From an uncultured Bacteriovoracaceae bacterium (GTDB lineage: Bacteria > Bdellovibrionota > Bacteriovoracia > Bacteriovoracales > Bacteriovoracaceae), in the NCBI GenBank assembly GCA_964012805.1, contig CAXGUD010000004.1:32001-96000 (forward strand): a stretch of DNA of 64,000 nucleotides. Reading direction: 5' to 3'. The position numbers were made by a program, and so were the translations under genes. Positions 1-64,000 of this stretch are shown here, piece by piece. The notes beneath the pieces were generated by a model. It saw only the letters and a list, made by a program, of their open reading frames with translations, ran no database searches and was not told the origin of the DNA. Positions within the stretch are counted from its first letter, which is position 1, and every line of letters begins with the position of its first letter.

Positions 1-1194
1 ACTAAGAAGTATGTTGATATCAACACCTCGTTTAAGGGCCTTAACCATGGCCTCCATCAAAACCGGAGCATTTAGATTTGGAGAAACAATATTGACATTG
101 CTTTTGGCATTCTTAAAAAGCGAAAGAAAGGCCTGGTCTTGGGGGTTTTTTGAATTTCTGGTCCAGGGAACATTCACATCTTTTTTTGTAATAAGAGCAA
201 TGGGGACACTTTTTTCAAGAATTCTATTTGTCACCCACTTTTTAACAACATTTGGCAACTTAAACCGCTTTGTGCGGCTCAAGTCATTATATCCAGAGCG
301 AGGAACCATTTTGTCGGGGTCATTAGTGAAGTACTTTTTTCCTTTTTGCCAAGCAAAATAAAAGTCTTCTGCCAGTCCTTGCCCAACATTGCCCATAACT
401 AAAAAGCCATGATCTGTCTCTGGAGAAATATTCCCCCACTTTTTAAATTTATCATGGTACCTCATAAGATTTGAGCCCATAACAATCCCTTTACTTCTAT
501 CAATAATGATCGATTTAGAGTGGTTTGATCCAAGCATGGTGTGGTTAAAAAGCTGAACTTCAAGCCTCACATATTTTTTATCAATAGGCTTTTTAAAGCC
601 TAGTCCATAAACGTCATGACCGATAGGGTTCTTTTTAAAGAGACCTTTAAAAAGCATTCCCGATTTATCAAGGACGGTACCTACAAGGCCTGATTGGTTA
701 TCGACTAAAATTTTAACATTGACGGGGACAATCTTTTTACCCCTCTTTTCTTCAGCTTTAAGCCTTTTTTCTAAGGCCTCTACTCCTTCTCTAAGTTTAA
801 TGACTCCTAAAGAGTTTTTTTCGTAGAGGTAGGTTTGAAGGAGGACTTCATGCTCGGCATTCTCAATAAGGTCTTTAGCAAGACCAAAAATTTCATCACC
901 TGTCCGGTAAACCCTTCTGGATGCATAATTGCTTCCTGAAAAGGATCGAAATCGGTCAACCGTACCGTGCTTAAGGTAAGGATCTATATCCTTTAACAGT
1001 TTTTTCATAAGAGGACTTAGGTTTGGTGCTCTTAAATTATAATTTTTTTTGGAGCAAAAGGCCGAATCTTCGACACTCATGTGCTTTTGTGCAATAGATT
1101 TCCACTTGTTTTTACCAGATGAGGTTTGGGCCTTAATTGTTAAAGAAAAAATAATTAAAGGGAGAAAAAATGAAATTTTTAGTATTTGAAACAT
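1..1194 (-). CDS. Secreted phospholipase D-family protein (partial; runs off the window start)
   Basis: Not in the ORF track; translated by hand from ATG at 1194 (MFQILKISFFLPLIIFSLTIKAQ, signal-like) with an AAAGGGG RBS upstream. Contains an HKD motif, NHSKSIIIDRSKGIVMGSN, at about 470-525. Confidence 0.75.
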   Translation of the reverse strand, partial: MFQILKISFFLPLIIFSLTIKAQTSSGKNKWKSIAQKHMSVEDSAFCSKKNYNLRAPNLSPLMKKLLKDIDPYLKHGTVDRFRSFSGSNYASRRVYRTGDEIFGLAKDLIENAEHEVLLQTYLYEKNSLGVIKLREGVEALEKRLKAEEKRGKKIVPVNVKILVDNQSGLVGTVLDKSGMLFKGLFKKNPIGHDVYGLGFKKPIDKKYVRLEVQLFNHTMLGSNHSKSIIIDRSKGIVMGSNLMRYHDKFKKWGNISPETDHGFLVMGNVGQGLAEDFYFAWQKGKKYFTNDPDKMVPRSGYNDLSRTKRFKLPNVVKKWVTNRILEKSVPIALITKKDVNVPWTRNSKNPQDQAFLSLFKNAKSNVNIVSPNLNAPVLMEAMVKALKRGVDINILLS

Positions 1195-1320
1195 TTGAAA
1201 GCACCCCTTTTTGTATTTAGTTTTTATTTAGCTTTAATCTATAAGCTCTAATTTTAATTAAAATAAATAACGCTAGCCATTATCCCATAAATTTTTATTT
1301 TATTAATCTTTTTATGAATT

Positions 1321-4041
1321 TTACTCATTAACAAAGGGGATTAAAATAGGAAGCTTAGCTATAAACATCGTTCCTTTATCAACTTGTGATTTTACCTTCA
1401 CAGTCCCACCCACTTTTTCAACTTCTTCCTTAACAGCATCCATTCCAACACCTCTTCCAGAGATATCGCTTGTTTCAGACTTGGATGAAATGCCGGGAAA
1501 GAAAATTAGTTGAATAATATCCTGATCACTAAGTTCTTTAAGGTTTGAGTCTCTCAATTTCGGGTGGTTTTTCGCTAAAGCTCTTATTTGTTTAGGGTCG
1601 ATTCCCCTCCCATCATCTTTTATATAAACATAAAAAAAGCCAATATCTGTCGTTTGAAAGGAAACCTCAATGGAGGCACGCTCGGGTTTTTTAAGCTCCG
1701 TCCTTTCTGCAATACTTTCGACTCCATGATCTATGATATTTCTAAAGATATGGAGAAAGCTTGAAAAAATCTTTTTGTACTTATCTCCTGCTATTACCAG
1801 ATCTGTGGGGTTGATTTTAAACTCTATTTGTTTATCCAGATTTCTTGCAAGTTCTTTAGTTGGTTCAACAAACTTTTTGAAATAAGAGTGAACTTCCTTA
1901 AATATAAATTTATTAGCGTACGTTTCAACCAAATCTTTAAAGAAGCTTTTCATAAAAATGATGTCCTCGTAGTCATCGCCATCTCCTATTGACTTGTTGG
2001 CCACTTCAATGAGTTTTCTATTTTCTTTAAGAAATACTTTCAAATCGTCATAGGCATTTAAAAGTCCAGCTCTTGTCACTTGAATCTCATCATGATTCCA
2101 TACTTGCGAGTTTTTTACATTTTGAAGAACTTCTTCAAGCGAGTGTATTTTTTTTACGACCTCTCTAATTTTGAAGGAGGCAAGGCGCGCCTTAAGCGTA
2201 TGTATATTTCTAAAAACCTGATCCGGCTTTTTAAGCTCAAGGTTTTGCAACGTCTCTTCGAACACATCCCTTGTGTCATCAATAACATCGATAAATTCAA
2301 TGGGTCTTTCAATAAGAGAAAATACCATTTGGCCTTTTTCCTTTTCAGCAAGCGCTTTTTCTTCTAGGTCCTTTCTTTGGGTAATATCAGTCGCAACACA
2401 AATAATTTTATCCAACTTATGACTTTCTTCCTTATAAATCGGCTTATATGTTAACTCTATAAGATCTCCATTTTTTCTTTTGTACTCCTTTGGCGCAAGC
2501 GACGTCAGGTCCCTAAAGGGGACAATGCCTTTAAAAGCATGAGTCAGCCACTTTTTTAAACTTTCTTTCGATTCCTCTCTAAGTTTTAGGATATCCTCAA
2601 ATTTTTGATCCCTAATATCATCTTCGAAAATAAACTTTGTGAGTTCTGTTGCATCTCCTTCAATTTTTCCCTCACTATTAAAAATGAGGAAACCTTGGTT
2701 CAAATTGGATAGGAGGAGAAGGAAGCTTTTATTTTGATCCTTTATTTGACCTGTTTTACGGTCAACCTCTTCGTTCAGTTGATTGGTCAATTTTTCAACT
2801 TTTTGAAAGTCTTCACCAAAGTTTGAAGCGACAATATGGCTTTGAATAAAAATAAAAATAAGACCGGTGAAAGGAGCAATCTCAGGAGGATTTAAAATAG
2901 TTAACCCAACAAGAATATCGTAAATAATCCCAAAGGTACCAAGAAGGATGGAATATAAAAATGTTAAAGCACTCGGTGTTTTTTTGATGACTCCCCTGAT
3001 AACAAAAAACATGAGGAGAAGAAGATAGCCAAAAACAACCATTTGAAAACTTATGAGGACATAGAAGTTTGTAAAATATAATGGTGAAAGGAGTAAAGGG
3101 ATTAGAGAAAGTGCTACAGAAATGTATAAAAAAACCTTTTTTATAACAAGAGAAGTCTTATCTTTAATTTTTAAAATCAAAAAGAGGTATTCAAATAAAC
3201 AGGGAAAGAAATAGATCATACTTAAATATTCAAACTTTTTTTCTAATATAAAAAAGAAAAGATTTGGTGTAGGGGAAAAAATAAAAGAATAGTGTCCAAA
3301 AGAAAAAAAGCGAGAAAGTGCGACAAGACAAAAAAGTCCAAGGAAGAGAGATGAGTAGTCCTTTCTTCTTTGAGTAAAAATCGCAAGGTGGTAAACGGCC
3401 ACGATAAAAAAAGCACCCATGACAAAAAAGACAACGGTCGTCTCTTGCCATAAGAGCGAAAAATGGCCCTCTTTGTGGTAAATTTTCGGCGCCCAGAAAA
3501 AGCCACCAGCTCTATAATGGAAGTTGGCAAGATGAATCACAATGGTAAGGTCTTTTCCCATCAAGGATATGTTCCGATCAAAGCGGAGTCCTTGAGGTGT
3601 GTTATCTTCCTTATTCTTAGCAATAATACCGGACTTTAGATGAATCGTTTTTTTCCCATCAGTGATGAATGTTTCGCTACTCGTTGCCAAGACGTGAAAA
3701 TAAATCCTTAATTTCTCCGTTTGCTTAAGGTTTTTTACTTTCATAATAAGGGTTCCATAGCTGGCCCCAGGGAGTTTTAAGCTCTTGTCCCAAAGAGAAC
3801 TGCCCTTTAGATAAAATGGTTTTTGATCGGGAAGTTTATTATTCAACACGTCTTTCAAAGGAATAAAGCGTTTCCAGTATAAGGCCCATGATCCGTCAAG
3901 TTCTAAAGGTCCATCTTTTTTAAAGTCCCATTCTTTGAGGTCTACTTCACCTTTTTCCATAGATGGGCGTGCTTTTTTGGAGTATTTTGACCCACAAGAC
4001 GAAAGGAGGAAGAAAAAGGTTAAAAAAATGAACAATTTCAT
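1321..4041 (-). CDS. 7TM-DISM receptor with PAS, HPt and CheA-like HATPase domains (sensor kinase)
   Basis: Likely start MKLFIFLTFFFLLSSCG at 4041 (ORF track extends to 4200). Extracellular LDGSWALYW...NFHYRAGG domain, 7 TM helices, FRNIHTLKA HPt motif, and HIFRNIIDHG, DDGRGID and SGRGVGMDAV CheA-type ATPase boxes. Confidence 0.85.
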   Translation of the reverse strand: MKLFIFLTFFFLLSSCGSKYSKKARPSMEKGEVDLKEWDFKKDGPLELDGSWALYWKRFIPLKDVLNNKLPDQKPFYLKGSSLWDKSLKLPGASYGTLIMKVKNLKQTEKLRIYFHVLATSSETFITDGKKTIHLKSGIIAKNKEDNTPQGLRFDRNISLMGKDLTIVIHLANFHYRAGGFFWAPKIYHKEGHFSLLWQETTVVFFVMGAFFIVAVYHLAIFTQRRKDYSSLFLGLFCLVALSRFFSFGHYSFIFSPTPNLFFFILEKKFEYLSMIYFFPCLFEYLFLILKIKDKTSLVIKKVFLYISVALSLIPLLLSPLYFTNFYVLISFQMVVFGYLLLLMFFVIRGVIKKTPSALTFLYSILLGTFGIIYDILVGLTILNPPEIAPFTGLIFIFIQSHIVASNFGEDFQKVEKLTNQLNEEVDRKTGQIKDQNKSFLLLLSNLNQGFLIFNSEGKIEGDATELTKFIFEDDIRDQKFEDILKLREESKESLKKWLTHAFKGIVPFRDLTSLAPKEYKRKNGDLIELTYKPIYKEESHKLDKIICVATDITQRKDLEEKALAEKEKGQMVFSLIERPIEFIDVIDDTRDVFEETLQNLELKKPDQVFRNIHTLKARLASFKIREVVKKIHSLEEVLQNVKNSQVWNHDEIQVTRAGLLNAYDDLKVFLKENRKLIEVANKSIGDGDDYEDIIFMKSFFKDLVETYANKFIFKEVHSYFKKFVEPTKELARNLDKQIEFKINPTDLVIAGDKYKKIFSSFLHIFRNIIDHGVESIAERTELKKPERASIEVSFQTTDIGFFYVYIKDDGRGIDPKQIRALAKNHPKLRDSNLKELSDQDIIQLIFFPGISSKSETSDISGRGVGMDAVKEEVEKVGGTVKVKSQVDKGTMFIAKLPILIPFVNE
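2795..4000. repeat. Copy 1 of a 1206-bp dispersed direct duplication (copy 2 at 19141-20346)
   Basis: Colinear, highly similar DNA. Both copies run from tcaactttttgaaagtctt to ccacaagac and cover the DISM ectodomain plus 7TM. Confidence 0.9.
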
Positions 4042-4294
4042 AGTAATTCTGTCGGTAATTATTCCAGTTGGCCTAAGGAAGGTAAGAAGATTTATTGAGT
4101 TTTTAAATGTCCGTAAAAAGGACAATATTTGGTAAAAATAATGCGTGAAAAAAGGGCCATGAATGAGCTTCGGAAGCAATAAAATGACTTGACAAGGCAT
4201 GTTATAGAGGGGATGAACTCTTTATTCACTTTTTGTTTTTATAAAACGTTAATGGGGAAAAGAGATCGACCACAAATCAAGAGAATCATCCAAT

Positions 4295-5479
4295 TTGGTA
4301 TTAGAAAAGAAAGAATCCTTTGATTCCTTTGACTCTTTTGAATTTCACTACACGATAAGTGATGCCCTAAAAAAGTGTGGTTACAAAACTCCTAAAGCTA
4401 TTCAGGTTCAAGCGGTTCCCCTCCTTCAAAAGGGATACGATCTTGTAGCTGTTTCTAAGACAGGTTCTGGTAAAACAGCAGCCTATTCTCTTCCTCTTCT
4501 TGATTACCTAAAGAAAAATAAAGTAAAGGCCAAACCTGCCAGAATGAGAGGTCTTGTACTTGTCCCCACAAGAGAATTGGCCCTTCAAGTCTTTGAAAGT
4601 TTAAAAAAGTATGGAAAGGGGCTTGCCTTTAAAATGGGCTGTTTCTTTGGTGGTGTCGGGATGGCCGGCCAAATTAAACTTATGGGGAAAGGCCTTGATA
4701 TTATTGTTTCCACTCCCGGAAGATTAATTAATATAGAAAAAGAGGGGCATGTTCTCTTTGATCAATGTGAGTTCATTGTCGTTGATGAGTTTGATAAAAT
4801 GCTTAATCTTGGTTTTCAAAAAGAAATTGAAACCCTCTGGGATAAATTGCCAACAAAAAAACAAGCCGCTTTTTTCTCTGCTACCCACCTTAAAGAGCTT
4901 GAGCAATTGGTAGCAAAATACCTTAAAAATCCTTTACAAATAAATATTAAAGATGTGGAGCCTATTGAGGGCGAAAGCGAAGGTGAAAATCAAGGCCAAA
5001 AAGGACAAGGCTCTTTAGTGCCTCACCACGACGTTTACTTTGTTAACGACTCATCAAGAAAGGGTCTCCTAAAAAAGGTTTTGAGAAGGCGCTCTGTTAA
5101 AAAGGCCATTGTTTTTGTTAAAACAAGAAATGAAGCCGAAGAAGTTTTAAAAGACCTCAAAAAAGCTTTCATTCAAGCAGATTCACTTCATGGGGATAAA
5201 GATCAAGTTGAGCGGATGAAGGTTTTAGGTCAATTTAAGAGAAATAAATTTAAGGTTTTAGTCGCAACTGACCTCGCCTCGAGAGGTCTTCATATTGGAG
5301 GTTTAGACCTCATAGTGAACTACCATCTTCCTAAGGATCCAAGGGATTATAAACATAGGGTAGGGAGGCTTTGCCGTGAAGGACAAGCGGGCACTTCCAT
5401 AAATTTTTGTACGAATAGGGATAAAAAGCTTATTTCTCTTCTAGAGCAGGAGTTTAAAAGCCCCTTTACCTTAAATTAA
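4295..5479 (+). CDS. DEAD-box RNA helicase (RhlE-like)
   Basis: Q motif, SKTGSGKT, PTRELA, TPGRL, DEFD, SAT, SRGLHI and HRVGR motifs. Confidence 0.92.
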   Translation: MVLEKKESFDSFDSFEFHYTISDALKKCGYKTPKAIQVQAVPLLQKGYDLVAVSKTGSGKTAAYSLPLLDYLKKNKVKAKPARMRGLVLVPTRELALQVFESLKKYGKGLAFKMGCFFGGVGMAGQIKLMGKGLDIIVSTPGRLINIEKEGHVLFDQCEFIVVDEFDKMLNLGFQKEIETLWDKLPTKKQAAFFSATHLKELEQLVAKYLKNPLQINIKDVEPIEGESEGENQGQKGQGSLVPHHDVYFVNDSSRKGLLKKVLRRRSVKKAIVFVKTRNEAEEVLKDLKKAFIQADSLHGDKDQVERMKVLGQFKRNKFKVLVATDLASRGLHIGGLDLIVNYHLPKDPRDYKHRVGRLCREGQAGTSINFCTNRDKKLISLLEQEFKSPFTLN

Positions 5480-5673
5480 ACTTATTTAATTCAACATAAT
5501 CTAGTTTAACAAAGGTTTAGAACACCTTATTTTCTAAGTTTTGTCTATATTCTCAAAGTTCTTGAGTAATAATCTTAAGCTGATTTAAATCGTGATTACA
5601 TCTAGAATTAGAAAATTATGTATCTTTTGGTAATAAGCTTTTTAGCTTGTTTATTTGAGTTTGGAGGTCTCAG

Positions 5674-5877
5674 ATGAAGTTAGAAAATTTATTAAAATCG
5701 TCTATTTGTGAAATTAACTTTCACGGTTTGATTGTAAACTATGATCACCGTGCTGAAGTTTTTTGGTGGAAAGAGGGCAGTGATGTAATTCATAAGTTTT
5801 GGGCAAACATCGAGCTTAGTAAGCCTGTCATATTTTCCTGTAAGAAAGGAAAGCTTAATTTGAATCCAAAAACCTAA
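5674..5877 (+). CDS. Small hypothetical protein
   Basis: GGAGG RBS before the ATG; 67 aa; no recognisable motif. Confidence 0.55.
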   Translation: MKLENLLKSSICEINFHGLIVNYDHRAEVFWWKEGSDVIHKFWANIELSKPVIFSCKKGKLNLNPKT

Positions 5878-5906
5878 CGCAAGTTAAAATAGACTGGGAG
5901 TTTCTA

Positions 5907-6485
5907 TTAAAAAAGCTTTTTTAAAGCATCCTCCGCCTTGTTTTTCAATTGATCAACTTTTTTCTGGGCCTTCGCTTTTACCTTTGGAAGAGGTATCTGG
6001 ATAATTTTCTTTTCTTTGTGACTAAAAGAAAAAAGATCTCCTTCTGCCATATTATTGTAAACCGTAGGCTTTCCGTAAACATGGGCCCTAACCTCAACTG
6101 GAAGGCTCTTGTTTTCCTTCATAAGCCTTTCAACAACAGGTTTTATAGTTCCAAAAACCCCTTTGTAATTGACTTTAACAGGAATCTTAATCACGGTCTC
6201 TTTTTTGGGATCAAGTTTAAGAGGGATATCATTTCCTTTAAAAAGCCTGTTCCCTTCAGCAAATAATTCATAGCTGACAAATACATTTTTAAGGCCAATA
6301 TCATTTGGGTTATGAGCGGCCAAATCAACATTAACCTGAACTTCATCAGAAGTGACTTTCTCTATTTTGTGGCCTACATATTTAACTTTTGGGTTTTTAA
6401 TATCTGTTGTTGCCACCATTAAAAATCCACATGAACCTAGAAAAAGGCTTAAAAAGCTTAATTTTAATAAATTGGTTGTTTTCAA
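5907..6485 (-). CDS. LEA_2/WHy-domain lipoprotein
   Basis: Lipobox LGSC and the NPNDIGL motif typical of LEA type 2 proteins. Confidence 0.75.
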   Translation of the reverse strand: MKTTNLLKLSFLSLFLGSCGFLMVATTDIKNPKVKYVGHKIEKVTSDEVQVNVDLAAHNPNDIGLKNVFVSYELFAEGNRLFKGNDIPLKLDPKKETVIKIPVKVNYKGVFGTIKPVVERLMKENKSLPVEVRAHVYGKPTVYNNMAEGDLFSFSHKEKKIIQIPLPKVKAKAQKKVDQLKNKAEDALKKLF

Positions 6486-6569
6486 GATTCACTCCTCTGT
6501 GGTTTTCACTTCTATAGATTTTTGAGGTATCAAAATAATTATTATCCAGAGGTGAAATCTATGCAAAAT

Positions 6570-7424
6570 TTAAAGAAGAGTGAAAGGTTTAACCATTTGA
6601 CAGGCTTCTTTTATGCCTTGACGGCAAGATTTTTTAAATTCAGCGATAAGTGAAGCCTTAACTTCACTTTTTTCCTGATCATTCCTCTCGAGTGAAGGAA
6701 GTCTTGTATTAAAAAACGGAGAGAAATCAAAGAGGTATTTGACGACTTTTCTTGTTTTGGCAAATTTAATCTTTTGTCCCACGAGCCTTCTCAATTTATT
6801 AAGCGTTCTATAGGGAAGTTCTTTGTTGGCAAGGTTTACAAGCCATATGGGAATAACTCCTCCGGGATTGGAAGTCACCTGGTAAGTGATTTTAGTTTTA
6901 TGTTTTCCTTTAACTTCTATGGCCTTTAAGTCCCAAAAACCCTCAAGCTTTGGGATCCTCACAATTCCTTTTCTCTTAGGCTTTAAAGCCGTATCATTAG
7001 AGGCTTTTTTGAAATGAACTTTAATTGTTTTCTGTTTTGGGAAGAATACGACCCTACTTTTTAAAACCACATCTCTGTCATCAATAAGGGGAATGTTATT
7101 GCTAATTCTTACGTATGAAGTGCTGGAGTTCGGTAGCCCTTTAAACTCCAAGACATCAAACTCAGTACAATTTTGAATGAATTCTTTCTTATGATAAGGA
7201 TCAAAGAGGACAGAAAAGACTTCATGGATTGATGAATGAATGACAACTTCACCTTTGAAAGAAAGGATACTTGAATTCTTTTCGCCTTTTTTCCAAACTT
7301 TAATCCCCCTTTGAAAAGCGACTTTTTCCCAGGAAGAGTTTTTTGAAAATGTGTTTTGAGAAAAGAGAACCGTCAGGGTTGCTGCAATAAGTAAATAAAA
7401 TCTTTTTGGCCTTAATATCATCAT
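6570..7424 (-). CDS. Secreted START-domain lipid-binding protein
   Basis: Signal peptide; W..V...GIKVW, P.IDDRDVV and NPGGVIPIWLVN motifs. Confidence 0.8.
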   Translation of the reverse strand: MMILRPKRFYLLIAATLTVLFSQNTFSKNSSWEKVAFQRGIKVWKKGEKNSSILSFKGEVVIHSSIHEVFSVLFDPYHKKEFIQNCTEFDVLEFKGLPNSSTSYVRISNNIPLIDDRDVVLKSRVVFFPKQKTIKVHFKKASNDTALKPKRKGIVRIPKLEGFWDLKAIEVKGKHKTKITYQVTSNPGGVIPIWLVNLANKELPYRTLNKLRRLVGQKIKFAKTRKVVKYLFDFSPFFNTRLPSLERNDQEKSEVKASLIAEFKKSCRQGIKEACQMVKPFTLL

Positions 7425-10400
7425 GGGTAAGCTTCCTCTTTTTGAATAACTGATAATTTAAAGCTCTGACTCTTTTTTAGAGGAAAGTCAATATAAAGAG
7501 AAAAAAGGCAAGGGACCATATAAAGGGTAATAAGTGTAGCAAAGATAATTCCGCCGGCCACTGACAGGACAATAGGAACAATAAAAGTTTCAGTTCCTCC
7601 AAATCCATAGATTGTAGGTATCATCCCTAAAACAGTCGTGAGTGTTGTTAAAATTATGGGGCGGAAACGGCTTATAGAAGCTTTCACGAGATGGGGCAAC
7701 CTTTTGTCCGGCAGGTCATTAAGGAGGGATAAAAGAATAAGACCGTCGTTGACCATGATGCCAAGAAGGCCAATGCCACCAATGAGACCTAAAAAACTTA
7801 CGGGAAGGTTGTGGAAATAAAAGGCCCAAAGAATTCCAATGGCACCAAAAGGGAGGATCCCTAAAATAATAAGGGGAAGAACCATCGATTTAAGGCTCCA
7901 GATGAGAGAAAAGAAAATAAGAAGTAAAACAATACCAAAAATTGAGCCCAAGTTTTCCAGGGTCTCTTTGGTGGATTTATTTTCACCTTCAAAACTCATT
8001 TCAATGTCCGGGTATTTTTTAAGAAAACCTGGTATTAATTCTTGAAAAGATTCATTTAATTCCAGTGAAGTCATAACTGCTTGGTTGATATCAGCTTCAA
8101 TACTTGTTGAGCGTATGCCTCTGGTGTGCTGAATGGTTTCAGATGAAGAGCTTTCCTTCATAACGGCCAGCTTTTTAAGGGGGATGAGGACTCCTCTTTT
8201 ATTGGGAATAGGGATTTCTCTGATAAGTTTCTTTTCCTCTTTCGTATTTATGCCGAGCTTTAACTTTATAAACCTTTCTTCACCATCTTTTATGAAATAT
8301 CCAATTTCTTTTTCCTTGAAAGCAAGAGCAATCGTTTCTTCTAATGTTTTGGCCTCTACTTGCATGGAGGCAAGTCGGCTTGCTCCAGGAGAGAGGGAAA
8401 GTTGCTTTTTCCCAGCGCTTTCCGTTGTTGAGATATTAAAAACACCCTCCTTGGCTTTTAAAAAATGAACAATTTCCTGAGTCATTGCCATCCGAGATGC
8501 TTCATTACGCCCAATGAGTGAAATTTCAAAGGCCTTTCCAACTGGAGGGCCATCATTGTGAAATTCAATATCAAGTTTATCAAAACCTCTAATTTTCTTA
8601 AGCCTCTTATGAAGTTTTTCAACAATCTCTTCACTCGTTATATTCCTTTTTTCGGAAGGTTTTAAGATAACGCTTATCATTCCCCAATTTTCTTTTGTGG
8701 CAAAAAGAGGGCGGAAGACATTGGTTTGGTGGTGGCCTGCCTGAGTTGTGAAGTGGAGCATTTCACTTTTTGGTATTTTTTGTACTTCTTTTTCAACTTC
8801 CTTCATCTTTTCTATCGTCGATTCAAGAGTTGTTCCCGGCGGAAGTTCCGCTACGACGTGAAAGAAGTCCACATCATCTCTCGGGAAAAGAACAAACGAC
8901 CCATTTTTCTTAAAAAAAGATCCCGTTCCTACAAGACAGACAACAAAAAACAAAAGAGTAAGGACCCTGTTTTTTAATGAGTTCTCAATTGTCCATTTGT
9001 AGAGGGCCAAGGCCTTATCATAGATGATATTTTTTGGGGTTTTTCCTTTTCCATGAACTAGATGGAAAGGCAAAAGGACTGTTGCCTCAAAAAGAGAAAT
9101 GATAAGGGCAATACTCACGACTACAGGAATATGCCTTATAAACTGTCCATTGAGACCTTCCAAGAAATAAAGGGGAAGGAAAGCGAGTATTGTCGTAATA
9201 ATAGTGACGGTGACAGGCCAAAAAATTTCTTTGACACCTTCTGAGGCGGCCTCAATACCTTTTAGCCCAGCTTCCTTTTTTGCAGCGATATTTTCTGCGA
9301 TGACAATGGCATCATCAACTAAAAGTCCTAGAACCAAGACAAGGGATACCAGAGTTACGGTATTTATAGGAATTGAAAAAAATTTAAAGAGTATAAAGGA
9401 CCCCAGAAAGGAGAGAGGGATCCCCATACCCGTCCAAAAAGCAACGTAGGGGGGTAAGAAAAAAAGAAGCACAAGAAAGACAAAAAGGAAGCCTAATATG
9501 GTGTTTGTTGTTAAAATAGAGAGAAGGTCACTGGTGTAGAGGGAAAGGTCTTTGATGACCTCAATTTTAATATCTTTAGAAAGGTTTCTTTTAAACTGAT
9601 CAATTTCGGCCCTGATTTTTTTAGACAGTCTAATATTATCACTTGTCGCAGAGACGCTAATACTCAAATTATGGGAGTCAACACCATCAGTTCTTGTAAG
9701 AAACTTTGGGCGCTTGAACTTTTCTGAGATCGAAGCGACCTCTCTTAATCTGATCTTTTTTCCGCTGGCATTACTCCTTAAGATGAGCCTTTCTATATCC
9801 TTGATATCCTCAAACCTCGAATTTGTAATAATTTTTTTAATACCCGTATTTGTCTTAAGTTGAAAGCCGGAACTTGGAAGGTGGTGGGTTTTTAGTGCCC
9901 TCACGACTTCCTGAAGGGAAAGTTTTTTTTGATTTAACCTTCTTAAGTCTATTTCAATCATCACTTCTTTTTCTAAAATAGAAGACGACTTGACTCCGAG
10001 AATGCCTTCAAGGTTAAGAAGTTTATCTTTAAGCTTTTTTGCCATTTCATTTCTTATTTGAATGTCAGGCCCGGTGAGCGCAACTTCTAAGATTGTAGCG
10101 TCTGATGTTTTAATTTCTTCCACAATGGGAGCTGAAGGTAATTCGGAGGGGAGGTCATAAATAGAATCCAGTTTACTTCTTATTTCCCTTTTCACGGCTT
10201 CCTGATCAGGATTTTTTGTGTCCAGGTGAAGCATAACAAGGGAAAGGTTATCCATTGAGTGAGAGACAATTTTCTCGATGCCCGAAATTTCTAGCAGCCT
10301 CTTTTCAATTTTATTGGTGACTTTTATTTCGACATTTTTTGCGCTTGTGTTGGGGTAAGGTGTTTTGACTCGAAGAATGTCCCACTTGACGACGGGGTAG

Positions 10401-10504
10401 TTGGTTCGGCTCAGGTAATTGAGAGAAAAGAGACCGCCAAAAAGTAAAATGAGGGTCAATGCCCTGGAAAGGGCCTTATTGGATTCTAAATATTTTAAAA
10501 CCAT
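7421..10504 (-). CDS. RND efflux permease (AcrB/AcrD/AcrF family)
   Basis: 1027 aa; GLLVDDAIVIAENI, GIMVNDG and RFRPIILTTLTTVLGMIP motifs. Confidence 0.92.
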   Translation of the reverse strand: MVLKYLESNKALSRALTLILLFGGLFSLNYLSRTNYPVVKWDILRVKTPYPNTSAKNVEIKVTNKIEKRLLEISGIEKIVSHSMDNLSLVMLHLDTKNPDQEAVKREIRSKLDSIYDLPSELPSAPIVEEIKTSDATILEVALTGPDIQIRNEMAKKLKDKLLNLEGILGVKSSSILEKEVMIEIDLRRLNQKKLSLQEVVRALKTHHLPSSGFQLKTNTGIKKIITNSRFEDIKDIERLILRSNASGKKIRLREVASISEKFKRPKFLTRTDGVDSHNLSISVSATSDNIRLSKKIRAEIDQFKRNLSKDIKIEVIKDLSLYTSDLLSILTTNTILGFLFVFLVLLFFLPPYVAFWTGMGIPLSFLGSFILFKFFSIPINTVTLVSLVLVLGLLVDDAIVIAENIAAKKEAGLKGIEAASEGVKEIFWPVTVTIITTILAFLPLYFLEGLNGQFIRHIPVVVSIALIISLFEATVLLPFHLVHGKGKTPKNIIYDKALALYKWTIENSLKNRVLTLLFFVVCLVGTGSFFKKNGSFVLFPRDDVDFFHVVAELPPGTTLESTIEKMKEVEKEVQKIPKSEMLHFTTQAGHHQTNVFRPLFATKENWGMISVILKPSEKRNITSEEIVEKLHKRLKKIRGFDKLDIEFHNDGPPVGKAFEISLIGRNEASRMAMTQEIVHFLKAKEGVFNISTTESAGKKQLSLSPGASRLASMQVEAKTLEETIALAFKEKEIGYFIKDGEERFIKLKLGINTKEEKKLIREIPIPNKRGVLIPLKKLAVMKESSSSETIQHTRGIRSTSIEADINQAVMTSLELNESFQELIPGFLKKYPDIEMSFEGENKSTKETLENLGSIFGIVLLLIFFSLIWSLKSMVLPLIILGILPFGAIGILWAFYFHNLPVSFLGLIGGIGLLGIMVNDGLILLSLLNDLPDKRLPHLVKASISRFRPIILTTLTTVLGMIPTIYGFGGTETFIVPIVLSVAGGIIFATLITLYMVPCLFSLYIDFPLKKSQSFKLSVIQKEEAYP

Positions 10505-10515
10505 GGAGGAGACTC

Positions 10516-11748
10516 CTAAATCAATGCTAATTCCAGACCTAGGTGATGGTCAGTTAAAGGAATTTTGTGTTCTTTATCATGTTCGTGGATTTCGTGGATA
10601 ATTTGAAAAACCTTGCCATCTGAAACTTCCATGAGGTAGCCCATATCTTTTAAAATATCCAAGGTTTCGTAATGGGGAAGAGATGGAAGTGTGAGTATGT
10701 GGTAAGAATTCCTCAGTTTTAACTTTTCTATTTCATGAAAGAGGATGCGCGTAATTTGACTTTTTTCATTTTCCAAAAGATCAAAATCAATTTCAAGGTG
10801 AGTTAAGTAGAGTGTTTCTAGACTGGAATGGTCCTTGATGGGCAACTTACCAAAAAGTGGCATTAATGAGACCACCATTTTTAATTTTAATGATAAATTA
10901 GATAAAATAAACTTTTTGCATGTCTTAGGTGTCCATGGACAAACACAGCCTTTGATTTCTCCTTTTCTATTTTTAATGATTAGAAAATTAGAAAGGCTTA
11001 GACCAGGCCAATTTTTTAACCTAAAGCTGAAATCATCATCACCAACAGACTCTTCTTTTGAAATAAAGTCTCCGAAAAGTTTTTTTCTATTTTGCTTTTC
11101 CAAAAAAGACCACAAGCTATCTAAATCAGAAGGCAGTGCTTTTTGTATTGTAAAGTGGCCCTCATCTATTGAGTCTGTTTGAAAAAGTTTAGGCTTTTTA
11201 CCAAAAATATTGAGGGCCTGATAAGCCGCCAGTTCTTTAAAAATAAATTGGTTATTTTTTTCAGTGAAGGCCTTAAGGGCCCTTTTGTTATTGAGGATGA
11301 TAGCTCCATAACAGTAGCGTATCCCTTCGAACTCCTTAATAAACTCCATCTTACTCATGAATTCTGTATAGCTTGCTTTCCACTGTCTTTTCGTTTCTTT
11401 TTCAATATCAGGTGTTGTCCTCATGTCACAAACATAGAGGACTTTTTGCAATTGAGATTCAATGAAATGTTCTTTTATGATAAAGGTTGCAACTCCCTGA
11501 GTTTTTCCACTTTTTGATTTTAAAATAAAAACAAAGGGTTTCCCTCTTTGAAGTTTCAAAAGGTCAAAGTAGTTTGGGGACCGGTCGTAGAAAATATCAA
11601 AAAATGGCGTTTTCATAGGAACATTTTTAAAAACTTCCACAAGTTCAACACCATCTTCGTAGGTGGCTATTTTAATTCTGTCATATTTTTTTTTGATCTC
11701 CATAATAGAGATAAGCTTTTTAGAGTGACTGATTTCAGAAAGTTCCAT
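10516..11748 (-). CDS. Hypothetical protein, probable double-GNAT acyltransferase fold
   Basis: YDRSPNYF, LYVCDMR and NNKRA segments resemble GNAT-family proteins; assignment is tentative. Confidence 0.5.
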   Translation of the reverse strand: MELSEISHSKKLISIMEIKKKYDRIKIATYEDGVELVEVFKNVPMKTPFFDIFYDRSPNYFDLLKLQRGKPFVFILKSKSGKTQGVATFIIKEHFIESQLQKVLYVCDMRTTPDIEKETKRQWKASYTEFMSKMEFIKEFEGIRYCYGAIILNNKRALKAFTEKNNQFIFKELAAYQALNIFGKKPKLFQTDSIDEGHFTIQKALPSDLDSLWSFLEKQNRKKLFGDFISKEESVGDDDFSFRLKNWPGLSLSNFLIIKNRKGEIKGCVCPWTPKTCKKFILSNLSLKLKMVVSLMPLFGKLPIKDHSSLETLYLTHLEIDFDLLENEKSQITRILFHEIEKLKLRNSYHILTLPSLPHYETLDILKDMGYLMEVSDGKVFQIIHEIHEHDKEHKIPLTDHHLGLELALI

Positions 11749-11829
11749 TTTTTGACCTTATTTTACTTAACCAGGCCTTACTTGGCCTGGCTTGACCTTG
11801 CTTAATCTTTTAGTACTAAAAGCTTTTTT

Positions 11830-12477
11830 TTAACTTTTTAAGAGGTTTAGGGATGTTCTGTTTATTTTTCTGATCCATTTACTAAGAAGCAATCTTTTAA
11901 GAAGAAAGCTGGGGCTTCTTATTGGGGCAAGATAAATATTGTTCATTGTCGCCATTTCTATCACATTCCAATCTTCATTAGTGTTTCCAGAAAGCTTTGG
12001 TGTTTTACCTTTGTAAATGACTTTAGGCTTTGCTACTGAGTATATACGCCCTAAGTGAGGACGATTGAGTTCGTAAGTGTAAATAAAGGCCTTCTTTCTT
12101 AAACTAATCATATCTCTATAGAGTCTTAGCCAGAATTGAAAAGAGTTTCCCTGACCAGACATTCTTGGGTCCAGCCATAAACAATTAATTTCAAAAATAT
12201 CGTTGAGGTCAAATTTTTTAAAATAGGACTCAGCATTGATAATTTGAGGGGCAAGGTATTCCATTGACCTAAAGGGTGCTTTATGAGCAAGAGCATAGCC
12301 TCCTCTAAATTTTCGATTCTCATCAACATACACGATAACTTTTGAGCGCTTTAAATAGTCTATTGGAAATTCTGTTTTATGAATTTTTCTTGCAACTGAT
12401 TGAAACTTTTTTAAATCTTGTAGACTTCTTAATTGTAGGAATTCCATGGAACCTCTCCTAGAAATTTTTATGTTCAT
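11830..12477 (-). CDS. Hypothetical GNAT-like protein (LuxI/N-acyl amino acid synthase-like)
   Basis: GGYALAH...PF and FEINCLWLDPRMSGQG resemble the acyltransferase motif A region. Confidence 0.4.
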   Translation of the reverse strand: MNIKISRRGSMEFLQLRSLQDLKKFQSVARKIHKTEFPIDYLKRSKVIVYVDENRKFRGGYALAHKAPFRSMEYLAPQIINAESYFKKFDLNDIFEINCLWLDPRMSGQGNSFQFWLRLYRDMISLRKKAFIYTYELNRPHLGRIYSVAKPKVIYKGKTPKLSGNTNEDWNVIEMATMNNIYLAPIRSPSFLLKRLLLSKWIRKINRTSLNLLKS

Positions 12478-12606
12478 AGGATTGGAGAAAGCTTGAATAA
12501 CGTCAAGGAGGATGAGAAGAGTTTACAAAAACCTAACAGACCAGAGAGTTTTTAACACTCTCTTAAAAAAAAATAAAAAAAAGAAAAATAGTTAAGTTTG
12601 TTATTC

Positions 12607-12636
12607 ACTTAACTTAACTTAACTTAACTTAACTTA
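12607..12636. repeat. Pentanucleotide microsatellite (ACTTA)x6
   Basis: Read directly. Overlaps the stop codon of 12629..12997; AGTTAAGTT at 12590-12598 is complementary to it. Confidence 0.9.
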
Positions 12637-12997
12637 GAATTGAAAAGGTAAAGTAGATAAAAATTCCAACGAGAATAAAGGAAAAATCTCTTCCATTTTG
12701 AATCAATTGCGTTCTTTGAAAAATTTCTTTATGCGAGGGAGTTCTTTTGAGTTCCTTTTGAAGTTGTTTGGGAACTTTGATTTTAAGTGATCTTTTAACA
12801 TCTTTTTCTCTAAAGAAAACGAGCTTTAAAAGGACTAGGAAGCCAAAGAGAAGAAGATGCAGGTCTGGGAATGATTTGGGAAAAAAGTTTAAAACAAGGC
12901 CAAGTGGAAGAACTGTCAGCGCTGATAAAAGAATAAGAACAAGGCCGTTAAATTTAAAGTATTCTGTTAATGTTTTCATAAGTATGAAACTAGTCAT
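12629..12997 (-). CDS. Small membrane protein
   Basis: Three hydrophobic segments. Confidence 0.65.
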   Translation of the reverse strand: MTSFILMKTLTEYFKFNGLVLILLSALTVLPLGLVLNFFPKSFPDLHLLLFGFLVLLKLVFFREKDVKRSLKIKVPKQLQKELKRTPSHKEIFQRTQLIQNGRDFSFILVGIFIYFTFSILS

Positions 12998-13262
12998 TTT
13001 TCTTGGATAAGGGAAGCTTTTTTGCGAACCATAAATAATCTATAGGTTGACGAGGGGTCGTTTCTTTTAGGAGGCTTCTTTAACTCTTTATAAGAATTGA
13101 CAAAAAAGTGATGATATGCTTTTTGCGGTGCGTTTTTTGGAATTGATTATAGGCATTTATTTTTCAAGTCGACCATGAAATAAGGGCAATCATGCCTGCT
13201 TGTTCCTAGTAGAACACCTTTTATATAATTGAGGAAAAATTTATATTCAAGGAGTACTCGTT

Positions 13263-14966
13263 TTGGCCCTTTTTTACAGGTTAATGCTTTTGAGCTTTCT
13301 TCTTTTAGTAAGTACGTGCGCTCAAAAACAAAACCAAATGAACTCGAAAAATTCTTCCAAAGTTGTTTCTGCCTCAAGTTCAAACCTTAAGTCAGATGAT
13401 TTTAAAGGAAGAATCGTGGCCTCTGCCTGGGACCGCAAAAATATTCCTGAGAATATTTTAGTGACAGAGACGGCCAGAGACAGCAATTTAGAGAGGAACT
13501 TTAATTTACTTCCCTTAAAAGGCAAGCTAAAAACTCTTCCCTGGACCGGTGATTACTGGGCAAGTTATAGGGGGGGGATTAGTTATAGATGGAATAATAG
13601 AGAGCTTGATCCCGATGACTCAAGAAGATTTGAGTACGAAATAGGGGAGGTGCCTGGAGGAGATATAAACCGCTTATCTCCCGCAGAGAAATGGGACCTC
13701 TATACTGGAAGCACAAACTTTAGGTTGACAAGAAGTGAGAGGAGGCGTGTTGGATTAGGGGCCAGAAAGATTCCGAAATGGGAAGGTCTCTGCCATTCTT
13801 GGGCTCCTGCGACTGTTAATTATAAAAACCCAACGACCCCTGTTACAGTGAAATCACCTCAAGGTCAGTCCATTACCTTTTATTCTTCAGACATTAAAGC
13901 GCTTTTAACCTACTTTCTTCATTGGGATAATCCACGAAATGGTGGAAGCGGTCGCTCTTTTTCTTCCTTTTTGGGGTCACGCTGTGAGGCCACACTAAAG
14001 GAGTTGAGGGAAGCTTATAATAATCTTATGGGCTGGAGCCCAATGACTGCCTTAAGACCTTACACAAAATACCTTAAAGGTGCTTGTGGTGATTCCAATG
14101 CCGGCTCTTTCCATCTTGTCTTAACAAACCTTCTTGGAAAGAGGAAAAAAAGTTTTATGATGGATGTGACTCGAACGCAGGAGGTTTGGAACCAGGCCGT
14201 TTATAAATACGAGTCGGAAGTTCTTGAAACGAGAGATGGCGCCAGTTCCGGTGCCGCCGATGGTACTGTCAGAGAAAAGGATATCCTTTCAAAAGTATGG
14301 TATGTAGCGGAGCCTAGTTTTCCTTTTTCTAAAGATGGCATAAGGTCCATTGATGGAAAACGCATCTATACTGAAAATACGGCCACACAGGAAAAATGGT
14401 TTTTCTATAGAGTTGAACTCGACAAATCCAATAAAGTAATTGGTGGTGAGTGGCTTAAACCTAAAAATTACAAGCGCTACTTTAGTGGAGGCCTTTCGCC
14501 GAGTGATGAGAGGTTTTTTGAGGACCGACCTGATTTTTTATGGGATGAGACTTCTCCAGATTTTTACGGACGCTTTACCAAGCTCAAAGGCCTTTACGAA
14601 GCTTCTATTAAAAAGAAAACACGACCTAAATTTAATGAACCAAAAGGGGACTATCTCTATGGTTTAAATACCGGCATTTTAAATGTGACAAATTATTATA
14701 CGAAAGGAAATACAATTCACCTTGTGGGAACAAGCCGCTATGAACAAGGTGGAAAGCTCATTGTTTGGAGAAGAACAAACGTGATAAGAACACCGCGAGT
14801 TGTTCACCGAAAAAAACTCGAAGGAAAAAACTTTCACGTTAGCTTTTCTTTGGGCAGGTTCGGTCGCTTTAATACATCTATTATTGCTTTAGGACTCAAA
14901 GTTAATGGAAAAATTGTTGATTCTATTAGCTATAAGGGCCCTGATTTGGCAAGACTTTTTAGGTAG
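13263..14966 (+). CDS. Secreted/lipoprotein transglutaminase-elicitor-like protein
   Basis: PWTGDYW, LSPAEKWD, IPKWEGLCHSWAPA, NAGSFH, DVT...EVWNQ and GGEW motifs match the oomycete GP42-type TGase_elicitor family. Start may be ATG at 13284. Confidence 0.7.
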   Translation: MALFYRLMLLSFLLLVSTCAQKQNQMNSKNSSKVVSASSSNLKSDDFKGRIVASAWDRKNIPENILVTETARDSNLERNFNLLPLKGKLKTLPWTGDYWASYRGGISYRWNNRELDPDDSRRFEYEIGEVPGGDINRLSPAEKWDLYTGSTNFRLTRSERRRVGLGARKIPKWEGLCHSWAPATVNYKNPTTPVTVKSPQGQSITFYSSDIKALLTYFLHWDNPRNGGSGRSFSSFLGSRCEATLKELREAYNNLMGWSPMTALRPYTKYLKGACGDSNAGSFHLVLTNLLGKRKKSFMMDVTRTQEVWNQAVYKYESEVLETRDGASSGAADGTVREKDILSKVWYVAEPSFPFSKDGIRSIDGKRIYTENTATQEKWFFYRVELDKSNKVIGGEWLKPKNYKRYFSGGLSPSDERFFEDRPDFLWDETSPDFYGRFTKLKGLYEASIKKKTRPKFNEPKGDYLYGLNTGILNVTNYYTKGNTIHLVGTSRYEQGGKLIVWRRTNVIRTPRVVHRKKLEGKNFHVSFSLGRFGRFNTSIIALGLKVNGKIVDSISYKGPDLARLFR

Positions 14967-14983
14967 GGTCAAAGAGTAGTGTT

Positions 14984-15018
14984 CTATGAAGAGAGGGGTT
15001 GCCTAAAGCTCTTCATAG
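14984..15018. terminator. Stem-loop between convergent genes
   Basis: ctatgaagag ... ctcttcatag inverted repeat. Confidence 0.5.
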
Positions 15019-15082
15019 GACACTCATATTTCTTAAAATAAAAGAGTTAGCATCCTGCTTTTTCTATGACTTGATCACTTAA

Positions 15083-16900
15083 TCACTGAATCAAAACACC
15101 TTCTTTAACAACCTGAGTCCCATCATAGAAGGTAATAGTGACTTGCCCTGTCCTCCAACCTTCAGCATAAGTTTTGAAAACAGGAGTGGCGAAAGACCTC
15201 CTTCGGCTTCTTGAACGGTAAGTTGAATAGCGGCCAAAGGATGGGTGAATGTCATAGTGAACAAATCTAACGTCTTTAAGGTCTCCAGTAAGTTTTAGCT
15301 TAAAGGAAATTTCTTCATCTGTTTCAGAAACAATGACCTTTTCAACATTAATTGAAGGCCTTTTCTTTTCACCAATAGTTTCTTTACTTTTAAGGACAAT
15401 GTTTTTTTCTGCGATTTTCCGATCTTTAAGGTAAAACTTAAGAACAAGTGGAAGGTCACTTTTTCTTGAGTAGGTTTTAAAAGAGAAACTGCCTTTATAA
15501 CCATTGATCTGGTGTTCTCTGAAGCTACCTTTTTGAAAAATAGTCATAGCGTAGAGGAGCTTCATATTCTCTTTTCCAGGGACCACAGTCACAAGGTAAT
15601 AGTTTTTCCCATTTTCTTTATAGTTCTTATATTCGACTTTAATCGTCTTAAGGTTAAAAGTGGGTACCAGGGTTATTTCTGGCTCTGGCTTAGGCTCTGG
15701 CTTAGGTTCTGGCTTAGGCTCTGGCTCAGGTTCTGGCTTAGGCTCTGGCTTAGGTTCTGGCTTAGGCTCTGGCTTAGGTTCTGGCTTAGGCTCCGGCTTA
15801 ACTTTTATATCTGTTTTAACGGAAAAGCTTTTTTCTATTGAAGTGTTGTTTTTAAAGAAGACTTTAATTTTGACTTTAAAATGAGAAGCATCCGTATAAA
15901 GGGAAAGGGTATAGGGATCTTCTTTAAGTGTATCTATAAAGTCTAGATCTGGTATTATGTAGACAACTTTTTCAATTATTTCATCACCATGACGGTCTAA
16001 GGTTTTTAGGCCCGGCTCAAAATGAAAGAGAAAAGGATACTCTCTGTCACCTTCGTCTACTTTGTATGTAAATTTAAAGTTTTTGTAGGGAGGTTTTGGT
16101 TTACTTATAACGTTTGTTCCATCCTTATCTTCATCTTCCTTTTCACCGTCTTTACCATCTTCTTTTGGTACTGGATAAAGGTGGTTAATTCCTTGGATAT
16201 CAAGTTTTGTAAGACCGAGGTTCATTCTTCTTATGGGCCTATTATTATCAAGCCTTGTAATCGTTGGTTTATTATTGATTCCAAAGTCTCTGCCTCCGTA
16301 GTGCATGATACTCCTATAATCGTACGGAGTGTTGTCCATGACTGCGTAATGGTTCATTTTCTTAAAATTCGTTTCAGCGCCTTTTTGAATATTTTCCCAG
16401 TGAATTTTGACATAGTCATCCCTATCAGGCCTTGATTGCTCGTGATAAACACCTGCAGCATGAAGGATTTCATGGGTAATCGTGAGGTAGTGTTCGCAGC
16501 CGTAGGATAAGTTTAAGTCCTGTCTTCCTCTCTGGCGGCCAACAAAACTCCAACACCCTTTGGGCTGAAGAGGAGATTTGGAAGTAAAAAATATGTAATC
16601 TTCATCTTGATCTGTTTTTTCTCTAAAGCGGAGGTTTGATTTTTTGGTGAGGTATTCAATGGCCTTTAAAATATGGGGGACGAGGTGGTGGCTTTTGGGG
16701 TCTATTTTGTAAATAATCTCCTGGTTTTCCCAGGTGATATTGTAAGCAGTTGGGGCCAGTTTCTCGTAGGTTTTATACCTTGCAATATCACCCTCAATAA
16801 TAACCTCTCTTTTTTCGCTGTTGGTAGAAGGGGTAAGAGTGGCGTAAGCCTGTGTGACCAAACTGAGGGCCATAAAAAAAGTAATCAAAAGCTTTTTCAC
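15083..16900 (-). CDS. Astacin (M12A) zinc metalloprotease with PEPK linker and C-terminal YEATS-like domain
   Basis: Signal peptide; EGDI, GCWSFVG, HEILHAAGVYHEQSRPDRD, Met-turn SIMHY; tail motif VHYDIHPSF. Confidence 0.88.
   Translation of the reverse strand: MKKLLITFFMALSLVTQAYATLTPSTNSEKREVIIEGDIARYKTYEKLAPTAYNITWENQEIIYKIDPKSHHLVPHILKAIEYLTKKSNLRFREKTDQDEDYIFFTSKSPLQPKGCWSFVGRQRGRQDLNLSYGCEHYLTITHEILHAAGVYHEQSRPDRDDYVKIHWENIQKGAETNFKKMNHYAVMDNTPYDYRSIMHYGGRDFGINNKPTITRLDNNRPIRRMNLGLTKLDIQGINHLYPVPKEDGKDGEKEDEDKDGTNVISKPKPPYKNFKFTYKVDEGDREYPFLFHFEPGLKTLDRHGDEIIEKVVYIIPDLDFIDTLKEDPYTLSLYTDASHFKVKIKVFFKNNTSIEKSFSVKTDIKVKPEPKPEPKPEPKPEPKPEPKPEPEPEPKPEPKPEPKPEPEITLVPTFNLKTIKVEYKNYKENGKNYYLVTVVPGKENMKLLYAMTIFQKGSFREHQINGYKGSFSFKTYSRKSDLPLVLKFYLKDRKIAEKNIVLKSKETIGEKKRPSINVEKVIVSETDEEISFKLKLTGDLKDVRFVHYDIHPSFGRYSTYRSRSRRRSFATPVFKTYAEGWRTGQVTITFYDGTQVVKEGVLIQ
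15677..15800. repeat. 12-bp coding tandem repeat encoding (KPEP)n
   Basis: About 10 units of ggcttagg(t/c)tct. Confidence 0.92.
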
Positions 16901-17395
16901 GGTTTGTCCTTTCGTTAGATTATGAAAAAAAGTTGAAACTTTGAGGCGCTTAAAGAACGCAAAAAGACCCGAGACTCTAAAAGCGCAGGGAGTCTTTCTA
17001 GGAGAAGAATGTAAGAAACATTTTTGCCCGTAAATTCAGTTCAACAATTTTTTTTGCATTACATTTCTTATATCCTCAGATTTTAAAATCAAGAAACAAA
17101 GCAGTAAAAAGAACTTTATAAGACCAAAGTTTACAAAAATTTTACAAACATATGCGTTACTTGGAAGGTTCTTATAAATTTAAAGGAAGCTTTCAAAACT
17201 TTTGCTTCTTAATGTTAATTTCAATCGATTTAAAAATGCTTTATAGTCCCTTTTTATAAATAAAGAAGAGTAATTATAAAGTTACCTATTTTCCAAGTCG
17301 GAATATTTTTTCTATAATTTCTAAAGAGAAAAAAATTTAAAAGAATAAAAAGAAATATTTCAAACGCAAATAAATAAGCATGGAGGCTTTCGTTT

Positions 17396-17884
17396 ATGAC
17401 CAATCGAACCTTGGTTTTACTTTATCTTCTCATCTTCATCCTCTCTAGTTGTGGACGCCCTAAAAATTATAAGGAACAGGCCATTTTAAGTTTTCAGGGG
17501 GCCCATGCTGCTCTGGCTAACAATAATTATGCTAATGGGGTTTTGATCTATGGAAAGTGGGACAAATACCCTAACATGGTCTACCGATTTTGGGTAAAAC
17601 CGGGCGTTGATGAAGTAAAAACTGTTAATATTTATGTACCTACTGGAAAAGTTACCTTTTATGGAATGGCCGCAGACTCAGATTGGAATTTTAAATGTGA
17701 TATTACAAATAAGAAAAAACTAAAGCCCGCTAAAAAAACAGGATTTACCATAAATTTTAGTAGCGGTAATGGCAATTGCAATTCAACAAACGACCTTCTC
17801 TATAATAAAAATACAGTGAAGAAAAAGCAATTTGAGGAGTGTATTAAAAAAGGAACCCTAAATTGTGGTAAGTATACTTTTTAA
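17396..17884 (+). CDS. Hypothetical lipoprotein
   Basis: GGAGG RBS; lipobox LSSC. Confidence 0.7.
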   Translation: MTNRTLVLLYLLIFILSSCGRPKNYKEQAILSFQGAHAALANNNYANGVLIYGKWDKYPNMVYRFWVKPGVDEVKTVNIYVPTGKVTFYGMAADSDWNFKCDITNKKKLKPAKKTGFTINFSSGNGNCNSTNDLLYNKNTVKKKQFEECIKKGTLNCGKYTF

Positions 17885-17893
17885 TTTTATGAT

Positions 17894-20394
17894 CTATTTG
17901 CGTGATATTTTCTTATAGGGCCTAATAAGGTGATTGACCAGAGAGGCTTCATTTAGTTTATCCTTATTGGGCATTTGCTTAAAAGTTCCGAAAGCTCAAA
18001 GTAAAATGTTGAAAGGTCTTCCTTACCAGAAATCGTTAAAAGAAAAGCCAAAAGTCTTGAACGGTTTAAAAGTAAAGAAATGGTCTCATCAAAATGAGCA
18101 TAAAGTCGTGCCTTTTTAGGGGCATTGGCCATTTTATCTTTGTCCAGGTCATTTACCTTTCGCACTAAAAAAACATACTCCAAAAGGTTAACCATGATTC
18201 GATCTAAATCTTCCCTTTTATCCTGAATGGATTTATCAAAACCTCTAGGCAAAGAATAGGTGACTTTAGGTCCAAGATTATTTTTATGGAGTATATTGAG
18301 GGAGTCAAAATACCTCATAAGAAGTAAAAATAAATTTGATAGCTTTTCAACAGACCAGGCCAGGAGCTTATTTTTTTCATACTTTTGAACATTTCTTAAT
18401 TCTCTTATAGTCATTGTGATTTCTTCTTCTGGTAACTTTAATTGTGAGCATAGGCTTTTGTTAAAATTATGAAAGAGGGTAAAGAGGATTTGATCAATTT
18501 GTTCCACACTAAGGTCCGTAGCATTTGGACTCGTCATGATCTCAAGTGAAGAAACAGATTCCCCTATTATTTTTGACAGGTCTTTACTTAATTTTTCTTT
18601 TTCTTTGAATGGAAGAACTTCGAGGAGGGCTTCATAGTCAATACTTATTTCTTTATTTTTATTGCTTTCTTCCTCTACTTCTGTGATGTCATCCACGATA
18701 AATAAAACCTTTTCAAGGCTTTCATCATTCTTGCATAGGGGAATGTATTGTATACTCAATGTCCTTCCTTTTTTTTTCTTAGATCAGGATGAAGAACTTT
18801 TTGAGGAAGGAGTTCTTGGGAATTGAATAAAAACTCGGATTCAGTGCAGCCAAAAAGAATTTTCCATGAAGCGAGGAAAGATTTTTTTTCTTCGTCTTTA
18901 AAATTAAAAAATAACAGGTTGAAGCTGTTCAATCCAAGAATATCTTTTCCAAAAATTTCTTTTGAGTATTTTGATATAGGTTGGAAAATTTTCCCTTTTT
19001 GATCTACACAAAAAATGGCCTTATCAATAGAGGTAAGCATACCTCTTGATTCATTTAATGAGTTTCTTAGATCTTCTTTTGCCTCGTGAATAAGGTCTTC
19101 AAGGTTAGAGTTCACTTTTTCAAGTTCAAAGCTCAGTTGTTCAACTTTTTGAAAGTCTTTACCAAAGTTTGAAGCGACAATATGGCCCTGAATAAAAATA
19201 AAAATAAGACCGGTCAAGTGAGCAATCTCTGGAGGATTTAAAATAGTTAACCCAATGAGAATATCGTAAGTAATCCCAAAGGTACCAAGAAGGATGGAAT
19301 AAAAAAATGTTAAAGCATTAGGTGTTTTTTTTATAATGCCCCTTGTAACAAAAAATATGAGGAGGAGGAGGTAGCCAAAAAGGACCATCTGACAACTTAT
19401 GAGGAAATAAAATTTTGTAAAATATAATGGTAAAAGTAATAAAGGGATTAGAGAAAGTGTAACAGAAATGTATAAAAAAACCTTTTTTATAATAAGAGAA
19501 GTCTTATCTTTAATTTTTAAAATTTAAAAGAGGTATTCAAATAAACAGGGAAATAAATAAATCATGCTTAAATATTCAAACTTTTTTTCTAATATAAAAA
19601 AGAAAAGGTTTGGATTAGGGGAAAAAATAAAAGAGTAATGTCCAAAAGAAAAAAAGCGAGAAAGTGCCACAAGACAAAAAAGTCCTAGGAAGAGAGACGA
19701 GTAGTCCTTTCTTCTTCGTGAAAAGATGGCGAGGTGGTAAACGGCCAAAATGAAAAAAGCACCCATAACAAAAAAGACAACGGCCATCTCTTGAGACAAG
19801 AGTGAGAAATATCCCTCTTCGTGGTAAATCTTTGGAGCCCCGAGAAAGCCGCCAGCTCGAAAATGGAAGTTAGCAAGGTGGATGACAATGGTAAGATCTC
19901 TTCCCATCAAGGAGATGTCTCGGTCAAAGCGGATTCCTTGAGGTGTACTTTCTTCCTTATTCTTACCAATAATACCGGTCTTTAGTTGAATCGTTTTTTT
20001 ACTATCAGTTATGAATATTTCACTACTCGTTGCCAAGTATTGGAAATAAATTCTTAGTTTCCCCGTTTGCTTAAGGTTTTTTAATTTCATAATAAGGGTT
20101 CCATAGCTGGACCCAGGGAGATTCAAGTTTTTATCCCATAGAGAGCTACCCTTAAGATAAAGAGGATTTTGATTGGGAAGTTTTTTATTCAAAACGTCTT
20201 TGAGTGGAATGAAGTGTTTCCAGTATAAGACCCAGGACCCGTCTAATTCTAAAGGTTCATCTTTTTTAAAGTCCCATTCTTTAAGATCAGCTTCTCCTTT
20301 TTCCATTGATGGGCTTATTTTCTTGGAGTACTTTGGTCCACAAGACACTAAAACGAAAAAAAAAATATATAAAAACTAAAAATCTTATATTCAT
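17894..20394 (-). pseudogene. Disrupted 7TM-DISM-PAS sensor with the unknown C-terminal domain (fragments 19524..20348, 18756..19388, 17953..18759)
   Basis: ATG at 20394. Frameshift in the 10-nt homopolymer at 20356-20365, in-frame TAA at 19524-19526 (TTG in the paralog), frameshift in the 9-nt run at 18769-18777, and a 1-nt loss near 17980. The repaired end reads QMPNKDKLNEASLVNHLIRPYKKISRK*, matching the 42 kb and 44 kb paralogs. Confidence 0.88.
19141..20346. repeat. Copy 2 of the 1206-bp duplication (copy 1 at 2795-4000)
   Basis: Direct sequence comparison. Confidence 0.9.
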
Positions 20395-20524
20395 TCAACA
20401 GTAGAAGTTGATTTTTATCCTTTTAATACCTGACTTTTATCGGCAGTCTCTGATAGTAATATAAGTGGATAGAATTTGTTTAAATGCCTTGAATAGTTCA
20501 AAATAAAAGGGCAAAGGATGAAAA

Positions 20525-21007
20525 TTGTTTAAATATTTAACTCTTTCCTACTTTTTGTTGATTCAGTTCTTTTTGATAGGACAAGTAAGGGCCGAAAGTG
20601 ATCCCAAACCTAATTGTACCCATGATGAAAGTACTTTTCGTTGTGTGGAGTACGTTCGGAATTATGACGCTGATACAATTACAGTAAATATCCCAGGAAC
20701 TCATCCAATTCTTGGAAAAAAAGCTCAGGTTAGAGTTTTTGGTGTTGATGCACCAGAAATTAGGACAAAAGATAAGTGTGAAAAAAAATTAGCGAGAGAG
20801 GGAAAACAAGTCGTTAGAAAAATGTTGAAAAATGCCAAGGTCATTCATCTTATCAACGTAAAAAAGGGAAAATACTTTAGAATTTTGGCAGATGTTTTAA
20901 TTGATGGAGTTTCCCTTTCGAAATACCTTTTGAAAAATAATTATGGATATAAATACTTGGGGAAGAAAAGAAAAAAAATCGATTGGTGTAGGTTTAAAGC
21001 CGAATGA
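20525..21007 (+). CDS. Thermonuclease (SNase) family protein
   Basis: Signal peptide; YDADTI, VRVFGVDAPE and KYFRILADV motifs. Confidence 0.88.
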   Translation: MFKYLTLSYFLLIQFFLIGQVRAESDPKPNCTHDESTFRCVEYVRNYDADTITVNIPGTHPILGKKAQVRVFGVDAPEIRTKDKCEKKLAREGKQVVRKMLKNAKVIHLINVKKGKYFRILADVLIDGVSLSKYLLKNNYGYKYLGKKRKKIDWCRFKAE

Positions 21008-21038
21008 ATGGGAAAACTTTAAAGTTTTTGTTGGCTCT

Positions 21039-22484
21039 CTAAAAAATTCCGTTCCCCTTATTGCCTCTAAACTGCCCCCAATAAACTTTTGGACCCGTCC
21101 TTTTAGGGAGCTCAAAGCGAAGGAGCTTACCTGCGACAGGAACGATCAGGTCAAGCTTTCCATTACGGTCGATATCTTTTGCAATAGGGGTCGCCGCTGA
21201 AAGTCCATTTAGGTTTTTTTCAAAAAGAACTTCTCTCGTTTTCCCGTCATAAATCCTTAGGGCGCTTTTCATCGATCCTGCGATTTCAAAATTTTCAGGG
21301 TACTTGGCCTCTAAATTTATAAGGACAAGAACCTCATCAAATCCATCGTTATTCAAATCAAAAATAAGAGGTGAGGGGTAACCGTTTAGGCCAAAAACTT
21401 TTGAGTCAATAATTTTACCGGTCTTTCCATTCATCCAAATAATGCGGTTTTCTTCTATATGCCTAGGCCAGACCCCTTTAGCGGTTGTAATAACCATATC
21501 TAGTCCAGATTTATTATCAAAATTACCTAATGCGGGCGAAGAATAGGTTTCAAACCCCTCAACTTTTTGTTTCCAGAGGATGTTTCCTTTAAAATCAAGT
21601 TTATAAAATCCTGAATCAACGCTTGTTGCAAAGATGAACTTTTCTTTAGAGTGAACCAGAGGGGACGAAATCCACCCTTTTTTCTTTTCTGGCAGCGACC
21701 AGAGGGTTTTGCCTTTTAAGAGGTCGTAAAGGTAAAGGCTCCCTTTCACAACTTCACCACCCGTCCCAAAAAGGGCGTGCCAAACATTATTGTGTTTAAA
21801 GAGGGTGGGGATGCTATAAACTTCTCCATTATCCTCTGCTTTAAATTCTTTTAAAATTTTTCCCGTTTTAGGATGGGCAATAAAGAGCCGGGCGGGAGGT
21901 CTTGGTTCAAATCCACCGCCTGATTGTCCGAATAAAATGCGGTCGCCAAATTTACTGATTGTATTAAAGCCAGGAACATCGCCTTTCCAAAACCCTTCAT
22001 TGACTTTCCGAAGGTCCCAAAGAAGTTCACCATTTTTTCCATTTAAGGCCCAAAGACCTGGGCAAGTTTTAGAGGAACCTTTATGGCAGTGGTCTGTTCC
22101 AATTAAGACGTCTTTGACTTTGTCTTCGTTAATATCCATTAAAAAGGGGGTGGCAAAAACTCTTGATTGAGCATTATAAGACCAAAGAAGCGTACCCTTT
22201 TTCCCATCGATGGCCATTATAGGTCTTGCATGTCCGCCATGTTCAAAAATTCCTGAGCCAATAATAATATCTTCCACTCCATCAAGGTTTAGGTCAGCAA
22301 GATTTGGTGAACTAAAGCCAATGGACTTTTGGGAGAATTGCCAGACATTTTTAAATTGAAAACCTTCTTGATGAGAAGGAATCTCTTGTCCCGTCTCTTG
22401 AGGTGTATACTTGGCCATGACGAAAAAGCCACCTAAAAGGATAAAAAGAGAGGCAAAGAAAAGACCTTTGTTGTTTACTTTCAT
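21039..22484 (-). CDS. FG-GAP/PQQ-like beta-propeller protein, membrane-anchored
   Basis: SSPNLADLNLDGVEDII, DINEDKVKDV, DLNNDGFDEV and G.LLW repeats; ends in a WGQFRGN motif. Confidence 0.8.
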   Translation of the reverse strand: MKVNNKGLFFASLFILLGGFFVMAKYTPQETGQEIPSHQEGFQFKNVWQFSQKSIGFSSPNLADLNLDGVEDIIIGSGIFEHGGHARPIMAIDGKKGTLLWSYNAQSRVFATPFLMDINEDKVKDVLIGTDHCHKGSSKTCPGLWALNGKNGELLWDLRKVNEGFWKGDVPGFNTISKFGDRILFGQSGGGFEPRPPARLFIAHPKTGKILKEFKAEDNGEVYSIPTLFKHNNVWHALFGTGGEVVKGSLYLYDLLKGKTLWSLPEKKKGWISSPLVHSKEKFIFATSVDSGFYKLDFKGNILWKQKVEGFETYSSPALGNFDNKSGLDMVITTAKGVWPRHIEENRIIWMNGKTGKIIDSKVFGLNGYPSPLIFDLNNDGFDEVLVLINLEAKYPENFEIAGSMKSALRIYDGKTREVLFEKNLNGLSAATPIAKDIDRNGKLDLIVPVAGKLLRFELPKRTGPKVYWGQFRGNKGNGIF

Positions 22485-22489
22485 TTTTT

Positions 22490-25400
22490 TTAGTCCTTTA
22501 TAATTTTATAAATATGACCGGCCTTAAAAGGGTATTTAATTTCTAGAGGTTTTTTAAAAGGCAGCATAAGCCTAATTTTTTTAAGCTCTTTAACACCCCC
22601 CAGGCCAAAGTGAAGTTTAAGTGAATTAAAGGAAGCAAAGCCACCACCAATTTTTGTTTCTTTAAGTTGAATGGATCCATCAGGCCTTGTTATTTCAATC
22701 TTAACGTTGGGAAGGTTTTTTTTCCCTTTAACGATAACGTCAAAAGTAATGGAGTTTCCTCCCTGAGGATTTTCATAAAAGATCCCCTTTTGGTTAGGCC
22801 CACTTGTGACGACATCGATATCTCCATCATTATCCATATCCGCTTTTGCCCAGGAAAAAGTGTGAGAGGTTTCACCCATATTCCATTTTTTTTCGGAAAA
22901 CTTAAAGCCCTTTCCCTTTTGATTGATAAGGAGTCGGTTAGGTGTATAGCGTTTAATATTACCTGAACCATTTGTGACAAAGATATCTTCATACCCATCA
23001 TTATTAATATCTAAAAATTGAGAATTCCAGGACCAATCAGTTCTTGCCACATTAAGAGAATCTGTTTGGTCTATAAAGGTGCCTCCCTTTTGAAGAAGGA
23101 GGATGTTGCTCCACTTTTGCTTTGGGATGTCTTTAAGCTTTGATCTTTTGGGATTAAAAAAACTACTTCTCTCTTTATTACTTTTTATTGTTTCCTCACA
23201 AGAAGCTTTTTTTGAGGGTGAGCTTATTTTTTCACAAAGAGAAACATCCCAAAGGTCTACCGCCATATTTTGAACAATGGTATCGAGGCATATATTTTTC
23301 CCCATTTCTGCAAGAATCTTATTCGCCCCCTCTGACTTTTGGAAACAGCCTTCAAGATCATTTTGTTGAACCGAGACCCTGACCCTTTTAACAATATTAC
23401 AGGCCAATTGATCCTCACCACTTAAATTTTTACATTCTTCCCCTTTTTTAAAGGTTGCTTCTCTAGGCATCATATCTGTGGAAAAAAGATCAAGTTCTCC
23501 GTTGTTGTCAATATCAGCTGTCATAAAGCTCATCGTATTAACGGGTGCAGAGGGAATTTGTTTTGAAAAATTTTTAATGATAGAAGGTTTACCATTTTTA
23601 AAAGAATAGTAAATATCGGGCTCAGAAAAATCATTTCCAACAAAAAGGTAGGGAGTATGAGGTCCTTTAATAAAAGAGATCAAAGAGGAGAGGGTCGCTC
23701 CATTGGTTTTGTAATCTTTATCCAAATCGATGGATTTATAACGAAAAGGTTCTTTTGATTTTTGAGAGAGGTACGCCCTGTTGGTTGACGTTTTGTCAGT
23801 GGGACCTAAAATTTCGTTAAAAAAATTAAAGCCACCAATAACGATGTCCATAAGGTCATCATCGTTTAGATAACCAAAGCTTGAGCTGATGGTCATGGTG
23901 TAGTGAAGGTCTGAAAGATCCCTTTTTTTAAATTTTAGATTTTGATTTTCGTAAAGAACAAACTTTTTTTCATTATTTGTTAAAAAATCTGTGTCTCCAT
24001 CATTATCTAGGTCCACGGGAAAAATGGTGTCTTCTGGAGCAGCAATCTTTCCAAGCTTTATTTCGCCAACCTTTTTAAGTTCAGTTTTATGATAGGTATA
24101 AAACAAAGCTTTTCTAGGACCAATAACCATCATTTCAGGAAAGTCGTCATTATTTAAATGAACTGCCGCCGTTGTTGTGACAAAGCCTCTTTCGTTAACA
24201 AAGTCTGTTTGAAATATGTTTTTTTTGTAAAGGACCTGGGCCAAATTCTTTTTTCCACTTTTTTGTTCCTTTTTAAGGTATGCTGCTTTTTTTATTTGAA
24301 GCCCTTCTCTTTTTAGGTCAGTCACATCTTCCCAGGAAAGCTCTCTTTTTTTAAGTCCTTCCTTATCAATATGAAATGAAAGGTCAATGCCTTTTATTTC
24401 TTCTGTATTTTCTGTGTTTTCTTTGTTTCGATTAGAAAGCTTAATAGGTTTTTCCTTTTTCTCTTCAACCTTAAGCTTTTTAAAATCTTCTAAAAACTTT
24501 TGTTTCATATAGGGGTTATAGTATTTGATAAAAACTCCCCCTAAAAAACCCATAATTAAGACGCTAAAAAAGAGGACATTAGAGGCCCTCCACCTTAGTG
24601 ATCTACCAAGAATTAAATAAGGGTAAACGCTAAAAGTTCCCAAACAAAATAGAAGCACCATGCCAAATTCTGGAGCAAGGCCTGCCTGAAGAAGGACTGA
24701 GACTAAGATTATATCGAAGGCGATGGGAATGGGGACAAAAGTTGCTACGAAAGCGGTTAAAAAGAGGGAGAGAATATTGACTTCTAAACCCTTTAAAAAG
24801 TTAAGGGGGACAAACTCAATCATGGCCGCTCCAAAAAATCCTGCCAAAATCATAAAAGGAACGGTGGTTTTACATATTTCAAAAGTGTTTTTAACAAAAC
24901 CTAAAAGCACTTCTTTTAAAGAGGGAAAGAAGGGGTCTTGTTTGGCAAATGTGGGGGCGCAAATAGTTTCAGTTAAAGAGGTAAAGGCCGTCTCTTTTTG
25001 GCCTTGGCTTGTTTCCTCTTTTGTGAAAAAGGGAATCACCCAAAGAATAAAGAGAAGAGTTAACACAATTTTTAAAACGGCGAAATGGAAAGGAAGAAGG
25101 GTAAAAAGCATGGAAAAGACAATAATGTTTAATGTAGGAGAACTAATAAGAGTTGCTAAGGCGGTTTCCACCCGAATGCCCGCCTTTATCATTCCTTGGG
25201 TTATGGGAGTGGCGCAGTTGACACAAACTCCAAGGGGGACTCCAATCATCATGCCTTTTAAAATGTTTTTGACGGGGTCACCAGACCGTTTTTTCTCGAA
25301 ATAACTTAAAAAAGTCAAAAGGGCACCTGCCAAAAGAAGGCCAAAGATCATTCCCCTTTTATTGGTGTTTGACCAGTTTACAAAGTGAAAAAATAGGCGC

Positions 25401-25615
25401 TGGGGTAGAGTGTCTTCTTCTAAAATGGGAAAAACAACGTCTTCAGAAAACGCCAGCCCTTCAATGAAGGCCCTTCCACCCATAGCACTTTTGTCATCCA
25501 GTTGGGGGTAGCGGCTCATGGACCAAAAACTAAACGCAATTAATAGAACGAGGCCTAAGGCGAGGGGTTTTCTCTTATCTTTAAGGAAGTCTTTGACAAT
25601 AATTTTTAAGGACAT
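22490..25615 (-). CDS. ArsP/DUF318-type permease fused to FG-GAP repeats and an ASPIC/UnbV domain
   Basis: N-terminal multi-TM region with GVPLGVCVNCATPI and SSPTLN; DxDNDGDxD repeats; WSWNSQFLDINNDG; GGGFASFNSLKLHFGLG. Confidence 0.8.
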   Translation of the reverse strand: MSLKIIVKDFLKDKRKPLALGLVLLIAFSFWSMSRYPQLDDKSAMGGRAFIEGLAFSEDVVFPILEEDTLPQRLFFHFVNWSNTNKRGMIFGLLLAGALLTFLSYFEKKRSGDPVKNILKGMMIGVPLGVCVNCATPITQGMIKAGIRVETALATLISSPTLNIIVFSMLFTLLPFHFAVLKIVLTLLFILWVIPFFTKEETSQGQKETAFTSLTETICAPTFAKQDPFFPSLKEVLLGFVKNTFEICKTTVPFMILAGFFGAAMIEFVPLNFLKGLEVNILSLFLTAFVATFVPIPIAFDIILVSVLLQAGLAPEFGMVLLFCLGTFSVYPYLILGRSLRWRASNVLFFSVLIMGFLGGVFIKYYNPYMKQKFLEDFKKLKVEEKKEKPIKLSNRNKENTENTEEIKGIDLSFHIDKEGLKKRELSWEDVTDLKREGLQIKKAAYLKKEQKSGKKNLAQVLYKKNIFQTDFVNERGFVTTTAAVHLNNDDFPEMMVIGPRKALFYTYHKTELKKVGEIKLGKIAAPEDTIFPVDLDNDGDTDFLTNNEKKFVLYENQNLKFKKRDLSDLHYTMTISSSFGYLNDDDLMDIVIGGFNFFNEILGPTDKTSTNRAYLSQKSKEPFRYKSIDLDKDYKTNGATLSSLISFIKGPHTPYLFVGNDFSEPDIYYSFKNGKPSIIKNFSKQIPSAPVNTMSFMTADIDNNGELDLFSTDMMPREATFKKGEECKNLSGEDQLACNIVKRVRVSVQQNDLEGCFQKSEGANKILAEMGKNICLDTIVQNMAVDLWDVSLCEKISSPSKKASCEETIKSNKERSSFFNPKRSKLKDIPKQKWSNILLLQKGGTFIDQTDSLNVARTDWSWNSQFLDINNDGYEDIFVTNGSGNIKRYTPNRLLINQKGKGFKFSEKKWNMGETSHTFSWAKADMDNDGDIDVVTSGPNQKGIFYENPQGGNSITFDVIVKGKKNLPNVKIEITRPDGSIQLKETKIGGGFASFNSLKLHFGLGGVKELKKIRLMLPFKKPLEIKYPFKAGHIYKIIKD

Positions 25616-25651
25616 AAATAAATTTTAATCGAGTCTTTCTTTTTAATCAGG

Positions 25652-28600
25652 GTGTTAAATAATACCTCAAAAGACCGACAAGTTTTCATGGGTTTTAAGC
25701 ATAAAAGACCTCTTTTTTTAGGGGTCCTCCTCATTATTTTTACGCTGATTTTCTGGACGCAAAGCCGTTACCCCCAGCTTAATGAAAAAGAGCAAATGAG
25801 TGGTAGGCTCAAAATTAATGAGGCCTTAAGCTTTGATGTGGTTTACCCCATCCATGATAAAGACCCGCTTTTTAAAAAAATCGCTTACTCCTTTATTAAT
25901 TGGTGTGCAACCAATAAAAACGGCATGATCTTTGGCGTTTTATTTGCCACTTTGTTTTTAACCCTTCTTCAAAATGTGCCCAAAAGACCCAAAACTAAAA
26001 ACCGTTTCATCCACTCTCTGGTGGGGATGCTCTTAGGGGCACCTTTAGGAGTGTGCGCGAATTGCGTTGCCCCCATAGGCCAGGGGATGTATAAAACTGG
26101 AGAAAAACCAGAAACTATTTTAGCGACCATCCACTCGTCACCAAGCCTAAATATTATTGTGTTAACAATGCTTTTTAGTCTTTTTCCGCTTGATTTCGCT
26201 ATCATTAAAGTCCTCTTTAGCGTTTTTTTTATTTTGGTTGTGACGCCCATTTTAACAAAGGCCTTTTCAAACGATATCAAGGTTCCTGAGGAGTTCTGCC
26301 CAATAGAAATTGTTCCCAAAGAAAACTGGGCGACGGCCATCAAAGAATCCTTTAAAGGCTTTTTTAAAAACCTCCTCTACATTCTTTGGGAAACGGTCCC
26401 CATTATGTTTTTAGCGGGGATTTTGGGCCTGGCGGTTGTTGAAATTTTTGACCTTAGCTTTCTTCAAAGCCCTAAAGATAGTTTTCCCCTTTATTTTTTA
26501 ATTGCTCTTATTGGAACCTTTCTTCCCGTTCCCATTGCTTTTGATTTGGTTTTCTCCTTTGTTCTATTGAAGTCAGGTCTTGGCATTGGGCCTGCTCTTA
26601 CTTTTAATTTTTGTCTGGGCATTTTTAGTATTTATCCGTTCTTTATCATTTATCAAACTCTTTCTAAAAAGCTCGCCTTTGGAGTTTTTGTTTCTACCAT
26701 GGTGGTTGGAATTCTAGCGGGCTACACGGTCTCTTTAAAACACCTTTATACAGAACGAAGAGACCTCGCTATTTTAAATAAAAATATAAAAGAACTTGAA
26801 AAAAACGCCCAAAAAAAAGGATCTCTTAAAGGAGATCAGTTTTATGGTTTGGTTTTAAAGACCTGTTCCCTTTATGATGGCCAGACTCAAAAAGATGAGT
26901 GTATTGAAAATAATATTTTCAATGAGGCCAAAGCTAAGATGAATTACTTTTACTGCCTTGTGGGAAAAGTTAGGACTCAAGATAAAAAGAATCAATGCCT
27001 CAAAAGATTACTTCCCCATTTTATATTGGCAGGAAAGTTTGAACCAGGCTTTTGCTATAGTAATGAACCCAAAGAAAAAAAGAGTTGCCTTAAAAAGTTA
27101 ACAATTTATAGGGAAGTTTCTCTCAAAAAGGACCCCTCCTTTTGTAAAAAACTAAAAAAAGAAAAACTCATAAAAGAGTGCCAATCAATAATGGTCGACC
27201 ACCTCCTCTCTAAGGGAGGAGACATTGAGTTATGTTTACAAAAAGAAGATGTTAGAAAATGCCTCGATAATAATCAAAGAATACAGGACCTTTCAATAAA
27301 AGGTAACTTTGGCTTTAAAAGATGCCTTCTCTACAAAAGTAAAGAAGGGCAAGACTTGTGTATTGATGAACTCTTTTTCTTTTCCGCTTACCCCCGGGTT
27401 TCTTTAGGCTGTGAAAGGGTTAAAGACAATAAACTTAAAATGAGGTGTTTGAAAGTAAAAGAATTTTCTGAGGTTGCTAAAAAGGGAGGGCCTTTTTCTT
27501 TTTGTGAAGAAAATTTTAAAAAGAAGCATATATTGGATTTTTGTGAAACGACGTTATTGAGGAACCTTTTTATTGAGGGCGGAGACCCTGTTAAAAAGTG
27601 TAAAAGATTTAAAAAGCCCTCAAAATGTCTTAAAGCGGTTTCTGTTCATTTATATGAAAGGAAAGGGATAGAATCAAAAGAGGACCTCTGCTCTTTAGTT
27701 CCTGACGCAAAAATAAAAAGCTATTGTCAGGAAGAGATCGCTTATCGGGAAAATTTTACTTTTGAAATGTTAAATAATTGTAGTAGCAATGAAGCTAAAG
27801 GATTTGTTCCCGAAAGGCAGTGCGAACTAAATGCAATTAATAATTTTAAAAAGAATAAAATTAAAGAAGAGGTTTGCTCTTTTATAAAATACCCTAAAGA
27901 AAGAAAGAATTGCTTTAAAAATACAATGTTTATGCATGCTGCCTTAGGTAATCTAGAAAAATGTTCATTATTAAAAGGGGATGATAATAAAGAATGTCAC
28001 AAAGTCTATAAAGACTTTAAAATTAAGATGGGTTTAAGAGGTGGGCTTTCCACTCTTTTTGTGGACACCCATTTAAAAAAGCTTGAGAAAAAGGAAAAGA
28101 GGTCTTCTTTTAAAGGTGAAAAACTTAAAAAAGCAAAATCTTTAAAGTTAAGTCCTTTTTATAAGTCTAAAAATCTCACAATTCAATCATTTCCCTATTT
28201 TGAAAGATCAAAAGGAAATGCCTTTTCAACCCTATTTCAAAAAATTGAAGGCCCGGAAATTGGGCTTAGTTATTCCTATGGTTTTTCCATTTTAGAAAAT
28301 TTTGAACCTTTTAAATACGGAAAGGGGATATCATCTGGCGATTTTAACAATGACCTTTGGCCTGATATTGCCGTTGCAACAGAAACAGGAGTTCAGCTTT
28401 ATCAGAATTTAGGAAACGGGCGGTTTCAAAGAGTTCCTTTTAACCCAAAAACTAAAGGGATTCCCTTTTTGACCACTTTAGTTGATATCAATAATGATGG
28501 TTGGAAAGACCTTTATATAAGCTCTTATGGAGGGCTGAACCACTTTTATTTAAACCAAAAGGGGATTTTTGAAGAAGAGGGGCTTGATCTGTCTGACCCA

Positions 28601-30013
28601 GACAATGTGATTCTTACCATGAGTGGCGCTTTCTCAGACATCGATAGAGATGGAGATATTGATTTTGTTCAAGGTAACTGGTCCTACGGTGCCTATAATT
28701 TTAGACGACTTAAAGTTGAAACTAGTGTGAACAGAATTTTTTTGAATACTGGAACTAAAGGAAAAATTTTTAAAAGAAGTCATTTTAAGGATAATCTTAA
28801 GGGAGAGACTCTTAGTACCCTTTTAACTGATATAAACCAGGATGGAAAAGTTGACCTTTTTACAGGCAATGACTTTTCTATTCCGGATGGCCTCTATTTA
28901 GGAAAGGATAAAGGAAAGTTTCAAAAAATTAAAAAGTCAGATAAAATAATTCCCCTTATTTCAAAGTTCACCATGAGTTTTGATAGTGCTGATATCAATA
29001 ATGATCTTCACCTTGACCTCTTTTCAGCCGAGATGGCCTTTGTTGGAAATAAAAAGGATGATAATTATTGTGATTCTATAAAAAATAAATTTGCTAAATC
29101 AAAATGCCAAAATCATTTTTCCATAAGAAGGGTTTCAAGAAAAAGGGATATTGAAAAATGCTCTCAATACAAAGGAGAGACCAATAAAAACTGCCTTTTT
29201 AGTATGATGATTGGAATAATGACTGAATCTCAAGATACAAAAAATTGTGATAAGATACCGACCTCTTTAAAAGAGGCAAGAATTTTTTGCCAGCGCCTTT
29301 TTGATCTTAAAAAAATTCAAGACCAAACAGTAACAGACAGAAACTTTGATAAGGAAGACCTACCTCAAAAGGGGATGAGTAACCTCCTTTTAATGAACAA
29401 TGGGTTGGGGGCCTTTGTTGATCAAACGAAAAAGTTTGGCGTGATAAATAGCTTTTGGAGCTGGAATTCAAAGTTTGCCGATCTCGATAATGATGAATGG
29501 CAGGACCTTTATGTAGGAAATGGCTTTCTTTACAACGATGAAATGAGCACCAATGTCTTTTTTCATAACCAAAATGGAAAAACTTTTCTTCAAAAGGAAA
29601 AGGAATTTGGGCTAGAAGACTTTATCCACACCCATTCCTATACCTATATTGATTACGATCTCGATGGTGACTTAGATATCCTCTCAACGGGAAGCTACGC
29701 TCCCTTAAGACTTTTTAAAAACAACCTTAAAAAGGGCAACTCGATCTCTTTTTCCTTTATTGACCACAAGGGGAACCGTGATGGAATTGGAAATAGGGTC
29801 ATTATCCATTATGGGAAAGATGGTGAAAAACGGCAAATTAGGGAAGTAAAAATGGGAGGAGGGTTCCTTTCCTTTGACAGACCTTGGGCCTATTTTGGTC
29901 TTGGGACCAATAATAAGGTCAAGAAGGTTGAGGTCATTTGGTCTACAGGGGAAAATGAAATCATTAACCAAGATTTTGAAGAAGGAAGGCATTACCAAAT
30001 AGAAAGAGAATAA
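25652..30013 (+). CDS. ArsP/DUF318-type permease with Cys-rich repeat region, FG-GAP repeats and ASPIC/UnbV domain
   Basis: GAPLGVCANCVAPI, SSPSLN; long Cys-pair region; GDFNNDLWPD and DIDRDGDID repeats; GGGFLSFD...YFGLG. Likely start ATG at 25688. Confidence 0.8.
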   Translation: MLNNTSKDRQVFMGFKHKRPLFLGVLLIIFTLIFWTQSRYPQLNEKEQMSGRLKINEALSFDVVYPIHDKDPLFKKIAYSFINWCATNKNGMIFGVLFATLFLTLLQNVPKRPKTKNRFIHSLVGMLLGAPLGVCANCVAPIGQGMYKTGEKPETILATIHSSPSLNIIVLTMLFSLFPLDFAIIKVLFSVFFILVVTPILTKAFSNDIKVPEEFCPIEIVPKENWATAIKESFKGFFKNLLYILWETVPIMFLAGILGLAVVEIFDLSFLQSPKDSFPLYFLIALIGTFLPVPIAFDLVFSFVLLKSGLGIGPALTFNFCLGIFSIYPFFIIYQTLSKKLAFGVFVSTMVVGILAGYTVSLKHLYTERRDLAILNKNIKELEKNAQKKGSLKGDQFYGLVLKTCSLYDGQTQKDECIENNIFNEAKAKMNYFYCLVGKVRTQDKKNQCLKRLLPHFILAGKFEPGFCYSNEPKEKKSCLKKLTIYREVSLKKDPSFCKKLKKEKLIKECQSIMVDHLLSKGGDIELCLQKEDVRKCLDNNQRIQDLSIKGNFGFKRCLLYKSKEGQDLCIDELFFFSAYPRVSLGCERVKDNKLKMRCLKVKEFSEVAKKGGPFSFCEENFKKKHILDFCETTLLRNLFIEGGDPVKKCKRFKKPSKCLKAVSVHLYERKGIESKEDLCSLVPDAKIKSYCQEEIAYRENFTFEMLNNCSSNEAKGFVPERQCELNAINNFKKNKIKEEVCSFIKYPKERKNCFKNTMFMHAALGNLEKCSLLKGDDNKECHKVYKDFKIKMGLRGGLSTLFVDTHLKKLEKKEKRSSFKGEKLKKAKSLKLSPFYKSKNLTIQSFPYFERSKGNAFSTLFQKIEGPEIGLSYSYGFSILENFEPFKYGKGISSGDFNNDLWPDIAVATETGVQLYQNLGNGRFQRVPFNPKTKGIPFLTTLVDINNDGWKDLYISSYGGLNHFYLNQKGIFEEEGLDLSDPDNVILTMSGAFSDIDRDGDIDFVQGNWSYGAYNFRRLKVETSVNRIFLNTGTKGKIFKRSHFKDNLKGETLSTLLTDINQDGKVDLFTGNDFSIPDGLYLGKDKGKFQKIKKSDKIIPLISKFTMSFDSADINNDLHLDLFSAEMAFVGNKKDDNYCDSIKNKFAKSKCQNHFSIRRVSRKRDIEKCSQYKGETNKNCLFSMMIGIMTESQDTKNCDKIPTSLKEARIFCQRLFDLKKIQDQTVTDRNFDKEDLPQKGMSNLLLMNNGLGAFVDQTKKFGVINSFWSWNSKFADLDNDEWQDLYVGNGFLYNDEMSTNVFFHNQNGKTFLQKEKEFGLEDFIHTHSYTYIDYDLDGDLDILSTGSYAPLRLFKNNLKKGNSISFSFIDHKGNRDGIGNRVIIHYGKDGEKRQIREVKMGGGFLSFDRPWAYFGLGTNNKVKKVEVIWSTGENEIINQDFEEGRHYQIERE

Positions 30014-30043
30014 GGAGAGCTTTAAAGATTAAAAAGCTCCCCT
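30014..30043. terminator. Hairpin between convergent genes
   Basis: gagcttt ... aaagctc inverted repeat. Confidence 0.45.
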
Positions 30044-30065
30044 TCAAATATTCCAATGATTTTTT

Positions 30066-30731
30066 TTATTTTTTACTTAGGTCAACAGAGTCTGGATGGA
30101 TGAGCACACCATTTCTTTTTGTATTAAAAAAGAGCATCATTTCGCCATTGGCCCCATTGACAAAAGCATTGTAGCTCATTTTTGCACCATCTGGTGCTGT
30201 AAATTTAATATCGGCCGTCTCAACGGGAAAGCCCGTTTTACCGTTAACAATAATGAACTTTTTATCAAGTTTAGTAATAGAGATATCTCCTCTAGAAAAA
30301 GCTGGAGCTGTTTTTAAAATGTTAAGGAGTTTTTGATCCCAATCAGCAACAGGCTTACCACCTATAATACGAGTTCCTGCGGGAATGTCTTTTAAAGGGT
30401 TTCCTTTGGCATCAATAAAGAATCTATCATCTTTTTTAAGGCCAAAAGGTCTATCTAAAGTAAAGTTAGCTAAATAACCCTTATCACCAGTGGGAACTTC
30501 GTCTTGTGGTTTTCCCGTTTCAAAGACGGTTTCTTCCTGAACCGGTTCTGAAGCTGCTCCTTCTTCCTCGAGAGGGCTTGAAGCTGTTTCAGATGATTTT
30601 TTTTCCGTCGTTTCCTCAGGTGCCTCTACACTGGCCTCTTGATTGTTTGTTCCGCCGTCATCTTTTTTTGTTAGGTTAATACCACCTAAAACAACAAGGA
30701 CGCCCACTAAAACACCTAAAACAATTTTCAT
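30066..30731 (-). CDS. Hypothetical membrane-anchored protein
   Basis: N-terminal TM helix, acidic linker, GGAG RBS. Confidence 0.7.
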   Translation of the reverse strand: MKIVLGVLVGVLVVLGGINLTKKDDGGTNNQEASVEAPEETTEKKSSETASSPLEEEGAASEPVQEETVFETGKPQDEVPTGDKGYLANFTLDRPFGLKKDDRFFIDAKGNPLKDIPAGTRIIGGKPVADWDQKLLNILKTAPAFSRGDISITKLDKKFIIVNGKTGFPVETADIKFTAPDGAKMSYNAFVNGANGEMMLFFNTKRNGVLIHPDSVDLSKK

Positions 30732-30916
30732 TGGAAACTCCTGTTATGTTTTCAAAATTTATTCTACATGAAAAACATACTTTGTTAAAAAATAAATTAG
30801 TTAAATCCTTGTCGGTTTTTTATTTCATTTTTATTGAACAAAATGGAGGTTTTTTAGAGTTCATAAAATTCATTCACTACTAGATTAAATTTTTAAATAA
30901 ATTTATGGTTAAAGAA

Positions 30917-31498
30917 TTAATCTTTCTCAGTTAATTTTTTTGAAAGTGATGCTTCTTTTTTCATAAAAATTTTGAACGTTAAGGTAAGCCAAAACAATGT
31001 GACTACTAAAGAGATGTAAAAGATGATTTTTAAAATAAATTGACTTCCTTCCCCCGCCTCTTTCATTTTTTCTAGATCAAAATAGACCTTTTCCTTTGTC
31101 CGAAGACCACCTAATTGTAAAACCTTTTTATTGACCTGATTTTTTTGAATCGTTATATAAAGGACATCACCAGGGACCACTTCCCGCTTGAAAGAATTTA
31201 TATCAAAATGTTTAAAATAAAAATCACTGAGACCCACGAGTTTTCCTCCCTTCATTTTTAAAAGAAAGGTTGAGCTTTTCTGTGGTCCGTAACCACCCCT
31301 TGCTGAGGCCCTTGAAACCACTTTAGAGTCTTCATAAGTGGCTTTTATTTCCATCCATAATTTCTCTTGTATGTTAATTCCTCGAAAACTTATTTTATAG
31401 AGGATAAAGCTGATGAGTATAAAAAAGAGAGAAAATCCTCCAAATAAAATTTTTCCTGTGTTTAAGCTTCCCTTTTTTTGCATAGTTAGATCCTCCAC
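30917..31498 (-). CDS. Hypothetical protein with two TM helices
   Basis: TM helices at both termini. Confidence 0.65.
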   Translation of the reverse strand: MEDLTMQKKGSLNTGKILFGGFSLFFILISFILYKISFRGINIQEKLWMEIKATYEDSKVVSRASARGGYGPQKSSTFLLKMKGGKLVGLSDFYFKHFDINSFKREVVPGDVLYITIQKNQVNKKVLQLGGLRTKEKVYFDLEKMKEAGEGSQFILKIIFYISLVVTLFWLTLTFKIFMKKEASLSKKLTEKD

Positions 31499-31663
31499 TC
31501 AATGGCTTTTCGATAACTTAACGATAAAGTTTAATGTCATAGAAACTATTGATATTTTTAAAATTATTTTAAAATGTGAAAAACTCTTAATGTTAAGCTT
31601 GAGTCAAATATTATTCAAACGTAAAATAAGTGAAAAGAACTCATTATTCTACTTTTTGGGAGT

Positions 31664-32302
31664 TTGAATATGCTTAATTTAAGAGTCGTGGCGCTTTCCC
31701 TTGTCGTTGTCTTTATTGGTCTTTTCACCTTTAGGGCCTTAAAAGATGAGCCTAGTAGAAAAATCGCTAGTAGTGATATAGGCCGGGAACAGGCAAGAGA
31801 TATAAGGCCTGAAAAAAAGAAGGCCATTGTTCAAGTTGTAAAAGAAGGGGAGTTGATTCCTGACTATAAGGGAAATGAAATGCTTCTTCAGGATAAAACC
31901 TTAAGTGAAAAGACCTTGGACCTTTCAAAAAAGGCCACAGGTAAATATGAGAAATACCCTATTTACCAAGGAAGAATAGTCGTTGAAGTTCATGGAGGGT
32001 CTGTTCTTGTTCCGGAAAACGTACCTAAAAAGTTCGTTCTTTCTTCAGAGGGAGAACATTCTGAACTTGTCCCAAAAGTCTTTAAGTTTTTTAGTAACCT
32101 TGGCTTTAATCAAGATAATAAAATGAAGGTCGTTCGAGGAGACAGCTTTCTTGCCCTCCGAGGCGATGAAGCGCTTAAGGTTGAGGCCTTCACAGTTAGT
32201 TATAATTGGAATGGTACCGCTAAAAAAGAGACCTGGCTTATGAGGACGATTAACGGTCGCATGTATAAAAAACTAAGAGAACCTCTGATTGCCTCCAACT
32301 AA
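31664..32302 (+). CDS. Hypothetical membrane-anchored protein
   Basis: N-terminal TM helix followed by RKIAS. Confidence 0.7.
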   Translation: MNMLNLRVVALSLVVVFIGLFTFRALKDEPSRKIASSDIGREQARDIRPEKKKAIVQVVKEGELIPDYKGNEMLLQDKTLSEKTLDLSKKATGKYEKYPIYQGRIVVEVHGGSVLVPENVPKKFVLSSEGEHSELVPKVFKFFSNLGFNQDNKMKVVRGDSFLALRGDEALKVEAFTVSYNWNGTAKKETWLMRTINGRMYKKLREPLIASN

Positions 32303-32336
32303 AAAACTAAATTTAGTTAACAAATAATGTTTCTTT

Positions 32337-32362
32337 AAAGGCCCCTTCTGGAGCCTTTTTGT
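32337..32362 (+). terminator. Intrinsic terminator candidate
   Basis: aaaggc...gccttt stem followed by a T run. Confidence 0.5.
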
Positions 32363-32632
32363 TAGGACTTTGTCAGGGATGCGTACAATAATTGTTTGCA
32401 CCCATAGAAATTTTATTGAAATTTAAATAAATCTTAGAGACTTTTAAAAGGACCAAAAAATAAAAATTGATAAAAAAAAGAAATGATTACACCGCCTTAC
32501 TCTGCACCTTCTATTTCCCAAGTGACAATTAATAAAATCAAACTAAGAAAAGTCTAACCCTCTTATAATGGAATGTAGAAAACTTAACAAAAGAAAATAT
32601 TTAATTTTTGTCAATTTCATATTGGGGTCATT

Positions 32633-35600
32633 ATGAAAAGCTTTTGGAAAAAAATTTACCTTTGGTTAGCAGTTATAGCACTTGCCCTCTCTGGCAGCGT
32701 CTACTCTGGTGGTGGTGGTGAAACTGCACAAGAGAAAGCAGACAGGGAGCAAAGGGAACGGGAACAAAAGCAAGAGAAGAGTAAGAAAGCGGGTAAATTT
32801 GAGGATCTGGCCCCTTTAACTTATACAGATGATAAGCAAGAACCCATTTCTCCTAAGGCCCACGGGCGGCTCACAGGTAAATTTTCTATCAGTAAGAAAA
32901 GTGGGTCGGCCGAATACAATATACCCATCACAGTCGCAAAAGGCTTTAAGGGTCTAAGCCCCGGCCTCTCGCTTCATTACCAGTCGGATGGGCAAAATGG
33001 AGTTTATGGCGTTGGATGGAGCTTGGGGGGGATACCATCACTGTCACGCTGTGGTACTAACGCAACAGTCGATGGTGTCGAAACTTATAATAGAGAGGCC
33101 AAGACCAAAGTAGTTGAGAAAGGGAGAAAATATTATATTAAAAACAAGAAAGGTCTTAAGTTTGACTTCAAGGCAGGTGTTAATAAGGGTATGGAATTAA
33201 GACCTTATGATCAGCTTTGCTTTAATGGTGTCAGGCTTAAGCTTAAATCAGGGGATCACGGAAAGAAGGGGGCCGAATATAGATCCATTCATGACCGCTG
33301 GGTTAAGGCCAAAATCACTAGCGCTAACTATGGAAAGTGGATGGTCAATTGCCTTAGCGCCAATCATGAATATTGTATAATTAAAGTTTACGATTCAACG
33401 GGGAAAGTGACGGCTTTTTCCAATTATTCTCACCATGATAAAAGAACCTTTTTTCCTGAGTACACAGAGGATAAGAAAGGAAACAGATTAGAGTATCAAT
33501 GGACAAATGAATACGATAAAGAAACCCTTCTAGCTTCTGTTAATTACGTTTCTAATCCAAAGACAGGCCGTGAGGCCAGCCGAAGAGTTCACTTCTATTA
33601 TGATGACCGCCCCGACAAAAAGAAATCCTATTCAGGTGGTTATGAGTTTAAAAGTTATAAGCGTCTTAAAACAATTGAGGCCCATCACCGAAGTGGGACG
33701 AGTGATTGGCTTGTGACTAATAGATGGCACCTCAAATATAAAAAAAGTAAGACGACAAGAAGAAGCCTTCTTACCTCGGTTCAGCTTTGTGATGGAATGA
33801 CTAACGGGAAATGTCTTCCAGCAACTGAGTTTGATTACTCCGAAGGGGTCAACCCGCTAAAGGCCTTTAGTCAAAACGATAAAGAATACCATTTAGATAA
33901 AGCTTCACCAGAAATCAAATTTGAATCACTGAGTTCGAAGGTCGTGGGAGATGTCAATGGAGACGGCCTTGCTGACCTTGTTTGGGTTGAAAGAGATAAG
34001 GGTAGTCGGAGCGAATGTGGTCCGTTTGAAAAAAATAAGGCCAATGATGGCGTCGATATGGCCTGTAGTAGTTTAAATCAATTCTCTAACGGCCAAAGAA
34101 AATTCGGCCCTAAAAAATGCGTTTGCATGAAAAACGATAGTGAGGCCCCCTCTAGCCTGATTCTTCCTGGGGACCATAACAATGATGGAAAGATGGACCT
34201 TATTTATTTCAGTGCTGTTTCAAAACATTTCACTAACCATAGAGTTATGGTTGTTAGAGGAGGAGTGAATGGATTTGAAGAACCTAGCTTTATTGAAAAT
34301 GAGGAAAGGAGTGAAAGTGTTCATCTAAACAACAAAACGTCATGGGGTATGTTAGGCGATTTTGTCTATAGAGGGGACGTACACAGCAAACAGAGCGTAA
34401 AAGATCTAGGCAAAGAGCAATGGGGCACTAACTACCCTCGAATGTTGGGTGATTTTAACGGTGACGGTATTAAAGACATGTTGGGTTTTGCCCATAATAA
34501 TGTCGTTGTTCACTTGGGAGAGCTTAAAGGGAACAATAAAGATAAGGCACGACTTGGCTATGGTTCAAATTGGTTAAGCCAAATGACAAAAGGTAAAGGT
34601 GGATGGAACTCAGATAAACATCCTCGGATGACGGGTGATGTGACAGGAGACGGTCTAGCAGACATTATTGGGTTCGCTAGTAAAAATGTTTCAGTCGCCG
34701 TTAACACAGGACAAGACTTTTTAGATGGCAGAAATTGGCATAGTGGAATGGGGTCTAGTGATGGATGGAAACTTCACCGCCATAAAAGGATCATGAGTGA
34801 CGTTAATGGTGATGGGCTGATGGACATTATCGCCTTTGGTGAACAGAAAACTATGGTCTATGTTAGTACTGGGTCGTCTTTTAAGTGGTTTTGGGATTCA
34901 AAAGATTTCGCTGCCAAAGAATGGGATGAAGGAAATGAGCCAAGGTTTGCTCAAGACCTAAATGGCGATGGTATGGCAGACCTCATTGGTTTTAGTAATG
35001 ATGGACATATTGTTGTTCGATACGCTACCGGAACGGGTTTTGGTCCTTTGCATTCGGTTAGTTCTAGCGGGATTATGACGGGTAAAAACAATTGGACAGG
35101 GGAGAATAACCCTAGAATGTTTGCGGATGTTAACGGAGATGGACTCCCTGATCTTATTGGATACGCAAATAATTGGGCCAATGTTGTTATTAACCAAAAT
35201 GCCGATGCGGAGAGAGGGATTCCCGCTGATAAGATAGTGAAAGTAACAGATGGTTATGGAGAGCCTCTAGACATAGAGTATGCCACAATCATTCATGGAG
35301 AAAAAGGACTTAGAAAGGCAACAGGTCAACTTGGTGGAAAGGACGTCCCTCATTACCAATCGACAAAAACTTATAAGTACCCTCAAAGTGGCAACGTGGG
35401 GAGTGAACCGATCGTTAAAAAGACCACGCTCTCTAATTCTGCCGGAACGGATGTCGAAACTGAATACTTCTATCAAAACATGAGTAATAACGTTAATGGG
35501 CTCGGTTCAGAAGGGTTTGAGATTTTTGTCTCAAAAAATGTTGAAACAGGCGCCCATGTTGAGGAGAAATTCCTCCAACCTTTTCCAAAATCAAGAAAGC

Positions 35601-38600
35601 CTAAGTGGAGGTATGTGAGAGACGCCGATGGCAATGTATCGGCTTCGGAACAATATACTCACACCAATGCTTCCCAAGATAATGATTATTCTAGTGGCTC
35701 AAATGACTCTTGGATTACGGATAACCTCCATGAGATAAGGCAGGCCGAACATATAAGTTATAATGGCTGGGAAGGAAGTATAGCTGAAACCAACAGAACC
35801 AAATCGTATTATGGCAAATCAGGACTTAATTATAAAATTGAAGTCATACCAACAGAAATTGGTGGTGATAAGGGTTATGTTAAATGCAACCAATTTCTCG
35901 TAGACGAGGACAGATGGCTTATTTACCTTCCGACAGAAGAAAGAACCAATAAGGCCGGAGAGGGTTGTTACTTTGGTAATGAGTTAGGTGATTCCATTAG
36001 CGCTAAAAGACTTACCTACAATAGCTATGGAGAGGTGACAAGTGAAGAGGTCCTCCTTCCTAATAGTCAAAAGAACACTACACAATATTCCTGGGATAGA
36101 GATGGCGGCCTTCTAAAAATGATAGAGCCTAATGGTGCTAGAACAACCTATGAGCTCGATAATGGTAAATACGGCCACATGTTTAACACAAAAACGTGTA
36201 ACGAATATAACCATTGTGAACTTAGGACTTACCACCACACAGGCCAGGTGGCGACTAAGATCTCCACAACTGGGACCATAAGTAAGGTGGTCGTAGACAG
36301 CTTTGGTAGAACAACTGAAATGTGGGGAGCGCACAGAGATCCGAATGTCCCTATGGAAGACGAGTCCGACCTCTATAAGTTGCGGGCAATTGCCTACAAA
36401 AAGCCTTTAAATAAAAAAGATGGGGTCTTATTGGTCAAAAACTGGATCAGGAGTTCGTGGGATACGCTCAAAGTTAATGCAGTCAGAGGAGGAAAAGGTT
36501 CAAACCTCTTTGAATTTGAGTACATTGACGTTGTCGGAAACAAAATTAAAACCGAAAAAAGTGGGCGGAAAATTGGAGAAACAAAAACGTGGACCGTGAA
36601 GTATAATTCCGCGGGGCAAGTGATAGAAAAATTCGACCCTCATTCGATTGACGGTAAAGCGGATGTTAATCAGGTGAAGTTTGAATTCTATCCTGGCTCA
36701 CCAAGGATTAAAAGGAGTTGGAACCCGAGGACAAACGTAGACGTTACTTACACTTATGATGATTATGGTTTAACGACGATTGAAAGTTACCCAAGTCCAA
36801 GTAGTGATGGCGGGGGCCGCCGTACGGTGACAAAAGAGAAAACCGTTAACGGTAAACTCCTTCGAAAATATACAGATGGGGATGAGTCCACGGCGATGGT
36901 TTACGAATACGATCATGCCAATGCCTTAATAAAGAAAACGGACCCGAAAGGTGGCGTCACAACGATTACGAGAAACCAAGTAGGTCAGGTGACTAAAACC
37001 TGTAAACCAGACGCAGGCTGCACCGAAGCTGAGTATTGGAAAAATTCCGGTAAGGTGAAGCTGACCCGAGACGCTAACGGTGATGAAACGAGGATGTGGT
37101 ACGATAAGTTAGGAAGGGTTACAAAAGTCACTAATAATCTAGGAACCACAGAAAATAAATACGACCAAGGTGGTGGTTTAAAAACAGGGAAGTTAACGAA
37201 AGTCCTCTATCCTGATGGGGCCATTAGGACTTATGACTATAACCGTGATGGAGACGTGACGACCAACGTTTTTGTCCTCCCGGAAAATAAGGCGATAGCA
37301 GGGGTTAGGGTTTTCACTTCAACGGTTGAAGCGGATGGAACTCAAGTTCTTCCAACGGGTGACAAGATAAGCTATGGCTTTACAAGAGGCCAGCAAGATA
37401 GTGTGTACCTTAATGGCAACCTCGTTTATAAAGTCAAAACTTTTGATCATACAGGAAAAGCTGGACACGTTGAGTTTGGAAACGGTCTCCAAAAATTTAA
37501 TGAGTTTGATAGCCTCGGGAGGCTTAAGAGGCACAGGACTTATAGTAAGGATTGGAGGGTCGTTCATGGTGAGGCAATAACTTATCATGAGTCAAATAGT
37601 AAAATTACCAAAGTTGAAAGACTCGATATGACAGATGTAAGGGAATTTACTTACGATCAACAAGGTCGAATGTCTTCTTCCGTCTATAGGGGTAAAAACC
37701 AAAATTATGGTTACGATAAAAACTCCAACATGATTAGCATGGGGAATGATACTTATATATTAGATACTGTGGGGAACCGTACGTGGGGGGCAAAAGTTGG
37801 TGGGAAGGACATTTTTTATAGGTATGATAACGCTGGAAATGTCATTTCTAAAAGAAAAGGTGGTAAGACCACAACATTTGAGTACACGAATGGGACTTTG
37901 ACAAAAATCAAAGGGCCTAATGGCGACACAATCCTAGATGGCCGAACAAGAATTGATCCTGATGGCACTAAAACAACGATGGTTGAAGGGATTAAGTTTG
38001 TTGAAAGAAACGGCAAGTTGACCCATAGTTTTGATGTGACGGCCTTTGGAAAAAGAATTATGGCCGTGACAAGAAATGGGGCGCCTAATTTGGCCGCCAA
38101 TTCTATCCGCCACAATAGCTTCAAACTTCAAGCGGGGATGTTTGACCCCACGACCTTAACAGGCGCTTACGGATTTTTGAAAAATAAAATTGGTGAGCTT
38201 CTTACAAGAGACAATATAGTTAACGAACTTTTAATTGGAACGAGCTTTGTCTTTTCTATAGGACTGATGCTTGCCATGCTTATAAACATCTTTAGAAGGC
38301 GCGCACAGGGGAAAGTCAAATGGTGGCATTACCCCATGATCGTCCTTTTCTTTACGGTCACGACGACCCTTCCGGTCTCCGCCATCACCCTCGATCCAGG
38401 GTCAAACGGGAAGGCCCAACTCGAAGTGGGTGAAACCTATTTCCATAAAGGCTATATAGGTGGTACCCAGGCAACGTCCGATGGAACTGGAAAAATGAAA
38501 GGGCGTGTGTCTTACGATATCTTCGGAAAACTTGCCTACAAACAAGACGGGGCGAAAGACAACTTCGCCGCCAAAGGTTTTGGTAAAGAATTAGCTCAAG

Positions 38601-39727
38601 ATCAAGATGGTATCGTCTTTCACGGAAAGAGGCTCTTTGATCAAGACATAAACCGCTTTATGAACGTCGACCCCGAGGCCCAGTACCCGTCATCTTATAG
38701 ATACGCAACTGACCCGGCCTCAAACTACGACCCAACTGGTGGATTCGTGTTTACGATAGGTCTCATTATCGGTCTTGTCGTCGCCGGTCTTGCAACAGGG
38801 TTTGCGATGGCAGCGAGTATCTCCGGTACGGCCAAGTTCTGGGAGTGGGATGCCGCCACTTGGGGATTCTTTGTCTTAGGTTGTGTTATAGGTGCGGCCC
38901 TTGCCGTCGCTACAGGGGGAGCCGGTAATGCAGCCGTCGCTTCCTGGGCAGCAGCGAGTGGTACAACTTCAGCCGCACTCGCCGGGACGTGGACAGCTTT
39001 TGCGATAACCTCCGCTGTCGGCTTCGCCATAGGTGTCGGTGGTGCCATGGTAACCGGTGCCATTGTTCAAGGTGGTCAGATAGCGACGGGGCGACGAACA
39101 TCCTTCGATTGGGCAGAGTGGGGGAACTATGTTCTCAATAATGGTGTTATCGGTGGTGCTATAAGTATCGGTGCCGGTGGTCTTTTTAAACTAGGGGGCC
39201 AGGGATTTCAAGCGCTCGCTAATAATACTGCCGCCTCTACCAGTAAATGGGGGAAAGGGGTCAATTGGATAGCGACGAAGTTTGCAGGTGGTGGAGCCGA
39301 CGGTCTGGTCGACGCCATAGATGCGCCGGCCACAGGAAGTTGGGGCGGTCATATGAAGAGTGTGGCATCAAACATCTCTAAGCAGGCCTGGGAGAATATG
39401 GATACGACGATACTTACGGGGGCGGTAAAATTTGGGGGATCCGCGATGGTCTGGGCAGGGTTTAAGGATTGTGAAAGCGGCGCAGCGTGTGTCGCGTTGT
39501 CTACAGCCGGAGCGGTATTAGGCAGTATGAAGGTAGGGACTACTTCATGGAAGTACGAAGGTTCGGCACAGTACAAGCTTACCACGGGAACCGGTAATCT
39601 CACCGCGGATACGCTAGCCCTGGTAGGTGAGAAGCTTACGATTATGGAAACGACCGAGTTTGAGTCCTGGAATAAGACTGGGAGCACTTACTGCAACGAT
39701 CACGCCGCAGATGGGGTGTGTCAGTAA
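32633..39727 (+). CDS. Secreted SpvB/FG-GAP/RHS-YD repeat protein (Tc toxin B-C-like fusion) with a Gly/Ala-rich hydrophobic C-terminal domain
   Basis: Signal peptide; SpvB-like GSAEYNIPI...PGLSLHYQS...GVGWSL; GDVNGDGLAD repeats; YD repeats; RHS core end PASNYDPTG (38729-38740) followed by a tail of about 328 aa. Confidence 0.9.
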   Translation: MKSFWKKIYLWLAVIALALSGSVYSGGGGETAQEKADREQREREQKQEKSKKAGKFEDLAPLTYTDDKQEPISPKAHGRLTGKFSISKKSGSAEYNIPITVAKGFKGLSPGLSLHYQSDGQNGVYGVGWSLGGIPSLSRCGTNATVDGVETYNREAKTKVVEKGRKYYIKNKKGLKFDFKAGVNKGMELRPYDQLCFNGVRLKLKSGDHGKKGAEYRSIHDRWVKAKITSANYGKWMVNCLSANHEYCIIKVYDSTGKVTAFSNYSHHDKRTFFPEYTEDKKGNRLEYQWTNEYDKETLLASVNYVSNPKTGREASRRVHFYYDDRPDKKKSYSGGYEFKSYKRLKTIEAHHRSGTSDWLVTNRWHLKYKKSKTTRRSLLTSVQLCDGMTNGKCLPATEFDYSEGVNPLKAFSQNDKEYHLDKASPEIKFESLSSKVVGDVNGDGLADLVWVERDKGSRSECGPFEKNKANDGVDMACSSLNQFSNGQRKFGPKKCVCMKNDSEAPSSLILPGDHNNDGKMDLIYFSAVSKHFTNHRVMVVRGGVNGFEEPSFIENEERSESVHLNNKTSWGMLGDFVYRGDVHSKQSVKDLGKEQWGTNYPRMLGDFNGDGIKDMLGFAHNNVVVHLGELKGNNKDKARLGYGSNWLSQMTKGKGGWNSDKHPRMTGDVTGDGLADIIGFASKNVSVAVNTGQDFLDGRNWHSGMGSSDGWKLHRHKRIMSDVNGDGLMDIIAFGEQKTMVYVSTGSSFKWFWDSKDFAAKEWDEGNEPRFAQDLNGDGMADLIGFSNDGHIVVRYATGTGFGPLHSVSSSGIMTGKNNWTGENNPRMFADVNGDGLPDLIGYANNWANVVINQNADAERGIPADKIVKVTDGYGEPLDIEYATIIHGEKGLRKATGQLGGKDVPHYQSTKTYKYPQSGNVGSEPIVKKTTLSNSAGTDVETEYFYQNMSNNVNGLGSEGFEIFVSKNVETGAHVEEKFLQPFPKSRKPKWRYVRDADGNVSASEQYTHTNASQDNDYSSGSNDSWITDNLHEIRQAEHISYNGWEGSIAETNRTKSYYGKSGLNYKIEVIPTEIGGDKGYVKCNQFLVDEDRWLIYLPTEERTNKAGEGCYFGNELGDSISAKRLTYNSYGEVTSEEVLLPNSQKNTTQYSWDRDGGLLKMIEPNGARTTYELDNGKYGHMFNTKTCNEYNHCELRTYHHTGQVATKISTTGTISKVVVDSFGRTTEMWGAHRDPNVPMEDESDLYKLRAIAYKKPLNKKDGVLLVKNWIRSSWDTLKVNAVRGGKGSNLFEFEYIDVVGNKIKTEKSGRKIGETKTWTVKYNSAGQVIEKFDPHSIDGKADVNQVKFEFYPGSPRIKRSWNPRTNVDVTYTYDDYGLTTIESYPSPSSDGGGRRTVTKEKTVNGKLLRKYTDGDESTAMVYEYDHANALIKKTDPKGGVTTITRNQVGQVTKTCKPDAGCTEAEYWKNSGKVKLTRDANGDETRMWYDKLGRVTKVTNNLGTTENKYDQGGGLKTGKLTKVLYPDGAIRTYDYNRDGDVTTNVFVLPENKAIAGVRVFTSTVEADGTQVLPTGDKISYGFTRGQQDSVYLNGNLVYKVKTFDHTGKAGHVEFGNGLQKFNEFDSLGRLKRHRTYSKDWRVVHGEAITYHESNSKITKVERLDMTDVREFTYDQQGRMSSSVYRGKNQNYGYDKNSNMISMGNDTYILDTVGNRTWGAKVGGKDIFYRYDNAGNVISKRKGGKTTTFEYTNGTLTKIKGPNGDTILDGRTRIDPDGTKTTMVEGIKFVERNGKLTHSFDVTAFGKRIMAVTRNGAPNLAANSIRHNSFKLQAGMFDPTTLTGAYGFLKNKIGELLTRDNIVNELLIGTSFVFSIGLMLAMLINIFRRRAQGKVKWWHYPMIVLFFTVTTTLPVSAITLDPGSNGKAQLEVGETYFHKGYIGGTQATSDGTGKMKGRVSYDIFGKLAYKQDGAKDNFAAKGFGKELAQDQDGIVFHGKRLFDQDINRFMNVDPEAQYPSSYRYATDPASNYDPTGGFVFTIGLIIGLVVAGLATGFAMAASISGTAKFWEWDAATWGFFVLGCVIGAALAVATGGAGNAAVASWAAASGTTSAALAGTWTAFAITSAVGFAIGVGGAMVTGAIVQGGQIATGRRTSFDWAEWGNYVLNNGVIGGAISIGAGGLFKLGGQGFQALANNTAASTSKWGKGVNWIATKFAGGGADGLVDAIDAPATGSWGGHMKSVASNISKQAWENMDTTILTGAVKFGGSAMVWAGFKDCESGAACVALSTAGAVLGSMKVGTTSWKYEGSAQYKLTTGTGNLTADTLALVGEKLTIMETTEFESWNKTGSTYCNDHAADGVCQ

Positions 39728-39764
39728 GCGAAAAGGAACCGATCTAGGTCACATCAAAGCTAAT

Positions 39765-39799
39765 GGTGTAACTTAACAACTATAAACCTAAGTTACACC
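39765..39799. repeat. Perfect 11-bp inverted repeat GGTGTAACTTA-N13-TAAGTTACACC
   Basis: Read directly. The RT stop codon (39788-39790) overlaps the right arm. Confidence 0.9.
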
Positions 39800-41017
39800 G
39801 ATTCGACTAAAAACATACAAATCCCTGGAGTGAGCCTCCAGGGCTTTTTTGTTTCTGCATCTTTCATCGTTTGTGACTAAGCAACATGCATGAACGTGGG
39901 GTTTCTTTAGTCTTTGCCTTTGCCCTTGCCCTTGAGTCCTGCTTGGTCCGCCGCCAACTTTTTTGCCCCCGTGCTCTGCCTTTTGTCCTTTTCCTCTTAA
40001 AATGTCGTAAGGGCCAAAGTCCATTTCTGGAACTCCTCCCTTAACCCAGCTCACCCAACTCTTAAGATAATTGCCAGCGGACTTTTGCTCACCTCGCTCA
40101 TAAAGCCGGATCAATTTATCTTGGCATCTTTTAAGGGTGTCTGGGGCGGGTTCTAAGCGTTTGTGTTTCCTCTTTCCTTCCTTGACTTCATTGACTTTGA
40201 TTTCCTTAACTTCCTTAACTTCAGGACGGAGGATATAACCCAAAAACTTAAACCCATTATCTTTTATCCTCCCGATATAGGTTTTATCGGGGTGCTTTTC
40301 TACCTTTAATTTGTTTAGGACCTGATTGACGGTTTTCACCACCCGCCTTAGCTTATGCCTGGAATCAGTCATCACCACCCAATCATCCATAAACCGCGTG
40401 TAATAAACCGCGAGCTTTTCCTGCATCCGATCCATCACTTCATCTAGTGTTTTTAAATAAAGTGCTGCCATTAAAGGGGAGAGGGGGCAGCCTAGGGAGA
40501 TCCCCCGCTCGATGTCTTTGTACGTCCCTCCCCACTCAACGGTCCTTTTTAAGTACTGCCAGACGATCCGCCTTAAGTAGGGTTCACGGACGAGTTCGCA
40601 AAACTGGTTATAAAGGATTGTGTGGTCAATGGAAGAGTAGTAGCTTTTGACATCACTTTTCATGACGTATTTATAATCCCTCATCTTTTTTAAGCATTCC
40701 CTAATGGCAAACTTCGCTCCCCCGTGCCCTTTAAGGTGGGTGCAGCTTTTTGAGATTTGGGGTTTTAGCTTTTTTTCTAATTTCAACGTGATGGCTTTTA
40801 GGACAAGGGAGTCTGACGAGGTCCAAAGAGACGTCTGTTTGCCTTTAATTTCAATTATTCTAACGGGAGAGAGTTGATAGGTCCCGTTTTTTATTTGGGA
40901 GGCAATTTGAGGGAGCCTTTTTAAACGGTGCCTTCGAAGCTCCCAGATGTCTGAATTTGGTGAGTGGTTTTTTCTTTGGTTTATAAGCCAGCTATAGGCC
41001 TTTACGAGAACCTTCAT
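39788..41017 (-). CDS. Stand-alone reverse transcriptase, group II-like/unclassified
   Basis: KSDVKSYYSSIDH, RGISLGCPLSPL, YTRFMDDWVV, HPDKT and GFKFLGY motifs. No HNH domain; low-complexity C-terminal extension. Confidence 0.92.
   Translation of the reverse strand: MKVLVKAYSWLINQRKNHSPNSDIWELRRHRLKRLPQIASQIKNGTYQLSPVRIIEIKGKQTSLWTSSDSLVLKAITLKLEKKLKPQISKSCTHLKGHGGAKFAIRECLKKMRDYKYVMKSDVKSYYSSIDHTILYNQFCELVREPYLRRIVWQYLKRTVEWGGTYKDIERGISLGCPLSPLMAALYLKTLDEVMDRMQEKLAVYYTRFMDDWVVMTDSRHKLRRVVKTVNQVLNKLKVEKHPDKTYIGRIKDNGFKFLGYILRPEVKEVKEIKVNEVKEGKRKHKRLEPAPDTLKRCQDKLIRLYERGEQKSAGNYLKSWVSWVKGGVPEMDFGPYDILRGKGQKAEHGGKKVGGGPSRTQGQGQRQRLKKPHVHACCLVTNDERCRNKKALEAHSRDLYVFSRIGVT
39823..39850 (+). terminator. 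Rho-independent terminator for the RHS transcript, lying inside the 3' end of the RT ORF
   Basis: CCCTGGAG-tgagc-CTCCAGGG followed by cTTTTTT. Confidence 0.75.
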
Positions 41018-41265
41018 AGGAGAGGCGGCTTAGCACACTCCTTGAAGAACATTAAAAATTCATAATTTTATAGATTTAAAACCCAATCGGAAACTCTAAA
41101 CCAAGAGTGAGGGAGTTACTATTGTAAGAGTTATAAGTAAAAGGACTATCATCGTATGGAAGGTCATTCATAATTTTTACCTTTTTAAATAGACCCAAAA
41201 AGTATCAATAAAAAGAAAACTTTCTTTAATGAATGTTTAAAGTAGGGGATAGTGAATGAGAAAAG

Positions 41266-41346
41266 TAGGTTATAAGAATTTTAAAAAGACGAGGTGCTTT
41301 TAGGTTCACTTGGCCTTGAATTGTTATTAAGTCCTCTTATAACCTA
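41266..41346. repeat. 12-bp inverted repeat TAGGTTATAAGA-N57-TCTTATAACCTA upstream of the RT
   Basis: Read directly; extends with a G-T pair and A4/T4. Confidence 0.8.
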
Positions 41347-41396
41347 TTTTTTATTTTTAAAATGGTATTAATTAAATTGTTTAATGTGGTCTTTTT

Positions 41397-41768
41397 TTAA
41401 AGCTCTTTACAGCTTTGATCGAGCGCTTGCCCTTCTTCTGACTGGTAAAAATTAATGATTTTTGAAGGACTGATATCTTCAAAGAGGTCTTCGATTTTCA
41501 TCGTGTAGACCTTTTTTTCAACAAGGCCGTTAAAGAAACACGCGCAGTAAAGCTCACCGCCAACATTTCCTTTTCTTCTTATACAGCTATTCATAAAGCC
41601 AAGGGCGAAACCCTCTTGATATTCTTTTTCAAAACTAGCTATTTCTGCCTTAAAATAATTTTTTAGGACCTTTTGAGGGCCACTCAGGGTTAAAGCATAA
41701 GCACAGGAAACGCCTAAAAGTGTAAAGATAGAAAAAAGAATAAGGGCCATCTTTCTTGTCTTTTTCAT
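41397..41768 (-). CDS. Hypothetical secreted protein
   Basis: Signal-like N-terminus; FMNSC...YCAC Cys pattern. Confidence 0.7.
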   Translation of the reverse strand: MKKTRKMALILFSIFTLLGVSCAYALTLSGPQKVLKNYFKAEIASFEKEYQEGFALGFMNSCIRRKGNVGGELYCACFFNGLVEKKVYTMKIEDLFEDISPSKIINFYQSEEGQALDQSCKEL

Positions 41769-41811
41769 AAGTCATATGTCCTTTTGTTTTGGTTCCTTGC
41801 CTTATTAACAG

Positions 41812-41826
41812 GCAAGCTTGATGCCA
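41812..41826 (-). promoter_or_regulatory. Sigma-54 (-24/-12) promoter candidate
   Basis: Minus strand TGGCAT-CAAGC-TTGC against consensus TGGCAC-N5-TTGC, about 45 nt upstream of the 41768 start. Confidence 0.65.
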
Positions 41827-42036
41827 AATAAACCACGCTATTTTAGGAGGTTAGGGGCTTCACGCCGTCAAGGTTTTGGACGGGTATCAAAAAAGTTTTC
41901 AGAAATAAAAAAAGAACCTCTTAAAAAAAATTATTTATAAAGATTCGCTATTTATAAAGGAGGTCTATTTTGAGAGCGTTTTAAACATTTTCCCAAGGAA
42001 GACCGACAAGTTCTTGACCTTTTACGTTGGGGAAAT

Positions 42037-44523
42037 ATGAAGTTTTTGGTCTTCTTTTTTTGTATTTCATGGGCCTTTATTGCCAGGCCGTCCTCTTTAG
42101 TTTTGGAGGCAGGCAAGGAGTCTTATGAATTAGGTTCTTACTTAGACCTATTGGAAGACCCAACCACCAAATTAACCCTTGATGATGTTAAGGGCCCTTT
42201 GTGGAAAGATAAATTTAAAAGAAATAAGGTGAGGATTCCTAATTTTGGCTATCTGGATTCAGCTTATTGGATTCGCTTTGATGTTAAGGTGCCCGATAAA
42301 AGTTGGGTCTTAAAAGTCGCCCCTAATTATCACGATAACCTCTTTTTTTACTTTTTAAAGGATGGAAAATACCAAGTCATAAAAATGGGGGATAGAAACC
42401 CTGGTCAGAAAAAATATATTCATAATGAAGATCATATTTTAAATTTAGACCCTTCGTGGGGAAAGACAATTTATATTAGGGTTTTTAGTTTAGCTGGAGT
42501 AGGTGAGTTAGACCTTAAAATTATGACCTTAAGAGAGTACACCCAAAAAAGAACGGAGTTAAATTATTTTTACGGAATGTTTTTAGGGGCGATTTTAGCG
42601 GTGGCCCTTTATAACCTCTTTTTATTTTTTAGGCTTCAAAGTCTAAATTATCTTTTATACGTTTTTTACGTCCTAGGTATTTTTATCCTTATTTCAATAC
42701 TCCAAGGTTTTGGGAGGCATTACTTTTTTTCTCATAATATCTGGATGGTAAATGAAGGCCTTAATTTTTTAATTGGTTTTTTAAATATTATTTTGGGCAT
42801 TTTTACGATCCGCTACTTAAAATTAAAAAAATGGAGTAAGTTTTTTTATTATTTGATGATCTTTGAAATCTTTTTAGGTTTTTGTATTATTTTTTCAGTT
42901 TTCACTCTTCCTATTATCCTTTCGGCTAAAATAATGACTTCAATTAATACCGTAACTCCTTTAATGGCCTATGCTTCAAGTATTTATGTCATGAAAAAAG
43001 GTTATAGGCCTGCGAGGTATTATTTTTATGCATTTTCCTTTTCCTTTTTAGGCATGTTTACTTACGCTTTATACAATCTTGGGGTCCTTCCAGGCATTTT
43101 TTTTACAAGAAACTCTGTCGCCATAGGAAATATATTTGAAATCCTCCTCCTCTCCATGGGGTTGGCCGACAGGTTTAATTACAGCTTAGAGAAACGAATT
43201 AAAAAGGAAAAAGAATTAAGCTTGGATATTGAAATGCAGAGCTTTCAGCTTGAGGAAGAAAATAGAATTGCGGGAATCATGTATGAGAAGCTTCAGACCT
43301 TAAACTTAAAATTAGAAGACAGAGTTAAAGAAGCTACTGAGGATTTAAGAAGCGCCCTGGATAAAACTGAGGGGATGCTTTCAAATATTAATAAGGCCAT
43401 CTTTTCCGTTAACCCAAAAGGCGTTGTCTTGGCCCCCGTTTCAAGTTACACAAACACCCTTTTTAAAAAAGATATCGTGGGAACCAATGGCCTAAACCTC
43501 CTCTTTTTTCATTTCCAAGAGGGGAGTGCTCTTAAAAAAGATTTGATTGAGTCCTTCAGCGGTATTTTTGGCAATAGAAAAGAAGAGTTTGAAAGTTTAA
43601 GCACTGGGCTCCCCTCTCAAGTGATCCAGCCGGACTCAGAAAAGCCTAAGGGGCGCATACTAGACATTCAATACGTCCCCCTTTTTAGTAAAGACTCAAA
43701 AATTGAAAAGCTCATGTTTATTGTAGAAGATGTGACGGAAATCATGCAGGAACATGATCTCAATAGGGAAGTCCGCTCAAATTATCACGCTTTAAGGGAA
43801 GTTTTAACTTTTGATGATAAAGATATTTTGGGAGAATCTCTTTCTCAGTTCTTGGAAAAAACAACGTCTTTCCTAATATCCTTTTTAGCGCCTGATGGTG
43901 AAGAGCTTAAAAAGAGGGCCCTTTGTGAAATGATTTTAAGTTTCGTAAATGAAGTCAAAGAAAGCGGTATTTTTAAATTAGTAGAAGTTAAGTTAGTTAT
44001 TCTAGACATTCAAACCGAGATAAACAGAGAAAAAGAGGAAGAGGAGAGTCATTTTTTAATTTTAATGATTGAAAAATTATCGGGTCTTTTTTTGGTCTTG
44101 ATCAAGTATTTAGACGGTCTAAACAAGCTAAAAAAAGTTGGCGTTGGTAGTGGGGTTAGGTTTGAATTATCTTCTGGCTTTCATGAATCTATCGTTGAAA
44201 AAAAGGAAGACTTGGGAAGAATGATGACAAACCTTCTTGAATACGTCTTTTTGGTAAGAACCATTGATGACCTGGATGAAGAGAAGATAGAAAATGCTCC
44301 TAAGAAGGCCCGTCTCTATTCCCAATTTGACGATATTATTTTAAAGATTATGTATCGGACGAGGCTTATTTCCTTCCTCTTAAATATTGTTGGAAATAGC
44401 GATGAGGCCAAAAACTACCTAGAGTTTTCAGACCTTTTAAAGCAAATGCCAAGTAAGGACAAGCTGACTCAAGCCGCTTTGATGAACCATCTAATACGAC
44501 CTTATAGATTTCTTTTAAGTTAA
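42037..44523 (+). CDS. 7TM-DISM (DISMED2) receptor with PAS-like domain and unknown C-terminal domain
   Basis: LEDPT..LTLDDV, PNFGY.DSAYW, YNLFLF, GYRPARYY, LLSMGLADR; PAS-end motif MFIVEDVT; no kinase boxes. Confidence 0.85.
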   Translation: MKFLVFFFCISWAFIARPSSLVLEAGKESYELGSYLDLLEDPTTKLTLDDVKGPLWKDKFKRNKVRIPNFGYLDSAYWIRFDVKVPDKSWVLKVAPNYHDNLFFYFLKDGKYQVIKMGDRNPGQKKYIHNEDHILNLDPSWGKTIYIRVFSLAGVGELDLKIMTLREYTQKRTELNYFYGMFLGAILAVALYNLFLFFRLQSLNYLLYVFYVLGIFILISILQGFGRHYFFSHNIWMVNEGLNFLIGFLNIILGIFTIRYLKLKKWSKFFYYLMIFEIFLGFCIIFSVFTLPIILSAKIMTSINTVTPLMAYASSIYVMKKGYRPARYYFYAFSFSFLGMFTYALYNLGVLPGIFFTRNSVAIGNIFEILLLSMGLADRFNYSLEKRIKKEKELSLDIEMQSFQLEEENRIAGIMYEKLQTLNLKLEDRVKEATEDLRSALDKTEGMLSNINKAIFSVNPKGVVLAPVSSYTNTLFKKDIVGTNGLNLLFFHFQEGSALKKDLIESFSGIFGNRKEEFESLSTGLPSQVIQPDSEKPKGRILDIQYVPLFSKDSKIEKLMFIVEDVTEIMQEHDLNREVRSNYHALREVLTFDDKDILGESLSQFLEKTTSFLISFLAPDGEELKKRALCEMILSFVNEVKESGIFKLVEVKLVILDIQTEINREKEEEESHFLILMIEKLSGLFLVLIKYLDGLNKLKKVGVGSGVRFELSSGFHESIVEKKEDLGRMMTNLLEYVFLVRTIDDLDEEKIENAPKKARLYSQFDDIILKIMYRTRLISFLLNIVGNSDEAKNYLEFSDLLKQMPSKDKLTQAALMNHLIRPYRFLLS

Positions 44524-44706
44524 ATAAGGCCCTTTAACAGACCTAAATTGACTTTGTTTTTTTTTAATCAATATTATGTAAAAAAGAGAGGTGTTTATAA
44601 ATACTTTTATTGGGGAAGGCCTTTAATAAATCTGAAAATAAAAATACTACTAAAAAAACGTTTTAATAAAGCCGATTAGTCAAGTAACAGAATTATTTTT
44701 ATTGAG

Positions 44707-47190
44707 ATGATAATGAAACTGATTCTTCTTTTATTTCTTATACTTCTCACTTCTTGTGGGAATGTTAAAAACCGGCCTAAAGCCGTTAAGGGTGTCCTTG
44801 ACTTAGGTGGGTGGGACTTTAAAGTGGATGGGCCCGTCAAGCTTTCTGGAGAATGGAAATTTCACTGGCAAGAGTTAAAGGAATTAAATCTTAAAATAGC
44901 CCAAAGTGAGGGTGATTTTGTTCAAGTTCCCGGGTCCTGGACGAAAAAAGAAAGGCCTCAAATAAAGCGCTTTGGTTATGGAACTTATATTTTACAGGTG
45001 AAAGGAGTACGCTCGAAAGATGCTCTTGCCTTTAAGGCCCCTTTGTTTTTTTCGGGGTATAAAATGTTTGTCCTTCCTTCAAATATGGAGGGGAAGGCCT
45101 TAAAAGTTTTTGAAATGGGTCGGGTTGGAAAAACCAAAGAGGAGAGCACTCCAGAACTTAAAGTAAACGTTGAGACCATTAAAGCGACAGGAAAGTTTTT
45201 CATTTTCTTTCACGTCAGTAATTTTCATTACCGCCATGGATCTTTCGTTGATCCACCTACCCTCGGATTAGAAAAAGAAATGAAGAGGGATTTCACATTC
45301 TTGCAATGGTGGGACTTTTTTGTGGCGGGAATCCTCTTCATTATCAGCTGTTATCATCTTGTTCTTTACTCCATAAGAAAAGAAGACAAGGCCTCTTTAT
45401 ATTTTGGACTTTTTTCATTGATTGTTCTTATGAGGTCCTTAAGTATTGGGACATGGGGAAGCTGGATCGTAGAAAAACCAAGCGTTTTTAGTTTTTACCT
45501 TTTTACTTATTTGGAATATTTAAGTTTAGCATTAGGGGTCCCTCTCTTTTTGAGTTATATAAACCATCTTTTTAAAGATCAGTTTTCGATTCTAAAAAAA
45601 GCGTCCCTTTGGTTTTTTATCCCTTTTTGGATTTTATTTACTTTGACAACCCCAAGCTTTTATACCCAAAAAATATTTTTAAATCTTGTTTTATTAGGCC
45701 TTTTTGTTTTTTCTCTTTGGTTATTAGTCGAGATGGTGAGGCAATACCTAAAAAATACCCCTTATGCTAAAGAACTTATAATGAGTCTTATTGTCCTTAT
45801 TTTTGGTGCTTTGTATGATTCTTTAATAACTCAAAATCTATTGCCACCTCCCTTTATTTCACCTTTTACTTTTATAGGCTTTATCTTTTTTCAAAGTTAT
45901 ATTCTTGCCCTTAAATCCGCTTATTCCTACAAGGAATCAGAGCAGCTAGGGGATCTTTTAGAGGATGCCAGGATTGGCCTGGAAAGAACCGTTGATAAAA
46001 AAACAAGGGAACTCAAGGCAAGCCTCCATGAAACTAAAGGAATGCTTTCGAGTATCAATAAGGGTATCTTTAGCGTCGATAAAAGAGGAATTGTTTTAGA
46101 CCCTGTCTCTCTTTATTCAAAAATATTATTTAAAAAAGACATCGTGGGAGAAAACGGGCTTAACCTCCTTTATTTCCATTTTAAAGAGGGGAGTAAAAGT
46201 AAAAATCAGTTGCTCCAATCCTTTAAGGAAATTTTTGGTAAAAGCGAAAGCACATTTTTAAATCTAAGAAATGGATTCCCCTCTCGAGTTATTCAACCAG
46301 ATAAAGACAGGTTGAAGGGAAGGATTTTAGATATCACAACAATCCCTCTTCTTAACGCCGATTCAAAAGTTGAAAAAATAATGTTTATTGTAGAAGACGT
46401 CACGGAATCCACAGAGGAATACAATCAGTATAAGGAAATGGGTCGCGAGTACAAGGTTCTAATAGAAGTTTTACCTCTTGAAAGAAAAGATAAAATTGTT
46501 TCTGGTCTTTCCAGTTTTATGAACAACACGGTTTCCTCTTTAGGAAAATTAATGGAACCAGGAGCGGAAGACCTTTCCAAAAAAGACATCAATACCATTA
46601 TTTTTAATCTTATAAAGAAGTTTAAATCAACTGATGCCTCAAGGCTAAAGGAATTAGAAAAGGCCCTGACAAAAATTCAGGAAGAAACGACTATTCCTAA
46701 AGATAATGAAATGGGGAAAATTTTGGTTTGGGCAGTTGAAAAACTTTCAGAAATTTTTCTGGTTTTAACAAGGTATATAGAGTCCTTTAACTTCATCCAT
46801 AAAAATGGTATGGGCCCTAGCGTAATTTACTCATTTCCAAAAGGGTTTGATAGAAAACTTGTTGAGAAAAGAAAAGACCTCGATACCCTCATGTCCAACT
46901 TGCTTGAATATGTCTTTTTGGTAAGGGATATAAAAGACTTAAATGAAGAGAATATTTCAAATGCTCCTAAAAAAGCGCGTCTTTATAATGAGTTTGATGA
47001 AACAATCTCAAAGATTATGTTCCGTTCAAGGCTTATTGCGTTCCTCTTAAAAGTTGCCGGCAAAAATGAAGACTTTAAAAATTATATGAACCTTTCGGAG
47101 CTTTTAGAGCAGATGCCTTCCAAGGAAAAATTAAATGAAGCCGCTCTCGTCAACCACCTGATGGTGCCTTATAAAAAAATAAGAGGTTAA
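44707..47190 (+). CDS. 7TM-DISM receptor with PAS-like domain and unknown C-terminal domain (paralog)
   Basis: Lipobox LTSC; LSGEWKFHW, VPGSW, GYGTY, SNFHYRHG; 7TM; same C-terminal domain as 42037..44523. Confidence 0.85.
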   Translation: MIMKLILLLFLILLTSCGNVKNRPKAVKGVLDLGGWDFKVDGPVKLSGEWKFHWQELKELNLKIAQSEGDFVQVPGSWTKKERPQIKRFGYGTYILQVKGVRSKDALAFKAPLFFSGYKMFVLPSNMEGKALKVFEMGRVGKTKEESTPELKVNVETIKATGKFFIFFHVSNFHYRHGSFVDPPTLGLEKEMKRDFTFLQWWDFFVAGILFIISCYHLVLYSIRKEDKASLYFGLFSLIVLMRSLSIGTWGSWIVEKPSVFSFYLFTYLEYLSLALGVPLFLSYINHLFKDQFSILKKASLWFFIPFWILFTLTTPSFYTQKIFLNLVLLGLFVFSLWLLVEMVRQYLKNTPYAKELIMSLIVLIFGALYDSLITQNLLPPPFISPFTFIGFIFFQSYILALKSAYSYKESEQLGDLLEDARIGLERTVDKKTRELKASLHETKGMLSSINKGIFSVDKRGIVLDPVSLYSKILFKKDIVGENGLNLLYFHFKEGSKSKNQLLQSFKEIFGKSESTFLNLRNGFPSRVIQPDKDRLKGRILDITTIPLLNADSKVEKIMFIVEDVTESTEEYNQYKEMGREYKVLIEVLPLERKDKIVSGLSSFMNNTVSSLGKLMEPGAEDLSKKDINTIIFNLIKKFKSTDASRLKELEKALTKIQEETTIPKDNEMGKILVWAVEKLSEIFLVLTRYIESFNFIHKNGMGPSVIYSFPKGFDRKLVEKRKDLDTLMSNLLEYVFLVRDIKDLNEENISNAPKKARLYNEFDETISKIMFRSRLIAFLLKVAGKNEDFKNYMNLSELLEQMPSKEKLNEAALVNHLMVPYKKIRG

Positions 47191-47213
47191 AAGCTAAAAA
47201 TTTTAAATGTAAA

Positions 47214-47253
47214 AAAGGATAAGGCCTCTTTATGACCTTATCCTTTCCTTTTT
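47214..47253. terminator. Bidirectional intrinsic terminator
   Basis: aaaggataagg...ccttatccttt flanked by A and T runs, between convergent genes. Confidence 0.7.
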
Positions 47254-47310
47254 GTATGTTTTTTTAATTTTAATTTTAATTTTAATTTTGATTTTGGTAT
47301 TTCTCTTTTT

Positions 47311-49167
47311 TTACTGTTGAAGCCTCGCTATGATCCTTGTAACTATGCTACGAAGTGGATCATAGACCTCTTTTTCGTTAAGGTAGATAACTTCATCTAC
47401 ATAAACGCCATCATTTTCAATCATCATTCCTGCATTAAAATTTGTTCTTACGGCCTGAAGGAAAGAAAACCTCATGTCCTGTCCTCCCGGTAGAACCGGT
47501 AACACTGTCATACCATCAATATGAGACACGACAGGGCGTAAAAAGTCTGAGTAAGACTTAACTGATGCTCCGCCAGCGCCCGTACTCTTTGATCCGATTC
47601 CCCATATTTTTGCGGACCCATGGTCTTGCATTTGGGCGACAAAGGTATCGCAAGCAGAGTAGCACTTAGCATCGGCAATAATATTGATTGTTTTAAAAGA
47701 AACACTGGATGAAAATTCATGGGATTGACTCATTAATTCTTCCGTTATGAGGGGCGATGTTTCTGAGTAATAGGCGTCGGAATGCTGGAGGTCCCTGGCA
47801 AGAGGAATGAAGGTTTTGTAGGAGCTACTTTCAAAAATTGAAGAGCCAAAGAAGAGAAGGTTATTGGGAGTGTTTTTAAATCGATAACGGCTAAGCTCTA
47901 TTTTTTCCCTTGTAAGGTACTGGGCGAGCCTTTCCGCTAGGTAGATATAGCCACCTCCATTATTCCTGACGTCTATTGCTAGGTGTTGAACACCCTCATT
48001 TTTTAATTTCTTTAAAAAGTCTTTCATTTCTTCATCAAAGGCCTCTGGGTTATTTGGCATAAAAGTTGGGACTTTAAGATAACCAAAGTTGAAATTTGTG
48101 GCGTAAGTTAAATACTTGCCTTGCTCACTTTTCGTGGATGAAAAATCGATTTTATTTTGAGAGGTGTTTCCCTTATTTAAAGAGTTTTCTTTTTGTAATC
48201 CTGCTTGAGCGTACCTATTATAGGTTGAAATAAGCGTTCCATCTTCTTCTTCTTTACAAACATATTCTGTTAACCAAGGTAAGTTGATATTAATTTTCTT
48301 TCCATTTTTATCCATAAACTCTAAATTGTTTTGGTTTTTTTCAGGGAAAAAATTAAATTTGTGGCCACGGAATGATAAGTATTGAAGGGCCATTGCTCTC
48401 TGGGCCCCGGGGTTTGCACCTGAAGTATAGCGGTTTATGTCTTTAAGGGCCAAATGAATTGGCTTGCCATTATATTTTGTTAGAGTTAGCCCAGCTTTAA
48501 GCTTCTTAATGTTTTCTAGGTTTGAATGGGACGCACCGAGTGCCAAGCTTTTTGTAAAGTCATAGATATGAGTTAAAATGATTTTTTCTTCAGACTGGTC
48601 ATTTTTAACAAAAGTAAAAGCTAGAGGGAGGTGTGATTGAAAACAACCATAGGGAAGGGGAAGGAAGTAGTTTAAATGCCTGTCTCTTAGTTTAAAAAAG
48701 AGTTTGCTGATCCTACTATGAAGTTCGGATTCACTTAACCCAGCTGCTTGGTCCACGAGGCTTTCTAATTCGGCCGTTGGATCAACACTATTTCCAAAGT
48801 CGTCGATTTTCACTTTAAGGTTTACGTAATGGTTAAGTAAAACATTTTGAACTTGCTTGATAAGATCAAGCTTTTCCTGGGCGGTGTATTTTGGAAATTG
48901 AATAACACCTCTTATTTCGCTTAAGTTAAAAAGCCTATTTCTTTGGGCCGTAATAGCTTTGGGTAGCCTCTTTTTAGGCTTAAATCGATTAACGATGGTT
49001 AGTTTATCTTTTATTTTTTTCCAATTTTTTTTGGCCCTCTTCATACTTGGAGTTTGGTGGGAGGGAGAATTCTCATTTTTAGAAATTGAATTTTTACTTG
49101 GGCCCACACTCTGTTTCCCACAACTTACTCCTAAGATAAGAAACATGAGGATTAGAACTTTTTTCAT
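47311..49167 (-). CDS. S41-family peptidase lipoprotein
   Basis: Lipobox GVSC; LRDRH, GYLKVPTF, IDVRNNGGGY, CYSACD and TGAGGA motifs. Confidence 0.85.
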   Translation of the reverse strand: MKKVLILMFLILGVSCGKQSVGPSKNSISKNENSPSHQTPSMKRAKKNWKKIKDKLTIVNRFKPKKRLPKAITAQRNRLFNLSEIRGVIQFPKYTAQEKLDLIKQVQNVLLNHYVNLKVKIDDFGNSVDPTAELESLVDQAAGLSESELHSRISKLFFKLRDRHLNYFLPLPYGCFQSHLPLAFTFVKNDQSEEKIILTHIYDFTKSLALGASHSNLENIKKLKAGLTLTKYNGKPIHLALKDINRYTSGANPGAQRAMALQYLSFRGHKFNFFPEKNQNNLEFMDKNGKKININLPWLTEYVCKEEEDGTLISTYNRYAQAGLQKENSLNKGNTSQNKIDFSSTKSEQGKYLTYATNFNFGYLKVPTFMPNNPEAFDEEMKDFLKKLKNEGVQHLAIDVRNNGGGYIYLAERLAQYLTREKIELSRYRFKNTPNNLLFFGSSIFESSSYKTFIPLARDLQHSDAYYSETSPLITEELMSQSHEFSSSVSFKTINIIADAKCYSACDTFVAQMQDHGSAKIWGIGSKSTGAGGASVKSYSDFLRPVVSHIDGMTVLPVLPGGQDMRFSFLQAVRTNFNAGMMIENDGVYVDEVIYLNEKEVYDPLRSIVTRIIARLQQ

Positions 49168-49318
49168 TAATATCTCCTGTCGTTTAGGCCCTAATCAATA
49201 AGTTAGAGCAATGCTTTTGCCTCCTTTTTTTACCTTTTTTTGGGACACGTTTCGATATCTTGAGGGCGCTATTTGTTCACAAATGTTAAAGTTTGTGAAC
49301 GGTAGGTCGTCTGGGATT

Positions 49319-50182
49319 TTAAATATTATCCAGCAAAAACAAGAACTTACGCTGGTTTTCCTTCTTGATGATGGAAAAAAAGTTAATGTGATGAGGGTCA
49401 TCTGTGACCCAGAAGTCAGTTATATTATTTTTTGATGCCTTTAAAAGGTCGTAAACATCTTCACCATTTTTAAAGGTCACCATCTTATCTTTTTTACTGT
49501 GGATAACAAGTGTCCTCACCCCTAGTTCTTTAAAGTGCTCCTCGGGGGAATAAGTATCTGAAACAACGAGATAGGCAAAGGGGGAAAGGATCATGGTGAC
49601 AGGTCTTCTCTTTAAGGCCCTAAAAGCAACGTCTTGGTAGGAAGCAAATGTTGAGTCCAAAACCAAAAGGTCAACGCTCTTTTTATGTTTAAAGTCTTTC
49701 AACGCCCTTGAAACAATTGCCCCTCCTAAACTTTGCCCTATAATGACAAACTTTCCAGTTTTAATATTTTGCTTTTGATGGGTTTTGTAAGCAAGGTTAA
49801 GGGCGGCCAGAGCATCCTGGTGAACTCCTTTTGGAGTTGGACTCCCTTCAGAAAGTCCAAAGCCTCTATAATCAAAAGTAAAAAGGTTGTACCCATTTTT
49901 AATCATCCAAACGAGACTTGCTGAATGGGATGATATATTTTGAGCATTCCCATGAAACTGCATGACCGTTCCTTTGGTCTCTCCCTTTTGGTTTTTGAAA
50001 TACCATCCGTGTAATTTGGTTCCGTCTTTAGACTTAAAGAAAATATCTTTGTAGGGGTAGCCGACGACTTTAGGGTCAAAATAAAGAAAGCTGTCGGGGT
50101 GGTAAAAAAAATGGGTGCAGGAAGTGAAGAGAAGAGGGAAAAAGAATAAGAATAAGATTTTAAATACATTTAGTTTTTTCAT
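49319..50182 (-). CDS. Alpha/beta hydrolase lipoprotein
   Basis: FHGNAQN, FDYRGFGLSEG and GQSLGG motifs. Confidence 0.9.
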   Translation of the reverse strand: MKKLNVFKILFLFFFPLLFTSCTHFFYHPDSFLYFDPKVVGYPYKDIFFKSKDGTKLHGWYFKNQKGETKGTVMQFHGNAQNISSHSASLVWMIKNGYNLFTFDYRGFGLSEGSPTPKGVHQDALAALNLAYKTHQKQNIKTGKFVIIGQSLGGAIVSRALKDFKHKKSVDLLVLDSTFASYQDVAFRALKRRPVTMILSPFAYLVVSDTYSPEEHFKELGVRTLVIHSKKDKMVTFKNGEDVYDLLKASKNNITDFWVTDDPHHINFFSIIKKENQRKFLFLLDNI

Positions 50183-50195
50183 TTATTTAAAACCA

Positions 50196-52202
50196 TTAAA
50201 ATTGATGGATGATATTGACATAGTGCCTGAAATCATCAAGTTTAAAGCTTCTATTTTGGGAGTTTGATTCTATAAAATAGCGGATTTGGTTATGAGTTTT
50301 AAATTTTTTGGAAAGGCCTAATTCGAGGGTTGAATAATAAGACTTTGTTTTCTTTTTTAAAAGGTCGGCCTTAACATTGTACTTTAAAAAACTCCTCACA
50401 AAGTTAAAGTCAAAACTTGTTAGAAACTCTAAGTTGGGACCTACCTTATAACCCTTTTCAAAGTGTTCACTAAGCTCCATATTCAATCCGCCTAAAAAGG
50501 AGAGGAGGATGTTTTTGTTTTCTCCAAGAATTTTGCTAAAACCAACGCCTAAATTAAATTCAAATTTGTGGTCATTTAAATTGAGCTCTCGTATTTTATA
50601 AACTCCGCCATTAACATACCAGGAGAGCTGAGGGTCGAGAAAATTGTAATCGTAAATAGATTTAAGGTTATAAAGTTCCGCTTTTTCCAGCTCTAATTTT
50701 TTGTTTTTAAAATCATAAAGACCTGTAAAGTGAAAGAGGTCAAGTTGATTAAAGCTCTCAGGCCCTATGGAGTCGTCTAAAAAGTCGTGGTATCCAAATT
50801 TTGCGGAAATGAGAGACTTGACACCGGTTTCACTTTGAAAAGCTCCTATACCTACATAAGAGGGAAGGTGGTAGAGGTCGGGCCTGTTTTTTTTTGTGAC
50901 AGTGAGATTGGGTTTAAAGGAATCGATTTCATCTTTTTGAGCGAGGGCAATGAGGGCCTTTCTGTATTTGATTTTATCTTTCTTGGGGAATTTGTGCTTA
51001 TATTTATTTTTTTGATAATTGAGGTAAGTTACAAAGGTACTTAACGACTCCGTGTACTCTTCGTCCTTATAGTCCTTTACTCCTTTAAGCAACTCTTTAA
51101 AATGATCTTTTTTTGTGGACGCCAGCCGGTTGTATTTTTGAACGAGACTCCTTCTTAGACTTGGTCTCGCAATTCTTTTTTTAACAAGGCCTGGCTCATT
51201 ATTTAAATATTTAATGATTTCAGTTGGCAAGACGTATACCAGATTTTTTTTATGCTTAAGGAGGTTAGGCCTTATAACACCCAAAGACTCAAAAAGAACA
51301 GAAGAGCAGTTCTCATCAGTGAAGTAATAATCAAGGTAAGAGTTCGCATACATTTCCCAGATATGTTTGACAAAAAAGTCGACTTCTTCCTGACTAAAGT
51401 CAAATTCATATTCCCAAAGGTCCCTTGACTCCAAATTATTGTACTCATTAATTTTCGTATAATAGGGAGTCAGTGAAAAGGTACCGTTATAAAAACCAAG
51501 GAGCCCTTTAAAGGCAAAGGCGAAAGAGAGGTCCTCATCTGGAACTTGTGCAGAAAACGTGACGGCGTAGTTCATCATGTCTTTTGATTTGTCGTGGATG
51601 GGGTATTGATTAAATTTAAGCATAGTATGCCCGAACATTGAGGCAGGATTATTAGCGTAAGAGCTTGAGTAGACCATTGAAATGGACTTGGTATTTAAGC
51701 TTTTAAACCAATTATTAAATTGAGGACAGTTTTGATCAATAAACCCCTCTTCTTTGAAATGAGTTTTGAGAAATTGGTACCTGGCCGGAAAAAGGCATTG
51801 AGCATGGAATTGATTATTGACTCTTGTTAGGAAGGCCTTAGGATTCTTGAAGGCCTTGATATTTGCTTTTAACTCAGAAAGGGAATTATATTTACCATCC
51901 TTTGCGAAAAAAAATTCGGGAGCATCAACTAAGCTTTTAGGCCCCCCCCAAAGACTTGGTTTGTAGTAGAGGAGCCTGCGCCATGTCTCTTTTTTAGAGA
52001 TGCTTTCTTTTTTAAATATATTTTCTCTCGGAGCAAGTTTGGCCTCTAGTGAAGAGGCCAAAAGAAAAAAGAAGCAAATAAGAGGAACTAAATTAAATGA
52101 GAGCGCATTCTTTTGAAAGGTAAGGATGGCCCTTAATTGCATTTTTAACATTGTTAAGCAACTCGCTGGATTTGATACTACTTTTGTTGAATAACTTATC
52201 AT
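50196..52202 (-). CDS. DUF4105 (Lnb-like) domain outer-membrane protein
   Basis: CLFPARY, NPASMFGH, RDLWEY and YYFTDENCS motifs; C-terminal beta-strands ending in F. True start uncertain (about 52100-52150). Confidence 0.8.
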   Translation of the reverse strand: MISYSTKVVSNPASCLTMLKMQLRAILTFQKNALSFNLVPLICFFFLLASSLEAKLAPRENIFKKESISKKETWRRLLYYKPSLWGGPKSLVDAPEFFFAKDGKYNSLSELKANIKAFKNPKAFLTRVNNQFHAQCLFPARYQFLKTHFKEEGFIDQNCPQFNNWFKSLNTKSISMVYSSSYANNPASMFGHTMLKFNQYPIHDKSKDMMNYAVTFSAQVPDEDLSFAFAFKGLLGFYNGTFSLTPYYTKINEYNNLESRDLWEYEFDFSQEEVDFFVKHIWEMYANSYLDYYFTDENCSSVLFESLGVIRPNLLKHKKNLVYVLPTEIIKYLNNEPGLVKKRIARPSLRRSLVQKYNRLASTKKDHFKELLKGVKDYKDEEYTESLSTFVTYLNYQKNKYKHKFPKKDKIKYRKALIALAQKDEIDSFKPNLTVTKKNRPDLYHLPSYVGIGAFQSETGVKSLISAKFGYHDFLDDSIGPESFNQLDLFHFTGLYDFKNKKLELEKAELYNLKSIYDYNFLDPQLSWYVNGGVYKIRELNLNDHKFEFNLGVGFSKILGENKNILLSFLGGLNMELSEHFEKGYKVGPNLEFLTSFDFNFVRSFLKYNVKADLLKKKTKSYYSTLELGLSKKFKTHNQIRYFIESNSQNRSFKLDDFRHYVNIIHQF

Positions 52203-52626
52203 AACTTTTCTTCATCGTATTGATAAAATGACTTGGTTTTTGATGGCATCCCATTACTGAAGCAAATTGTTCAACATAGTGACCTTTACCTACGGCCAAT
52301 TCAACTTCTAACTGATCTAAATTTTCTTTAACAAAATGAATTTGTTCATGCTTCTTTTCAACAATGGAATGATAATCACAACCAGAAGTACCAAAGGTCA
52401 TCCCAATGGGAGCAAGTCCTGTGACTTGATTGATAATGCCCCGACTTGTTGCTGATACAAGGCTATAGTCTTTGAAAATATACCAGCCTGGACCACATCC
52501 AGCACTACCATCTTCCGCTTGAGCAAAGTTTTGGAAGGAAAAGAGAATCACCATTATTATTACTTTGAAAAAACCCATTATATTGTCTCCTAAAAAATAA
52601 ATATTTGTTAAAACATTAAACTCCAA
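52093..52626 (-). CDS. DUF3015-family protein
   Basis: GCGPGW, GMTFGTSGC and LAVGKG motifs. Start probably at the second Met (MGFFK). Confidence 0.8.
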   Translation of the reverse strand: MEFNVLTNIYFLGDNIMGFFKVIIMVILFSFQNFAQAEDGSAGCGPGWYIFKDYSLVSATSRGIINQVTGLAPIGMTFGTSGCDYHSIVEKKHEQIHFVKENLDQLEVELAVGKGHYVEQFASVMGCHQKPSHFINTMKKSYDKLFNKSSIKSSELLNNVKNAIKGHPYLSKECALI

Positions 52627-52632
52627 ACAAAT

Positions 52633-53115
52633 CTAAATAATATGGCACCCTTTAGAGAGCTCAAGAGAATCCATGACCTTACTTTTAACTGAGTTAAGGA
52701 GGTAACTTGGATTTGTTTTTGACCCTTGAAATAATTCGCTATAACTTTTTTGCATTGTTTTTGTAAAAGCGCCGACTTTATTTTCACAACCTAAAAGTGA
52801 AGCAAGCTGCTCGACAAATTGTCCCTTCCCTATAGACATTTCAAGTTCTAATTGATCAAGGTTCTCTTCTACAAAATGAATTTGCTTGGATTCTTTTTGA
52901 ACAATTGAGTGCCTCTTGCAACCTGAAGTTCCCGATGTCATTCCATAAGGGGTTGTGAAAGAGTTCGTTGAAAGTCTAACTGAAGAGGATGTAATACTCA
53001 TTCTTTTTGATACTTTCCAGCCTAGTCCACAGCCAGAGCTTTTATCCCTTGTATGACCAAGGTTAATAATTAATAACGGAAAAATGAAAGCGATCATTTT
53101 TAACATTTTTGTCAT
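52633..53115 (-). CDS. DUF3015-family protein (tandem paralog)
   Basis: GCGLGW and GMTSGTSGC motifs; near-identical QIHFV.ENLDQLE segment. Confidence 0.8.
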   Translation of the reverse strand: MTKMLKMIAFIFPLLIINLGHTRDKSSGCGLGWKVSKRMSITSSSVRLSTNSFTTPYGMTSGTSGCKRHSIVQKESKQIHFVEENLDQLELEMSIGKGQFVEQLASLLGCENKVGAFTKTMQKSYSELFQGSKTNPSYLLNSVKSKVMDSLELSKGCHII

Positions 53116-53562
53116 TAAGACCTCCCAAAAAAATTATGTTTTAATCTAACTCTTTTAAATTTTAAAAACTCATTTAAAGGATGATTGAACTTATTATATT
53201 ACGGCTTGAAAAAAACCCAAGGCTTAATTAGTAAGGTAAGATAGGCGTATCCTTTTTATAATTAACCAATCTCGTGGATTAATCTTTTACCAGATTTAGA
53301 AATAAAAAATGATATTTATTAGTTCTAATTATTTAGGGATTAAAAAAACATAGTAAAAAAATCAATATTTAACTATATACTTGATCTTAAAGATAGGAGA
53401 AGACTAACCTTTCAATTCAGTACGTATAGAGATAAAAAAAAGACCATTTAAAAATAATTTAAAACATTTATTAAATAAAAATGCCCCCTTTTTCTAAAAG
53501 GTTGTTAAAATGAAATAAATTGGTCAAAGCGAATTCGTTGGAATTTCTTCTTTCTCTATTCT

Positions 53563-53976
53563 ATGCCGTTTGATTTGATCCAAAACAAAGTATTTGAGGT
53601 AAATATGTTAAAAAAAATTTTAGCAGTAGATGATGAAGCTAATATTGTGGAATTTTTAAAAGAGGCATTAGAATCGACTAATAAGTATTACATTGAAAAA
53701 TGCACCAGTGGATCAGTCGCAGAAATGTTATCAAAAAGCATAAAATATCAGCTTATCGTTTCTGATTATAAAATGCCTCATTTAAATGGAGCCGAATTGG
53801 CCAAAAATATCAGAAATAACGATGGCCCAAACAAAGATGTTCCCATTCTTTTTGCTTCCTCTTACGAGCAAGCCGTTTTGGAGGAAACGAAAGGACTTTC
53901 AGGCATTCATTTCATGAATAAGCCGCTTCTAATTAAAGATCTTTTCCAAAAAGTAGAAGAAATTATTGGTAAATAA
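53563..53976 (+). CDS. Single-domain response regulator (REC)
   Basis: ILAVDDE, SDYKMPHLNG and KP motifs. Likely start MLKK at 53605. Confidence 0.9.
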   Translation: MPFDLIQNKVFEVNMLKKILAVDDEANIVEFLKEALESTNKYYIEKCTSGSVAEMLSKSIKYQLIVSDYKMPHLNGAELAKNIRNNDGPNKDVPILFASSYEQAVLEETKGLSGIHFMNKPLLIKDLFQKVEEIIGK

Positions 53977-54076
53977 TTCCCTTTTTAAAAAAAACTTAAA
54001 AACTTTAAACCTCTTTAACAAGTCTTCGATATTTCTTTAGACATTCCTATCATTCCCTATTTTAAAAGAGGAATTT

Positions 54077-54472
54077 ATGAAGTTACTTTCAGTGGCTCTT
54101 ATTGTTTTAAGCATTATACTGGCCCTTGTTTTAACGGGTCATATAAAAACTTTTATTGATCTTCCAAGCCTTTTAGTCGTTATTTTGCCAGTTCTTGCAA
54201 GCATTCCGGCCCGGCATGGCCTAGAAGGTTTTAAAATATTAATAAATAGTGGTGATGAAAAAAAAGAAGTCCTCCACTCCATGGGAGCAACCGGCATTAT
54301 TTCAGGAGTGTTAGGTTCTCACATTGGCGTTGTTATTATTTTGGCCAATATGAGTAAACCTGATTCCTTAGGCCCTGCTTTGGCAGTTTCTCTTCTACCA
54401 ACTTTTTATGGTCTTTTTATTTTTCTTTTAACAACTGTTATATCCCATTTAAATTTAGGAAATGAATTATGA
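54077..54472 (+). CDS. Short MotA/TolQ/ExbB-like membrane protein 1
   Basis: FIDLPSLLVV; GVLGSHIG...PDSLGPALAVSLLPTFYG. Confidence 0.7.
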   Translation: MKLLSVALIVLSIILALVLTGHIKTFIDLPSLLVVILPVLASIPARHGLEGFKILINSGDEKKEVLHSMGATGIISGVLGSHIGVVIILANMSKPDSLGPALAVSLLPTFYGLFIFLLTTVISHLNLGNEL

Positions 54473-54933
54473 TTATAAAAAGTTTTTCAATCACTTTTAT
54501 AATCTTATGTTTTGTTTTAACCATTTTGTTTAATGCAAATCTAAATTCTTTTTTAGACATTCCTTCCCTTTGGTTTGTTGTTGTGCCAATCCTTTTCCTT
54601 TCATTTCTTGGAAATAAAGGGAGTGGATCAATGAGAAATCCCATAAAGGGACGGGCCATTTCATGGTTTGAACTCATTGGTTACGTCTCTGTTTTTCTTG
54701 GGGTTATAGGTTCTCACATGGGGATGATAAATCTTTATGAAAACTTTGGTGACAAAAGCAGCATAGGACCAGCTTTTGCGACTTTAATTTTGACTTCCTT
54801 TTATGGAATTTTAATTTTTCTTTTTTTCTTTCTTATGGGTCAATATAAGCTGAAAAAGGTCGCAATTTACTTTGTAATAGGTCAGACAGTTATTTTAATA
54901 AATAATATGTTAACTTTATCGTTCGGTTTTTAG
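54469..54933 (+). CDS. Short MotA-like membrane protein 2
   Basis: FLDIPSL; GVIGSHMG...SIGPAFATLILTSFYG. Confidence 0.7.
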   Translation: MIIKSFSITFIILCFVLTILFNANLNSFLDIPSLWFVVVPILFLSFLGNKGSGSMRNPIKGRAISWFELIGYVSVFLGVIGSHMGMINLYENFGDKSSIGPAFATLILTSFYGILIFLFFFLMGQYKLKKVAIYFVIGQTVILINNMLTLSFGF

Positions 54934-54947
54934 GAAAAGGAAAGTGG

Positions 54948-55385
54948 TTGTTATTTATGAAAATTATTTGCGTTTTATTTTTTCTCATTAATATCCTTAG
55001 TTGGATCCTCGTTAATTCGAGTCTTAAATCTTTTGTGGATATTCCATCTCTTATTATTGTCTTTCTCCCTATTTATATGGCAATCGCCTATAGGCACGGA
55101 TGGAAGTCTTTGTTTAGTTTAAAATTTCATACAGACGTTTGGGTAAAAAATGGAAAAGAGCAGGATGGATTATTAAAAACCATTGGCCACACAGCTTTAT
55201 TAACGGGAGCCTTGGGAATGGCGGCTGGTTTAGTCCTCATGTTTTTTAATTCCACTCATCCATTTTCCATAGCTGCCCAAACTAATCCCGCGATGAAAAT
55301 AAGCTTATTAACCTCAACTTATGCACTTATTGTATTTTTAGTTATAGTGTTACTCTATTTTGTTGGAAGGGAGGATCAATCATGA
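54948..55385 (+). CDS. Short MotA-like membrane protein 3
   Basis: FVDIPSL; GALGMAAG...PAMKISLLTSTYA. Confidence 0.65.
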   Translation: MLFMKIICVLFFLINILSWILVNSSLKSFVDIPSLIIVFLPIYMAIAYRHGWKSLFSLKFHTDVWVKNGKEQDGLLKTIGHTALLTGALGMAAGLVLMFFNSTHPFSIAAQTNPAMKISLLTSTYALIVFLVIVLLYFVGREDQS

Positions 55386-55858
55386 TTGGAAAAATGACGG
55401 GTCTATTTATCCTCTTTAGCAGTATTTTATTAAGTATTCTTATGACGTCTAACCTGTCCTTTTTTTTTGATATTCCATCTTTCCTTATTGTCATGACTCC
55501 GCTTCTCATTCTTTTCTTTTTTAAGTTTATTAAAGAAGCGGAAAAAATGAATGGTATAACAAAAGGTAAAGAGGTATCTCATTGGGAACTAATTGGATCC
55601 ACTTCTCTTCAACTTGGAGTTTTAGGTGCTTTTTTTGGCCTTATAATCATGTTTAAAAGTTTAAATAACCCAAGTGCTATTGGGCCTGCCATGGCCATCA
55701 CTCTTCTTTCCATGTTTTATTCTTTAATTGGTTTTTTGGTGTCTTTTTTTATGGGAAATTTCAAGGCAAGACCAACTTACTACTACATCGCCTTTCTTCA
55801 ACTATTTTTTTTGATCAGCGCTTTTTATACTATAGGCCTGTCTTTTAAAAATAATTAA
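55382..55858 (+). CDS. Short MotA-like membrane protein 4
   Basis: FFDIPSF; GVLGAFFGLI.M...NPSAIGPAMAITLLSMFYS. Confidence 0.7.
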   Translation: MIGKMTGLFILFSSILLSILMTSNLSFFFDIPSFLIVMTPLLILFFFKFIKEAEKMNGITKGKEVSHWELIGSTSLQLGVLGAFFGLIIMFKSLNNPSAIGPAMAITLLSMFYSLIGFLVSFFMGNFKARPTYYYIAFLQLFFLISAFYTIGLSFKNN

Positions 55859-55870
55859 GTTCTAAGGTAA

Positions 55871-56677
55871 TTATCCAGACATTATATTTCTTGAATTTAA
55901 AAAGTGAGTAAACCACGGGAAATGTCTTTGCATGAAGACAATAAACTTACCATGACCAGTTATAATGACTTCTTTTTTTCCCTTTAGAATCGCCTTTTTC
56001 ATTTGTAAGGTGGCGCTTTTTGTATCCATAATGATCCAGTCAGGAGCTGGGTCTTTAGCATCGGCCTTATACTGACCTTTATTATTCACAAGCCTAATTT
56101 GAGATTCCACAAGGCCTGGGCAAATAAGAGTGCATTTAACACCGAATTTTTTCATTTCAAAAAAGAGGCCCTCAGAAAGGGCCTTCACGGCAAACTTACT
56201 CATGCAATAGGGAGTCAGTTTGGGGCTTGAGATATAAGAGGCAACACTTCCCAAAAGGGCCAGGTGACCTTTTGATTGAATCAAATGATCTTTAAAAAAA
56301 TAAAAAGTACGGAGGACTCCAAAAACATTAGTTTCAAACTGGTATTTATAATCTTCAACTGTTAATTTACTCACATAACCTTGAACAGGTATGCCCGCGT
56401 TTGCAATGACAATTTTTAAGGTGAGGTTATTTTCATTTACAAAATTCTGCACTTTTTGAAGGTCTTCATCCTTCGTGACATCACATATAAATGTTTCAAC
56501 GCTAATTTTAGAATTGATTTTTAGGCACTTTTCTTTTACCTCATGGAGAAGCTCTTTTCTCCTCGCCAATAAAAGGAGAGAGTAAGAGCTTTCAGCAAAA
56601 TGCATGGCCAAATGAGAGCCTATGCCTGAAGAGGCCCCCGTTATTAAAACGTATTCTTTTTCATTCATAATGATCAC
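55871..56677 (-). CDS. Short-chain dehydrogenase/reductase
   Basis: TGASSGIG, NAG and YCMSK motifs. Confidence 0.92.
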   Translation of the reverse strand: MIIMNEKEYVLITGASSGIGSHLAMHFAESSYSLLLLARRKELLHEVKEKCLKINSKISVETFICDVTKDEDLQKVQNFVNENNLTLKIVIANAGIPVQGYVSKLTVEDYKYQFETNVFGVLRTFYFFKDHLIQSKGHLALLGSVASYISSPKLTPYCMSKFAVKALSEGLFFEMKKFGVKCTLICPGLVESQIRLVNNKGQYKADAKDPAPDWIIMDTKSATLQMKKAILKGKKEVIITGHGKFIVFMQRHFPWFTHFLNSRNIMSG

Positions 56678-56827
56678 TCTTCCTTGGTTATAAAAAACTT
56701 TCTTTCAGCTTATCAGTTTAAACCTTCAAAATATAAAGGAATCGCTCCTTTTTTCAATAAAAATTATTTAAAATTTACCGAGCTCCCTTATCAATTTTTC
56801 AGGGACAGGTGATAAAAAGCCTCTTTT

Positions 56828-57436
56828 ATGGTTAAAGTTAACTGTTACTTAAGAGGTTTTTATATGGCATCTCCATTTGTAATACACAGCTTGACCTTTG
56901 GGGTTTTTTTCTCATTTTTGAGTTATGACCTCCTCTTTTATAAATGGTACCAAAGAGGTGATGGAAAAGAGGATAAGCATACATCCACTCTTCTTCAAAT
57001 GTTTCTTTCTTTAAACCTTATCTTTTCCTTTTTTTGCTTTTTCAAAGGGCTTCATTTCTCTCATGAAAGTCATGCGGTTTTAATGCTCCTAGGACTCATC
57101 CTTTGTCTTTGTGGTTTATATATACGTGTTTGGGCGATTAAAACCCTTAAGAGTATGTTTTCCTGGAAAATAAGCATTCAAAAAGACCACAAGCTAATTA
57201 AAAATGGTCCTTATAAACTGGTACGCCACCCAAGTTATTCTGGTGGGTTGTTGGCCATTTTCGGTTTTAACTTGGCACTTGGAGCATGGCCTGCTCTTAT
57301 CCTTTTTATGATGACTTATTTGCCTGTCCTTCTGATAAGAGTCAAATCAGAAGAATTGGTCTTAGGTCAATATTTTAAAAATGATTACGAGGAATATAAG
57401 AAAACGTCCTACTCCTTAATTCCTTTTCTTTTTTAA
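56828..57436 (+). CDS. Isoprenylcysteine carboxyl methyltransferase (ICMT/Ste14) family protein
   Basis: HKLIKNGPYKLVRHPSYSG and EE..L..YF...YEEY motifs. Confidence 0.88.
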   Translation: MVKVNCYLRGFYMASPFVIHSLTFGVFFSFLSYDLLFYKWYQRGDGKEDKHTSTLLQMFLSLNLIFSFFCFFKGLHFSHESHAVLMLLGLILCLCGLYIRVWAIKTLKSMFSWKISIQKDHKLIKNGPYKLVRHPSYSGGLLAIFGFNLALGAWPALILFMMTYLPVLLIRVKSEELVLGQYFKNDYEEYKKTSYSLIPFLF

Positions 57437-57457
57437 CTAAAAATAATTAAAAAAACT

Positions 57458-58513
57458 ATGAATGATTTAAAAAAAATAAGGCATAAGGTTGATATATCAA
57501 AGTATAAAAAAGATAGGACTCTTTTTATTCACTTTTTTATTCACCTTTTTATTTTCTTAGGTCTCATGAGCTTTGTCATGCTCTCTCCAGAGCTTCACTG
57601 GGCACTTTATTTTTTATTTATTATCGTGGTTGGAAATAGTATGCTCGTCATGTCTTTTGCGGCCCATGAAATGAGTCATGGTGGTGGAGGGCTCAAAAAA
57701 GGATGGACTTTAAAAACTCTCATCCATTTTGGATGGTTGGGCGGGGTGTTTACAACCGGAACAAATCAGACCGTTGCTCATAATAGACTTCATCATATCC
57801 ACACCAATAAATTAAATGACCCTGATAGAAGAGTTCTTCAAAAAGAAGTATCTCCTTATGGGAAATGGGCCAGTCTTTTTTCTTTTTTTGTTCCAAGTCA
57901 TCATTACCCTAAAATGACCTTTCTTTATGGCTTTGCTTTTCTGATCTTTTCTTACCACAATAACCTTTTTTGGCAGACTCTTTTCAATTCAAAACAAATT
58001 TATGACCTTCGTTTAAGTGTTAAAGATAAGCTTAAAACCTCCCTTGAGTACTTTTCAAACCTTTTGGTTTATGGACTCTTTTGGTCTATGAGTGGCTTTA
58101 GTTTTAAAGGCCTGGCCTTTATAGGGTTTTCCTATTTTGTTGTGGCCTGGTTATCAGGGTTTTATATTATTACAAACCATTTAAATTGCAGTCTTTTAGA
58201 TCAAGAGATGGATAGCTTTGAAAACACTTTGAAAACCACCGTATCGCTTGAAATACCAAAGTGGATTGATTTCCTCCACCTTTACTTTTCTCACCATGTT
58301 GAACACCACCTTTTCCCAGCAGCAAGTCACAAACTATTTCCCGAATTAAGAGAGGCCCTTCTTAAAGATTTTAAGGATGAATATAAAATACTATCCTGGT
58401 CGAAGGCCATAAGACTTATTCTAGAAAGACCTATATTTTTAGTTGATAAAGATACAATAGCTGACTGGGATGGGAAAAATATAAAAAGAGTTGCCTTTGT
58501 TAGAAAGGCATAA
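57458..58513 (+). CDS. Membrane fatty acid desaturase-family protein
   Basis: Three His boxes: HEMSH, HNRLHH, HHVEHHLFP. Confidence 0.88.
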   Translation: MNDLKKIRHKVDISKYKKDRTLFIHFFIHLFIFLGLMSFVMLSPELHWALYFLFIIVVGNSMLVMSFAAHEMSHGGGGLKKGWTLKTLIHFGWLGGVFTTGTNQTVAHNRLHHIHTNKLNDPDRRVLQKEVSPYGKWASLFSFFVPSHHYPKMTFLYGFAFLIFSYHNNLFWQTLFNSKQIYDLRLSVKDKLKTSLEYFSNLLVYGLFWSMSGFSFKGLAFIGFSYFVVAWLSGFYIITNHLNCSLLDQEMDSFENTLKTTVSLEIPKWIDFLHLYFSHHVEHHLFPAASHKLFPELREALLKDFKDEYKILSWSKAIRLILERPIFLVDKDTIADWDGKNIKRVAFVRKA

Positions 58514-58521
58514 AGATGCCT

Positions 58522-58899
58522 CTATTTTTCGAGAACCTTTTTTAAAATATTAATTAAATGTTCTTGCTTAAACGGTTTTTTAAGATAATCGTTTTTAATA
58601 TTTTCCTCATAAAATCCTTTAAAGCAGTCATATTTTTCAGGTTGATCAGTAGACATCATAACAAAAGGAATTAAAAGCTCATTCCTTTTGATGTAATCGT
58701 AGACTGTTCCACCATTTCCATCTTTCATTCTATAGTCGCAGAGGACAACTTCGATATCTTTTTCTTTTTCTAAGAGTTTTATGGCATTGTTTCCACAGTT
58801 TGCTTGAAGGATTTCAAAAGAATATTGAGCGCTTATGAAGTGGGCCAACAAAAACCTAATGGCATCTTCATCATCAACTATGAGAATTTTTTTATTCAA
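58522..58899 (-). CDS. Single-domain response regulator (REC)
   Basis: ILIVDDE, CDYRMKDGNG and KPF motifs. Confidence 0.88.
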   Translation of the reverse strand: MNKKILIVDDEDAIRFLLAHFISAQYSFEILQANCGNNAIKLLEKEKDIEVVLCDYRMKDGNGGTVYDYIKRNELLIPFVMMSTDQPEKYDCFKGFYEENIKNDYLKKPFKQEHLINILKKVLEK

Positions 58900-59059
58900 A
58901 ACTTTATCCTAGAAAAGAAAAGAGATCATCTCTATTATATCCAATTAAAATAAGGTTCATAGAAATGAGAATATTTACCTCTTCATTTTTCACTCAATAT
59001 TAACAATTCATACAAATATCTAATTTAATCAGTTTTTGATATTTATAAATTTTATTATT

Positions 59060-60043
59060 TCAGTTCTTTTTACTCAGAGCTTTAATAAGTTCATAAAGAT
59101 AACCCTTCAATTCGGACCTTAATGATTTATATTCTTTTAGATCCTTCTGCTCCTTTTTTGGAATAAGGTCATGATAAGACCTAAACTTTTCTATATCTCT
59201 TAAAAGCCTTTGAATAGAGCTTATTTCAATTTTGACCCTTGACTCAAAATCTCTAATCCGCTTCCTTTTAAGAATATTTATTTTAGAGTTTGGCCTTTTT
59301 AAATCCATCTTTGAAAACTTCATGATAACAAAGCCTTTATAAAGCTTCGCTTTTTCTTCATATGATAATTTTTGAGGATCATAAGAATTATTCTTCAGTT
59401 TACTTTGAGCAAATTTACTTATTCTACCAATTCTAGGAAGTTTTTTGCTAAGCTTGCAAACTTTACCTGATAAAAGACCCCTTGAAATTGTCATGGAAAA
59501 ATCTTTAATTGTTCTTCTGCTTGGAACCTTTTGAGAAACGAAAAGAAATTCTTTTTTAAGTTTTTTTCCTGAGCAATCATCACCATTAGCGCAAGCTACA
59601 GCTTCTAAAGCAAACCCAGCATTATCCATTCTATTAGAGACGTGAAAAGCAACAACCATAGCAATGGGAACGGGGGCGAGATAAATTCCTGGAATAGCAG
59701 CACCTAAGGCAAACATGACAGGCGCTCCTGACAAAATATGTCCCGCTGTAAGACTTCGTGTAATTCCATATATAATCCATAGTCCTCCGCCAAGAGTTCC
59801 TGAGGCCAGGCTTAAACCTCCATAGGTTCCTAAAATACCCTTTTTAAATCGTCCTTGGATTTTCTTTTTCTTTAATCCTTTTTTATCAAATTCATCAAAA
59901 CAAGGTGAGGCCCTGAAAAAAGGGGACAGATAATTTTGATAAGTAATGACTTCCTCTTTCTTTTTTGAGTAAGCCGCCACTGTATTAAAAAGAAGAAGAC
60001 TGGCCAAAAAAATGAGCTTCAATTTGAAATTTAATTTTTTCAT
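59060..60043 (-). CDS. Secreted hypothetical protein (tandem paralog A)
   Basis: Signal peptide; Gly-rich hydrophobic hairpin; 327 aa. Confidence 0.75.
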   Translation of the reverse strand: MKKLNFKLKLIFLASLLLFNTVAAYSKKKEEVITYQNYLSPFFRASPCFDEFDKKGLKKKKIQGRFKKGILGTYGGLSLASGTLGGGLWIIYGITRSLTAGHILSGAPVMFALGAAIPGIYLAPVPIAMVVAFHVSNRMDNAGFALEAVACANGDDCSGKKLKKEFLFVSQKVPSRRTIKDFSMTISRGLLSGKVCKLSKKLPRIGRISKFAQSKLKNNSYDPQKLSYEEKAKLYKGFVIMKFSKMDLKRPNSKINILKRKRIRDFESRVKIEISSIQRLLRDIEKFRSYHDLIPKKEQKDLKEYKSLRSELKGYLYELIKALSKKN

Positions 60044-60055
60044 TGACTGAACCTA

Positions 60056-61039
60056 TTATTTTTTCTTTTTCTCTAGGGTCAAAATAAGGTCATAAAGGTA
60101 CTTTTTCATTTCAGACCTTACGCTCTCAAAATTCTTAAGATCCTTTTTATCGCCTTTAGGGACAACAGAATCGTATGACTTAAATTTTTCTATATCCCTT
60201 AAAATTCTTTGGATGGCACTAATTTCAATTCTCACCTTTGATTCAAATTCCTTTACTTTTTTATTCTGTCTTCTTTTAAAAAAAGAAGTCGGTTTTTTTA
60301 AATCCATTTTTGAAAGTTTAGCGATAAGAAACCCTTTATAGAGCTCTATCTTTTCTTTGTTTGTTAATTTCTGAGGGTCGTAGGAATTCTTTTTGAGTTT
60401 GCTCTGAGCAAACTTACTGATTTTTCCAATTCTAGGAAGCCTTTTACTTAACTTGCAGACTTCTCCGGATAAAAGACCCCTGGCTATGGTCATGGAAAAA
60501 TCCTGAATGGTTCTTCTGCTCGGTACTTTTTGAGAAACGAAAAGGAACTCTTTTTTAAGCTTTTTTCCAGTACAGTCATCACCATTAGCACAGGCAACGG
60601 CTTCTAAAACAAAACCGGCATTATCAAGCCTGTTCGCTACATGAAAAGCAACGGTCATGGCTATGGGAACTGGGGCCAGAAAATAAGCCGGTGCTATGGC
60701 ACCAATGGCAAATAAAAAGGCCCCACCAATGAGTGCTCCACTGCCACCCGCTTGGAGTGTCCCTACGACCCAAGCGCCACCAACAAGGGTTCCGCTGGCA
60801 AGACTTAGCCCTCCATAGGTTCCTAGGACACCTTTTTTAATCCGCCCTTTAATTTTTTTCTTCTTTAAACCCTTTTTGTCAAACTCATCAAAGCAAGCTG
60901 AGGCCCTGAAAAAAGGTGAGAGGTAACTATGATAAGTCATGACCTCTTCTGTCTTTTTAGAAAAGGCCACTTCTGAATTTAAAAGAAGAAGTGCTGCTAA
61001 AACAAAAAGCTTTGATTTCAAAAAAAATGATTTAGGCAT
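60056..61039 (-). CDS. Secreted hypothetical protein (tandem paralog B)
   Basis: Same length as, and highly similar to, 59060..60043. Confidence 0.75.
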   Translation of the reverse strand: MPKSFFLKSKLFVLAALLLLNSEVAFSKKTEEVMTYHSYLSPFFRASACFDEFDKKGLKKKKIKGRIKKGVLGTYGGLSLASGTLVGGAWVVGTLQAGGSGALIGGAFLFAIGAIAPAYFLAPVPIAMTVAFHVANRLDNAGFVLEAVACANGDDCTGKKLKKEFLFVSQKVPSRRTIQDFSMTIARGLLSGEVCKLSKRLPRIGKISKFAQSKLKKNSYDPQKLTNKEKIELYKGFLIAKLSKMDLKKPTSFFKRRQNKKVKEFESKVRIEISAIQRILRDIEKFKSYDSVVPKGDKKDLKNFESVRSEMKKYLYDLILTLEKKKK

Positions 61040-61071
61040 GATTCCACCTCTTCTAAAATTTTTTTCTTTAG

Positions 61072-61968
61072 TTATTTTCTCTTTTTCCAGTTTTTTGATT
61101 TCTTTTTAATTTCTTTCTTTTTCCTCTCCATTTCTTTATGAAACTTTTTAAAAGCATTTTTAATATCTACGCGGTTTAGTTGGTGCTTGATAAGTTTTGG
61201 TGGGTCACAGCCAGCTAAAACATCACTTGCATGATGCTTCAGCTCTTTAAAGTACTCTTTATAAGGTGCTTTGGCCCTTCTCACAAACTCGGCAACATCG
61301 GGGTCAAACTTTGCCATTTGTTTCATGCCCCTGGAGTCTAACTTGATTTTACCTTTTTTATTACCAAGGCCTGGTATTTTAGTGGAAAGCCTATAGACAT
61401 CCTTTCCTTCCGCCCAAACATCTTTAGGATCTTTATAAGGAAGGTAACCGGGCTTGTCTGTCCAGGCCTCAATAAAAGTCATTTCTCCCTTTTCATTAAA
61501 AGTGAATTCTTCATAGATGGGGCATTTAAGTCCATCGTAATCAAAAATAACGTGACATCTTCCCATAGGGTTCTTTTTAAAGAAACGGCAATCTAGCTTG
61601 TCATAAGCGGTTTTAAAAAGCTTTAAAAGGGTGTCCGTCCAAATCAAATTAGATTTTCCGTAACCCGTTAAAAGAAGCCAAGGTTCCCATTCCCATCTGA
61701 CTACTTTTTCAGAGTAGTTGGGCTGAACCATAACGCTAACAGAAGTTTCCATCGTTCTAAAATATTTAATACTTTGCTCTACGTAGTATTTTGGTGGCTT
61801 TGTTGGTTTCACACAGCCAGCTTTTGCAGCATCTGTTCCGCAGGCCAAAACTTTTCCAAAGTTAATTGTTCCAGCAAAAGCATTGATTGAAATAAAGAAA
61901 AATATCAAAGATAAAAAGAGCGTTCGACTAAATATATTCATTTGAGTCTCCTTAAAATGGAACTTCAA
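61072..61968 (-). CDS. Secreted hypothetical protein
   Basis: Signal peptide after MNIF; VRWEWEPWLLLTG and CPIYEEFTFN..G..TFIEAW look like conserved blocks. Confidence 0.75.
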   Translation of the reverse strand: MKFHFKETQMNIFSRTLFLSLIFFFISINAFAGTINFGKVLACGTDAAKAGCVKPTKPPKYYVEQSIKYFRTMETSVSVMVQPNYSEKVVRWEWEPWLLLTGYGKSNLIWTDTLLKLFKTAYDKLDCRFFKKNPMGRCHVIFDYDGLKCPIYEEFTFNEKGEMTFIEAWTDKPGYLPYKDPKDVWAEGKDVYRLSTKIPGLGNKKGKIKLDSRGMKQMAKFDPDVAEFVRRAKAPYKEYFKELKHHASDVLAGCDPPKLIKHQLNRVDIKNAFKKFHKEMERKKKEIKKKSKNWKKRK

Positions 61969-62043
61969 ATGATCTTACCCTATTTTAAATTTTAAAAAAA
62001 AAAAGATGATTAAAATCTTTGGATCTGTGAACACTAGAGTAGT

Positions 62044-63135
62044 TTAACTCAGGTTTAAAACAGGCTTTATAAAAACCGAAAGAACACCCAATAAAATTCC
62101 TAAAGTCACAAGTTTTATTGAACTAGTCTTTGGAAACTTCCAAAGGATAAGGCCAATAATTATAAAGATGGCGGCTCCTAGAGGATCACTAAATGAAACT
62201 TTTCCTAGAGGGTAGATGGCATAAATCATAAGGCCTACGGCGCCTGCATTGACACTGTCTAAAAGAAGAGAAAAGTTTTTTGAGTTTCTCATTTTTGGAA
62301 TCAAGGGGTTTAAAGCGTAAACAAAAATAAAGGAGGGGAGAAAAATTCCAATAGAGGCAAGCAAGGCCCCCTCAAAACCGCTTAGAAGGTAACCAACAAA
62401 AGTTGATGTTGAAAGAACTGGTCCAGGAGTAAATTGTCCGATGGCAATAGCATCGGCTATTTGGGCACTTGTGAGCCAGCCCCTCTTTTCAACAATTTCA
62501 TCTTGAAGATAGGCCATAAGAACATAGCCACTTCCAAACAAAACGCTTCCAATTTTTGTGAAAACCCAAAAGATAGAAGGTAAGGCCACACTTTTAAGAC
62601 TAAAAGAGCTTTTGACCTTTAAAATAATAAACCCGAAAATGGAGCCAATAAAAAGAGCGTAGACTTCACCTATTCCGTAAAAACCTAAGCCTATGACAAG
62701 TGCCGCAACAGCGCCAAGTTCATATCCCTTTATGGCCTTTTTCCCAAGTTTTTGAACGGCTTGAAAAATAAGAATAATAACAACAGGTTTAATGCCAATT
62801 AAGTATTGTTCAAAGTTTGGAATTTTATAGGCGAGCGTATAAAGGTAGGCCAAAATTCCCGTTAGAACACAGGCGGGCAGTATAAAAGAAATTCCGGCAA
62901 TCAAAAGACCAGGGACGCCGCCTCTTTGGTATCCACAGTGAATGACCATCTCAGTTGAGTTCGGGCCTGGAATAAGGGAAGTCGCTCCGACGAGGTCGAG
63001 GAAGTGTTTTTCATCCATCCACTTTCTTTTTTCGACAACCTCTTTGTGAATCATCGCTATATGTGCGGCTGGACCACCAAAAGCTACAAGACCGAGCCGT
63101 AAAAATAACTTTAAAATCTCTGAAAAGGTCTTCAA
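62044..63135 (-). CDS. chrA: Chromate ion transporter (CHR family, long chain)
   Basis: AFGGPAAH, IPGPNSTE, FGSGYV and GQFTPGP motifs. Confidence 0.92.
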   Translation of the reverse strand: MKTFSEILKLFLRLGLVAFGGPAAHIAMIHKEVVEKRKWMDEKHFLDLVGATSLIPGPNSTEMVIHCGYQRGGVPGLLIAGISFILPACVLTGILAYLYTLAYKIPNFEQYLIGIKPVVIILIFQAVQKLGKKAIKGYELGAVAALVIGLGFYGIGEVYALFIGSIFGFIILKVKSSFSLKSVALPSIFWVFTKIGSVLFGSGYVLMAYLQDEIVEKRGWLTSAQIADAIAIGQFTPGPVLSTSTFVGYLLSGFEGALLASIGIFLPSFIFVYALNPLIPKMRNSKNFSLLLDSVNAGAVGLMIYAIYPLGKVSFSDPLGAAIFIIIGLILWKFPKTSSIKLVTLGILLGVLSVFIKPVLNLS

Positions 63136-63227
63136 AACTGATCTCCCAACTTAAGAAGGTTTTTTAGGTCAGCGTTTTATCGTTAAGGCCAGTAATATAC
63201 CTTTAGAGTAAAAGATTTTAAAGTTTG

Positions 63228-64000
63228 TTATTTGTTAACGCATTTCAAGTCTTTGTGTTTGAGGAAGAAGCAACTGAGTGAGTTCAATTCATTGCAGGTT
63301 AGGTCTTCAGAGCTTAATTGACAAAATGACGCAGTGTTTTTTAGCAAATTTTTTGTAACTTGTTTTTTTCCTTGGAATTTATAGATGTCCCTAGAAAGTT
63401 CTTCCCAAATTTTCTTTTGGGTAGCTCTATAACGGTTTTTGGGCCCCCTTTTTTTTAATTTTAAAATCCTATCAATATAAATATAAAACTTGTTAGCAAA
63501 AATATCTTTCAATCGAAAGGTAACATGCCTGTCATAAAGGTGGAGGCAAAGTGGTTTATTTTCTCTTATGTGAAAAAAGAAAGGGGACTCCGTTTTTTTC
63601 GAATTAAATCTTTCGGTTAGTTCAAACCAATAATCCTTATCTGGGTTAATATATTTAAGATGATTTTTCTGAATTGAATTTAAGGGGTTGCCTGAACTAT
63701 TTGAGAACTCTTCTATGATGAGGTTTGTGAGAAATATCTCTTTAAAGTATCCAGGTGAGAGTGGTCCTACATTATGCTTTGACCTTTTAATTTTAAAATG
63801 ACTAATAAGCTCACAGGACTTGATATTTTTCACTTTTTGACAAATATTTTTTAGAAGAGGCCGAACTTTGGTGTGATCATCCATCATTTGGTTAAAAAAA
63901 AGGTCAAAAAGGTCTTTTCTTGGTGTGCAACGATTATTTTTTATGTAATCCAAGTAGATAAAGAGTAAAGGCAATGCTTGGGCCAATGAATGCGGATCTA
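63228..64000 (-). CDS. Hypothetical protein (partial; probably begins beyond the window end)
   Basis: Long open frame on the minus strand reaching almost to the window edge (ORF track 63228..63986). Confidence 0.55.
   Translation of the reverse strand, partial: DPHSLAQALPLLFIYLDYIKNNRCTPRKDLFDLFFNQMMDDHTKVRPLLKNICQKVKNIKSCELISHFKIKRSKHNVGPLSPGYFKEIFLTNLIIEEFSNSSGNPLNSIQKNHLKYINPDKDYWFELTERFNSKKTESPFFFHIRENKPLCLHLYDRHVTFRLKDIFANKFYIYIDRILKLKKRGPKNRYRATQKKIWEELSRDIYKFQGKKQVTKNLLKNTASFCQLSSEDLTCNELNSLSCFFLKHKDLKCVNK

Follow-up and report, generated by a model that had tools for sequence, protein, structure and literature searches.

A UG4-family reverse transcriptase with a conserved internal hairpin element beside an RHS gene: a candidate diversity generator

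Gene layout and family of the reverse transcriptase

The window, a 64,000-nucleotide stretch of DNA from an uncultured Bacteriovoracaceae bacterium, carries a reverse transcriptase (RT) gene that converges on a very long RHS gene. The RT open reading frame (39788–41017, minus strand) encodes 409 amino acids with the motifs FMDD and GISLGCPLSP. The RHS gene (32633–39727, plus strand), the putative target, encodes a predicted secreted protein of 2364 residues. The ORF calls confirm the first-pass annotation of an intact, convergent RT with 60 bp between the two ORF ends. RVT_1 is the sole Pfam domain in the RT. The RHS protein consists of a SpvB/TcaC-like N-terminus, FG-GAP propellers, YD/RHS repeats, an RHS core and a hydrophobic Gly/Ala-rich C-terminal region. 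Its SpvB-like N-terminus, FG-GAP and RHS repeats are matched by Pfam, and the match to the RHS core (residues 1961–2036) lies slightly below the cut-off. A small predicted exported protein without a Pfam match (31664–32302, plus strand) is encoded 5' of the RHS gene. Both main genes are, as had been noted, richer in GC than their surroundings (41–51% across 33–41 kb versus 33–35% in the flanking kilobases and 35% genome-wide), and the last 150 RHS codons have a GC content of 57% at fourfold sites (rank 2 of 652).

In the alignment, conservation of the RT stops around residue 328 (position 40034). The conserved core (40034–41017, minus strand, residues 1–328) contains the FMDD active site and a thumb ending in WxxWVxxG. 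The remaining ∼80 residues (39788–40033, minus strand, residues 329–409) are an unconserved read-through tail that is mostly disordered in the structure model (pLDDT below 50 for residues 343–409). This tail spans a terminator-like hairpin (39823–39843) with T-rich tails on both strands, located between the RT core and the RHS stop codon and recognized by a consensus match only. As a whole, the 39700–40020 intergenic stretch gives structure z-scores of −1.7 and −1.4, which are not significant. Because the RT core ends at about residue 328 and the tail is unconserved, the gap of 60 bp is incidental, and the meaningful distance is the 378 nt between the hairpin element described below and the RHS stop codon. 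Part of the stretch is contained in 19 of the 23 listed sequencing runs; the two RNA runs, at shares of 0.05–0.06, are no evidence.

Judged from its sequence, the window RT belongs to UG4, a family that already has a name but whose function is unknown. The assignment follows from a homolog (L078) that shares 39% identity with the window RT across residues 4–334 (E = 2e-66) and falls into the same 90% cluster as SBS31940.1, a UG4 row in FileS1 of PMC9226505. Six further accessions that were looked up are absent from the UG4 list as stored. The RT was also placed in a tree made by a quick method, with L078 not among its rows, where the family forms a single branch (SH-aLRT 100) apart from group II and SQ-type RTs. 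UG4 has figured in the literature since 2008 as a group of RTs with no known function and with possible mobility (Simon and Zimmerly 2008, PMC2602772), and the available parts of the literature give its members 278–347 residues and no further known domain (PMC2602772, PMC9226505). The window core of ∼328 residues with RVT_1 alone agrees with this. The homologs include the UG4 subgroup with fimbrial neighbours that is often found on plasmids; the window copy itself has a convergent, non-fimbrial layout. UG4 is not enriched for defence in the part of Mestre et al. (2022, PMC9226505) that was available.

Scans of RNA, motifs, domains and neighbours bear out that the RT lies outside the group II intron, retron, DGR and CRISPR classes. 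An Rfam scan of 38500–42100 gave three matches (best E = 0.34), none of them significant, whether for group II intron RNA, retron RNA or another family. A group II intron was rejected on the missing domain V/VI RNA, the lack of a GIIM domain in Pfam and a TIGR04416 score of 133 bits against a cut-off of 300. Retron RTs carry NAxxH and VTG motifs; both are absent from the alignment, retron models score far under their cut-offs and Rfam finds no structured RNA upstream. The scanned flanking ORFs contain no cas1 and 32000–42100 contains no CRISPR array, and no NCBIfam model of the DRT defence RTs (Drt2–5, AbiA) exceeds its curated cut-off. A DGR was rejected since motif B reads SP rather than SQ and the RT branches separately from 26 SQ-type RTs in the tree. 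Neither the window nor its genome yielded a template/variable repeat pair, and no TR/VR repeats with A-only differences were found in the homolog loci or in a Pirellulaceae genome discussed below; the partial silent copies at L047 and L051 have differences that are not restricted to A. No co-directional small ORF with a Pfam match, as expected of an Avd-like accessory, flanks the window RT, and no conserved upstream gene was seen among 80 genome loci, as judged by ORF position only. Placement in G2L was considered and abandoned once UG4 membership had been shown. Matches in the ESM Atlas carry generic RT names only.

A covarying hairpin element and the neighbours of the RT

The last RT codons contain a conserved, covarying element of two hairpins on the RT-sense strand (window positions 40106–40076). 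Hairpin 1 (40096–40106, minus strand) has a near-invariant 4 bp stem (GCUU/GAGC) with a 3 nt loop and lies within codons 304–308; the stem is retained with eight different loops and is also present in the fimbrial members. Hairpin 2 (40076–40093, minus strand) covaries across the family and is shorter and imperfect in the window allele. RNAalifold recovers the identical two hairpins, the covariation score is reached by none of 500 shuffles and six pairs have changed on both sides. G–U pairs outnumber A–C pairs in the stems and therefore it is the RT-sense strand that folds. Among 94 RTs dereplicated at 85% (GC3 35–83%), the Leu codon of the element is CTT in 100%, with 15% expected (z = 23), and the adjacent Glu, Gly and Arg codons are 88–99% fixed; the median z is 1.6. 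The strand skew near the motif includes a G-rich bin directly after it, which is largely made up of Trp codons and was set aside. Even if the RT proves passive, this covarying RNA element within its ORF gives the family a solid new characteristic.

A second RT copy in the same genome converges on another RHS gene (on C23), which is preceded by an ORF that, by eye and without alignment, resembles the small exported protein of the window. Two RHS paralogs on C2 are accompanied by neither RT nor hairpin. In most homolog loci the neighbouring gene is convergent (73 versus 24), and it is often secreted, with PEP-CTERM proteins, eCIS toxins, tail fibres, RHS proteins and inverse autotransporters among such neighbours. 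The control based on upstream orientation is weak, with p = 0.014 when dereplicated at 97% and p = 0.19 at 80%. In fimbrial operons, the neighbour is a co-directional adhesin. The pairing of RT and neighbour is not chance: instead of having random neighbours and orientations, the homologs recur beside surface or toxin genes. The expectation that they would recurrently converge on the ends of such genes stands as far as their position beside the variable end is concerned and fails for the fimbrial members, which are co-directional. In either layout the variable end faces the RT, being the C-terminus in convergent RHS proteins, eCIS toxins and inverse autotransporters and the N-terminus in co-directional fimbrial adhesins. 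Some predicted proteins have the RT fused in frame with fimbrial, InlB, fn3 or DUF11 domains, as seen at the protein level only; RT–fimbrial fusions are doubted in the available part of Mestre et al. (PMC9226505). One of 41 viral-contig matches is a family member, and no family match was found among phage records.

Variation downstream of the hairpins

In related loci of either gene orientation, the sequence ∼100–900 nt downstream of the hairpins is diverged or swapped while both flanks are 91–100% identical. Convergent examples are three units of a Pirellulaceae genome, the pair L040/L066 and the Salmonella pair L304/L321, in which identity is 95–100% in the RT, 51–59% at +300 to +900 and 91–100% at +1100 to +1800. 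In the co-directional pair L305/L317 it is 96–100% in the RT and 43–53% at +200 to +500, climbing to 100% at +1000. In the near-clonal pair L315/L316, all 12 substitutions within 5.7 kb fall at +250 to +447, with three of nine codon changes synonymous; in six E. coli plasmids, the only three substitution sites in 8.9 kb lie at +353 to +426, one of them with three alleles; and all five substitutions in L012/L213 lie at +223 to +397. The two near-clonal plasmid sets thus have every substitution inside the downstream zone. With a zone defined after the diverged pairs had been inspected, 14 near-identical pairs, two from one plasmid set and some perhaps one sample assembled twice, together show 25 substitutions in 10,931 zone nucleotides versus 23 in 62,909 outside (6.3-fold); seven of the 14 have none in the zone. 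Adenine is involved in eight of the 12 L315/L316 differences, and no consistent adenine bias was found in the pooled zone spectra, which point both ways.

Much of this could in principle result from cassette exchange by ordinary recombination combined with diversifying selection, in which the RT gene acts as a conserved homology arm or is carried along as a passenger and the hairpins have some other role, for example in RT expression or in binding for an unrelated task. In many close RT pairs, unrelated cargo begins immediately after the RT, placed between 91–98% identical RTs and a conserved far flank. The recently shared L292/L296 cassette, an RT remnant plus toxin tip that is nearly identical between more diverged flanks, shows plain allelic exchange. 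RTs are broken in many loci, a base-specific spectrum is not clear and one patch of 11 changes could be a single imported fragment. This explanation nevertheless leaves unaccounted for the repeated association, across many phyla, of a catalytically intact RT with variable genes that are unrelated to each other, the orientation that places the variable end towards the RT, the gradient that fades in both orientations, the three-allele site in near-clonal plasmids and the Pirellulaceae genome, which has no donor copy of the target beyond its three dispersed RT units. We consider it improbable, though a serious contender.

Those three dispersed units would also suit a selfish LINE-like retroelement, for which the hairpins would be the recognition signal for copying transcript and cargo to new sites, with variation as a by-product. 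With the intron-split L079 and L081 excluded, six loci hold seven extra RT pieces, six of which extend to the 3' end. Remnants truncated at the 5' end occur in most of 20 motif-picked cyanobacterial loci, and the duplicated unit of L045 stops 28 bp short of a start codon, directly against an RT remnant. Possible mobility is noted in the available part of Simon and Zimmerly (PMC2602772). Copy numbers are however low (one to three per genome), the same-site remnants of L294 and L295 differ in length, which suggests later deletion, duplicates of the 5' end occur too (L017, L043) and the fimbrial members are stable inside operons, all of which make such an element a distant prospect.

The convergent bias would also be expected if, at convergent loci, the 3' end of the RT transcript paired with the target mRNA and primed cDNA on it, with template switching capturing other mRNAs tail-to-tail. 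The convergent cargo genes are indeed mutually unrelated, and of the 15 positions at which the L051 gene differs from its silent copy, 12 involve A when read on the target-sense strand. The co-directional fimbrial loci however share the zone and hairpin 1, and antisense priming would therefore need two mechanisms; moreover, the spectrum of the saturated zones leans the opposite way. We think this explanation very unlikely. Since the fimbrial members are co-directional, the RT's own transcript is favoured as the template over the 3' end of the target mRNA, which had been proposed earlier.

The reading that we find reasonably probable is that the UG4 RT is a cis-acting diversity generator without a separate template repeat, which copies its own transcript beyond the hairpins with errors and writes the product back. 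The RT would bind the hairpins in its own transcript and reverse-transcribe the RNA beyond them in an error-prone manner, with copying usually ending near the hairpins, and the cDNA would recombine into the locus of origin. Repeated rounds would generate a gradient of variation that decreases with distance, and rare read-through or ectopic integration would leave 5'-truncated RT remnants together with cargo. Against this reading, error-prone copying alone does not explain the switches to unrelated cargo after the RT, and diversifying selection acts on receptor-binding domains in any case.

In the window, the target would be the RHS C-terminus. The zone predicted by transfer from other loci (39205–40025, +80 to +900 from hairpin 1) takes in the RT tail, the intergenic DNA and the last ∼170 RHS codons. 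Differences between window RT alleles are confined to residues 310–351, directly downstream of hairpin 1, and the single difference from L201 in 2251 nt is located in the RT tail. Hypervariation of the RHS C-terminus was not found: it is identical in three full-length alleles, one fragment and one DNA allele. The diversification first suggested for this locus, which needs no separate template repeat, is seen in related loci and not in the window RHS gene. As close alleles do not differ in the C-terminus and a two-way terminator-like hairpin separates it from the RT core, the window copy may be quiescent or insulated from the RHS gene.

More broadly, we lean slightly towards UG4 being a second, independent class of diversity-generating retroelement that combines enzyme and RNA signal in one gene and iteratively rewrites 0.1–0.9 kb downstream, with its own transcript as template, across many phyla. 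Its targets would comprise fimbrial adhesins, invasin-like and PEP-CTERM proteins, eCIS toxins, tail fibres and RHS proteins. Without a protected template, the accessible sequence space would not be limited by the template, and entire cargo domains may also be captured or shuffled.

Comparison with known systems

The hairpin element and the variable zone downstream of it give UG4 a concrete, testable function and suggest a new bacterial route to varying surface proteins without a separate template copy. If correct, this would be the second RT-based hypermutation system in bacteria, simpler than DGRs in having one gene, no template repeat and no accessory protein. UG4 systems would be invisible to DGR finders based on TR/VR pairs, would explain why adhesin and toxin tips are locally hypervariable in marine, soil and enteric bacteria and could be used as a compact means of mutating a neutral gene of choice continuously in vivo.

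In size, in their occurrence on plasmids and in their fimbrial neighbours, the RTs match the available parts of the UG4 literature (PMC2602772, PMC9226505). The near-identical copies with unrelated 3' flanks described in 2008 (Simon and Zimmerly, PMC2602772) correspond to the breakpoints observed here. A UG4 function, a cis RNA element, convergent secreted targets and downstream hypervariability are not described in the available parts of the two papers (PMC2602772, PMC9226505).

The best structural match of the window RT is the GsI-IIC RT and its best NCBIfam match is TIGR04416, as for a group II or G2L enzyme, yet it has neither intron RNA nor GIIM and belongs to its own clade. Polymorphic toxin systems (RHS, eCIS/DUF4157) swap C-termini, and toxin tips are likewise swapped at the end of a conserved core in UG4 loci (L292/L293, L027/L050). 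Here, however, the RT end or the hairpin element forms the distal junction in place of an immunity gene or orphan module, and the pattern extends to adhesins that are not toxins. DGRs act through bRT–Avd and a template repeat/variable repeat (TR/VR) mechanism. UG4 resembles them in its small RT of similar fold (TM 0.78–0.79 normalised to the DGR bRT), in the varied ligand-binding ends of surface, fibre and adhesin proteins and in the clustering of substitutions. It differs in motif B and in forming a clade separate from the SQ-type RTs, in loci where neither template repeat nor accessory gene was found, and in changes that are not confined to adenines and fall in a zone fixed by its distance from the RT end.

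Organization of the RT–RHS locus and family of the RT

The layout described in the first-pass annotation was reproduced. The RT ORF (39788-41017, minus strand, 409 aa) converges on the RHS gene (32633-39727, plus strand, 2364 aa) across a gap of 60 bp, and both genes are higher in GC than their flanks. At 39823-39843 lies a terminator-like hairpin, flanked by T-rich tails on either strand; it is a consensus match only, and such matches number five against 2.1 in shuffles. Since homolog alignments cover only amino acids 1-330 of the RT and the predicted structure is disordered from amino acid 343 onward, the RT tail is read-through over this hairpin. Intron RNA, retron RT motifs and a TR/VR pair had been reported as missing; an Rfam scan of 38500-42100 gave no intron or retron RNA and a search of the window and the genome gave no template repeat.

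The close relatives of the RHS protein carry Bdellovibrionota names. Its residues 1875-1935 comprise hydrophobic helices and a signal-peptide-like stretch directly before the RHS core, as in the paralogs on contig C23 of the same genome and at homolog locus L004, an arrangement that to our knowledge is unusual among RHS proteins. By appearance, a 1453-aa ORF (25652-30013) seems to combine a permease-like membrane N-terminus, a Cys-rich region and FG-GAP-like repeats, and a tandem paralogous pair (42037-44523 and 44707-47190) resembles sensor-like multi-membrane proteins. Similar genes flank the RT remnants of L004; two of these (441-848 and 5348-5788) lie less than 10 kb upstream of its RHS-linked RT, with no obvious secreted target adjoining.

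Homologs of the window RT number 1063 at E up to 0.001, and a profile search gives E <1e-80 for at least 150 clusters (50% identity). A quick 91-row tree, built without retron and other UG references, puts 25 family members together with 15 profile hits on a single branch (SH-aLRT 100), away from the 26 RTs of SQ type and the 20 of group II type; in this placement, called for earlier, the family has its own branch. The RT of locus L078 is 39% identical to the window RT and falls into one cluster with SBS31940.1, which the available part of FileS1 of PMC9226505 labels UG4 (among 31 UG4 rows of 108). The window RT is thus a UG4 member.

Genes beside the RT

The earlier question whether homologs recurrently converge on RHS, adhesin or fimbrial genes has a partly positive answer: two layouts recur, and members in fimbrial operons are co-directional with the following gene. 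With mechanical ORF calling and a minimum of 150 aa for the next ORF, 73 of 150 loci dereplicated at 97% are convergent and 24 co-directional, while in 14 the ORF is absent and in 39 the contig is too short; at 80% (106 loci) the figures are 49, 20, 10 and 27. A comparison set of 34 distant, mostly DGR-type viral RTs gives 3, 19, 1 and 11, respectively. The upstream-side control differs weakly in orientation. Secreted, surface or effector families are matched by 24 of 48 hand-picked convergent ORFs (PEP-CTERM nine, eCIS core four, RHS/SpvB three, collar two, DUF1554 two and others four), the other 24 being mobile elements (four), other (four) or without a match (16). Thirty further convergent ORFs include six PEP-CTERM, three eCIS core, five other exported or enzyme domains, three housekeeping and 13 without a match.

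Among 60 related genomes the family is present in one, G003, of the same genus. L004 again has the RT convergent with a giant RHS gene, and on C23 a second, frameshifted RT copy converges on a 2913-aa RHS paralog. Contig C2 of the same genome carries two RHS paralogs without RT or hairpin. One such paralog (L003:3973-12754, reverse strand) has the terminal Cys motif of the RT-linked C23 gene and may have lost its RT.

Plasmid RTs (40 records) are either convergent with an inverse autotransporter or located towards the end of a chaperone-usher operon, with a same-strand signal-peptide protein next in line. Nine proteins (P0213, P0219, P0222, P0245, P0253, P0273, P0275, P0287 and P0298) are predicted in-frame fusions of a UG4 RT and a signal-peptide-like stretch to fimbrial-like, InlB-repeat, fn3 or DUF11 regions; the accessible portion of PMC9226505 doubts RT-fimbrial-type fusions. 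In filamentous cyanobacteria (L019, L023, L052, L079, L239 and L244) the cargo gene enclosed by the RT and a sigma-70-family gene convergent with it changes between loci, as in a cassette with one slot. At L079:6992-8656 and L081:5356-7020 the UG4 RT is interrupted in antisense by a group II intron that encodes its own RT and displaces the 3' end of the UG4 RT. At L226:780-3660 several repeats of the RT 3' end surround a gene resembling a REP-associated tyrosine transposase.

A cis RNA element at the end of the RT gene

Codon choice in the last 25 codons of the RT is fixed far beyond the needs of the protein in 94 RTs whose GC3 ranges over 35-83%. Leucine is encoded by CTT in 100% (15% expected), glutamate by GAG in 99%, glycine by GGT in 94% and arginines by CGG in 95% and CGC in 88%, and 83 of the 94 contain the exact core motif. 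Two hairpins are formed (40106-40076 in the window, RT-sense, minus strand), with pairing in 92% of cells and both-sided changes at six base pairs among 74 sequences of standard spacing. The covariation score was reached by none of 500 shuffles, which leave kinship in, and by no slid control, and RNAalifold predicts the same structure. As G-U pairs dominate, the RT-sense strand is the one that folds. The stem of hairpin 1 is kept with eight different loops across 147 loci (missed in ten) and occurs in all 11 plasmid loci examined.

In the genome of the window the motif occurs twice, once per RT copy. When 301 cyanobacterial genomes were searched with the motif alone, 20 matches turned up in 15 genomes (reversed control: none). 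Five of the matches seemingly repeat loci already in the homolog set; 18 have RT protein similarity, two an intact full ORF and 19 a convergent ORF within 900 nt. The element and its strand are demonstrated, and the cis RNA is well supported.

The variable zone downstream of the hairpins

One Pirellulaceae genome has three dispersed units whose RTs are 91-96% identical and whose promoters, signal peptides and anchors are almost the same. Beside the anchor all codon positions of the passenger are saturated, and divergence fades towards the 5' end; that genome has no target copies beyond the three units. L040/L066 show the same pattern.

Identity falls to about 50% within +200 to +900 nt of hairpin 1 and recovers to >90% both in Salmonella L304/L321, where the target is convergent, and in E. 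albertii L305/L317, where it is co-directional; the zone is therefore present whatever the orientation of the target gene. The 5.7 kb of L315/L316 contain 12 substitutions, none outside +250 to +447, and 11 cluster in a 99-nt stretch; three of nine changed codons are synonymous, A is involved in eight of the 12 differences and the single indel lies outside. Across 8.9 kb, six near-clonal E. coli plasmids have three substitution sites, one of them with three alleles; every site falls at +353 to +426, and two single-base indels lie elsewhere. All five differing sites of L012/L213 are at +223 to +397. The base spectrum of the variable zones is not adenine-only. Pooling 14 partly non-independent near-identical pairs, substitutions are 6.3-fold enriched in the zone, itself defined post hoc; seven pairs have none there.

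In many other pairs (RTs 91-98% identical) homology ends no more than about 30 nt from where the RT core stops, and it returns either in the conserved portion of the target or at a sigma-70-family gene, the cargo between being unrelated. Whatever the model, such replacement of cargo probably requires recombination or template switching. In L292/L296, from -350 to +740 of the RT core end, an RT remnant and toxin tip are almost identical in two genomes within flanks of 85-98% identity, which by sequence is a recent cassette exchange. L051:11730-12230 and L047:283-524 hold partial silent PEP-CTERM target copies differing in short clustered patches, within which the expressed copies are frameshifted, part of this possibly being long-read errors.

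In the window, five RT alleles differ only at amino acids 310-351, directly downstream of hairpin 1. The expected concentration of RHS variation towards 39727 did not materialize: among the protein alleles compared (two and four residue differences, none after amino acid 1955) and one DNA allele (last 570 nt identical) the C-terminus is invariant. Four-fold-site GC over the last 150 RHS codons reaches 57%, second among 652 long ORFs and against a genome mean of 28% (s.d. 8%); it declines to about 37% towards the N-terminus and is lower in the RT-less paralogs. This peak is only suggestive, because the RT-linked C23 paralog has 38% at its end and no peak. The C23 and L004 orthologs drop to 28-42% identity over the last 100 residues, although C-terminal divergence is common in RHS proteins. 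The window therefore belongs genuinely to the system, with its RHS gene as a putative target.

The downstream zone is well supported, and the RT is its likely but unproven cause. We infer, as a moderately probable mechanism, that the RT would bind the hairpins in cis and reverse-transcribe its transcript beyond them in an error-prone manner, and that the copy would then be written back into the locus. Of the rival readings, recombination plus selection is rather unlikely, and both a LINE-like selfish element and antisense priming on the target mRNA are improbable.

The available portions of PMC2602772, PMC9226505, PMC8934634, PMC8632793 and PMC4244168 describe UG4 as fimbriae-associated, plasmid-borne and of unknown function, without defence enrichment and with one hint of mobility. 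We found no paper in the open literature on how UG4 works, on its RNA element or on its convergent targets, though a description may exist in bioRxiv supplements or behind subscriptions. The RT family is already known, and the system to which it belongs is undescribed in that open literature.
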